Of a stretch of DNA of 64,000 nt, positions 1 through 64,000 are shown in pieces. This DNA comes from Fimicolochytrium jonesii (taxonomy: Eukaryota): positions 1 to 64,000 of the forward strand of contig NW_026515683.1 of assembly GCF_025526975.1 (NCBI RefSeq). The letters run 5' to 3'. The notes under the pieces are model-generated. The model ran no database searches. It was given only the letters and a program-made list of their open reading frames with translations, and was not told the DNA's origin. The position numbers were made by a program, and so were the translations under genes. How positions within the stretch are numbered: the stretch's first letter is position 1; each line of letters opens with the position of its first letter.

Positions 1-34
1 GCGCCTGTGCCGGCCAGACGACACTGACACCGTT

Positions 35-2230
35 TTGAAGACTAGGCCTGAAGCACTGCAACTGCAACCTGATGCGTTGATCGCACGCTGTGCATTTGTA
101 GTTCATGACAAGTTGAGTGGCAAGTTTTGCCGCATTCTGATCGATACGGGATGCACAACACTGATGGTACGTCAGGGATGGTTGTCGAAACATGGTTTCC
201 AAACCTATAATCCTAAAATGCCCATTGATGTCGCCTGGGGCGACGACGGCCATACATTCAATGCCAACAAGTGTTTTTGTGGCAATCTACAGTTGTGGGG
301 AGATGGACAACATTATTCAAGAGAACAGCTTCCATTTGTGGTTGCTCCTCTGCGGGTAGATGTTATTCTCGGATTGCCATGGATTTATATGCTTGACGAT
401 GTTCGTTTTGAGCACGTAGAGGATGAGATTCCTGTTCTACGATTCCGTGCAGATGGAGTTGAACACACCCTGGTTGCCAGACCAGTAACAAGGAAATGGG
501 AATCCCAGTCGTCCTGTAATGCGGCCGATCTGGGGTCCTTTGACACCAGAAAGAAGTCTAAACGATTCAAGGCGGCGATGCCTGAACGAGAAGACTCGAG
601 TGTAGGAGTTGTAACTTATCAGAAGTTCACTCGCTTATCTCGAAAAAAGGTGTATGGGAAGTGTTACATAGCGTACGCTATGGACATAGAAGCTGCAGTG
701 AGTGCGTCACCAGCTTATGTCCCCGCAGATGAGCGCAATCGCGCCAAACCAGAGCCAGAGGTTCAAATGAGCGAAGGTGCAGGACAGAAGGTTGATTCGG
801 GCGTGCCATCGGACCACCTTCTTTATCCAATGTTAGAGAAGTCCGTGGATAGTTTGTTTGTCGAGGACGCCGAGTTGCTGCCCGATAGCGGAGAGGATAA
901 CTTCCATATCGAGCTGGAGCCTGGTACGAAACCAGTCTTTAATCCTTTACGACATATGAGCGAAGCCGAACTCAAAGAGCTGAATGAGGAGGTCACCCTC
1001 ATGCTTGAGCGCGGTTGGATTCAGCACTCGCAGAGCCCGTGGGGTGCCGCAGTGTTATTTGTTAAGAAAAAGGATGGCAGTCTCCGCATGTGCATCGACT
1101 ATCGTGGGCTGAATAAAGCAACGATAAAGGATCGTACGCCGTTACCAAATCTTGCAGAGATGCGGGATCGGGTCCGTGGAAAGAAGTTCAAGTCTTTCTT
1201 GGATATCAAAGATGCGTATCACCGCCTCTTGGGTCGCAAGGCTGATAGAGACAAAACAGCGTTTCGGACGCGGTTTGGTCATTTTGAGTACTTGGTTATG
1301 CCATTTGGATTGACGAATGCGCCAGCAACATTCCAACGGTTAACCAATAAGATATTGGGCAAGATGAACGATGCGTATGTCATATCTTACCTGGATGATA
1401 TCTTAATCTTCTCGGAAACGGCCGAGGAGCATATTGCTCATGTGGATAGCGTTTTGGCTGTTCTCGCTGAACACAAACTCTATGTTAAGCCGTCCAAGTG
1501 CAAATGGATGCAGAAAGAGTTTGAATTCTGCGGTCATCTCCTGGGAGAGGATACGATGGCCATTGCACCCTCGAAATTGGATGCCGTGCGAAACTTTGCA
1601 CGTCCTACGAAACAGAAAGAGGTCCAATCTTTCTTAGGGTTGACAAATTACCTGAGTCAATACGTCGATCGTGATGCATACATCGCGTATCCATTGACAG
1701 AGCTACAGTCGGGCAAACGGCCTTGGCACTGGGGCAATGTCAAAGGGACAGCTTTTGTTAAGCTGAAGGAAGCTATTATTACAGCTCCTACACTTGCATC
1801 TTACGACCCGGAGCGAGATTTATACGTGTTCACGGATGCATCAGGTTTTGCAATAGGAGGATGGCTCGCCCAGCCGGCAGATCCATCGGAGCATTACCCA
1901 TCACCGTTGCCTACCTCAGTGAAGGGATTTAAGAATCTGCCACCGTTAAAGCCGATAGCTTTCTTTGGGCGGAAGATGCAACCCGCTGTAACACGTTTCC
2001 CCATGCACAAACAGGAGCTATTAGCTCTGGTTAGCATATGCAAGACGAATAGGCATTACCTGCAGGATCGGACAAATGATCGCCCGTTTCGTGCGTTCAC
2101 CGATCACGCTAGTTTGGTCTGGCTGCAGACACAGCCCTTCCTGAGCCATCGCCAAGCACGATGGGTTGAATTCCTGCAACAATTCAAATTTGGTATTGAA
2201 TATCAACCTGGTCGCTGGAACACCGTTGCA
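35..2230 (+). pseudogene. Ty3/Gypsy pol fragment (protease, RT, RNase H); truncated before integrase
   Basis: Motifs LIDTGC (protease), [27 protein letters not shown] and TDHASL. Homology stops after YQPGRWNTVA; no LTR in window. Confidence 0.9.
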
Positions 2231-2339
2231 TATCGAATAGCAGCGCCGGCAAACACTCAGTCTGTCTTCAATACCTTACAGCAAAGGAGCTATTGTATAC
2301 TAACATCAATTATTCCAGCCGTGTGGAAGGTAGTCCACA

Positions 2340-4423
2340 TCACATCGAGCGCCTCAGCAAGGCGGACCTACCGTCCCTTCCGTAAACCCGCTCACTCAAT
2401 CGCCAGTATTCAGCGCTCGTTCTTATTACTCGGCTAGCCTTTCCCCGGCTAATTCGCCATACCGGACTCCATTATCAGAGGCACCCCATGCGCCTCCTCA
2501 GCGCGCTGTGGCATACAACATCTCCTACGTTCATCTGACACCGGAACGGAAGCCGTACATTCAAACATCTTCTCAAGTCCCTGCTTTAGCTGAAATTCCT
2601 CAATATGATGAAAAGTGGAAGCCATAATCAAAGAGGCTTTATCTCCAAAAAGGGAACCAAAAGATTAATTGCACCCATTAAAGAAGATACACCAGCCTAA
2701 TGTAGACTTAAAATACCTAGGTCTACGAAAGCAAATCTCTGAGACCAGTTCCCCCCGTAACGTTCCCAACAGCCGGCAAAACATCAGTAAACTCAGTAAA
2801 CTCAGCACCTACAATGGAGAAGCCAACCTTGCCAAGCTGCAAGTGTTCATTGATCACGTTGATGTGATTATGAAGTATCAGATGATTGCGCCTTCCGAAT
2901 GTGTAGACTACGTTGTCAACGCGGTCACTGGATCTGCTATCCAGTGGTGGAAAAGCCTTCCCGAAATCGGCCACTCTTCCATTATTTAATGGCACGGTAT
3001 TCAAGAGGCTATGGACTGCCCGTTCAAGCTGAACTACGCTCCGCGATGCTGGTGCGCTTCATTCCCCACACTCATTTGCCGCAAGTTCTTAACAGACTGC
3101 ACGCATTGAAGCCCAAGTCCGTTAACCGTCAAGGTTTTAACCGAATTCGTTGCCCAGTTCAACCTTTTGGGTGGGCTCTTGGAATATGTGCTCTGTGCCG
3201 ATTTCCTTCAAGCTCTACCCAAGAATCTGAGTACCTTGGTCACTGCCCAGGAACAATATGACAATGATCTTGGTCTTTCTCAACAAGCCACCCAAGCGTC
3301 GCCCAAGGCCGCCCACGCGTCGCGCATCTACGCAAGCTTGGATGTCTCGCATATACAGTTGCTCCACCCAAGGGCCGGGACAAGATGGCCGGGACAAGAT
3401 GGCCAATTGCTCTGCTGCACTAGCAGCCGGCAAGCCCTCCGCCCCCAATACGCGCTCTCAGGGGAGAGCTCTCCTGGATCCACTGCCGCTGGCTACTAGA
3501 GGAGGAGGAAAGAAAGTTCAAACCGCTCTTAAGAGTTCCCAATCTATTCATTGGCGCTCTGGCATTGACTCTTGTACTCCGCCTATTCAAGGCGTACCCC
3601 GTCATATCCAAGAACGACGTGAACCATCACCAACCCCGCCTCACAACATGCCTGGTGGATTTGTGGATGAAAGGAAGAGGAAGGAGGAGATTTCTGCAAC
3701 TATTGCAGAGTTGAAGGACGCAACCACGCCTTATGTGGATGCGCCCGAATCGCGCGGACCCGCAGAAATCGAAAACAATCCATTCCTGGAGGACCCAATT
3801 ATGGATCCCAATCAGGAAGAACCCATCCCTATAAAGCAGGAAGACAGGCTTCTTCGTCTGGAGGACCAAATCGCCAATTTGGCTGGATTAGTTACCTCCC
3901 TCTTGAATCAGGATCGAGCGCCTCAACAAAGGCAGACCTACTGTTCCCTCCGTGAACCCGCTCACCCAATCGCCAGTATTCAGCACTCGTTCTAATTACT
4001 TGGCTAACCCAATCGCAGCGGATTCGCCATATGTGACTCCGTTGTCACCGGCACACCATGCGCCTCCTCAGAGCGCTGCGGCTTACACCATTCCCTACGT
4101 TTATCCGACCCCGGAACGGCAGCCTGACTTTCGCACATCTTCTCAAGTCCCTGCTTTCGCTGAAATCCCTCAAGAAAGTGAACCTCTGCGACCAGTTACT
4201 CCCGTAACATCCCCTATGGCTGGCAAGTCACCATCCAAGGTCTTTGTTAACAGTACACTCAGTAAATTTGGCACCTACAATGGTGAAGCCAACGTTGCCA
4301 AGCTACAAGTGTTCATTGATCACGTCGATGTGATTATGAAGTATCAGATGATTTCGCCTTCCGAATGCGTAGACTACATCATCAACGCACTCACTGGATC
4401 TGCTATCCAGTGGTGGAAAAGCT
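2340..4423 (+). pseudogene. Two degenerate tandem copies of a Gypsy gag-like region
   Basis: ~2345-2600 resembles ~3912-4170, and 2780-2955 resembles 4258-4423 (TYNGEAN(L/V)AKLQVFIDHVDVIMKYQMI...TGSAIQWWKSL). Frameshifted. Confidence 0.65.
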
Positions 4424-4669
4424 TGAGTGAATTCACTTAGCAGTAGTCGGCAGAGGAAGCAGACGACTGAGCGAACTCTATGTTGTGTGAGATGTAGTAC
4501 TGTGAACTATGTATTGAAGTTTAAAGTAGAAAGAGGACGTGAGGTCCAAAGGGGAAGAAAAGAGTGAAGTCCTGTACACGGAAGCGTGGCATAAGCGGGA
4601 GGGAAGTCACATGGGGAAATAAACTACGGGAACCCTAACCGGGGACTCGGGAGGATGATACCTCCAACA
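4424..4669 (-). repeat. Probable 3' LTR of a minus-strand LTR element (possibly the Copia at 9.0-10.9 kb)
   Basis: TG...CA bounded segment that truncates the gag copy; followed by CCCCCACTG (polypurine tract on minus). No second copy in window. Confidence 0.4.
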
Positions 4670-4817
4670 CCCCCACTGAAACTCACAAGTATATCTAAAT
4701 GAAAGATAAATCTAAATGATGAGTACAATGGTGCGGCCGTACGCAAAGAGCGGGCGGACGTCAGGTTAATAGCTATGACTAAAAATGAAAGGAAATGAAA
4801 AAGAGAAATGAAAGAAG

Positions 4818-7800
4818 TATTGAGATAGCATCAAGATGCGGCACTTAGAAGGCTCTGCAAGACTTAGGACGGGTCTTGGAAGGCTCTGAAGATGTCTGAA
4901 CCATTTCCCAGACATCCAGGCGTCAGCAATGCGCTTTCGTGAAGTTCTCAGAGCTGATGGCGGTCAGTAGTGCCCATATGGAGCTGTGATCGGGTTGTAG
5001 TAGCTGGATTGGGTTTTATTGAGCTTGTGGGAGCCTGTAGCACCTGACGCGGGCTCCGCGGACTTCGCAGACGTCCATGGGGCCATCAGCAGGCTACACA
5101 GACTTGGCAAAACCTTACCAACCTTAACTGCGGCACTCAGAGACGCCTTAGGCGTTCTGAGGGGGTCTCAGAGGGTGCTTTGGACACCCCAGCACATAGC
5201 TAAATCCCCAAGAAAGAAGCCCCAGATTCGTATACAAGGCAGACCTGTTGCCCATCCCCTCTCCTCACTTTATCCTCTTCAATACACTACTTTCTATCGC
5301 ACTACTCTCGCCACACTACTGTCTTCCACATCACAACACTGCCCTTTGGGCAGCTACGTCCCTCAGTCATCGGCAAACCAGTCTTAGTGACCTCTCAGAT
5401 ACACCTATATCAGCTAAGGTTTCAATAGGTTATGAGCCCTGAGCTTTATCATCACTAAAACCGTCTTCGCCAATCCCATTCAAGACGTTCCCAATCCCCT
5501 ACGGACGCTACCTACGCCCTACTCTCGACATATCCCTCCAAAACCACGAGCTTCCGACCGAAAAAAACGCGCCAAAGTGCTCAACTCGACAAGATACGCA
5601 CTACTTGACACCCAAAACACGTCCAACAATACAGCATCATCCAAAACGCGTCCACACACCCGAAACAGACGACTATAGCTCGAACTCACAATGGCTGGAG
5701 ACTCAGAGACTTCGAAATTTATGGTGGATAAGTTCACAGGGGAAAACTACCATCTATGGAAGTTTAAGATGATGATGATGTTGAAGGCAAAGGGACTTTG
5801 GGTGGCAGTGGAAGCTGGGAAGAAGGAGAAGGAAGGAGCTACGGCTACAGCAAGCTCGTCGCAGGGAAAGGGGGCTGAAGGGGAGGAGGAGGAGTCGATG
5901 GAGAGGAAGGACAAGAGGGCTTTGGCATACATCTGCCTCAGTCTGAACGACACGCAGCTTATGCATGTGCATACAGCTCAGACGGCTTGGGAAGCCTGGT
6001 CCAAGCTAGCTGAGGTGCACGAATGAAAGGGGCTCACCAGCAAGCTCTTCCTACGTCGAAAGTTCCTTACCATCACTATGGACGAGTCTGACTCGATCAC
6101 AAACCACATCAACAAAGTCGGACAGCTTGCACAACAGCTGGAGGCTATCGGCGCCCCAGTACCCGAAGACGATATCATCCTTGATCTACAGCTTACCAAA
6201 CAGCTACGAACAAGTCATCACAAGCCTCAGAGCAGGGCTGACAACTTAGACATGGAGTTCTTGACGGCCAGACTTCTGAATGAAGAAGCTAGGCGCAAGG
6301 AGAACTCGAAACCAGTCGAACCCAATGATCAGGGCGCCATTATCGAATCAAGAGACGTCCAGTTCAATGAAAACAAGTTCTACAACAGCCTGGACAACGA
6401 AGATACACATGAAGACACGTCAGATCGCTCTTATGACAGCTTAGCGAGCTTTGATTTGATCCTGAGCCTGACAACATCCTTTCACACGCACCCATGCTCA
6501 CAGACACCGCAGAATTACGCTCGCACGCTGCAGGGGGGGAATCTGAGCTTCCTGACGCATCTGCCAACCTACAACCTGACACTGATCAATGGGCAGAGGC
6601 CCCAGAGGACCTAGACGACCAGGAAGACCAGGGAGATGACGACTTGGTGCACTATGGACGCATCACACGCTCCCAGAGCACTCGAATACGCCAAAGCAAC
6701 CTTGTCTATGCCCTGGCTACCGAAGTACTGCACACAGAGCCCAAAACCCTCAAGCAAGCTCTAAACTCCAACGACTCAGACAAGTGGAAGGAAGCCATGG
6801 ATGCTGAATACGCATCCCTTGTCAAGAACGGCACCTGGGAGCTCTGTCCAGCACCAAAAGATCGCAACCTTGTCGGATGCAAGTGGATTTACAAGATCAA
6901 GACGAATGCTGATGGCAGTATCGAACGCTACAAGGCCTGACTAGTCGCCCAAGGCTTCTCACAAGAAGAGGGAGCTGACTACAACAAAACATTCGCACCA
7001 GTGGCCAAGTTCGACACCATTCGGCTACTCCTGTCGTGGGGAGCAGCTCAGGACCTCGAAATGGACCAAATGGACGTGTCCACCGCATTCCTGAACCCAA
7101 CACTCAGTGAGGAGGTCTATATGAAGCAGCCACCGGGCTACATCAAACCAGGAGAAGAGCATCTCGTGCCTAAACTCAAGAAGACACTCTCTGGTCTTAA
7201 ACAAGCCCCCAGGGAATGGAACATCGAAATCCACGGCACTCTCATTGAGAAAGGCTTCACTCGTCTTGATTCAGACCATTGCGTCTATATCAGGTTCTTG
7301 GAGGGCTGGCTACTCATCCTGATCCTCTATGTGGACGATCTCATACTTATGAGCAACAAGAGACTCAATCTTGACAGCTTCAAGGCCAAGGAACTTCAGA
7401 AGGCGTACGAAATTCGTGATCTAGGTGCCCTGCACTACTTCCTGGGTCTCCTAGTCACTCGAGACCGAGCCAAACGACTCCTGACGCTCAACCAGACTGG
7501 GTACATCCAAAAATGCCTTGAAATATATGGGATGACCGATTGCAAGCCTGTATCAACTCCCAGCGTCGTGGAAAGCCCTCTCACCAAGGAAATGGCACCT
7601 CAAACGCCTGAAGAGACTGCAGAGATGCAGAACAAGCCCTATCGAGCCATTGGAGGCAGTCTGATCTACGCAATGATCGGCACAAGACCAGACATAGCCC
7701 AAGCAGTTGGAGCTGTGAGCCAGTTCTTAGCCAATCCAGGCAAAGGACATTGGAAAGCTGCCAAACGCATTCTGGCGTATCTCAAGACGACCAAACACTA

Positions 7801-8958
7801 CCAACTTCGACTGGGAGCCGTCCAAGGAACCCTCAAACTCGTGCGATGGTCAGACTCAGACTGGGGAGGCTGCCCAGACACTCGAAGATCGACCACAGGA
7901 TACCTCTTCACCTTCGACAGTCCAGTAAGCTGGAAATCACGCAAACAACGCACTACAGCACTCTCCTCCACCAAAGGCAAATACATGGCACTTACAGACA
8001 CCTGTAAAGAAGCCATGTGGCTCAGATCTCAACTCAGAGAACTGAGCACGCACCAAGACAAGACAGGACTCGTCCAAGACCCCACAGTCATCTGGGAAGA
8101 CAACCAAGGAGCTATGGCACTCGCCACAAACCCAGTTCACCATGCACAAACCAAGCACATCGACATCCGATACCACTTCATTTGTGAACAAGTCGCACAC
8201 AAGACAGTTACCCTCCAGCACTGCCCAACAAAGAAGATGATAGCTGATGCGCTCACCAAGCCCCTCCCCACGCCAGACTTCACACGTCTGAGAGCTGCGA
8301 TGCACTTAGAGGCTGCGGAGCCTTCAAGTGAGAGGGAGTATTGAGGTTGCATCAAGATGCGGCACTTAGAAGGCTCTGCAAGACTTAGGACGCGTCTTGG
8401 GAGGCTCTGAAGATGTCTGGACCGTTTCCCAGACATCCAGGCGTCAGCACTGCGCTTTCATGATGTTCTTAGAGCTCACAGCGGTCAGTAGTGCCCGTAT
8501 GGAGCTGTGATCGGGTTGTAGTAGCTAGATTGGGCTTGATTCAGCTTGTGGTAGCCTGTAGCACCTTCCGCGGACTTGGCAGATGCCCATGAGGCATCAG
8601 CAGGTACCTGTGAGGCTACACAGACTTGGCAAAACCTTACAAACCTTACCAACCTTAACTGCGGCACTCAGAGACGCCTTGGGTGTTCTGAGGGGGTCTC
8701 AGAGGGTGCTTTGGACGCCCCAGCACATAGCTAAATCCCCAAGAAAGAAGCCCCAGATTCGTATAAAAGGCAGACCTGTTGCCCATCCCCTCTCTTCACT
8801 TTATCCTCTTCAATACACAGCTTTCTATCGCGCTACTCTTGCCACACTACTGTCTTCCACATCACAACACTGCCCTTTGGGCAGCTACGTCCCTTAGTCA
8901 TCGGCGAACCAGTCTTAGTGACCTCTCAGATACACCTATATCAGCTAAGGTTTCAATA
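4818..8958 (+). mobile_element. Ty1/Copia LTR retrotransposon, internally deleted and non-autonomous
   Basis: LTRs 4818-5427 and 8339-8958 (TATTGA...TCAATA), PBS GGTTATGAGCCC at 5428, PPT GAGAGGGAG. Gag (FTGENYHLWKFKM) joins directly to the post-integrase IIESRDVQFNE. RT YVDD and RNase H (KHIDIRYHF, ADALTKPL) present, with stops. Confidence 0.95.
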
Positions 8959-9019
8959 CAAGGTGGCGAAGTCGTATATAGTGCCCAGAAGCCGTCCCGG
9001 TATGGGTGTTCCGTATGTC

Positions 9020-10879
9020 TTATTCGGACGTAGTTGTCGCTGGCTGTCTATTGCTAGCGACACGTCCTTCTTGAATTGCTTGAATAAATTTCGTATGTGT
9101 CTCAGGAGGAAATGGTTTCGTGAAGTAATCAGCCAGTTGTTCCTGCGTCGTGGTGTCGAGGAGTATGACGTCCTTCTTCGCCATGCCGTCGTGTGGCTTG
9201 TGGTAGCGTACGTCGATGTGTTTGGAGCGTTGAGTAATAGCCGTGAAGTTGGCAATCTTGCGGGCGCTCTGATTGTTGATGTGGATTGGCGTGGGGTCCT
9301 TGATGTTGCCATATTCGTTGCCGAAGACCTCCGCGATGATCGAGCGGAGCCGGAAGGCCTTGTTGGAACCGAGGGCTGCGGCAATATACTCAGCTTCCGT
9401 GGAGCTGAGAGCTACGCACTTCTGCTTGGTGCTTTTCCAGTAGATAAGCTGGCCGTTGAAGAAGGTGGCGATGCCCGCGGTAGATATGCGGTCGTTGACA
9501 TCGTCTGCGTAGGATGCGTCTGTATAGTCCAGCTTGATCGGAAGGACCGGACTTGTAGGTAAGCTCGAAGGTGCAGGTACCTTTGAGGTAGCGCATGATG
9601 CGAAGTACTCCATTCCAGTCGGCCTGGGTTGGGGCTGAGACCTGATGTGCGACAAGCCGACGGCAGTTGAAATATCCCAGCGCCAGGTAATGGATGCCCA
9701 CGTGAGGGCCCCCACTGCTTCCTGGTAGAGAAGCTTGTTAGGAAAAGGGGGACTTGCGGAGGCGGGTCTTGTACGCGCCGAGACGGCGCACGGCGTAGAG
9801 ACCGGTGTAGCGTTTTGTTGTCCAAATCGTTTGAGTAAACCCTCGATATAGGTAACATTGCTGATTCTGAGTTGGTTCCCTGACGGCAAGAGCAGGTAAT
9901 CAAAGTCTAGACCCATGCAGTTCTTGATGGGACCGAGATCCGTACAGTTGAGATAAGAACATAGTTCACCTTTCACTTGATTGACGTGTACGGGAAAGCA
10001 GCAGGCGACGAAGTCGTCCACAAAGATAAGGAGCATCTGGAGGGTGTCCAGAGTGCGCATCGTGCTCGCGTAGCGATAGAAGACGCAAGGGCAGTTCTTT
10101 AGCGGAGTAAAGCCAAAAGAACCTAGGGTTTCGCGAAGGGTACGGTAACAGAGAAGCGGAGATTGCTTCAGACCGTATAGAGCCTTGCGTAAGAGGTATA
10201 CCCAGTCTGCGCGCGGCTTGTGTGGATCTTCGTAGCCTTGAAATTGTTCAACATAGACGGGGCCGTCGATGTCGCTGCGTAAGAACGCGTTGGGGACATC
10301 CAGTTGATGGATTTTCATACCGAGAGAGACGGCAATGGAGAGGAAAAGGCGAAGAACCGACATGGGTAAGGTTGGAGCGTAGGTGTCGTTATAATCAATA
10401 CCCTTGGATTGACAAAAACCTTGAACGACGCCGCGGCCCTTGAATTTCTTGAAAGTACCGTCCGGATTGAAGATTTGAGGAAGTACCCAAGTACTACCGA
10501 GTACGCGCTGATCGCGCGGATGGGGTACGAGCTCCCAAGTACCGTTGTCGACGAGAGCTTGGAACTCTTTATCAGCTGCGAGCTTGAAGTCAGCTGATTG
10601 AGGGGAGGCCACCGCTTGGCGCCAGGTGATAGTGACGGATTGAGGCGTGTCTTCGGTACGCGCATTGAATGCGTTCGAGAGGGCCTCAATGGTTCGGGCG
10701 TTGAAAGCGGCTGGACGAGACTCCCAGATGTCCAACGCTTCAGTCTCAATGAGATCGGAGCGTGGTTGCCAGGTAGGGGTAGTAAAACCTCGGCAGTAAC
10801 AGACGCACTTCTTGGTGACATTGGTAGATATTGTACCCCGCTGAGAGTTGTCGGCGATGAACTTCTGAACGTTGTACAA
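9020..10879 (-). pseudogene. Second Ty1/Copia RT-RNase H fragment
   Basis: Motifs NGTWELV, HQLDVPNAFL, LRKALYGLKQSP, FVDD, YTDASYA, SSTEAEY, SKHIDVRYH and QLADYFTKP; frameshift near 9620; 5' part missing. Confidence 0.9.
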
Positions 10880-11145
10880 TCTTTAGCCACCTGGGGTTCG
10901 GATAACGTCGATCCAACCGCGATCTGCCCAGTTGCGGAGGGTATTGTTGTAGACGCCGAAAGCGCTCCTGGCGATGTGCGTAGGTACATATTGTGGGGAT
11001 GACATGATGCTTTACTTTCTATGTCATTGTTAGGTTTAAGTAGGCGGATTTTTTCATTTATGTACACACGATTCAGAACGAGTGTTAATGTTACATATAT
11101 TTTGCTACACAGCCCTTTCGACCATTTTCAAAGTCCCCGATTCCA

Positions 11146-11793
11146 TTACCGCCTCAGACCGCTCTGTTTCCACCAATCGAGCACCGCAACGTGACCATTC
11201 CTGCTAGCCCAATCGCACGCATACGCTGTCCACTGCATCTCTAGTCCGCTTTGTTTCCACCAATCTAGGACAGCGACGTGCCCAGTTTCGCTAGCCCTAT
11301 CACGCGCATCCGATGTCCACTTCATCTCCAAACCAGTCTGTCTCCACCAATTGAGCCCAGCGACGTGGCCATTCCCGCTCGCCCAATCGCAGGCATCCTT
11401 TGTCCACTGCATCTCCAGACCGCTCTGTTTCCACCAATCGAGAACATTGACGTGTCCATTCTTGCTAACCCAATCGCACACATACGCCGCAGTGCACTTC
11501 ATCTCCAGCCCCCTCTGTTTCCACCAATGGAGCACAGCGATGTGACCGTTCCTGCTAGCCCGATAGGACGCTTTGTCTGTCCACTTCATCTCCAGGCCAC
11601 TTTGTTTCCACCATTCAAGCAGGTCAACGTTCCCACGTTCAGCGGCACAATCTGGAGCGCATTGCGGTAGGCGTGGGATGCAGGAGTCGCGCACATGGAG
11701 TCTGCAAAGTATAACTGCGATGCGGAATCGTTCCTTGACGTCGTCCACGTGGAGCAGAACCGTATCAACGACTTCCAGTGGTACTTCCGTCAT
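11146..11793 (-). CDS. Intronless protein with F-box-like N-terminus and ankyrin-like repeats
   Basis: MTEVPLEVVDTVLLHV followed by about six ~25-aa (75-bp) repeats of the form DWASxNGHVxVLDWWKQSGLEMxWT. Confidence 0.8.
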   Translation of the reverse strand: MTEVPLEVVDTVLLHVDDVKERFRIAVILCRLHVRDSCIPRLPQCAPDCAAERGNVDLLEWWKQSGLEMKWTDKASYRASRNGHIAVLHWWKQRGLEMKCTAAYVCDWVSKNGHVNVLDWWKQSGLEMQWTKDACDWASGNGHVAGLNWWRQTGLEMKWTSDARDRASETGHVAVLDWWKQSGLEMQWTAYACDWASRNGHVAVLDWWKQSGLRR

Positions 11794-11939
11794 GGCGGAG
11801 ATATGGAGTTGACGGCCCGGGCAGAAATCACTCTTGACTCTTAGCTGAGATGGGAGAAGAGGGAGAAGTGACGTCGAGACAAGACACAGTCTGGAAACCG
11901 ATGGAACCTTTCTCAATGTGGCACAAAAACCCTTGTTAA

Positions 11940-12618
11940 CCCCAACCGACGGTCTCCACTATATAATTTACGGTGCGAACCCTCTCATCCGTTTGTCTCC
12001 GAAGCCGACTCCTCGCCATGTTCTCCTATTTGGTCCGCTGCTTGTCCATCATCTCTTTTACCGCCTTCTCCTTCGCCGACCACAGCGTTTCGAAACACTC
12101 TTTGAACAGATCAAAGTTCTCCACCACCATGCATTCAAACGGGAACGTCTTTCGCACTCCGGGAAATGCTTCCACCAGCCAATGAGCTTGTGCAGCACGC
12201 CTGGTCAAAATCTCAACGGTGCGCGCGTGTACATGCTCAACGTTTCGATGCTCGATTGTGGCGTCACAATGCTCGAGAAACGCAGACAACTCGTCATCCG
12301 TGTCAGGGAGCGATGCCGAGACGTGACCTTTGCCCTCGTCGCGACGCCGTTGAAGCTTTCCATGCAATTTTTGAAAGGCCGTCGCGTAAGAACCTTGCAG
12401 CTTCTTCAAAGTGCTTTGGGGAGGGAAATGTGTGGGTTATTTATCTGCTCTCCACTGAAGGATTCCGGTAGCAATAACCAGAATGTTTTCAGGTGCAAGC
12501 GCCTCGCCAAGCGTGTTGAACTTCTCCGAAGCTGACCGGCGATCGGCGGCCTGCTGGCGAACCAATTTCTTGGATACCAGCTTAAAGCAGGATCACTTAT
12601 GGCGTCCATATCATCCAT
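11940..12618 (-). pseudogene. Hypothetical, probably interrupted ORF
   Basis: Adjacent ORFs 12406-12618 and 12026-12409 look protein-like and helical; no recognisable family. Confidence 0.3.
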
Positions 12619-13499
12619 AGAAATGTCGTCACCGGAACTACAGCGGGGGGGGGGGGGGGGGGTGAGGGAAGTTGTGGTGCCGGCGCGGGTCGGTGGCCGC
12701 TATCTTTTCCAGTGCTCGTCGAGGGGTTCTGTTTGGGGCTGCTGGCTTGTTTTACCATCTCTTTGACTTCTGTTATCTAGTAAACCGAGAAGATTTAAGA
12801 GGAAGAGCGCACCCCCCTACCGTTGGTCTTTTGTAGTTCGCGGCCCGCTGTTTGCTTGTGCGAGGCTTCTTGGCCATGGCAAGGTAGGAGGGATGGACTT
12901 GTTCAGTCTTCGAACTACGTAGGGGGTTTTGAGGGGGGGGGGGGGTCAGGCCAGGCGGACAGTGCCCCAAGTAACAAGTACACACAGTACGGTGCATGTG
13001 TTGTGCCAGCGAGGTGATAAACATGCAAAAATGGATGCGAGCTGCAGAGATCTGTGCCTGGATGGTCCGTCCGGGACTTCCCTATCACGTGACTTTGATT
13101 CAGATCGCTCCACAGCCACCTGGCCAATGCGAACAGTGTACCGCGCTTTCTCTCGACACTCTCGGCGAACACGCGGGGCAGTCTCGTCAGAACACTGGCA
13201 CTTTGACCCACTTGGAAAGAAGTTTGCCCTTCGTAATTGCAGGACGCAGCTGCCATGTGGTTTGGATTGGAGACGGGATGGTACATACACAGTTGAGTTA
13301 TTTCTGAAGCAACGGCGTAAACGCACACAAGGTATATACATTTTCCAGTATAAAAAAATGGGCTGCTGGACGCTAATTTACACACATTCACCACTGCTTC
13401 TTCAACCCATTACCCTCCACCTCTTCGCCCTCCTCCTCATGAGCCTCGCACTTCCAACCGGAAGCACAGAGCGACTCACCCATCCCATAGCTCACCCCG

Positions 13500-14005
13500 T
13501 TATCCCTCAAAGTGCACAACCTTGCAACCCTCAAATCCAAGCACGCCTTCCAGTTCCTTCGTGAGCGCCATCACCCCCTTATCAAAGCACCCCTCAAACG
13601 CACTCGAGCCCGTGTACGGGAACGAGCTATACGCCGCCACCCACGTCTCGTTGAACGCGAGCAGCAACCGCACCATGCACGGCTCCAGTCGAGTTGGTCG
13701 TGAAGCAGATCTCGCTCGCGCTCCGGTGCACGGTGGCGATCCCCGGGGCCGGCCATTTGATGTCGATGGGGTTTGACGGCCCGAAGCGAAAACTGTCTTG
13801 GCTGCCGGTCTTGAGGGCCCCTGCATTCGAGCGGGATCTGGGAACCGTGGTGGAGGGGGGTGTGGAAGTGGGTTTTGTAGGAGATGTGACCGAAATTTTT
13901 GTCGGCGGAGAAGCTGGTGATGGCAATGTCGGCAGGCGCTGATGCGGTGGTGCCGATAGGGCCGAGAGCTAAAGAGAGCAAAGCGGCGGCTGTTGTGAGC
14001 TTCAT
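13500..14005 (-). pseudogene. Probable secreted protein, frameshifted
   Basis: Signal-peptide-like MKLTTAAALLSLALGPIGTTASAP with TATAAAA about 90 bp upstream; the protein-like downstream sequence is spread over different frames. Confidence 0.4.
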
Positions 14006-14185
14006 TTTGAGCGGTTGAGGAAAGGGTGGTCTCTTTAACGAGCAAGCGAGAAGAGGTGAGCCGGACGGACGAAGCGCTGAGGCGCCGCCTTTTATACACA
14101 ACAGAAGCCAAGGTGAGCGGCCCCAGCTTGCGGGCGAGTTCCCCAGCTTGTCCAGTTCACCAGGAAAGTGGGGGAGTGACTTCTA

Positions 14186-16002
14186 CAGTAGGTGGCCAGA
14201 TATCTGGGTACAACGCAACAAGGACACATCATCCCCAGCACAGGCACCGCCAGAAGTCGCCGGCCCCCATTGAAACCTGCCATCAGTCCCAACCGTAACC
14301 CGTCAGTTCTACATCGCTGGCTGGTTGTCCCGGTCTCTCTTGATTTTCTTTTTACCTCTCCCAAACACACAGGAAAAACTGATGTATCAAAAAAACTACT
14401 CAGAAACATGAAAGATACAAAGAAACCAAAAAAAAAGAACAGTTGCTATCAAAGTACGCCAGTTACATGCCAGGAAAGTCTATATACAAAAAGCTATTCA
14501 GTACTTTGTAGCTCCGCCGCCACTTTCCCACACCGCATGGGTCCTCCTTTCACACTGTCGATATAGGTTGCGGACCATTTCCAGCGGGATCTTGGCCCAT
14601 TCCTCCTTCAGTGCAGCTGCCAAGGAAGGCTTTCCAGTGGGCAGTGGATTCCTCTGCCGCAGTTTTGTTTCTAGAATCCACCACAGCCGCTCAATGATGT
14701 TGAGGTCCGGAGAGCTAGGTGGCCAGTCAGGAAGGAGTGGCAGATTTTTTGCGGCTTTGTGGGCTCTGGTTAGCTTGCTTGTAGAGGGGGGTGATCCGTC
14801 CTCTTGAAAGACGAGTGCTGGATTCCATTCTTGGTTTGTTCTCCACCAGAGAAAAAATTTATCGTCAAGGATATTGTCACAATAATACTTGCTGTTGACC
14901 TTGCCTTTGACGACATGGATAGGTCCAACCCCGTACCAGGAGATGCACCCCCAGATCATGATAGTACCGCCGTACTGCTGAACCTTAGGGGCAAGGTTCC
15001 GTGGCTCGTACTTGGCAGCCTGGCCCCGGTTTTGCCAGATCAGAGTTCGTGTTTTGGAATAGAGAGAAAAGGAGGACTCATCTGAGAAGACAACGTTCTT
15101 CCAGTCATCCAAGCCCCAATGCAAGCGAGCTTGCGTCCACGCATGTCGCAAACCCAGTTTCCTCTCGTCCAGGAGGGGTTTTTTAGCTGCGGTGTACTGG
15201 TAAAGGTCTGCTTCGTGAATCAGACAACGTAGCGATTTGATGGGATAGTGAGGACCGTTGTTCTCCTCAATGAGCTTCTGGATTTTGACAACGCTGGCTC
15301 TGTTGATGTTGGCTACGGTCTGGTAGACCCTAGCAGCATCTTCAACGGTGTATTTGCGAGGTCTGCCCGGCCGCTTTTTGGGTTGTGCAGTTCCGGTTGC
15401 CCGGTGTCGCTCAAGGGTTGCTTGAACAGCACGCTTGGTGATATCATACAGTCTGGCAATATTGGCATAGCTTAGCTCAGGGTTGCCGAGGTGGGTGCCA
15501 ACTATCTGCTCACGTAGGGCAGGGGAAAGTTCTTTGCGGCGGCGGGTTGGAGAATTGTGTTCAGCATCCTCATGGTCTGACGGTGGTTCAACAGGATCAG
15601 ACCCGAAGAGCTGCCAGTCGTCAGGAGTGGCTTATCTGTGGTTTGGCTGGCTCTCCTCCGCAACTTCAACGTCGTCCGCATTGTCAGAGTCTTTGAGGAG
15701 AATCAAGAATTCGTCAAGGTCAAGGTCGTCCAGGGTGGTCATAATGCCAGAGGTTTTGGCGGGGGGGGCCCAGAGTCCTGTTGGCTTCAGGACTCGTTGG
15801 GAGTGCTGTAGGAGGTATCCCCAGAACGTTGTTCGCGTGGGTTGAGCAGTTTGCTTTGTGATGCGGATTGCAATTGCGAGATCTTGGTTGGTTTCAAGGT
15901 GTCGGTGACGGTGACGGCAGAAAGCAGCCCTGGTCGTTGACTTTTGGGTTGCACACGGAGGCTTGGCGAACCCGTCGTACCCAGATATCTGGCCACCTAC
16001 TG
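14186..16002 (-). mobile_element. Complete Tc1/mariner (Tc1-like) DNA transposon
   Basis: Perfect 26-bp TIRs CAGTAGGTGGCCAGATATCTGGGTAC at 14186-14211 and 15977-16002; TA on both flanks. Confidence 0.95.
14498..15742 (-). pseudogene. Tc1-type transposase (DD35E) with one in-frame stop at 15632-15634
   Basis: HTH region, GRPRK, VVFSDES, IMIWGCIS, FQEDG and WPPSSPDLNIIERLW. ORFs 15632..16267 and 14498..15151 share a frame. Confidence 0.9.
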
Positions 16003-16117
16003 TATATATACAATATACAACGTCATGTTGTACTGTATGTTTATGACTCTTCGTTGTTTGTGTTTGATTGCCTAGGTGGTTGCACAGCCCACGCCTGCCA
16101 GCCCTGACCCTACAGTA

Positions 16118-16320
16118 AGCCATGGCGGCCCGTCCCTTCCCCCACAAGGTTACGGTAGCTACTGGACGGCAGGCGGACCTAACGGGCGCTGGGACACATG
16201 GCCGCCACGGCGAGACGGGAGGTGTTCGACTGCGGCAGGAGGACACACTAGGATTCTTTTCGTCCACTCCGGTCCGGTAGTGCTAAAATCATGGAATCGG
16301 AGTGTGTAATCGCGCATGGC
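16118..16320. repeat. Dispersed repeat copy A (blocks shared with 18604-18924)
   Basis: Shared blocks AGCCATGGCGGCCCGTCCCTTCCCCCAC, GAGGTGTTCGACT and TTCGTCCACTCC.GTCCGGTAGTGCT.AAATCA.GGAATCGG. Confidence 0.85.
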
Positions 16321-16575
16321 CATCCCAATGCCGAATGAAGTGAAGGATGATCGAGTGCGCGAAGCTGAAAATGAAACTCTATGGGGCGATGGGGGGAGCT
16401 GAGGAAGAAGCGGAGAGGAGCGGGGGTTGGAGGGGGAGTGGAGGGAGTTTTCTTGCAGCACTTCCCCATCTTCACCGTCACCGACATTCCTTATAAAAGA
16501 CAGCATACAGGAGCCAGTCCGCTATTTGAGAACGTACAGCAGCGCCACTTTCCCCTTATCGAGCGAGACAAAACT

Positions 16576-17913
16576 ATGTCCGAAGCGGACGTGCGCAAGC
16601 TTGATTCGCCACTGGCGTTTCTCAAATTCACACAGGACAGATTTCACGAAGTGTGGGGCCTCATTTTCAGACAACTCGATAAGGCGACGTTGAGGAACTT
16701 CCGTTAAGCGAGTTGGTCATTGTGGCAGGCGGTTGAACGCGAGACCGGAAAGGGAGTACAAGCACGAATTCAGGAGGGCGAAATCCGAGAAGGCGCCAAA
16801 TTTCCGCTCAGCGAGCTCTTGAATCTGCGGCTTGTTCCGGGAATTGAATCAAGGATTCGAGACCAATTCACTGAGCGTCTCCAAACTGAATTCCAAAAAA
16901 GGCATCCCGATGTGTTCGCCGGAGACTGGCAGGAGTTCCTCGAATGCTCACAACGCATACACTTGGAACACCCAGACGTGAGTCGCAAATCATCATACTC
17001 GGTCATATACTTCAAATCATCCGTCGACTACAACGCACAGACGGTTTATACATCGAGTCGCCCGCGGGTTCAGCTATTTCACTCAGACGAGAAATGCAAC
17101 AACAACAAATTGCAATTGACAAAAACGTCCATCTTTCAAGTGGCCGCTCGCAAGAAGAAATGTGAGACGTGCCCGAACGTGAATCCTCCACCATCACCTT
17201 TGGAATTTTGCACTCGCACAGAGTGTGAAGGAGCGTTGACCACCGTTACTGGCAAAGTTGAGGACGATCGGTCTTTCAATGGAACCTCCCTTGTGAAGGA
17301 TACATTACTGGCGTTGGTTTGTTTGGAGTGTGGGAGATCTTGTTGTCCCGATTGCAAAACGAGGCACACGGAAACCCCTTGCCCAAAGGCGCGAAAGGGT
17401 GAACAAAAACATGATTGGGCAACGCGTCACTGCCCGGATTGCAGCGCATTTCTGATACGCAGGTTCTTCGAACCCTTCTTGCGTTGTCCTGGTTGCGAAG
17501 AGCCTTTGAAGAGAAATTTATGCCGCTGGTGCTTTGAAAAGCACTCGTTCGAGAATTGCAAGAACAAACTTAGAGATGACCGGGATTGCACCGCTTGCTG
17601 GGCTGGCAGGGTGTGCCGAGTGTCTTGTGAACCGGGCTCAGGTACAAGTAGCGCTTTTACCAAAGCATTGTAGTCGTGGGGACTTACCTTCGTTCCTGCA
17701 GGTCGCAGAAAGTACAACATCAAATACGGCTGCAACAATTGCGGTGCGAGCTTCGGAAGAAAGAAGGAATGTAACCATTTTGCGTTACGAAAGGGAAAGC
17801 GCTTGAACCATTGCCATCGCTGCAAGGTAGATCTTTCAGACGCCAACCACTGTAGGGTTGTCCCACAACCTAAAGTTCATTTCCAAAATAGCCCAAATAA
17901 GTTTCATTTCTGA
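16576..17913 (+). pseudogene. Intronless F-box-like plus IBR/RING2-like (RBR-type) Cys-rich protein with two in-frame stops
   Basis: TATAAAAG near 16492. FHEVWGLIFRQLDKATLRNFR*ASW is F-box-like, VCLECGRSCCPDCKTRH..C is IBR-like, TRHCPDC...RCPGC...LCRWC is RING2-like. The frame continues through TAA (16705) and TAG (17671). Confidence 0.6.
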
Positions 17914-18361
17914 CGCCCCTGGATCCCGCGAGGAGACAAGTGTGTTGTTCACGAGTTGCCCACGTGTGTGGCAGAGCCTGCAAGAGTTTCTGAAAACGTG
18001 CATGCTCCGGAATTACACAGTTCTCGTTCCTGTCGACGCTCTGGAGATGTCTTCCCATCGCCAACCGAACGAGCAGCGAGCAATTGGAATAACAAGGTCT
18101 ATAGTCTACATAAGCGAGTATCATAGCCAATCTTCGAAATTGTTGTGAAGATAGGAAGTGGGTCTAAGAATGAAGAAGCATTCAAGATTTGTCACCCCAT
18201 AACATGCGATTACAAAGGACAGTGCAAGTGTACGGATAATTCTCTCCATCTGCCCTGGCTCCTTCCGTCTCCTTCCGCCTCCACACCTCCCCCTCCCTCA
18301 CCCACTCACCCACCCACTCACTTACCCCCCCCCCCCCCCCCCCCCCCCACACACACACATA

Positions 18362-18486
18362 CAGTATGTGAACATAAACCTAGATACACCAGTGATTGAG
18401 TCAGTGTCCGTGCGCAACTGCGGCGGCTGGGGCAAGGGGCTGGCCAAGGCTCGGACGCGTGTATCCAGCTTTATGTTCACATACTG
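18362..18486. mobile_element. 125-bp Tc1/mariner-type MITE
   Basis: 28-bp TIRs CAGTATGTGAACATAAA(C/G)CT(A/G)GATACAC (26/28 match); TA on both flanks. Confidence 0.85.
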
Positions 18487-18603
18487 TACACTACACTGAC
18501 GCAACGCGCCCTCTCTCCGCCTGCCAGTCGAATCGGGTTCCTTCGTTACAGCACAATTGGGCTATGATATAGTTCATTTCACCCCCGTCCATATCCCACG
18601 CTG

Positions 18604-18924
18604 AGCCATGGCGGCCCGTCCCTTCCCCCACGAGGTTACGGTAGCTATTGGACGGCAGGCGGACTTAACGCGCGCTCGCTGGGACGGAGGAGGGGAGTGG
18701 ACGGAAGCAGCAAGGAATGGACGAGGAAGAAGAGGGGAGGACGCAGGCCGCCACTGCGAGACTTATTGAGAGCATCAATTGATAAACGAGTGAGAGGTGT
18801 TCGACTTGGCAAGAGCATCAATTGGAGACCGACTTTGCACATCACAGTACGATTCTCTTCGTCCACTCCAGTCCGGTAGTGCTGAAATCACGGAATCGGG
18901 GTGGAGTGGGTAATCGGGCATGGC
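18604..18924. repeat. Dispersed repeat copy B (with insertions relative to copy A)
   Basis: Same ordered blocks as 16118-16320. Confidence 0.85.
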
Positions 18925-19668
18925 TCGACCGGGCACAGGAAGAGGGAGGAGCTGGAGTGGTCACAGCGAACTAGATTCAGCCACTGTCTCAGAGCCGCAT
19001 CCACTCTACAGATACCGGAGTGGATGCTGTATATGTAGAGTGGTGATGGAGGTGACATCATGGAGTCAATCGTACCACAAATCATTGATGGTGCCTCAGT
19101 AAGGTGGGGGGCATTACAATCATCCTCCTACCGAGTAGGTGCCTCACAATTATCGCGTGCTGCCTCGGTTGGGCCTCTATTAGTGCCCGCCCTGTAGACT
19201 ACTGGCATAGTGGCGGGTAGGTCCGGAGTGACGATATACCCGGACCAGTAGCGCTACGGACCAGTCTTCGGACAACGGGGCTACGATTCCGAAGCCACAG
19301 CCGAGACTACTCGGGAATACTAGGTCCAAGTAACAGTAGTCCTTGGAGGGGGTTGCAAACAGGGCCGTGTCGGTTGCTGTCAAAGCACGGGGCTGAGTGG
19401 CTTGTTGTAACAAAGTAGACTCTGTTGATGATAAAGTACAAGAGGAAGAACGACTTCTGGGGAAATGCCTTTTAAACGGGAAGGAAGAAAAGATGAAGTT
19501 CGCAGTCACGTGCAGCGTCCCGTGACCTGGATCCTTCACACCCCCCCCAAAATCACAGCCGGCTTGATTTTCACAAGACGAGAGCGTGGGGTTGTGGGGT
19601 TGGGAGGGAGGGAGGGAGAAGTTTGTTGAGGGAAGCGGGAGGTGGTCCGTTGTGATCTATCTATGGTG

Positions 19669-22600
19669 TCATTGTTGGTCTCTTACGGGGATGGGGGTGC
19701 GGTGGATGGTCCGAAGGCCAATGGCGTTCTTGTACGCGAGGAAGGCGATGGAGTCGGCGATTACGTCCTCTTCTACCCAGTCCGCGGTATGGGGTGATTC
19801 GCCTGAGCGACGGGCGAGGTAGAGGCGACGGCGGCCGATGTCGCGGTGTCGCAAGATTTCTGCGAAGGGGTGATCATCGATGCTCTGTGTGTATTGCGGG
19901 ATGCGGGCGGTGTACAGCCGTAGGACGTCGACATGGAATACGGGATGTTGGCGCATCGTTGGGGGGAGTTGGAGTTTGAAGGTGAGGGGCTGTTCGCCGG
20001 GGTGCAGCATGGGAAAGGGTCCAAGCCAAGCTGGAAGGATTTTCAGGGCCGCTGATGGCAGGTCCTTATATTCCGGGATGTTGATCGCGCTGCGGTGAAC
20101 GAGAACGTGGGCGCCTTGTCGGATGCGAGGGTCGGCCGGGGCTCGTTTCATGTCGGCGTATCGGGCAAAGCGGTCCTGGGCGTTCTGGATGCGGATCTTG
20201 GCCAATCGTGCGACGTCCGCAAGGCGGTTCGCCCAAGCGGGACCGGGGTGTTCTTGTGGCGTCTGGGTGTGGAGCGTGTGCGGTTTCAGGGGGCTGTACC
20301 CCAGGTCGGCCTCAAATGGGGTCATCCCGGTAGATTGGTTCGTTGCGTCGTTGTAAGCGAATTCGATGGCCGAGAGGTACCGCGACCAGTTGCGTCCGGA
20401 GAGATCGGGGATGCAAGCGAGCATTTGTTTGATGGTGCCGATGGCTCGTTCCGTCTGTCCATCCGTTTGTTGGTGAGCGGTGGTGGCGATCGCGGTGCGG
20501 AAGCCCAAGTAGTCCGAAACGTTGAGCCAGAATTCGGAAGTGAAGCGGGAATCGTGGTCCGTGACGAGAGTCCTGGGGATACCATGCAATCGGATGATAT
20601 TGTCGACGAAGAGCTGCGCGGTTTGGGCGGCTGTGATGTCGCGACGGCACGGGGCTATGTGTACGCGTTTTGTGAGACGGTCAACCACAACCATGACCGC
20701 ATCGTTGCCATTGGCGTCGACGGGCATATAGGCGAAATCTAGGGTGACATCTGACCAGCGCATTGTGGGGATCGGTAGCGGCTGCGTCATTCCGGGCCTT
20801 TGTCGTCTGGTTTTCGCTCGGAGACAGGAGTCGCAAGTGCTGGTGTATCTCTTCACATCGCGCTCGAGGTTCCGCCAGTAGAATTGTCCACGGAGGCGCT
20901 CGTAAGTGTTGAACCACCCGGGGTGTCCGGCGGCCTCTGCGGTGTGCGAGTCGTGGAGTAGCTGGGTGCGTAGGGGGGAGTCGGGGATGTACAGCCGGTT
21001 GTCATAGAACAGGAGCCCGTTCGAGTAGCGGTGGCGCCGGGTGTGGACGGTCTGGGCTTCCGTGGGCTTGTCCATCGCTTTCAAGATTTCCATCGCGTAG
21101 CTGTCGCTCGTGGTCTGCGCTCGTACGACCTCTTCCAGTTCGTTTGTGTTTGCGAGGGCGACATTCACGTATACAACTCCGCGGCATTTGTGGCATCTGG
21201 GGGCATAGTCCGGTCGACGTGAGAGGAGGTCGGCGAGGGTGTTGTGGTTGCCGTTGACGTAGCCGATGGTAATCTGATGTTCTTGTAGAAGTTCCACCCA
21301 TGATGCCTGACGCCGGGATAGGTGCGGTTGGGAGCGAAGCCATGTGAGCGACTTGTGGTCGGTGAGGGCTGTGAACGGCCGCCCCCGTACGTATGGGGAG
21401 AAACATTTGACGGCTTCGACCAGAGCGAGGAGTTCGCGCTCATGTACTCCGTAGCGTGTTTGGTATGAAACGAGCTTGCGGGACCAGAAGGCCACCGGGC
21501 GGAGGGTCGGCAGAACATCTTCCCATTTCGCATTTGGGGGGATCTTGGGGCTCCCGGGTTTGGGCTGGAGTAAGCAGGCGCCCATTGCGTACCCGGATGC
21601 ATCGATGGTGACGAAGAGTTGAGCGGAGGGGTCGTACCACTGGAGGGTGGGGGCGGAGGTGACGGCGTCGCGTAGGGTGTTCCATGCCGCTTGTTCTGCG
21701 GTCCCCCAGGTGAACGGTCTGTTTTTCGCAAGGAGGTTGGACAGGGGGAGCGCAATCTCGGCGTACTTGGCGATGGATCCCGACAGGTAGTTCGTGAAGC
21801 CGAGGAAAGAGCGTACCTCGCCGCGGTCTGTGGGCTGGGGCCAGTCGACGACAGTGGCGATCTTCTCAGGGTCGAGCTTCAATCCGTCGTCTGATACTAC
21901 AAAGCCGCAGAAAAGGACCGATGCTGTGTAGAAGGCGCACTTCTTGAGGTTGATGTGCAACCCGTGAGCACGGAGGCGGCGAAGAACTTCCTTGAGGATG
22001 CGTCGATGCGTTTCGAGGTCGGAAGCGTAGATGAGTAGATCATCCATGTAGACGATCAATCCCTGGTCGAGCATGTCGGCGAAAATGTGATTCATGAGCT
22101 TGTTCCATGTCGCAGGCGCCGAGGTGAGGCCAAATGGCATGACCTTCCACTGGAAATGACCGAACCGGGTTCGGAAAGCCGTCTTGGGGATGTCATGCGG
22201 TGCAATGGGAATGCCGTAGTATGCGTCCGTGATGTCGAGTGTGGTAAAGTAGTTCGCGCCTTGGAGGCGGTCGCGCATCTCTACGAGGTGTGGCACCGGT
22301 GTGCGGTCGGGGATCGTCAGTTGGTTGATGGCGCGGTAGTCAATGCAAAATCGGAGGCCGCCGTCTTTCTTCTTCGCGAAAAGCACTGGCGCCCCCCATG
22401 GGGAGGAGGACGGCTCGATGTACCCTTTCCTCAGTAGGGTTTGAAGGCGCTCACGGAGCACGTCGAGTTCCGCGGCCGACATGTGGTATAGCCGCTGGTA
22501 GACTGGTTTAGCGCCGTCGCGCAACGGGATAGTGTGCTCGATTACCGGTTTCGGTTTGTCCGGGGGGTCTTTCACGGCCGCGATGTGTTCCTGGACGAGG

Positions 22601-23592
22601 TCGCGGACTTCATCGGGGATGTAGGTGAGGTCCGTCGGTGTAGGCTCCGTGGGTCGTGGGTTTGCGTGGGTTATATGGACTTGGGCAACGTTGTCGGGGT
22701 CCAGGGTGACTGAGCCGGCCGCTACGATTGCTCCGCCTTTCTTGACCAACCGGCGGAGTTGATGGCGGGAAATGGGGGTATCGGAGTCGTAGCCGGAGTC
22801 GTGTCCGTCTTCGGGGTGTGCTTTGGGTTTGGTGTGCGGTTTCCTCGGGATGGGGACGCCGGCGACGGCCGCGGTGGGGATGAGGTGTTCGTTGCCGCGG
22901 ATGTCTTTGAGTGCCAGTGAAATCGTTGGGCCAGCGGTTACGAAGGAAGGGCAATTGGCGACGAACCATGGCAGGCCGACAATGGCGTCGTAGCGTATTG
23001 GGGCCACAATCCATGGTAATCTTTCGTCGTAGTCGTTGAGCCGCAGGTCCGCCACAGTGTACTTGGACGATGTGCCCGAAGAGTCGCGGTCGGCGTATTC
23101 CAGGGTGATCTTTGTGGGGCGTAGGGTAAAGCCGTGTTTCCGAGCAAACTGGTCGTTGAGCACGTAGGTAGTGCAGCCGGTGTCCAGCAGGATTGTGGCG
23201 AGGACGCCATTGATAAAGCCGGTGACCGTGAGAGCCGCTTCAGCTATTGCTGGGCCCGTCGTTCGTTGGTGAGCGCGAAGCTCGGCAAGGAAGGTGCGGG
23301 GTTTCGGAGGTTCAGGGGTTGGGTCCGTGGGCGGTGGATGTCGTGCCATTAGGTCGGCCACGATGGTTTCAAGTATCTCGGAGGCTTCTGTTTGAAGACA
23401 TCGTGGGGCGGTGCACGCTGGGTATGCGTTCATGTCTGGGTAGTGCCGTCGCACGGGGTCCGGGGGTTTCGCTGGTTTGTCAGGTTCTTTCGGGGGTGCC
23501 GCAGGTGGGCTCAAAGGGGCTCGGTGGTTACCATCGGGAGGTCGACTTCGGTGGGAGAAGCCTGCAGAGTTCGTCGCACTCGCAGGCCTCAC
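19669..23592 (-). CDS. pol: Pol polyprotein (PR-RT-RH-IN plus divergent chromodomain-like tail), in the -1 frame relative to gag
   Basis: LLDTGC, YMDD, TIDASG, HHCC (H..GHPG..CDSC), DDE (TLDF, VTDHD, QTERA) and GPF motif. Confidence 0.95.
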   Translation of the reverse strand: MRPASATNSAGFSHRSRPPDGNHRAPLSPPAAPPKEPDKPAKPPDPVRRHYPDMNAYPACTAPRCLQTEASEILETIVADLMARHPPPTDPTPEPPKPRTFLAELRAHQRTTGPAIAEAALTVTGFINGVLATILLDTGCTTYVLNDQFARKHGFTLRPTKITLEYADRDSSGTSSKYTVADLRLNDYDERLPWIVAPIRYDAIVGLPWFVANCPSFVTAGPTISLALKDIRGNEHLIPTAAVAGVPIPRKPHTKPKAHPEDGHDSGYDSDTPISRHQLRRLVKKGGAIVAAGSVTLDPDNVAQVHITHANPRPTEPTPTDLTYIPDEVRDLVQEHIAAVKDPPDKPKPVIEHTIPLRDGAKPVYQRLYHMSAAELDVLRERLQTLLRKGYIEPSSSPWGAPVLFAKKKDGGLRFCIDYRAINQLTIPDRTPVPHLVEMRDRLQGANYFTTLDITDAYYGIPIAPHDIPKTAFRTRFGHFQWKVMPFGLTSAPATWNKLMNHIFADMLDQGLIVYMDDLLIYASDLETHRRILKEVLRRLRAHGLHINLKKCAFYTASVLFCGFVVSDDGLKLDPEKIATVVDWPQPTDRGEVRSFLGFTNYLSGSIAKYAEIALPLSNLLAKNRPFTWGTAEQAAWNTLRDAVTSAPTLQWYDPSAQLFVTIDASGYAMGACLLQPKPGSPKIPPNAKWEDVLPTLRPVAFWSRKLVSYQTRYGVHERELLALVEAVKCFSPYVRGRPFTALTDHKSLTWLRSQPHLSRRQASWVELLQEHQITIGYVNGNHNTLADLLSRRPDYAPRCHKCRGVVYVNVALANTNELEEVVRAQTTSDSYAMEILKAMDKPTEAQTVHTRRHRYSNGLLFYDNRLYIPDSPLRTQLLHDSHTAEAAGHPGWFNTYERLRGQFYWRNLERDVKRYTSTCDSCLRAKTRRQRPGMTQPLPIPTMRWSDVTLDFAYMPVDANGNDAVMVVVDRLTKRVHIAPCRRDITAAQTAQLFVDNIIRLHGIPRTLVTDHDSRFTSEFWLNVSDYLGFRTAIATTAHQQTDGQTERAIGTIKQMLACIPDLSGRNWSRYLSAIEFAYNDATNQSTGMTPFEADLGYSPLKPHTLHTQTPQEHPGPAWANRLADVARLAKIRIQNAQDRFARYADMKRAPADPRIRQGAHVLVHRSAINIPEYKDLPSAALKILPAWLGPFPMLHPGEQPLTFKLQLPPTMRQHPVFHVDVLRLYTARIPQYTQSIDDHPFAEILRHRDIGRRRLYLARRSGESPHTADWVEEDVIADSIAFLAYKNAIGLRTIHRTPIPVRDQQ

Positions 23593-25028
23593 TGAAAATC
23601 CCCTTGGGTGGGCTGGGGATCCTCGTCCTGGGGTTCGGTGGTGATAGCGTGGACACGAGCCTTGGGGTACTTAGGGCAGTCGCTTTGCATGTGGCCGGGT
23701 TGTCGACAACGGAAGCATGCGCCTTGGTCGCGGAGCCGCTGACGCTCGTCGTTCGTAAGCTTTTTCAGGCGCTTAGTCGCGGGGCCGGTGCCCACAACGT
23801 CGATGGCCGCGCGCTTGTTCGATGGGGGCCATTGTTTCGCGGGAGGTCTCTTGTTGGCTTCGTCACGTCGTGCGCTGTCGACTGAGTAGACGCTATCGGC
23901 CAGCGTGACGAGTTCCGCCAGGGACATCGTGAGGCTAGAGGGGTTGGCGGCAAGCAACCGTTGGATGCCGGGACGGAGGCCTTTGCGGAAGGCGCGGCAG
24001 GCCTGCTTGTCTGTCATCTCCGGGATTTCGAGGAGGAGTGCTGAGAACCTTTGGTAGTATTCGTCGACGGAGCCGGTCTGGGTGAGGCGTTCGAGGGCCA
24101 GGAGCGCGTGCTCTTCTGCGTTGGGTGGGATGAAGCGGTTGCGGAGCCGGTCTTTAAACGCTTCCCACGTAAGGATGGTGGATTCTTCTTGTTCGTACCA
24201 TCGCTCGGCGGTATCCTTGAGTTTAGAGGCGGCCAGCGAGATCTTCATGATATCCGGGACCGCCGGGGTTGCGGCGAAGTATCGGTCGAGGCGGGTCAGG
24301 AACTCGTTCGCGGATTTGGTCGACCGAGACATGCCGTCGAACGTAGCGAGGCCTTCGCGGAGAGACTTGGCGATTGGGCCCTCGGCGACGAAGTTGGTTG
24401 TGTCGCTGCGTTCTTGTAGCTCCGGCGGGGTGACCGGGGAGGGGAGATGGGATTGGGCGGGCGAGGCCAATGTGCGGTTTACAGGGCGGACGTTGCTGAA
24501 GGTAAAAGGAGAGCGGGGTGTGGGTTGCTGTTGGGTCTGCTGGATCTGCTGAGTAAGGAGACGTTCCAGGCGCTTGGTGTTGTCGTGAGATTCTTTCAGG
24601 AGGCGATGAAGGCTGGCCTGACGGGCGAGGAGCTCGGCTTTGTCGGCAGCGGCCTGCTCGCGGGTCTCGTTAACGACCTCGGCGAAGCTTGACTCCATTT
24701 TGGCCATGAGTTGGAGGAGGCCTTGGGGGCTGAGCTCTTCGTCGTCGCCGCTGTCCTCGTCTCCCTGCTCGTCTTGTTGTTGGTCTAGTTCGTCGGTGTG
24801 GGTCAGGGCGTGGGAACCTTGGCCGGCGTAGTGGTCGTCTGGGCTTTCTTCCTCATCGTTGTCGCGGTTGTCCTCGTCGTCGTCGCGGTTGTCGGCCCGA
24901 GCGCTGACTGGGGAGGCGGGAGGCTCGTCGTCGTTGTGGACAGGGCGGGTGTCGTCGGCGGAGCTCGGATTTTCAGACTCCGCTTGTTGCTGCGCTTTGG
25001 TCTTGGTCATCTTCGTGCGTTTGGTCAT
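23589..25028 (-). CDS. gag: Gag polyprotein
   Basis: Retrotransposon-gag core (LTQTGSVDEYYQRF) and zinc knuckle CFRCRQPGHMQSDC. Confidence 0.93.
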   Translation of the reverse strand: MTKRTKMTKTKAQQQAESENPSSADDTRPVHNDDEPPASPVSARADNRDDDEDNRDNDEEESPDDHYAGQGSHALTHTDELDQQQDEQGDEDSGDDEELSPQGLLQLMAKMESSFAEVVNETREQAAADKAELLARQASLHRLLKESHDNTKRLERLLTQQIQQTQQQPTPRSPFTFSNVRPVNRTLASPAQSHLPSPVTPPELQERSDTTNFVAEGPIAKSLREGLATFDGMSRSTKSANEFLTRLDRYFAATPAVPDIMKISLAASKLKDTAERWYEQEESTILTWEAFKDRLRNRFIPPNAEEHALLALERLTQTGSVDEYYQRFSALLLEIPEMTDKQACRAFRKGLRPGIQRLLAANPSSLTMSLAELVTLADSVYSVDSARRDEANKRPPAKQWPPSNKRAAIDVVGTGPATKRLKKLTNDERQRLRDQGACFRCRQPGHMQSDCPKYPKARVHAITTEPQDEDPQPTQGDFQ

Positions 25029-25743
25029 GGTGTTGGGCGGGAACCTTCCGATGGACTCTCAACAATCAAGGGGCTGCGTTGGCGGGGTCGTCGTCGTCGT
25101 TCTTGTTCGAAGAAGGGTGGTGCTACCATGTAACAAAGTAGACTCTGTTGATGATAAAGTACAAGAGGAAGAACGACTTCTGGGGAAATGCCTTTTAAAC
25201 GGGAAGGAAGAAAAGATGAAGTTCGCAGTCACGTGCAGCGTCCCGTGACCTGGATCCTTCACACTTGTCCTTGTTCGGGATCATGCGGCATCATGTCGCA
25301 GTGCGGCTTAATTATTGATAAGTTTGTTCAGCTTTTTGGCCTGCAAATTTTGCGATCTTTTTAATTACTGTAGGGTCGGCCTCACGAACCGCCTCAATTT
25401 CATGCCGGCTTGCCGCCGCCGACAGTTCCTGCTAGTCCTGCTTACACTAACTGCAGTTTTCGCCCTAGATCTAGAGACCGTTTTCGCCGCAGAAGAGGAG
25501 GTGCCGTACGTACTACTTTTACGCATACACTAGGTTGACGCTTCGCCGGCAGTCGTAGTTCCCGACGGAACACTTATCACTGTTGTAAGCCTTCTCAAGC
25601 CACGACGCGGGCGTTGTACACGGAAGAGGAAGGCCGGCGTACCGTCAGCTCATAATCAATAAGTATAATGGATAGGTCAAGCCGCAGGTGAGGGCGCAGG
25701 ACGGACTGAATCCTCGACTCTCGCTCATCGTTTTCTTTGGTCC

Positions 25744-28700
25744 TTGAGCTCATTCGCCCTTGTGTTTTATTTTTCCAGCGCATCCTTCCTTGGCGACCTC
25801 CAGCACGGCCCTATGAGCTTAACACCTTTCGAAGACCGGTCCCGGGCCATTCCGGACACGCAGAATGGAGCCCTCCTCGAACAAGCCAATGGGGCCATGC
25901 GAAATCTTGTCCAACTAGCGTCCGCCCCGACAGACTACTGGAAGACAATCTACTCCGACAAGACCGGGGCCACTGTTTCTTTGTCACCAAAGCAGAAAAA
26001 TCATATTCGGGTATTCAAAGGAGAGACGATGATCCACGGTTTTTCTCCCGAGGCGATTTTCGCTTTGATCAGAAATCGACGCTTGTGGGATGATTGGTAT
26101 CTGGACGGAAACACTGTGGAAGAGCTTAACGACAACACGTCCTTAACTTATATGGTCATGAAACCTCAAACTGCTCTATCGACTGTCGCGTCCACTCGCG
26201 ATCTTGCTTTGGTTGATCAGCGGACCCTTGATCCCGAAACTGGGGGGATCTATTACGCTAGCACATCCGTGGAGACTCCAAAGATACCCCCGAAAAAGAG
26301 CTACGTGCGCGTCGGCCTCAAACTCAATGCGTGGACTTTAGAGCCCAAGATGGCCTCTCACGGCTCTGTCAGCACACGGGTGGTATACTATCTACAAAGC
26401 GATGTCGGTGGTTTAATTCCCGGTGGGCTGGTTAAGAAATACCTGACCAAGCGCGCGATGGTAGTCGCAGGAATCGAGCAGTACCTCAGGAAGCACGGTG
26501 TACCGGAAATGAGCGCCAGTGACGCCGACGCGTTCAGGAAGCTGGCTCGATCATATTCCGTCAACAGCTCGATGCGCCCAAACTCGTTTGGGGAGCCCTA
26601 TGCCTCAGCGCAACCTGGACTAGAACACGCTCGTTACATACCCCAAACTGACATGTCTTTGCAGAGGTATGTTTCACTCGCTTACTTCTGAGTAACGCTT
26701 GCGAATCTCAATCTTTGTTCCATGCTCCAGGAACGTGCATCAGGCTCCGTTTTATAACATGCCGCAGGAACGTGTGGGCTCGAGGTACTCGCAGCATCTA
26801 GGCGCGGGTGTTGGCGCATATATCGCCTCCCGTACTTCGCTGGACGGCGATTTTCATGATGAATCTGATACGGAGACAATCGCTGAGAGCACTTTGAATG
26901 ACGAGGCGCGGGCCGTTGAAGCTCCGCGATCGATTACGCCGGAGATCCAAGAAGATGATTATTCCAAGACGACTAACCCTCATCACGCGGCAGCCGAAAA
27001 CGCTTTGCAACGGTCAATGGAACTGGAAGCCGACGATGCCGGGTTCGTTCTCCACTCGATCAACAACGGAGTGCGCATTTCCCAGAAAACGGTACCCGGA
27101 AAAACGATGCCTATTGTTCGTGGTGACGCTCAATTGGAGGGGGCTTACACCACCCAAGAAGTTTTGAGCGTCTTAAAAAGCGCCGCGGCAAGGAAGAGTT
27201 GGGATGCCCGTTTTGAAGACGGCAAACCACTTGCCCTCTATAATCTCGAGGAGATCCTCACTTATAGTCAGCAGAAGGGTACTTTCCCTGTGTCAGGTCG
27301 AGATTTTGTCACAACCAACTTGATACGCTTCGTCGGAGACACCATTTACTATGTTGCCACGAGCGTCGTCGAGCCTACGGCTCCTACCAATTCGAAATTG
27401 GTCAGAGCAGAGTTGCAAAACGCGACGTGGATCTTGAGGAGCACCCCCAATGGGGTGCAGGTGCACTACATTGTTGACGTGGACATCAAAGGCTCTGTTC
27501 CATCATGTGAGCTATTTAGTCCGCAACGCCCTGAATTCCGAAGTTCCGAAACTAATCAATTCCTTATCGCTGTAGCTATTGTGAAGGCCGTCTCGGTCCA
27601 AACACCCCTGTGCATTTTGGAAGTGAAGAAATACCTTGACGCCAATGGGCCGATACCATTCATTCCACGTAAGGTGGCCGGTGTTGATCCTGGTCGGCAC
27701 CTCCAAATCCGCCAGGAAAGCTATGACCCGAAGACGAGGTCCTACCACCTGGAGTACAAGAAGACCGACGAACACGGAAGCTCCGTATTTGTCTGCCTTT
27801 CGCAGAAGGCTTACAAGAATGGAGCCAAGGTGACCTTTTCTCCGAAGGAGGGTGCGATTGTGGAGAGGATCAACCCAAGTGGAATCAAGGGCATTAGCAC
27901 TGCCATCAGCGTGGATGCCAGTTTCCTGATCCGGATCACTGTCGAACGAAGCTCGGACGTGGACATCAGTTTCGCCGTTACCCAAGCCAGCTCAGGGGGG
28001 GTTGGATGGACCCTCAACGGCTGTCAGATGACTTTTGGTGAGACGAGAATTGCCCAACGATCTCCTGCAGCATCGCATCTCCAGCCCGCAGAGCGCAGAG
28101 CGACTGCGCCTGCCATTCCGGCAAGTATGGGTGCATCAGTGGCGCGCTCTGCAGAAATCGTCGACCAACCCATGCAAATCACACCGCCGGAGTCCCCGAA
28201 GGCGCAATTATCTGCGCCGAAGATCACATACGTTCCGCATCGGCACACTCAATCGGGCGTGAATGCCCTGAAGCACCTCAAAACGCTACTTGGTGACGAG
28301 GCCGCCTGGAAGTTCCACTCAGAGCAGCAAGGCATCAAAATCTCTACCATTGATGCTGGTGGCACTATGCCTGTTGTCCGCGGTGACGCCACTTTCCCTG
28401 CTGACATTACCGTCGACCAAATTCTCAATACAATTCGTTCCAGCGGAGCCAGAAAGATTTGTAAGTTGCTCGCAAGGACAACCGTATGGTCGCAATAGTA
28501 CGCATGCTAATCTGGGAATTTTATGTACCATTAGGGGACGCTCGCTTCGAGGGGGGTCGTATGGTGGAATGGTTGAATCCCAACGAAGCTCTGTATCACA
28601 CGATGCAAAAAGGCCAGTTCCCCGTGAGCGGCCGTGACCTTTCCGCTCTCAACGTCACCGTGTGCGACTCCCGATCGTCCACCACATACGTCGTTGCCAC

Positions 28701-29889
28701 AAGCGTCGTTGACCCCCTCGTGAAACCCGAACCCAAACGTGTCAGGGCGGAACTCAAGGTAGCTGGCTTCATCTGTAACGCCATACCACAGGGCGGCGCC
28801 CAGCTAAGCTACATCGTCGATATCGACGTCAAGGGATCTATCCCATCCGCCATCGTGAAAGCGGTATCGATTCAAACTCCTCTTTCTCTTCACGAGATCA
28901 TGAAGTACATTCAGACCTACGGATCACCTCCCTCAGTCAAGGTCCTTGGAAATACCGGGGAAGGCGTCAAGATTACCCTCGAGAGCGAAGAGTTTGAACC
29001 GAAAACTGGTGCTTATACTTTCGCTTACGCGGCAGCCGTGGACGGAGATGCGGCGCAGTCTCCAACTATGGCCGCTGGTCTCGTCGAAATCCAGGTTGAC
29101 CCCAAGACCTACCCGAACGGGTGTGATGTGTCGATCTCCCAGTCCGTTGCCTCCAAGTTCCTGCGGATTCGGAGCGCCGACCGCTGCATCCGGTTTTATT
29201 GTGAAGTCGACAATGTACGTCTGGCTGGGAACATCAAGATTGATGTTCAGCTGTCGAAGAAGAAGAGCGGGACTCCCGGGCAGCACACACTCAATGGCAT
29301 ACCGATCACTGCAGACAGCACTGCTCCCGCGACCGGCGGAAGTGCCGCGCCCGCAAAGCGTGCTCAAACCATCACCTCTGCCACCACTGCTGGCGTACCC
29401 ATGCTGGTAGCCCCTCCGCGCACTGTTCGCAAAGCACCAGTGCAAACCGCCACGCCTCCCAACGAACGTGCAGATGAGAAGGCTGCGAAACATGCGACCA
29501 CCGAAAGTGCGACCCTTTCTCCCAATATCACCACAAACCTGCCCCCTAGCGTCATGCGCTCGTCACCTCCAGTTGGCACGAATACTCAACCCTCCGGAGC
29601 GACTACCTATGTTCTAGCGTTCATATCTATGGTCCTTCGTTTGCTGCGACCCTTCTTGGCACCAGGTGCCGCCCCACTTGCAAGCGATGTCGATCCCTTG
29701 GACCTGCGCGCGCAAGTGGCTGGAGCGGATCCTCTTCGCTTGTTGGGACTCGTCGTCGTGAACATTGGAATCACGTTCTTTTCGATCAGATGGGCCGTCA
29801 ATGGACTCCTGCGAATTTGCTCACCCACTCAATGGGGCGTTCTGGTAACGCTCTCAGTGGCGGCGTACGCGTATACGAAGCGCGCATAG
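25744..29889 (+). CDS. Multi-exon protein with three START (lipid-transfer) domains and a hydrophobic C-terminus; 5' end uncertain
   Basis: Three repeats of W...R..WD..F..G...RD...TSV....P....VR....W/F.....YI..D.KGS.P; GT-AG introns near 26667, 27507 and 28461. Confidence 0.8.
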
Positions 29890-30594
29890 TGCAAGGGTTT
29901 CTTCAGTTTTCAACATTCAGTTTCAGTAGGACACTTCCGTTTCATTTGACTAATTCCGCTGACCGGCGTACTTGTTTAGACCTAGTAAATTCCCCCTAGT
30001 ATTAGAATTATTGTAGAGCTTTCCATCGTATAATCCTCAATATCATGCACAGTATTCATGTTTCGATCTGCTTTGCGGCGATTCTGCGTGCTCGAAGGTC
30101 AAACGGTCTCGACGGTAACTGTACCGTGTACGCTTTGGACGACTACATATACAATGCAGACTGCTACATGTACATAGTAGGTACAATGAAATGCGCGTGA
30201 GCGCGATGTGTGTGAGTCACACTGCGTTACTATAAGCGTTACTGGTCTTGCGTTACTGGCCTTCACAGTACACGCTTCCCATAGTACACCACATATGATC
30301 CCATATGAATGGACGCGTCAATGCGCGCAATTTAACAGAGAATTCGATTTTGATGATAACACTTAACAATTGATTAGGGCAATCGATTTTTCATTTTTTA
30401 AGGCAACAGATTAGCCTCATGATTAGCTTCCACACACTCCCCCAATTAAAGGATGTTATATATAAGACAGCCTGCAGACGCTCCCCCTCACGTTTCCCCT
30501 ATGCTTTCCACAGCACTTCTACGCCATCTTCAACACATCACACACACATCACACCGTCTCTCTTCTCTCCTTTGCAACGCCACGCACTGTAAGT

Positions 30595-30665
30595 AAGCTG
30601 AGGATTATTGTGTTTTTGAACCAGAAGGGCTGGAAAGCGTCGAAAAACGGCGTTATTCCCAGCTT
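30595..30665. repeat. 71-bp quasi-palindromic site 1 (5' UTR intron of cargo gene 1)
   Basis: AAGCTGAGG...TTTTTGAACC...CGTCGAAAAA...TCCCAGCTT. Confidence 0.9.
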
Positions 30666-30754
30666 GTCAGAGTTTTGACAGCTTGACTGACGTGACTGAC
30701 GTTTGTTCAAAAGTTTAGGTATACCAACACACCCTGCCCTCATCATAAGTGAGT

Positions 30755-31661
30755 ATGGCTTCTTCTTCTTCGGCAACGGGACGGGGACCCAACGACAACG
30801 GGGAGGGGGATATGGGGATGGCCATGTACAACCTGTCAGAAATGCACTGGCAGATGGGGCAGGAGGAGACGGAGACGACGATCGCCGTCTTCCGTTACCT
30901 CTGGAACCTCTATGACCCAGTGATTGTTACCCGCATGGTCGATGGCCACCAGGTCGAGTTTTACTGGTGGTCACTCAACCAATCGAGGCACATCAGGACG
31001 CTGCAGAGGCGTGCCCGCTCGGCGGCGGCCTTCCGCCTCTGTTGAGTGGATTCAGAGGCGCGCATCTACCACGAGGGGAAGCAGGTCAACGGGGTGATGC
31101 TGAGGAAGGATTGGGTCAGGGGTACGTATCTTCTCGACAAGCGGAGGATTAATGCGTTTTTCGACGTCCCCGGCGTGCGCGCGTTGAAAAATCGCATAAA
31201 CCTCAGCTTGTCTTTGTTTTGTTGCTGCGTTGAAGGGCAATAACAATAACCGTGTTCTTCTCTCAGATTGCTTGAGGATCCACCCATTGGACGCAGAGAG
31301 GCTGAGGGATTGGATGTTGCCAGCATGGGACGACACCGCACTATGGCCCCTTGGCCATCTCTGCAAAGGGGCCTCCGTTGCACACAGCATCCATCAGACA
31401 TGGGATGCTCCCGTCTTTCCGCCACCGCCAATCGGCCCAACCGCAACCGCCGCAGCCACCGCCCCCTCCCCAGGCGACTACCTCCAGCCATGGTTGTCCT
31501 TCCAGGACACGGTTGTTGAGGGAATGCGTAGCCCTTCGTCCGAGGTTATCAATGAGGCTGAGGACATCTTCGAAAATACGGAGCAGATGAAGGAATGGCC
31601 GAAGCAAATGGCCGAATACTATAGCTGGAAGAAAACCAAGGATGCTGAAGCCGATGAATAA
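30755..31661 (+). pseudogene. Cargo gene 1: unknown ~253-codon protein with one in-frame TGA (31043-31045)
   Basis: Exons 30755-31121 and 31267-31661 join in phase 1 (GT-AG intron 31122-31266). Probable 5' UTR intron 30589-30718; TATA near 30458. Confidence 0.6.
31139..31209. repeat. 71-bp site 2 (cargo gene 1 intron)
   Basis: AAGCGGAGG...TTTTTCGACG...CGTTGAAAAA...CCTCAGCTT. Confidence 0.92.
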
Positions 31662-31739
31662 TATGTTCCATATCATGCCATTTTTGAATATATTCTGATC
31701 TTTGGCCTCTTCTTTCCTTTTCTCAATTAACATCAGAAT

Positions 31740-34700
31740 ATGTTCAACCCACGACCCCCTGCACCGCCCGGTTCTGCCAGAAAACTGGCCTTGGATGCTC
31801 CACGCCGTCTTCCAAATCGCTCAAATAGCCCTGCATTAATTCCCCAATCTAGAATTGATAATGTCACAGGAACTTGGAAGGTGGGTTTTGAACAAGCTGA
31901 GAGAACCTTGATTTTCGCCGTCCCCGGTCTGGAGAGGGTTCAAAATGGCACTAATCTTCAGCTTGGTACGTCAGGTTGGTTATCCACCAAAGTCCACGTT
32001 CCCGAAGGCGCTGACTCTGCGACGAAGAAGGGGCGGATATCGGTTGGGCGAGTTGGCAGAGGCCGAGATCAAACACTATGCCCATACATACGGGTCGGTG
32101 ATCCTGAAGTCGTCCTTCAGGAAGTTGATAGAGGAGATCGACTATGAAGTGTCCCAGGCTCACAATCAGAGCATCACAACAACCCCGGGGGCGACACCGT
32201 TCTCTGAAAGGCATCGCTGGTACCAAGAGGCAGTCGATGCCCTCCAGGAGGCCGCTGAGACATACATCAGCGCCCTCTTCTCAGACTCCATCATGCAACA
32301 ATGGCATGCAAAGCGTCTGACTCTGAACAAGGACGACGTGAGTACTTGTTTGTCATTCAACGCATTCCAGTTACCCAAGCTGAAGATAACGCCGCTTTTG
32401 AAGTCTCCGGGGAGGGGGACGTTCAAAAAGCCATTAATCTTCAGCTTGGCTTGTGTTCCACACTGATTGATTCTCTTTTTGACAAATAGTTTCGGATGGT
32501 CCGGTACTTCCGGAAGCTGCTGAGTGCTTCGGAGCGGACCAATTACCGTAAACGTCAACATCTGATGGAATTGAAGAGGACCCAACAGGCGTGGACGAGG
32601 TTGTGGTCGTCGTCGTCATGGCCAAAGCCAAAGCCAAAAGCCTCGGCATCGACGTCGAAGCCGCTGAAGGCCATAGACCTTACGCTTGCTGAGGACAAAG
32701 CCGTGAAGGCAAAGAGGGAACGGGCACATAAGAGGGCTGAGGAAAAGAGGGAGGCTGCCAAAGGGGGGAAGGGGGAGGGCAGGGAGATCGATACCGACGA
32801 TGAACTGTCGGATGAGGTGAGTGGCCAAGAGAAAGTTTCTCATATCATGACACCAATACTGACTTTCTAGGAGGAGGGCGAACTTGGCGGACGAGAAGAC
32901 ACGCCGGACCTTGGGGAGTACGAGAAGGGGATGAATGCTCTCGGAAAAGGAGGGAAGGGGGACGGCAGTGTTATGAATGGGCGGAGCCGACGGAAATAGA
33001 GGCGACTTGTGGTGCAGGTTGTTGACAGGTAATGGTATTCAGACCGAAACAAGAACTAGAACAAGACTAGGAAGAACTGGTGTTGATCTGCTGGGGGATC
33101 AGGAAGTGGGGAGCTCAGGGGAGGCGGCTATTTATGCTTTTCTGGGAAGGCTGGGGAAGCGTGGGGAAGCAGAAGGGTACGGAATGAGAGGAAAGCCAAG
33201 AGAAGCGCCAAGGGTGGGGGAAGCATAGAAACAGAAGACTGGGGATGGGGTGGCTACGCTGAGGCTGTGGGCGGGTACGTGGGGAAGTATGGAGAAGGGT
33301 TTGTAAGCGCCGAGTGTTGGGAGGTGTGGCTACGTGCGGCTGCGTGGAGAAATGAAGGCAGTGGCAGGTGTGGGGTAGCGCGGCTGCGTGCGGCTGCGAG
33401 GTTTGGCAGATGTCAGGTTTTGACAGGGAATTGACATTGACTGACTGTTGGGATGCTGTCATGAGGTAAGCGCATGGTATGGACGCGTCGTCCATAACAT
33501 CACCCCCTCCTTTAGCCACGGCGTCCGGATGTTGTTTTGATGTTGGCAGGCTTTGGTCGGGGTTTGTCGGGGTACTTTTGGTGGAACTGGGCAACAAGCT
33601 CTTGACAGCGGGCAAGGTGTTCCACTGGCTCCCATGTATTCTCCGAGCTTGGCCAACCCTGCCACTTGATGAGGTACTGAAGGTGCGTGCGTCGAATACG
33701 GGAGTCAAGAATGTCTTCCACAATCCATTCCTCCTGTCCTTCAACTTCTTCTGGTGGGGTGGGTTCTGGCTCAGTTCGCTCCGGAATGGTGAAACGTGGT
33801 TCAAGAAGGGAGACATGGAAGACGTTGTGAATTTTGTAGGATGGGGGAAGCTTGAGGCGATATGTGACCAAGTTGATCTTCTCCGTGATTGTGAAGGGGC
33901 CAATCTTACGGTGATCAAGTTTCTGGGAAGGTCGGAGAGTCTTGAGATTCCGCTGTAAGAGCCAGACACTGTCCCCGGGTTTCATGTCTGGGCCAGGTGC
34001 CCTCTTAGCATCGGCAAAGCGCTTCATGCGTCCTTGGGCCTCCTTGAGCTCAGTGGCGAGCTGTTCATGGATTTCCTTGAGATGGTTGGCACGAGCTTCG
34101 GCTGCAGGATTAAGGGATTCGGTTGTGGTGGCGGAAGCCAGACTGAATCGAGGATGGAACCCATAGTTGGCGTAGAAGGGGGTTGTCTGGGTGGCGGAGT
34201 GGATGGTGTTATTGTAAGAGAACTCAGCAGAAGACAAGAGTTTTTTCCAGTTATCTTGTTGATAGTTGCAAAAGCAGCGAAGGTATTGCTCAAGAATCAT
34301 TGGTCCGCTCGGTTTGTCCATCGCTCTGGGGATGGAACGCCGATGAGAGGTTGACCTTGGTTCCCAGGAGAGCGAAGAGACGTTTCCAGAAGTGGGAGTT
34401 GAACTGTGGGCCACGGTCAGATACAATATCGTCGGGGAGTCCATGGAGCCGGATGACATGGTGCCAGATCAGATCTGCAGTTGACTCAGCGGTGGCAGTT
34501 TTCCTGCACGGTACAAAGTGCGCCATCTTGGTGAACCGGCAGATGACAACGAGCACAGAATCAACCCCATCACTGGCGGGTAGATCCGTGATGAAGTCCA
34601 TGGAAATTGACCCCCAGGGGCGGTCAGGGACCTGCAGGGGTTGGAGGAGTCCGTAGGGCTTGTGTCTGCTGGTCTTGGCTTGAGCACATACGTCGCAGGA

Positions 34701-37700
34701 CCTGATGTAGGACTTGACAAAACGCCACTGGCTAGGCCACCAGTAGTTGCGTGAGATGAGCTCCAGGGTCTTTGACATGCCGTAGTGTCCTGCCAAACGC
34801 GTGTCATGCATGTCCCGGCAGATCTCAGCACGGAGCTTGTTGGTGGGGACGTAGACAAGGTTGTCGTACAGCAGAACCCCATTTTCCTCGGAGAATCGCT
34901 TTATCCGTTCTTGGTCTTCTTGAGATTGCTGGGCAATGGGGGCCCTAAGCTGTCGCCGGATGGTTTGCGCAAACACATCGGATGCCAGGGCAGCTTTGAT
35001 TTGGTCAAGGAGCGAGGAGTCCAGTGGGGTCAGATAAGTGGCGGCCAGGCGGAGATGGTCAGGGGTGAGGATCGTGGTTTCCTGGGAGCGGAATGCTTCT
35101 TCCCCCTCCCTTAGCTCGTATTCAGAGCGACGAGAGAGGGCGTCAGCTTGGTGTTGCTGGGTACCAGGGCGGTATGTGATGACAAAGTCGAAATCAGCAA
35201 AGAAGATTGACCATTGGGATTGGCGGCGGTTGAGGGTACGGGTAGTCATGAAGTACTGGAGGTTCTTGTGGTCACAGTAAACGATGACCTTGTGGCGGGC
35301 ACCAATGAGGTGGTGTCGCCATTGAGCAAATGAGTCTTGGATAGCCAGGAGTTCCTTGTCGTAGATCTCATAGTTGATTTCCTCAGGAGTAAATTTGCGG
35401 GAGTGAAAGGCCACGGGGTGGAGTTGATCTGTGTCATCGGGTTGAAGGAGGACGGCGCCAAGGGCAAAGTCGGAGGCATCGGATTCGACAATGAAGGGCT
35501 TGTCAGGGTCGGGGTGAGTCAGGATAGGTGCGGAGGTGAAGGCTTTCTTGAGGGTTTCAAAAGCTAGGTGTGCAGCGTGGGTCCATTTGAATGGCAAGTC
35601 TTTGCGAGTGAGCGTGGTCAGGGGTGCAACGATCGCAGAGTACCCTTTGATGAATCGCCGGTAGAAGTTGGCAAAACCAAGGAAGCGCTGGATGCCTTTG
35701 ACATTCGTCGGGGGTTCCCATTCGGTAATGGCAGCCGTCTTCTTTGGGTCCATGGAAATGCCTTGCTGGGAGATGATAAACCCCAGGAACTCAACAGAGT
35801 CACGGTTGAATTCGACATTTTTCCGGTTTCGCATACAGCCCGTGCTGGCGGAGTCGTGAGAGCACCTCTCGGACGTGGTTGGGGTGGTCTTCTGGGTTTT
35901 TTGAGAAGATCAGAATGTCGTCAAGGTAGACCACAACAAAAACGTCGAGAATGTCACGGAATATGTCGTTCATGAGGTGTTGGAATACTCCAGGGGCATT
36001 GGTGAGCCCAAACAGCATGACATTATACTCGAATAGGCCGTAAGCGACATCGGAACGCTGTCTTCCATTCATCCCCTGGCCAGATCCGAAGAAGGTTGTA
36101 GGCTCCCCGGAGGTCAATCTTGGTGAGCCGGCGTGCCCCTCGAAGACGATCCATGATGCTGTTAATCAAGGGCAAGGGATAGCGATTCTTGATGGTGATA
36201 TTGTTGAGTCCACGATAGTCGACGCACAGACGGAGGGAACCGTCCTTTTTCTTGACAAAGAGGACTGGGGCACCGGCAGGAGACTTGGAGTGCTTGATGA
36301 ACCCCTTAGCTAGGTTCTCTTCAAGGTAGTCACAGAGTGCCTGCATTTCAGGCTCGCTGAGACTACAGATCGGGCCGAACGGTGGCTGTTTGCCCTCTTC
36401 TAAGTCGATGGGACAGTCGTAGGGTCGGTGCTCTGGGAGGGTATCCGCGTTCTTCTTGGCGAAGACGTCCGCAAAATCTTGGTATTCTTCAGGAATGATG
36501 GCCTTCGGATCTTTTGGAGGAGTGGTCGCCAGGGCTTGGGAATCTGACTTGGTCGGATTGGCGTAGGCAATGAATGCCTGGTCATGCCTTGCCGCCACAC
36601 GGAAAGCTGGGGCGCTGATAAACGATACGTGGATCGGTGTGGGTGCTGGGTCCAGTGTGTTGGGTGTCTGGGCTAGGGAGACTGAAATCTCGTCTTGATG
36701 GATACGGATCAGAGGTTCAGGGGATTCTTGAGGGCTTCGGGCTAGGTTCTGTTGGCAGGGCATCCCAGGAGGCGTATTGTCCAAAACCGCAATGGCAGCG
36801 GACGCAAAGAGTGCGAGTCTTCCAGTGTAGCTCCACATCATGGAGCTCAAACCAGGGAAGCCCCAGGATGATTGGCGCATGCGGGGAGCATGTCACATGG
36901 AATACCACCTCCTCAAAATGGTCGTTGACCCACATGCCCAAAGGTTGGGTGTGATGGGTAATGGAGCCCGCATGGCTGGGACGTCCGTCAACCAGTTCAA
37001 GCGCAATGGGGTCCTCCTTCTTGACAAGTGGGATGCGGTGCTTGCGGGCATAACTTTCGTCGATGAAGCACGACATCGCACCGGTGTCAAGTAGTGCTGA
37101 AAGCTGAACTGGAGCTCGCTGGGCCGATATCTGCAGGGTAACAGGGTACTCGAATGGTGAGGATGGGCCCAAAATCCGCATGGGTGAGGGTATCTCAGAT
37201 CGGAGATTGACATTGTTGGTGGTCAGGAGAAGGGTGTTGCTGGAGATGCCAGGATCGGAGCAAGGTTTTGTGGCTTCTCCCTTGGCAGTACTTGCGTGGT
37301 GAGAAGACCCGGGACAGGTGTTGCCCAGCTGCTCGGCCTTTACTGCAGCTGGACTCGGGCAAAATCCTGGATGGGTGCAGGTTCCTTAACCGCGACATTC
37401 GCCGTGCGTATCTTGTTTGGGCAGAGTTTGGCTATGTGGCCAGGTTTACCACAATAGAGGCAAAGTTTGTTTGTGATGCGGTGTTGGCGCTCTAGCGGTG
37501 TGAGGGGTCCTCGCGGACGAGCAGCGTCAATGACCATAGGGTCGTCTGGGCGGTTGTCGGGGCTCATGAGGGTGGGGCTAGTGGTAACTGGCACATATGG
37601 CTTTTGGTTCCTGCTTCGCTCTAGACGGCGCTCAAACAATTGGTTGTCACATTGGATGGCCTGTTCCATCACGGTGTCGATTGAGGCGGTAGGGGGCATC

Positions 37701-49838: not shown

Positions 49839-49909
49839 AAGCTGAGAATTATGCCAATTTTCAACGTTGCCTTGGACTTCTCGCCTGAAAACGCAGTAAC
49901 CCTCAGCTG
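49839..49909. repeat. 71-bp site 9 (5' UTR of recombinase)
   Basis: AAGCTGAGA...TTTTCAACG...CTGAAAA...CCTCAGCTG. Confidence 0.88.
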
Positions 49910-50276
49910 TACGAACGAATGCCGTCACCCGGCCTATGGTCACACGCATAACTAATCATTTCCATTGTACCCATGTATGGCAGAAATGCCCCATTGAGGG
50001 CATTTCCGTTTTCTATTAGTGCCGTACATAGTCATTTCCCAAGATACATAGGGGGGTCACGTGACTCGCGTTACTGGTCTAGTTCTCAGTAACGTGAACG
50101 CGTTACTGGCGTCACTGACCCGATAGGTACATACATACAGTACAGTACGTCACCAGTTTTCGTCAACGCGTCGGACTGCGCGTTGTGCCCAACCTCGAAG
50201 TTGAAACTCATGTCTTTTGTCCTCGAGATCGATGTTGCAGCTTTACAGAGCAAACTGTACCACTGTAGGACGCAAA

Positions 50277-53200
50277 ATGAGCTTGGATATTGTGAAGTTC
50301 TCCGATGAAAGCTTCAAGGCTGAACAATGTACGTACGGGGTGTCGAAGGTGGGTCATTGTCGCGGAGCCTGGAACTGACAAGCCGACTTTTGCATCGTCC
50401 CCGTGTTAGAAGATGTGCATAGCATCTTGACTCAGAGTTCGGAGGAAGGTGTCAGAAGCTTCCACCAAGCACTTGTGGACGCCGGAGATGCAGCCGCCGC
50501 AGATTTGCAGCGCAATGTCTACAAGAACTATTCCGAGTTTGTCCTCATCTCGAAGGAAATTTCCAGATTGGAGACCGACATGTGGTCTCTCCGAGGATTG
50601 CTGGCCGACTTCACGGACGTCAATCAAGCGTTGCTGAAGACTATTCGGACCGAAGAGCCATCCACAGTCGAGAGTGAGCTTTCAAAAGCGAGATGAGTTA
50701 GTACAAAACAGACGCTTGACTGACTCCGTGATCCGCCAGAGACGACAGAAACATCGCAGGATCAGGACCTCAATACTAGAACTGCCACTCCTTCATCGAC
50801 ATTAGCAGCACAATCCGAGACTCAGAACAGGATTTCACAGCTGTCGACTTTGTATGATACCATCGAAGGGCTCTCGAAGATCCTCCCGCCGTCGCCATTG
50901 CGATATCTCGTCCGCGACGGTTCCACATCTCGCTTTGGAGAATCGAATCCGTCCAATATGAATAAAGTACTACAGAGCGTGTACTTCTACATCCTCAGTG
51001 ATACGCTCGTCGTCACAACCAAGAAGCGTGGTATTATCAGCGGCAAAAACAAGATGGTTTTAGACAAATGTTGGAGTTTGGGCGATGTCGCAATTATTGA
51101 CGTCAAAGATTCCACGGAAGTCAGCAACGCTTTCAAGATCTTACGGCATCCGGACACTTTCATTTATCGCTCAGATACATTGGAAGAGAAGAGATCTTTC
51201 CTGACCGCCTTCAAGAGATACACTGATGAGCTCATGCTGCAGAAGCGGGCGGCCCTGGAGAACGCCAAAAACAAACAGCCAAGCGCGACGCCTTTGGAGG
51301 AGGTGGTTAGCCCAACTCAAAGGGAAACAGATCGGGAGGAAAGGGCGCGTAGGGCATTGAGAGACGACTTGAGCAACGCCGAAGTAAAGTGGTTAATGGA
51401 ACTCAGCGACGAGTTGGATGTCTTGGTTGCACACCGGGACTTTGACGTGGCAGTCGGTTTGATTGAAGATGCGAGGCGAACCTTGTCCAAGTCCAGTGCG
51501 GAGACACCACGTGTGGCACAAATCAAAGCCAGCTTGGAGGAGCGGACAAACAAGCTGGCTCAACTTGTTAGCATGGATTTTGCGAACCCAGTCGCTACGA
51601 AATCACAAGTACAGGCAAACATCGACAAACTTCTGCGGCTTGGAATGGGGGATCAGGTAGGACGTAACATTGGAAGTCGTTGCCTACTTATCGCGGTCAA
51701 GGTCCTGAAGTGCTCGTTCTCCCCAGGCCCGAGACTTTTTCCTGACGTCTCGCACTGCCATTATTCGTCATCGGATTCGCTTGGTCAGGTTTGGGGGCGA
51801 TGTGTCGATATACATATCAGACCTGGCCCAGGTAGTGTTCAGACTGACGAGGAATACGTGCGACTGGTATGGGGGATCATTCCGAGATACGACGATGGCT
51901 TCAGGTACGGTGTATTTCAACATGTAACCCCCCGACGATTCTATGATGCGTTACACACTTCTCCCAGGCTTCATGAAGTGGGTGGCAATAGAGCTCGAGA
52001 ACTTCACCCAGATTTTCCGTAGACAAGTTTTCGACTGCCATCCGTCTTTTTCGGTTATTGCCGACTGTCTTCAGCATACACTAGAGCACTGCAAACCGGT
52101 GAGCATCGTCCCACCGTGAAGCGGTCCTCTGTGCTGCTATGTTTACTGTTGCTTGTTGCGCAACCTAGTTAAAAGAAGTGGGCCTGCACATTGCACCGAT
52201 GATCACTGATGCCCTGCATGACGATATCGTCAGGTCCATTGAGGAGCATTCGGCCAGCTGCGTTGCCAATATTGTTGTATCTCTGGAAAAGGACAAATTC
52301 GTCGTTGTGGATGCGAATTGGTTGATTGGCAAAGAGGATGAGTTTGGTACGTTGTATTGAAGGAGGTCAAGGCGTTGCGGAATTCAGTCTCAATCATTGC
52401 GCGCTATTCTCTAGCCGATATCACGGCAAAGGTTTCGCAATCTGTCTATGAACTGTACTCTATCCTGATGGACTTTGGCTCGGATGTCTCGGTTTTGATG
52501 TCCATATCGGTAATAAGATTCGTTCCCGTATGTCAACAGACTTCACTCATATGTTCCCGTTCATACTCCGTTTCGTAGTTGTACAACAAGATTGTCACTT
52601 GCTTGACGGATTTCTTTTCGGCGTACGTTGAGAAGCTTATAAGATCGTTCGGTGAGACAAATCGAAACTGGACGTACGGTCAGGTAAGGCGCGATTGGTT
52701 TAATGTACATCCCTTGCGCCTCTTAATGTGTGTTCTCCTTCTGACAGCGGAGCGTAATGATGGTCAACTCCGTCTTCATTGTCGACGATTTGCTGCCAAA
52801 AGTCGCTGGGCAGCTGGCGGTAAGTGTTCTCTCTGCGCTGAGCATATGCGAGAAGAGTTCTTGGGCGATTGACACATCGTCACGCAGCGCCGTTTTGATA
52901 GGGCGATTCCGGAGATGGAGGACATGGGGGTCGCCTTGAAGCGTATGTGTTTGAGTTGTAATGTTTCGTCGTCCATCGTTCATTTGCACACCTTCTAACG
53001 CCGCTGCATAGACCGCGTGACTGATCTCCACCATACACTCTTTATTGACATCACACATGAGCGGCTCACAAAGGAGTTATGGAACTTTCCGACTATCGAT
53101 TACACAAGTGTAAGGTCACTCCGTTCGACCGATAGTTCCTGGATGGACACTCATCTTTGTCTTACAGAACGGCGGGATCCTGGATTCCGCAAAGCCGTCA

Positions 53201-53910
53201 GATAACATGATGCGGGTATGCACGACCCGAGGATAATCTCGAGTCTGAAAACGTTGGGCACTCATAGCCAAAACATTTTGTGTGGCCCACAGCTTGTTGA
53301 GGAGCTGAATAAGATCCTGGGAGCCTTATCGCCAACCCTCCCGCGCATCGCCATGCTCAGTCGAGTCATCGACCTCATTTTCACCGCTATGGACGAACGT
53401 AAGGTTTCAGACCGCATAATGGGCTTCTCCTCCGTCCGTGTCGACCTGCGCTGACTTACGGACCTCTCCTTCTTGCCATGCAGCTCAGTCATGGGTAACA
53501 CCCCGCAACACTCCACGACGCTTTGGTTTCCACGGCGTGCAACAGCTTATCTTGGACATCAACTTTTTCCTTCGCATCTGTGAGCCGTTGGTATCGGATA
53601 GAGCCAGCGAGGCGGCGAACCGAGTTTGCGAGAAAGGGTTGCGAACGTTCTTTTCAGGACAAGGCGCGTCGGCGACTCCTGGGGGTGGCGGAGCCGTCGT
53701 CAAGGCTGCTTTGAAGGTGAGTCACATCAAGCGTTGTTCGAGGGGCATTTTCTATTGTTGCCAAGCCCTGTCTGACATGCGTCGTTCACATTTGTTGTTA
53801 TACAGACTGGGGATTGGTATGACCAACGCGTAGACAGCGTAATGGACCTAATCTCCTCCGAGTTCCCGCATCTAGTGGCGCTGAGAAATGCGTCGTCCGG
53901 GTCCACCTGA
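50277..53910 (+). CDS. EXO84: Exocyst complex component Exo84 (multi-exon)
   Basis: Vps51-like DLQRNVYKNYSEFVLISKEISRLE, PH domain (FYILSDTLVV...IIDVKD...NAFKI), ELDVLVAHRDFDVAV, and LLRLG.GDQARDFFL after splicing. Confidence 0.9.
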
Positions 53911-54203
53911 ACATCCTCCAGCGAATTCAATGGCTCCCCGCTTCACACTTATTGGTCTCGGATATTTTTTGGGTCTCACGTTATCTATTACATAAGTGCG
54001 ATGATTGTCATGTGCTTTGCCAACCTATCATGCTATGAGACTCGTCGCGCAGACGAATCTGTCCCGCCGAAGAAACAGTGTGCAAGCCCTGTGGACGGGC
54101 TAAGGTATATACAGGATGCTATCAGATCGTGGCAGGTGGTGTGCAATCAATTACATAACAGTTCAAGGGGGGAATGTCTTCAAGGATGGAAAGCTTAGAT
54201 GCG

Positions 54204-57095
54204 TTAACTTGACGTGGGGTCAAGGCTCGCTAAATCACGAAGCGTTTCGCGAATGATGCCGCCGACAGGCCCCGCCGACCGTTTCAATTCTTCTAAGGTT
54301 GTAGCGATCTCGATGAGTCGTTCCCTACATGACCTGCAGCGTGATACACTATCCATGACAGTGTGTTAGAACATGTCGCGCCCCGCCCAAATCATCGAGA
54401 TGCATCCGAGCCCGCATACCGATCTTCCCGGCTAATGTCCACTCCCGGCGATGAGATGTAATTTGCGTCCAATGTGGCAAGTATGACAGGTCCAAAGGAC
54501 TTGACAAGTGTCCGGACGGTATTGCATGCTGTCACGATATAGCTGCAATAAATCGCAAATGGGTTAGGGAACTGCGACTCAAGAGAGTCATCGTGTGCAT
54601 TATCATTCAGAAACTCACTCCTCATAGACTTCAAAGAATAGCTCATGCACCAGTGGCAACAGCATCAAAGCGGCCTCCATCGTGAGCAATTTTGGTTTCA
54701 GGTTGATGATCCTTAACACATCCACAAGCACACTGGCATCCTTCAGGGTAACAAGGGACTCGATCGTTGGTCGAATGTTGGATTCGTCCCATGCGCTGCG
54801 GACTATGCGGATCGATGTGAGACGATTGTTGAGGATAGAACCGACGGAGGCGTGGCGGAAGAGGAGAGAGTCAATAATGTCATTATCGGAGGTGGAAGGT
54901 GGAGAGCCTGGGGATGATGGGGAGAGAGGCAGGGGCTGCAGGCGCCGTTGTGCATTCTGCATGAGGAGACGCAAACCGAATGAGCGGTTTATAATTACCA
55001 TTGTACACCATGCGCCAATCAAGCACTACGCACCTGAATGAACTTGGCAACATCAAGGTTTAGTGGCCGCTCGCCTGTTCCAGCGGGCACAAAGGGATTC
55101 GTAGCAGTGCTCGACCGCTGGCCGTGCGGCAAGAATGGCGAAGGATGTTCGCCAACCACATTTCCGGCGCTCGCCGTAGATCCGCGTAATGGTGTTCCGG
55201 CGCGGCTGTTCGAACCAAGGGAGTATCGCAGGCGATTCTCCTCGTCACCGCGATCGAAATTGCCAGATGCTGAGCGGCGTAACCCTTGATCAGCATCTAT
55301 TAGGGAGGAAGTGGATCTGCTGGCGCTGCCAAGGCGGAATGGGGTATTGCCTGCTTGAGCTAGAGAGACGCTGGTTACGTCCATATCGAAACATTCGTAA
55401 AAATGACTGAAGACCCACCATTTGATCGAGATGCTGAAGGCTCTCGTCGATCTGAGTCGAATGGTTGCCCTGTTTCATCCAACCGCTGATAAGGACGTAC
55501 ATGCGCGATTTGACAGAAATTGGCCGCGTACGTACCGGATCTGATCGTAGTCCCCTCATACACATTTGTAGCGGAAGCACGTGGCGTCGATGACCCGCTA
55601 TCATCAGCAATATGCAGGCGCGCTTTGCGAATGGGAAGGTTTTAGACAGGCATACGACATTCTCAATAGCGACAAGCTTGTCTCACCAATGTCAACATCC
55701 CCGTAATTCTGGAACTGGGCTGTTGTCCTGTTCGAAATATCGGGAGGCTTAGTCGTCGGAGGCCCTTTATCCGTGGGGCTCAAATGAGGCTGCCCGTCGT
55801 GTGAATCGGTTCAGCATCAGGTAGTTTTGGATAGCATGCTGGACGGTATCCGCTCACCGTTATATCCACTCCCCACATGCTCAGAAAGTTGTGATCTAGA
55901 GCACCAGCAAGGACTTTGCCGTCCTCCATCATGATCCGCATGTCACTAATATTGGGCCAGCTCACTGGTATCACGTCATGGCATACTGCTGGTTCCCACG
56001 TCCATATCTGCATGCAAGTTCCGGTCAGTCCAAGGTGGTGGCAATCACTATTCTCATACCGACTCACCTGCAGGGAGTCGGTGCTACCAACAAAGAGCTC
56101 ATGGCCATCCGGATCGAATTGCAAAACCTGCACTCGACCAGATATTGGTGGTGTTTTCGATATGCATTCGAACGTCTGCAGATCATAGAAGCGCAGGACG
56201 TTGTCCTCCCCAGCAGTGACTATCAGAAACTCAGATGGGTTGAAAGCGAGCGCTGTTATTGCCCCTGTGTGGTCAGAAAAGGAGTGAAGCAGCTTTCCTG
56301 CCGTCATATCGCGGATCTATCTGCTCGTTAGCCAGTCGTTCCACGATGATTGAAAGATATGTAAGAGCATACCTTCACAACGCCATCCCCACCACCAGTC
56401 GCTATCCACCTTCCGTCTGGAGTGATCCGCAGCACCGTCACTCCATCATGATGCCCCTGATAGGTCTGTATGCAACCCTTCCTCTTGATATCCCAGATCT
56501 TCACCGAGGAATCCACCGATCCCGACGCGAAAAACTCTCCAAACGGGTGAAATTCAACACACCGTGCGCCAGATTTATGTCCAGCGAGCGTTCGAATGAC
56601 TGCCGCGACGCGATGAGTGGTGAACTGCTGAAGGAGGTCTGTCGCGGCCAAGACGCTCACCTTTCGCATGCTCCAGATCCCATAGTTTGAGTGTCCCCGA
56701 CGATGATCCCGCCACCACGATCTCCTCAGGCCAATCCAGTGTTACGCATTCGATTGAGCTGGCATGTCCTCCAAGGCTCTTTGGTGAATGAGAACGGTAA
56801 GCCCTCAATCCCGCGTTGTCCGTCCGTCCCCGAACCTTCCGGCAGGTATCATACCAATATCGGAGACGTCTTCCCCACCGCCCATAAGTTGACTTTGCGG
56901 TCCTCTCCACCCGTCACCATTACTCTGCCGGACTTTGCCCCTATTCTCAGACATGTTGCCTGCGCGTCGTGAGCGACGAAGTCGTCTGCCGTGGGAGAAC
57001 ATGAGAACGAAAATGCACCGGTCCCACAATTGTGCTGATTGAACAGCGAAGCGCCTCAACATACGTATTTTGGTTGCCCGTGGATCGTTGTTCAT
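54204..57095 (-). CDS. KATNB1: Katanin p80 WD40 subunit B1 (multi-exon)
   Basis: [54 protein letters not shown], and the C-terminal con80 region [22 protein letters not shown]...DASVLVDVL. Confidence 0.92.
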
Positions 57096-57953
57096 TTTTG
57101 GGAAGCGGAGGAACCCCGGTTGCAGCGCCGTCCTTGTGCTCCCCTTTCCAGCGCCCGCCTTTCTACACGAAGGAGTATCAAAAACTATCTTTCCAACACG
57201 CTTTCAGTCGCCTTAGTTCCGCCGACCCGCCCGAAAATGTGAAGGTGTTGGGTCCTCCTGGTATTGTGCCTGTATTTCTCTTGTCCAGTGCGAAAAAACT
57301 GGCACTCGACTTGGATCGTGTTGAAGATGGCGTTTGGAGTTTTCACAGAGAAGCGCCGTTGCAGTGTTGTCACCACTTTTTGCTCAACAACCCGTGGCAG
57401 ACGGACATGAGCGAGCACCGACAAAGACTGTCAGAGACTTTTCGCAGTTACCAGCGCATACGGACGAGTGATCCGAGAACGCTGAACAAAAAAAACGAGT
57501 GAAGTTGGTATATTTTAGCGCTGTCACCGTTCTGTCCGAGAGACCCGGAGAGGGGCAGGCCAAAAGTGATGACAACGAAAACCTCGCAACCCGTTGGGAA
57601 CCTCTGGACGCTGCTCTGGACGACTGGAACCCAGACTGGAACCGGGCTTCCCCTTCCCCACAAAAAGCCTTCACCAGCCACAAGCACTTGGGCATACTCC
57701 AGAGCACGAATTAGACAGGACGCAGGCTTCCTAGTCCAGCGACTTACGAACATCATCTTTTCGTCCAACGGTCCAAGCCAGGCTCCGAAAGAGAGATCCT
57801 CCAGCCAAACCTCGCACTCACACTCGCAGGACGCTCCCCACGATAGTTCCCGGTGCATTTGAGGTGTGAGTGAACGCTTTGTGATCGGGAACGGGGCCTC
57901 ACTTACAACTCCTTCGGGGCGTCCGACGACGGGATTGTCTGTTGGTGACCGGT

Positions 57954-59986
57954 ATGGAATGCCCAGTATGTGGGTCGTCCCACAAGCGATTCTGGTGTAC
58001 CCGCTGCCTTTCCGATAGGTGGGTTGTGAGGAAGAAAGGTCTGGCTAGTGAATGCGATTTTGAAAGGACGTAAGAATTCCTCCCTTAACCGCTGACGCTC
58101 GTCCTTCAGACTCCATGCTCACAGAGGGGTACAAACGGCAACGTCCGCAGAATGCAAATCCCTCGCCCAGCAGATTACCGCCGTCCTCGAGCCGGCGCGC
58201 CCGCCGACGGGAATATCGCGCTCCGTCGAAATGGCCAGTTTGAAAGTACGGCTCAGTTCACTCCAGGATGACATATCCGACTCTCGGCGCCGTGTGCAAC
58301 TCGCAAAGGACGAACTGAGCGCTGCAAAGGCCTTAATGGCTACGCGTCGCCGAGAGTACACGGAATCGAGACAGATGGTCGAGTCGGAACGAATGCGAGG
58401 AATTGAAAGAGCCGTTCGCGAGAGAAATGACGCCCAGAAGTCATACCTGCAAACCGCTGATGTGTTGATGCAGTCGAGAAGACTGCTGATAAGAGAGCTT
58501 CTGTCGATATTCAGATTGAGGAAAGTCCAGCGGCGGCTTTCGAAGCCGCCAGCTTTGGGATCTGTGGGGGCGTGCATACCGTCAGGAGCTTCAGCGCACG
58601 TCGGGGCACGCCAAACTGTCACTGCTATCAGTCCGACCGGGCCCGCTCATGCGGATCCAATCGAGTATCGGATTGTGAATGTCCCATCGCCGGTTTTTGG
58701 CTACGCGCTGAATTGTCCTCGAGAACGGTTCAACGCCGCTATAGGCCACATTATCCATATGTGCGCCGTCCTCGGCAAATATCTTGACATCGACTTTCCT
58801 TTCAAGGTAGTCAATAAGGGCACCAAGTCCTGCGCGTATAGGAACTCTGCCTTTGCCATCGAGATTACGCGAATGCCTTTGTACCTCACTGATTCCAATG
58901 CGGAGCACTTTACCATTGGTCTCGCCATGTTGAACTATAACATCGCATACCTATGCTATACGCAAGGTGTTGATATCCCTCTGCTGAACGTGACGAATAC
59001 CTTGGAAAACATTGCTCTGTGCTGTCAGGCGATGAACCTGGGAAGGTACGGAGCCCACTCCAGTTTATTGGTCGGGTCGCTAAGGCTCGCGACCATAAGT
59101 ACCCTTGGCTTACACAAATGTTCATTTCAGAGACGGTTCACTTCCTCTATCGATCCTGAGCGAGCACTCCCTTGAAGCGAAATCTAGCATGTCCAACATC
59201 CAGGGCAGTGTAGAGACCCCCTGTTCCTCAACCCACCGATCGTCCCAACCATCTCCCTCTTCGTCACACTCATCATCAGTCCCGCACCCACATCGCCGAC
59301 CTCTCACGCAGTTTCCACTGCCGTTCAGCAAGACCGTCCAGTTGCACTGTGTTTTGCATCGCCGGAAACATGCCGTTGCTGCACTGGCAAAACTGCAACG
59401 CGCAGCGGTTGCGCAGCTCTCCGGCGACACGAACGTCGCTGGTCCTGGAGCACCTCAGGAAGGCCAAAGTCCAACTACAACCACGGATCCTTCAAGGGCA
59501 ACCTCTCCCTCCCGTAGGACATCTACCGTCTCCATCTCCGCCTCCACAGCGAGTCTGACCACCAGGTCACCCGTCGCATCACCCACCCGCGGTCCTTCTC
59601 GCGCCGCTCCGCTGCCACCACCATCCCCACGACGGTCAACAACCGCCGCCGCGCCACTCGCAGAAAGCCGACAACAGCAGCAACAAAATCCAGCAGCGCC
59701 TACAGATCGCTTGACCACGCTTATCCTACAACACATCCTGACCCCAACATCAACATCACCCGCGTCGCCGGATGACGACGATCTGGACGGCGCGGCGGAT
59801 ATGACAGACTACCTGGACACAGCGCTGTTCTCACCTCTGCTGGAAGTACCTGACGATGAGTATGCAGCGGAGTGGCCTTGGAGCGCGGGTGAGGATGGGG
59901 AAGACGAGGTCGAGGATGGTGGGGAGGGGGATGGGTGGCATTTGGTGAAGGAGGTTGTCAAAAGGGGGAGTGAGGTTCAGGGGTGA
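57954..59986 (+). CDS. ATG14: Atg14/UVRAG-family autophagy PI3K subunit (Atg14-like)
   Basis: N-terminal MECPVC...FWCTRC, coiled coil, NAAIGHIIH....YL.I.FPF and FTIGLAMLNYNIAYLCYTQGV. Confidence 0.72.
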
Positions 59987-60485
59987 GTTTGAAGCAGCCT
60001 AGGCGTAGGATTCATTTGCTGTACATATGTTTTGGATTCCCACCTACGCGCTATCGATCGCATGCAGTTGCATAGTGCTACTTTTGTGTAGGTCGTACTT
60101 ACTGATTAGAGTTGTTGTGTAATCAGATTTTGTTTTAGTTCATCAGGGTTGCTCCTAGGCTTGTGTTGATGTGCCCGGGCCTTGATCCCATCCCACCACC
60201 AAAGGCCATCCTATCCAAATGATGCACTGTTCTTCCCAAATGTTCCACACTCAATCCGATCTGCGTGCACAACTCAATTTGGTATTCCCGCAAGAGAGGA
60301 AAATCGCATTGCATGTTCGATGCAGGGGTATGTGCAAAAAAGAAAATAAAACATCCCATGGGTCTGAATCCAAACATAGCGCCCTCCGATGCGCTGGTCC
60401 GCTACGGCCGGGTCCGGCAGAGCGAGCGCCCGGCGGGCCAGACAGTCGACACCTCCGAACCCTCCAGGCAGGTCCCACAAACCAC

Positions 60486-61309
60486 CTAAGCATAATCGTT
60501 CCCCCTCAGACCCGCCGAATGTCCCTCATAGAAATTGGCCAAAAACTCCGACACGCCCCGCCCATCTGCCCGTCGTCCCAGATCGTCTTCGCCAGGTCTG
60601 ACCTGCCTCTCGGGCTGGGCGTAGGTGTCCTTCGGGAAGAAGCGCTGCACGTGGTCGTCTTGTTTCCATTGCTCGGTGGTTTCCGTCAGCTCGTTGCGGC
60701 CTTTGAAGATAAGGACGTCGATGACCTGGTGGTCAGTTACGGTGAGGTTTTTGGCGAATTCGGCGCGGATGCGATTTCGGAACTGTGCGACAAGAATGAA
60801 GGATTATTATGCGATTCATAAGAAGGGTTAAACGATTCCTGCGAAGCGACTTGCTAGCCGTTCTTCCTCGTCACAATAAGTGGGTAGTCTTGCCAACTCC
60901 CAACACCGAGACGAACAAGATGGGCAATCTTATTCTCGAAAGGTTTTCCTGTACCCGCCTCAAAACTCTTGCTTTGAGCGTCACAGACTCTCATCGCTTC
61001 TCGACGCCGTGCCCAACTTTGTCGAAATCGCAAGGGGCCACCCAAGATTCCCAGACTACGCCATCTCAAACCTCGATGCAGCCGCCAGGTCTTGTACTCA
61101 GACCGAAACCCCCAATTGTCCCCTCCCTCCAGGTTCCCCATCTACAACTGCGCAGTGTTGCCCACCTGCCAGAGTCCGTACGGCATCCTGTACATTTCGA
61201 GAATATCTGGTGCTGCCCTGAGCGCGTCGCGGTAGAGCTGCAGCACCCTCCTGCGCTGCTCCCCGGCGGAGCGAGAGATGACGGTCGGTAACGGTGTTGT
61301 GAGGGTCAT
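60486..61309 (-). CDS. NDUFA6: Complex I LYR subunit B14 (NDUFA6); exons 61309-61166 and 60782-60486
   Basis: RRRVLQLYRDALRAAPDILEMY..|FRNRIRAEF.KN..VTD..VIDVLIFKG..EL.ET..QWKQ..HV.RFF...SEFLANFYEG. Not in the ORF track; assembled by splicing. Confidence 0.9.
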
Positions 61310-61943
61310 GGTGCACAGAGCTCGAGGATATATGTGTTTGGTGGATGTGAACTGCGATTCCAGTGTTGGTGGTGGTCTCGACGGCGAAAGGCTACATGTA
61401 ATTCAATTGCCGTGCACGTGCGCTGGATTGCCTGTCACGTGAGATGTGTTTATCATTTTGCTTTTCTACCATGAGAATCGCGATTCTTTATGTCCCAGGC
61501 GATCGTTTCAACCACCCGCCAGATCTCTGGGCCTGGGGGTTGTTGTCTGGTCTGCGTTCGGGAAGGGGGACACCATGCCACAGATGCCACTGCTCTTGGC
61601 CGAGGATTCTGTCGGCTTTTCCCACCACCACCACCACAACACAACTCTCACCTGCGGCCCCGATTGACTGTCGTGCACTCCAAGCTGCCTTTTCGCCTTT
61701 ACAGACCCTTCCGCCAAAAGATATACTTCAACTGGTGTCCTACCTCGCAGCGTCCCAGTCAGGCTTCCCAACTTATCGCAACCTTGGCATGCTGAGTGTC
61801 CTCGCTGCGTAATCACTCCCTACGCCATCTGTCTGGCAACGGACGTATCTGGCATACCCGTGGCAACACTTCCACAACGAGTTGAGCACCATCCCTTTGC
61901 AGCTACTGTAGGAGGTTAGGACGTAAAGCAAGCACTACCGAAA

Positions 61944-64000
61944 ATGTCTGCGAGGAGGCCAGCCTTTGCGGACAAGACTCGAGTGCCAAGGTCCGCGTCG
62001 CCTAAAAGCCGATCCCGATCTCCCACCGACCAGGGCCGCTCGTCTCATCGGGGCGAATATGCGTCGATAGACAACCCAACTCAGTACCATCGTCGTCCCT
62101 CAACCATCGTGTCTGCTTCGCTCTTCAAAGGCAAATGCTTTTGTTTGGCATTCCCGTCGTCGGCGCAAATGAGTGATCTCGTCGATACCATACGCGCATA
62201 TGGCGGTCAAGTTGAGCTTAATGCTTCGACCGAGAAGGTGAGTCATTGTTTCAATCGCGGCGCTCTTCCTTTCGGCTAATTGATTGATGTCGGTGTTACG
62301 CCAGACGACACATCTCCTCGTCAGCCACTCGACCGATATGACCTCGATAATACACAACCTTCAAAGCAGCGAGAACGCATTGATATCTGAACTCATAGAG
62401 AATGCTTTGGTCAGGGGGCTTCCTGTTTTGATTGACTCGTATATCTGGCAGTGCATTTTCACGAAGCAGATGCTTGAGCCGTCCGGCTTCGAAGTAGTAC
62501 GGTATGTATCTCGCATTTCAAGTGTTCAGTTTCGCAGTGCAGAATGTGTGTCAATATTGTTGTCACTGCAGTTTGGATGAGAACGGGCAGTACGTGATTC
62601 CGAAAGATAGACCTAACATCAGGCGGGCCGCGAGCGAACCGGCTGCGGCGGAAATGGAAGTTGATCGACCTTTGAAAAGGCGGACACGGCCCGACATCCG
62701 TACCGCCGCCCGTCCGTCCATGAAGCGATTCAACACGTATCATCCGTCTTCCGTAGCTGCGAGCGCCAATCAGGATGATGGGGAGGATATCGTCTTGTCC
62801 CGACGTCCGTCGGGAGTCCATGATACAACGAACACGGCGGAACCGGGTGCCAAGCCTGCACATGGGCAAAGCCCGTCAGCCAAAAGTGACGCGCCGATGA
62901 CTTCTTCGCCTGTCCTGCAGCGGCCCTCTCTTCACGAGCAGTCTTCGTCTGGGACAGTCTACGTTTACGCTTCCCCACGTCCCAATAAGGTTCTTAAGTT
63001 TCCCACCGGATTATCCACGGTCGCTCCTGCCAAGAAAGTCAGTTCACTCTCTGGAAGTGATTCCAGCAGTAATGAGACTACCAACGTAGACCAGATGCCA
63101 CGACCCGCGCTGAAAAAGTCGCAAGTTCTGGAGATGGCAAAGGGGTTCGGTCTGGAACCAAAAGAGAGCTTTCGGGGAGAATCCTTATCGAGCGAGGAAG
63201 ATCAGGCGGCTCTGGAAGAAGCTGACGCAGCACCGCCTTCAACGCCAACCAAAGCTGATCGAGGTGTTCCCACCGCTAACCGACGGTCAAGCAAGATCGC
63301 TTCGAACAACTCTACGCAACGTGTCGCGCCACCCGTACCGCCACGGCCAAATCTGTCCCAACGTCCGAATCTCGATCGACGCAATACGCCACAGCTCTCG
63401 AGGCGAGACAGTGATACCTTCAGAGCTGAACACATGCTGGATGTGCCCTCATCGCCCGTGAACAGGGAAAGATCTCAGTGGCAAACGATGCTAGCATCCG
63501 TGCTGCAGGGGGAAGTCATTCGGTCAGAACAGCGCCGGATTAGCGGAACATTGACGCAAAAGCAACAATTAGATCAGCGATATCAGACCTGGTTAGGGAT
63601 CAGGGCATACCTTCGGGGACGATCAGTACCTGAAGAAAGGCAGAGGATTGATGAAAGACGAGTCGACGCTGAGGCTGTTCTCGACGAGGTGCTGAAGTTT
63701 GAGGTGCAGAAGGATTCTCCCAAGTCACCGTACGATCAGGTCGTCGACATCTTGACGAAGGTTGATAAGATCGAGTCGCTGTACCCGTCGCGGAACGCCC
63801 TGATCTTGGATAAGCCCCTGTATGCTGGCTCGCCGTTTCAACATAAGATGGAAGCTCTAAACTCCTGGTTGACCATCAGCAACTCGCTCCGATCTCAGCT
63901 GAAAGTTCTCAAGAATTGGGCGGGAAGTGAGGATCTGCTGATCTCCCGATCTCAGCATCCTCTTTCCCCTGATAAGCGTATCGAAACGACCTTCATCGAG
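61944..64000 (+). CDS. SSK2: Ssk2/Wis4-type MAP kinase kinase kinase, N-terminal part, with a BRCT-like domain; runs off the window
   Basis: WQTMLASVLQGEVIRSE..RI, WLGIRAYLRGR and ESLYPS are Ssk2 N-terminal signatures; the frame appears open from 62573 to the end. The kinase domain lies outside the window. Confidence 0.75.

Follow-up and report, generated by a model that had tools for sequence, protein, structure and literature searches.

The 64,000-nucleotide stretch of the Fimicolochytrium jonesii genome analyzed here (the window) contains a ~6.1-kb element of the CryptonF type that comprises an open reading frame of unknown affiliation (ORF1), a variant of histone H3, and a gene coding for a tyrosine recombinase with a GCR1_C domain (Table 1). 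Two Ty3 insertions split this element.

Table 1. Features of the CryptonF-type element and of its insertions, with positions numbered from the start of the window.
Feature	Positions	Strand	Remarks
Candidate left end	30236..30248	+	13-bp direct repeat shared with 50068-50080, inside GCGTTACT motif cluster
Dyad 1	30595..30665		putative 5' UTR intron (30589-30718) of ORF1, from splice signals only
ORF1	30755..31661	+	unknown protein of ~250 aa; predicted intron 31122-31266, premature stop 31043-31045
Dyad 2	31139..31209		ORF1 intron
H3 variant exon 1	31740..31880	+	47 codons, N-tail with ARK-like motif; prediction only, without homology support
Dyad 3	31894..31964		H3 variant intron 1 (31881-31974)
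H3 variant exon 2	31975..32337	+	remainder of tail, helix N, helix 1, loop 1 (+17 aa), helix 2, loop 2
Dyad 4	32377..32447		H3 variant intron 2 (32338-32489)
H3 variant exon 3	32490..32816	+	helix 3, then basic, partly helical extension and start of acidic patch
H3 variant exon 4, up to Ty3 insertion	32871..32968	+	acidic, then Gly-rich
Ty3/chromovirus LTR retrotransposon in last histone exon	32969..38848	-	531-bp LTRs with 3 mismatches; 5-bp target duplication 32964-32968 / 38849-38853
Displaced end of histone gene with earlier stop codon	38854..38890	+	
Dyad 5	38899..38969		putative 3' UTR intron (38897-38999), between convergent histone and recombinase genes, splice signals only
CryptonF recombinase, 3' part	39147..41122	-	exons 40981-41122, 39987-40836, 39147-39838 (NDC10_II with catalytic motifs, then GCR1_C)
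Dyad 6	39886..39956		recombinase intron 39839-39986
Dyad 7	40861..40931		recombinase intron 40837-40980
Second, older Ty3 in recombinase CDS	41128..48945	-	LTRs 95% alike over 280 nt; 5-bp target duplication 41123-41127 / 48946-48950
CryptonF recombinase, 5' part	48946..49816	-	exons 49223-49816 (premature stop at codon 174), 48946-49094
Dyad 8	49128..49198		recombinase intron 49095-49222
Dyad 9	49839..49909		putative 5' UTR intron (49824-49912) of recombinase gene, splice signals only
Candidate right end	50068..50080	+	second copy of 13-bp direct repeat, part of a short inverted repeat

The recombinase model spans 808 codons with one internal stop and matches the Pfam families PF16787 (68.6 bits) and PF12550 (47.7 bits), both above cut-off. 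A search that covered proteins of at least 497 aa yielded no sibling recombinase from this organism and five distant relatives, with which the model was aligned at ~28-30% identity. The arginine, H-x-x-R, tryptophan, and tyrosine align with all relatives that cover these positions and the lysine with four of five; we take R, K, H-x-x-R, W/H, and Y to be the catalytic residues. None of 10 guessed exact products of single-exon recombinases was present in the protein collection, and no recombinase locus was detected in viral contigs.

The histone-bearing unit is likely a CryptonF DNA transposon of this chytrid. It resembles CryptonF elements, as portrayed in the available portion of PMC3212892, in combining a tyrosine recombinase and GCR1_C protein that has catalytic motifs with candidate short direct repeats at its ends, and in that no terminal inverted repeats (TIRs) or long terminal repeats (LTRs) were found. 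It differs in the length of its candidate terminal repeat (13 bp, against 4-6 bp) and in its cargo: that portion of the same source names a C48 peptidase and a fused Mariner as additional genes, and describes neither a histone nor an internal dyad array. The 13-bp repeats are candidate boundaries recognized from sequence; a shared word of at least 13 arose by chance in 10 of 2,000 Markov resamples. Neither a long terminal repeat nor an inverted repeat pair was found at the element ends, and a Pfam scan of 48 ORFs revealed no hAT domain and no viral genes flanking the histone variant. The ORF1 product and the histone extension matched no Pfam family, ORF1 had no usable match in the Atlas (best score 0.75), and Rfam returned no matches over positions 30200-33000.

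Five annotated copies of the histone variant were identified on five contigs of the chytrid, and what the other copies cover is the histone gene together with portions of its introns and exon 3. Histone and recombinase were seen side by side in the window copy only, and the whole unit presumably moves as one. The copies differ mostly by CpG-type changes: 8 of 18 distinct amino acid differences are single CpG-type transitions compared to 60 of 715 possible differences (p = 8e-5). Present histone copies look like decaying relics. Bulk CpG depletion is slight (0.80-1.02 in the element versus 1.02-1.11 in host genes) and was not used as support. The copy in the window is probably dead as a mobile unit because of the stop codon and Ty3 insertion in its recombinase and the stop in ORF1.

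Nine 71-bp dyad repeats are located in predicted introns of all three element genes and nowhere else in the window. They align without gaps, with 84-87% conservation in the arms and T/A tracts and 42% in the center, and their leave-one-out profile scores (34-77 bits) compare with at most 1.6 bits elsewhere in the 64 kb. The coding regions of the three genes have seven introns, six of which hold a dyad, and no dyad lies in a coding exon. Traces were also identified in other histone copies: the right arm of dyad 3 is visible in the N-terminus of copy P0005, and dyad 4 is present in copy P0001, whose gene model reads through it. The first-pass annotation, made from the sequence of the window, had regarded the histone as cargo, and for this copy the claim is supported, since the histone gene shares the dyad, in its introns, with the upstream ORF and with the Crypton recombinase gene. 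Moreover, the dyads in the histone introns are 61-74% like the family reference copy, so the histone gene has long been resident in the element.

The dyads show no bias of G-U over A-C (19 versus 13, p = 0.38), an observation that fits better with DNA sites than with RNA hairpins, and we regard the latter as less likely on this basis. We rejected an origin as introner or MITE insertions, in that the dyads lack target duplications, lie at variable distances from splice sites (2-57 nt), and are confined to the element. A strict dyad pattern yielded no matches in metagenome sequences, and 34 viral loci that matched a loose pattern all scored -1.1 bits or less on the dyad profile and were attributed to chance.

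The three introns of the histone gene proposed in the first-pass annotation (94, 152, and 54 nt; 31881-31974, 32338-32489, and 32817-32870) all have GT-AG ends, and the six motifs that it quoted are all present in the predicted product. Exon 2 is identified by its Pfam match (PF00125), PDB matches, alignment, and the AF2 model of copy P0005. Removal of the second intron restores helix 3, including D123, R128, and R131, in the alignment, and the same junction is used in annotated copy P0005. Exon 1 is less certain. It carries the SARKLA motif, the single likeness to the H3 tail that had been pointed out, and this motif is indeed in the predicted product, yet the exon has no homology support and a weak donor, and the annotated copies begin elsewhere.

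By predicted splicing, ~140 residues follow the histone fold as the long C-terminal extension that had been reported, first basic and then acidic, but the last nine residues of the earlier product are LTR-derived (Ty3 inserted at 32969); the insertion replaces the last 11 codons of the histone. None of the annotated models reproduces the full 320-aa product or keeps the extension frame. Copy P0004 is letter-identical to exon 2 at 120 of 120 residues but is spliced otherwise, and the frame of copy P0005 changes after helix 3. Exon 3 was open in 109 of 5,000 shuffles, and the four differences visible between this copy and P0005 are all synonymous when read in the extension frame, compared to expectations of 31 of 67 for transitions and 17 of 21 for CpG-type changes. 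As far as sequence can tell, there is modest support for a real extension frame.

The gene encodes an H3 fold. The histone family PF00125 was matched at 48 bits (cut-off 26.4), all 60 PDB sequence matches listed, of 164, are H3 or CenH3, and a structure search of the Atlas returned matches to H3 with TM scores of 0.63-0.66. The AF2 model of copy P0005 (mean pLDDT 73) comprises helices at residues 36-47, 55-77, and 94-123 and from 129 onward. The variant is 37% identical to canonical H3 over residues 41-131, 39-41% identical to canonical, fungal-CenH3, and plant-CenH3 groups alike, and lacks the near-invariant fold and conserved tail of canonical H3/H3.3. Despite a stem length of ~1.0-1.15 changes per site, it has kept 19 of the 22 columns conserved at 90% or more compared to 2 of the 31 columns conserved at less than 70% (p = 4e-8). 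This demonstrates that the fold was under selection. None of 1,033 candidates was a longer relative of the fold, and no fold relative was found in 26 stretches of viral contigs or in 87 metagenome contigs.

Selection on the fold could date from an earlier life as a host variant, in which case a captured H3 or CenH3 gene would have been amplified with the transposon as a passenger that brings no benefit. Capture of H3 by hAT transposons in Dothideomycetes, mostly followed by inactivation (PMC3538342; PMC6710886), provides a precedent, and the CpG-type differences among copies are non-synonymous. We nevertheless consider a mere passenger unlikely, since the histone introns bear old, diverged copies of the element's dyad, a search of 1.84 billion representatives gave no non-mobile relative that exceeds ~45% identity in the fold, and a stem of about one change per site with an intact core is not what neutral decay leaves. 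Of the three outcomes that the first-pass annotation had named as refuting it, none was observed: a dimer with H4 is predicted, the gene exists in several decaying copies instead of being a sole essential CenH3, and the evidence for selection disagrees with a neutrally decaying pseudogene within canonical H3. Today's copies do have the look of relics.

Pairing with H4, the absence of which was to count against the initial reading, was predicted with an ipSAE of 0.80 compared to 0.00 for the best control, on a scale where the mark for pairing is reached by 51 of 78 solved pairs and 2 of 108 mismatched pairs. Runs agreed in at least 56% of contacts, the partner had a pLDDT of 62, and residues of the H3-H3 bundle were not among the confident contacts. 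The modeled pair consisted of copy P0005, whose R116 position carries a change private to that copy, and an H4 that is not the host's. The variant is thus predicted by modeling to pair with host H4, and the score may reflect memory of solved H3-H4 structures.

The surface that faces DNA is altered. The changes T45E, L48E, R49A, Q55A, R63L, and R72E are accompanied by loss of the basic contacts of helix N and helix 1; L48E was seen in none of 122 other matches and R72E in none of 125. The fold contains 13 K+R versus 15 D+E, and only 2 of 112 matches are net negative. In the H3-H3 bundle, H113 and D123 are kept, and C110Q and A111Q are found. R83, H113, R116, T118, D123, and R131, which we take to be DNA and tetramer contacts in nucleosomes, are all kept. 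The predicted N-tail of 68 residues has four lysines, one of which lies in an ARK-like context, and the K4, K9, K27, and K36 contexts of the canonical tail are lost. The non-silenceable histone or decoy that had been suggested at the outset is compatible with these lost contexts, the acidified fold, and the retained H4 surface.

A soluble H4 sink is as compatible with an acidic fold as a nucleosome is. A decoy acting in trans would remain mostly off DNA and soak up H4, histone chaperones, or, via the ARK-like motif, K9/K27 methyltransferases, leading to broad loss of silencing, and the dyads would then serve the recombinase only, as accessory sites of an excision complex. The acidified DNA face beside an intact H4 surface, the two glutamines at 110 and 111, and the long acidic patch all suit such a protein, as does the view, in the accessible text of PMC9145170, that single H3-like proteins of viruses act on host chromatin. 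That source also offers the likeness of a selfish element with one H3-like histone that needs host H4; however, the viral proteins are still 73-85% identical to host-type H3 and have most of the mark sites, neither of which applies here, and viral genes do not flank the variant. A decoy is improbable in our estimation: the presumed nucleosomal contacts at R83, H113, R116, T118, D123, and R131 are retained, the ARK-like motif is in the exon that lacks homology support, and a global sink would be expected to harm the host.

The first-pass annotation further noted features diagnostic of CenH3 and proposed a CenH3 mimic. The features are present: relative to canonical H3 P0007, our reference for residue numbering, the variant carries Q68R, F84W, and T107S, and its loop 1 has 25 residues between I74 and R83 versus 8. 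R/W/S at 68/84/107 and the long loop are common to all five rows compared (window, P0001, P0002, P0003, and P0005). These are the standard criteria (PMC4359364; 10.1101/706580), although the third site is printed as 118, not 107, in PMC4359364, and T118 is kept in the variant. A loop 1 of at least 25 residues occurs in 7 of 127 other matches, and 27 of 126 matches, mostly unnamed, combine all four features.

The four criteria do not make the variant a CenH3. A mimic is weakly founded because the fold departs from H3 at 63% of its positions, and the criteria amount to the loss of three residues among these. Nine columns split fungal CenH3-type proteins from H3, and the variant sides with CenH3 at two of them, with H3 at two, and with neither at five. 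AU tests, conducted on 87 columns and 38 rows with groups mostly assigned from sequence features, gave p-AU values of 0.20 with fungal CenH3-type, 0.31 with canonical, 0.53 with plant-type, and 0.39 with all CenH3-type proteins; the phylogenetic comparison that had been recommended is therefore compatible with either a canonical or a CenH3 origin, and grouping with the Piromyces CenH3-type protein alone was marginally rejected (p-AU 0.045). The N-terminal tail is divergent, its 68 predicted residues being unrelated to H3. A short hydrophobic C-terminus binds CENP-C/Mif2 (PMC13079627) and is present in the CenH3-type proteins of Piromyces and Smittium; the variant has no such tail, its predicted splicing places ~140 residues there, and none of the annotated models ends in one. 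Helix 2 positions 87/90/95/96, which would correspond to the residues recognized by Scm3/HJURP in CenH3, are E/D/A/A, where mapping to the MMAS of Cse4 follows from equating W178 with position 84, and E87 is found in 19 of 127 matches.

That the gene is the host's own, sole centromeric histone is scarcely credible. The standard criteria (PMC4359364; 10.1101/706580) would admit it, but CenH3 is a single essential host gene and this one exists in at least five copies that decay by CpG change, bears a retrotransposon in its last exon, sits within a recombinase element, and is 37% identical to H3 compared to an average of 79% for 17 fungal CenH3-type rows.

A selfish mini-centromere, in which a protein of the Ndc10 family would bind to the dyads and deposit a CenH3-like histone, so that an excised circle is partitioned like a yeast CBF3/Cse4 point centromere or the 2-micron STB, is very unlikely in our judgment. 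It would account for the four sequence features, for W84, which is found in 17 of 17 fungal CenH3-type rows, and for the fixed length of the dyads. The neighboring NDC10_II and GCR1_C protein belongs to the family from which Ndc10 derives, and Cse4 occupies the STB locus, according to the portions available of PMC3212892 and PMC2064333, respectively. Conversely, the terminal hydrophobic patch for Mif2/CENP-C (PMC13079627) is replaced by the extension, the positions that would align to Cse4 M181 and M184 are E and D, agreement with fungal CenH3 is limited to two of the nine discriminating columns, pairing with the Piromyces protein is marginally rejected, and the Crypton literature, as far as it was accessible, describes no replication origin or long-lived circle. 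The likeness to CenH3 and CBF3/Ndc10 is thus one of loop 1 length, replacement of Q68/F84/T107, an unrelated N-tail, and a neighbor from Ndc10's family of origin. The variant differs in being multi-copy and mobile, in its acidic helix N and helix 1, in lacking a CENP-C-binding tail, and in showing no clear grouping with CenH3 in the trees, and the recombinase keeps catalytic residues that Ndc10 has lost (PMC3212892, available portion). Quite doubtful, too, is a broader version, in which the Crypton carries its own chromatin kit: the Ndc10-family recombinase would read the nine dyads and load the H3 variant, so that the element and the circle excised from it would bear private chromatin, which might be a centromere-like partition site. 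If true, the Ndc10-Cse4 logic of yeast point centromeres would have a mobile counterpart in Ndc10's family of origin.

Our leading, tentative interpretation, held at slightly short of even confidence, is that the element encodes an unmarkable, loosely binding H3 for anti-silencing of itself. Paired with host H4, the variant would package the DNA of the element into loose chromatin that could not be marked, and it would probably be guided there by a protein of the element that binds the nine intronic dyads. The recombinase or the ORF1 product could be this protein, the basic and acidic extension could help to load the histone, and the element would thereby escape silencing. Transposons of the chytrid Spizellomyces carry H3K27me3 and H3K9me3 (10.1101/2025.03.17.643675) as well as 5mC (PMC12695648), as stated in the accessible parts of these reports. 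The CpG decay of the present copies indicates that any anti-silencing failed for those copies. A works-like analogy is provided by VANC21, which, according to the portion of PMC5735166 available, removes silencing from its own VANDAL transposon, where it binds to motifs located in introns and in other non-coding sequence. As in VANDAL, element-specific motifs would be read by an element protein, but the plant element is a MULE with short tandem motifs and no histone, binding was shown there and is only proposed here, and we claim no homology.

Histone capture by fungal transposons is already known, only as near-canonical genes that have no shown use; H3 was captured by hAT transposons in other fungi without a shown function (PMC6710886). 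The closest of these, hAT H3L of Pyrenophora tritici-repentis and Mycosphaerellaceae, is likewise a fungal DNA transposon present in multiple copies. At ~6 kb, it too has three genes, which code for a mobility enzyme, a product of unknown function, and an H3-like protein distinct from both H3 and CenH3 (PMC3538342; PMC6710886). In the element described here, however, the enzyme is a tyrosine recombinase rather than a hAT transposase, TIRs were not found, and the histone is far more diverged (37% identity to H3) with its core kept. The gene also has introns, which the P. fijiensis copies lack (PMC6710886), a predicted 140-aa extension, and intronic dyads shared with the recombinase gene. We regard as new the nine gap-free, intronic 71-bp dyads shared by three element genes. 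A transposon-borne H3 that has diverged by about one change per site with its core kept, and that shares fixed-length intronic dyads with a recombinase gene, points to a co-evolved function for the element.

Should the variant shield the element from silencing, a transposon would here be countering silencing with a core histone of its own, and the variant would be a compact tool for finding out which features of H3 are needed for silencing. The dyads are candidate cis sites for Cryptons, and the element offers a live case for studying how the partnership of Ndc10-family proteins with H3 variants arose. Caution is also called for with the usual CenH3 checklist: this gene satisfies it and yet is almost certainly not the CenH3 of the host.

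The first-pass annotation had placed a histone H3 variant gene here, and its position and splice structure were recovered, together with all six quoted motifs in the predicted product. Exon 2 scored 48 bits against the Pfam Histone profile (cut-off 26.4), sequence matches in the PDB were all H3 or CenH3 among the 60 listed of 164, and identity to a canonical H3 reference (P0007) was 37% over residues 41-131. Helix 3 is regained across the second junction, which is shared by P0005, an annotated sibling copy whose AF2 model comprises histone helices (mean pLDDT 73). The claimed C-terminal extension fared less evenly. Its frame is open for 140 residues, exon 3 stayed open in only 109 of 5000 shuffles, and all four visible differences between P0005 and the window are silent in that frame, but silence is also the expectation for 17 of 21 CpG-type changes. 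None of the annotated models carries the frame, and the last nine residues of the present product derive from an LTR that displaced an original 11 (38854-38890). Under the predicted splicing, the extension is thus modestly supported.

Coordinates of the H3 variant gene, its element and other features of the window
Feature	Position	Detail
H3 variant, exons	31740-31880; 31975-32337; 32490-32816; 32871 onward	
H3 variant, introns		94, 152 and 54 nt; GT-AG ends
Nine dyads, exactly 71 bp	starts 30595, 31139, 31894, 32377, 38899, 39886, 40861, 49128, 49839	
First Ty3	32969-38848	531-bp LTRs, 3 differing sites; 5-bp target duplication
Second Ty3, within recombinase gene	41128-48945	5-bp duplication
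Third LTR of the first Ty3 family, inside second Ty3	43778-44371	
13-bp direct repeat	30236; 50068	candidate element ends
GCGTTACT motif clusters	30224-30259; 50068-50109	5 of 6 window copies
Recombinase insertion, minus strand	40760-40700	22 residues, basic then acidic
Left host gene	25669-29886	three consecutive START domains
Tc1/mariner-type element	14184-16004	32-bp TIRs, TA flanks, DDE_3 + HTH ORF
MITE-like element	18360-18488	129 bp; 30-bp arms starting like the Tc1 TIR
Ty3 element	19406-25264	136-bp LTRs, very short; long pol frame
Possible further mobile unit	16098-18903	Cys-rich ORF (16708-17670) flanked by two partial direct-repeat pairs
Ankyrin-type repeat ORF	11149-11958	87-bp unit; amid nested copia elements (~4816-10900)

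Retention in the variant is graded by how conserved a column is: 19 of the 22 columns at ≥90% conservation are retained, as are 14 of 34 at 70-90%, 2 of 17 at 50-70% and none of 14 below (p = 4e-8). This pattern marks divergence of the fold under selection. P0005 (residues 23-143) modeled with H4 as two plus two chains reached 0.80, whereas its best control stayed at 0.00; among reference pairs, 51 of 78 solved ones and 2 of 108 mismatched ones passed the mark for pairing (71 of 105 and 2 of 126 for eukaryotes). At least 56% of contacts agree between runs, the partner pLDDT is 62, and the confident contacts lie in helices 1 and 2 and at the end of loop 1, with the H3-H3 bundle outside. Because H3-H4 is an already solved pair, the model shows likeness to H3-H4 rather than binding.

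Six residues of the DNA face are replaced (T45E, L48E, R49A, Q55A, R63L, R72E), with L48E in none of 122 and R72E in none of 125 other matches, while R83, H113, R116, T118, D123 and R131 are retained. With 13 basic and 15 acidic residues, the fold carries a net negative charge, a state shared by only 2 of 112 matches. Two of the lost arginines are still present in some sister copies, and the ancestral fold was therefore closer to neutral. Contexts of K4, K9, K27 and K36 are absent from the tail apart from one ARK-like motif. A fold resembling H3 in its H4 contacts but acidified toward DNA could also act as a soluble decoy, a role that we consider unlikely.

A near-length protein search accepted 3 of 53 candidates, at 92-93% identity and all named by their source as Fimicolochytrium jonesii; their clusters hold five records across five contigs. 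The annotated copy P0004 equals exon 2 (120 of 120 residues identical), which makes this chytrid the very probable source of the window. No other close relatives were found among 1.84 billion representatives, where generic H3 and CenH3-like proteins follow the sibling P0002, the nearest at ≤45% identity over the fold. Methylated repeats decay through CpG-type changes. Compared as proteins only, the copies differ by 18 distinct amino-acid changes; single CpG-type transitions account for 8 of them, whereas they make up 60 of the 715 changes possible (p = 8e-5). A ninth site carries Q, W or R, which would fit two deaminations on opposite strands. In the related chytrid Spizellomyces, the available text of one study restricts 5mC to transposons (PMC12695648). 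Decay of this kind is what a mere passenger of the element might show; set beside the selected fold, we give that reading no better than a minor share.

The CenH3-like residues noted earlier were confirmed as Q68R, F84W and T107S relative to P0007, with a loop 1 of 25 residues versus 8. These match the CenH3 criteria as printed in the portions seen of PMC4359364 and 10.1101/706580, yet carry little weight. Over 87 columns, mean identity was 39.7% to canonical-type (10 rows), 38.7% to fungal CenH3-type (17) and 41.0% to plant-type proteins (6), groups that we set from sequence features (of ten rows looked up, four are named on their own record and two are named cnp1 or cse4). At nine discriminating columns the variant agrees with CenH3 at two, H3 at two and neither at five. 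Of 154 proteins, those whose records were tandem, fused or duplicated (20) or that lacked an anchor (4) were dropped; with the window row and the H3 segment of P0007 added, the alignment had 132 rows. Of these, 123 entered a large tree and 38 chosen rows, without sibling P0001, a careful one. The variant family falls beside P0060, possibly through long-branch pull, on a stem that is 1.0-1.15 changes per site long. P0060 by tree and P0081 by identity are the nearest divergent H3-like proteins, and the end of helix 3 in P0081 resembles that of the variant. In AU tests on the 38-row tree, a CenH3 origin and a canonical one both escaped rejection, and pairing with the Piromyces CenH3-type protein was rejected marginally (p = 0.045). 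Both origins thus stand, with W84 slightly favoring CenH3 ancestry. In the accessible part of PMC13079627, a terminal hydrophobic patch of CenH3 binds Mif2/CENP-C. Since the predicted product lacks this patch and the gene exists in several decaying copies, CenH3 function is unlikely, and that this is the host's CenH3 is highly improbable.

The minus-strand gene 3' of the variant matched NDC10_II (68.6 bits) and GCR1_C (47.7 bits). With the second Ty3 removed, a five-exon model of 808 codons has one internal stop (codon 174), 28-30% identity to five relatives, and retains the R, K, H-x-x-R, W and Y motifs, which we take to be catalytic. The basic-then-acidic insertion is missing from those relatives and echoes the histone extension. 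The domain pair is the CryptonF architecture in the part seen of PMC3212892. ORF1, 5' of the variant, spans ~250 codons, is interrupted by a single premature stop and matched no family. Host genes flank the element, a START-domain gene at left and Exo84 at right. The 13-bp repeats (chance 10 of 2000) are only candidate ends, which would give an element of 6,137 bp once the two insertions are taken out. One GCGTTACT set at these ends forms an 8-bp inverted repeat with a 10-bp spacer, resembling a recombinase core site; the motifs could instead belong to host promoters.

The nine dyads, imperfect palindromes, align without gaps and lie 444-987 bp apart once the Ty3 insertions are removed. Leave-one-out profiles scored them at 34-77 bits, against 1.6 for the best other site in the 64 kb, and conservation is 84% in the outer arms, 87% in the T/A tracts and 42% in the centre. 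Six occupy coding-region introns (recombinase 3 of 3, histone 2 of 3, ORF1 1 of 1); the other three fall in putative UTR introns, which are drawn solely from splice signals and so partly circular. They are not introners, since target duplications are absent and distances to splice sites vary. G-U does not significantly exceed A-C (19 versus 13, p = 0.38), making a DNA-binding site likelier than an RNA hairpin. Models P0001 and P0005 run through parts of the same introns, and the dyads therefore accompany the histone gene.

The dyads appear to tie ORF1, the H3 variant and the recombinase into one long co-evolved unit. They are the main support for calling the histone 'cargo', although linkage to a recombinase is seen in the window copy only and protein searches, which covered sequences of 497 aa or more and ten guessed exact products, found no sibling recombinases from F. 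jonesii. As candidate Crypton cis sites, they are a finding in their own right. Fungal hAT elements have captured H3 in a similar three-gene layout, as the available text of PMC3538342 and PMC6710886 describes. In the literature searched, which covers few subscription papers, we found no Crypton carrying a histone or intronic dyads, and a 2026 fungal Crypton paper has no occurrence of 'histone' or 'palindrom' (PMC13465315). Among transposon-borne H3 genes, this one stands out for its selected, acidified fold and for the intronic dyad array binding it to a Crypton; the earlier observation held with small corrections, its interpretation in part.

We tentatively favor, at somewhat less than an even chance, self-directed anti-silencing by the variant for its own element, in which every step past the sequence anatomy is conjectural. 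A DNA-binding protein of the element would sit on the dyads, splicing would remove them from mRNAs, and variant-H4 dimers would be loaded close to occupied dyads. The resulting nucleosomes would bind DNA loosely and accept neither H3K9me3 nor H3K27me3, marks borne by Spizellomyces TEs in the part seen of 10.1101/2025.03.17.643675, leaving the element accessible to transcription and excision. VANC21, which binds motifs in its own transposon's introns in the portion available of PMC5735166, is a working analogy. A selfish mini-centromere, suggested by the CenH3-like residues on a mobile element and set against the missing patch, is improbable. The rejection of a 2-micron origin of point centromeres in PMC13017519, in whose available text 'crypton' does not occur, neither helps nor excludes it.

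Mobile elements are also found elsewhere in the window. The Ty3 at 19406-25264 is a recent insertion, because its LTRs are identical and its pol frame is open. The Cys-rich ORF of the possible further unit had no Pfam match, and the ankyrin-type ORF lies among nested copia elements.
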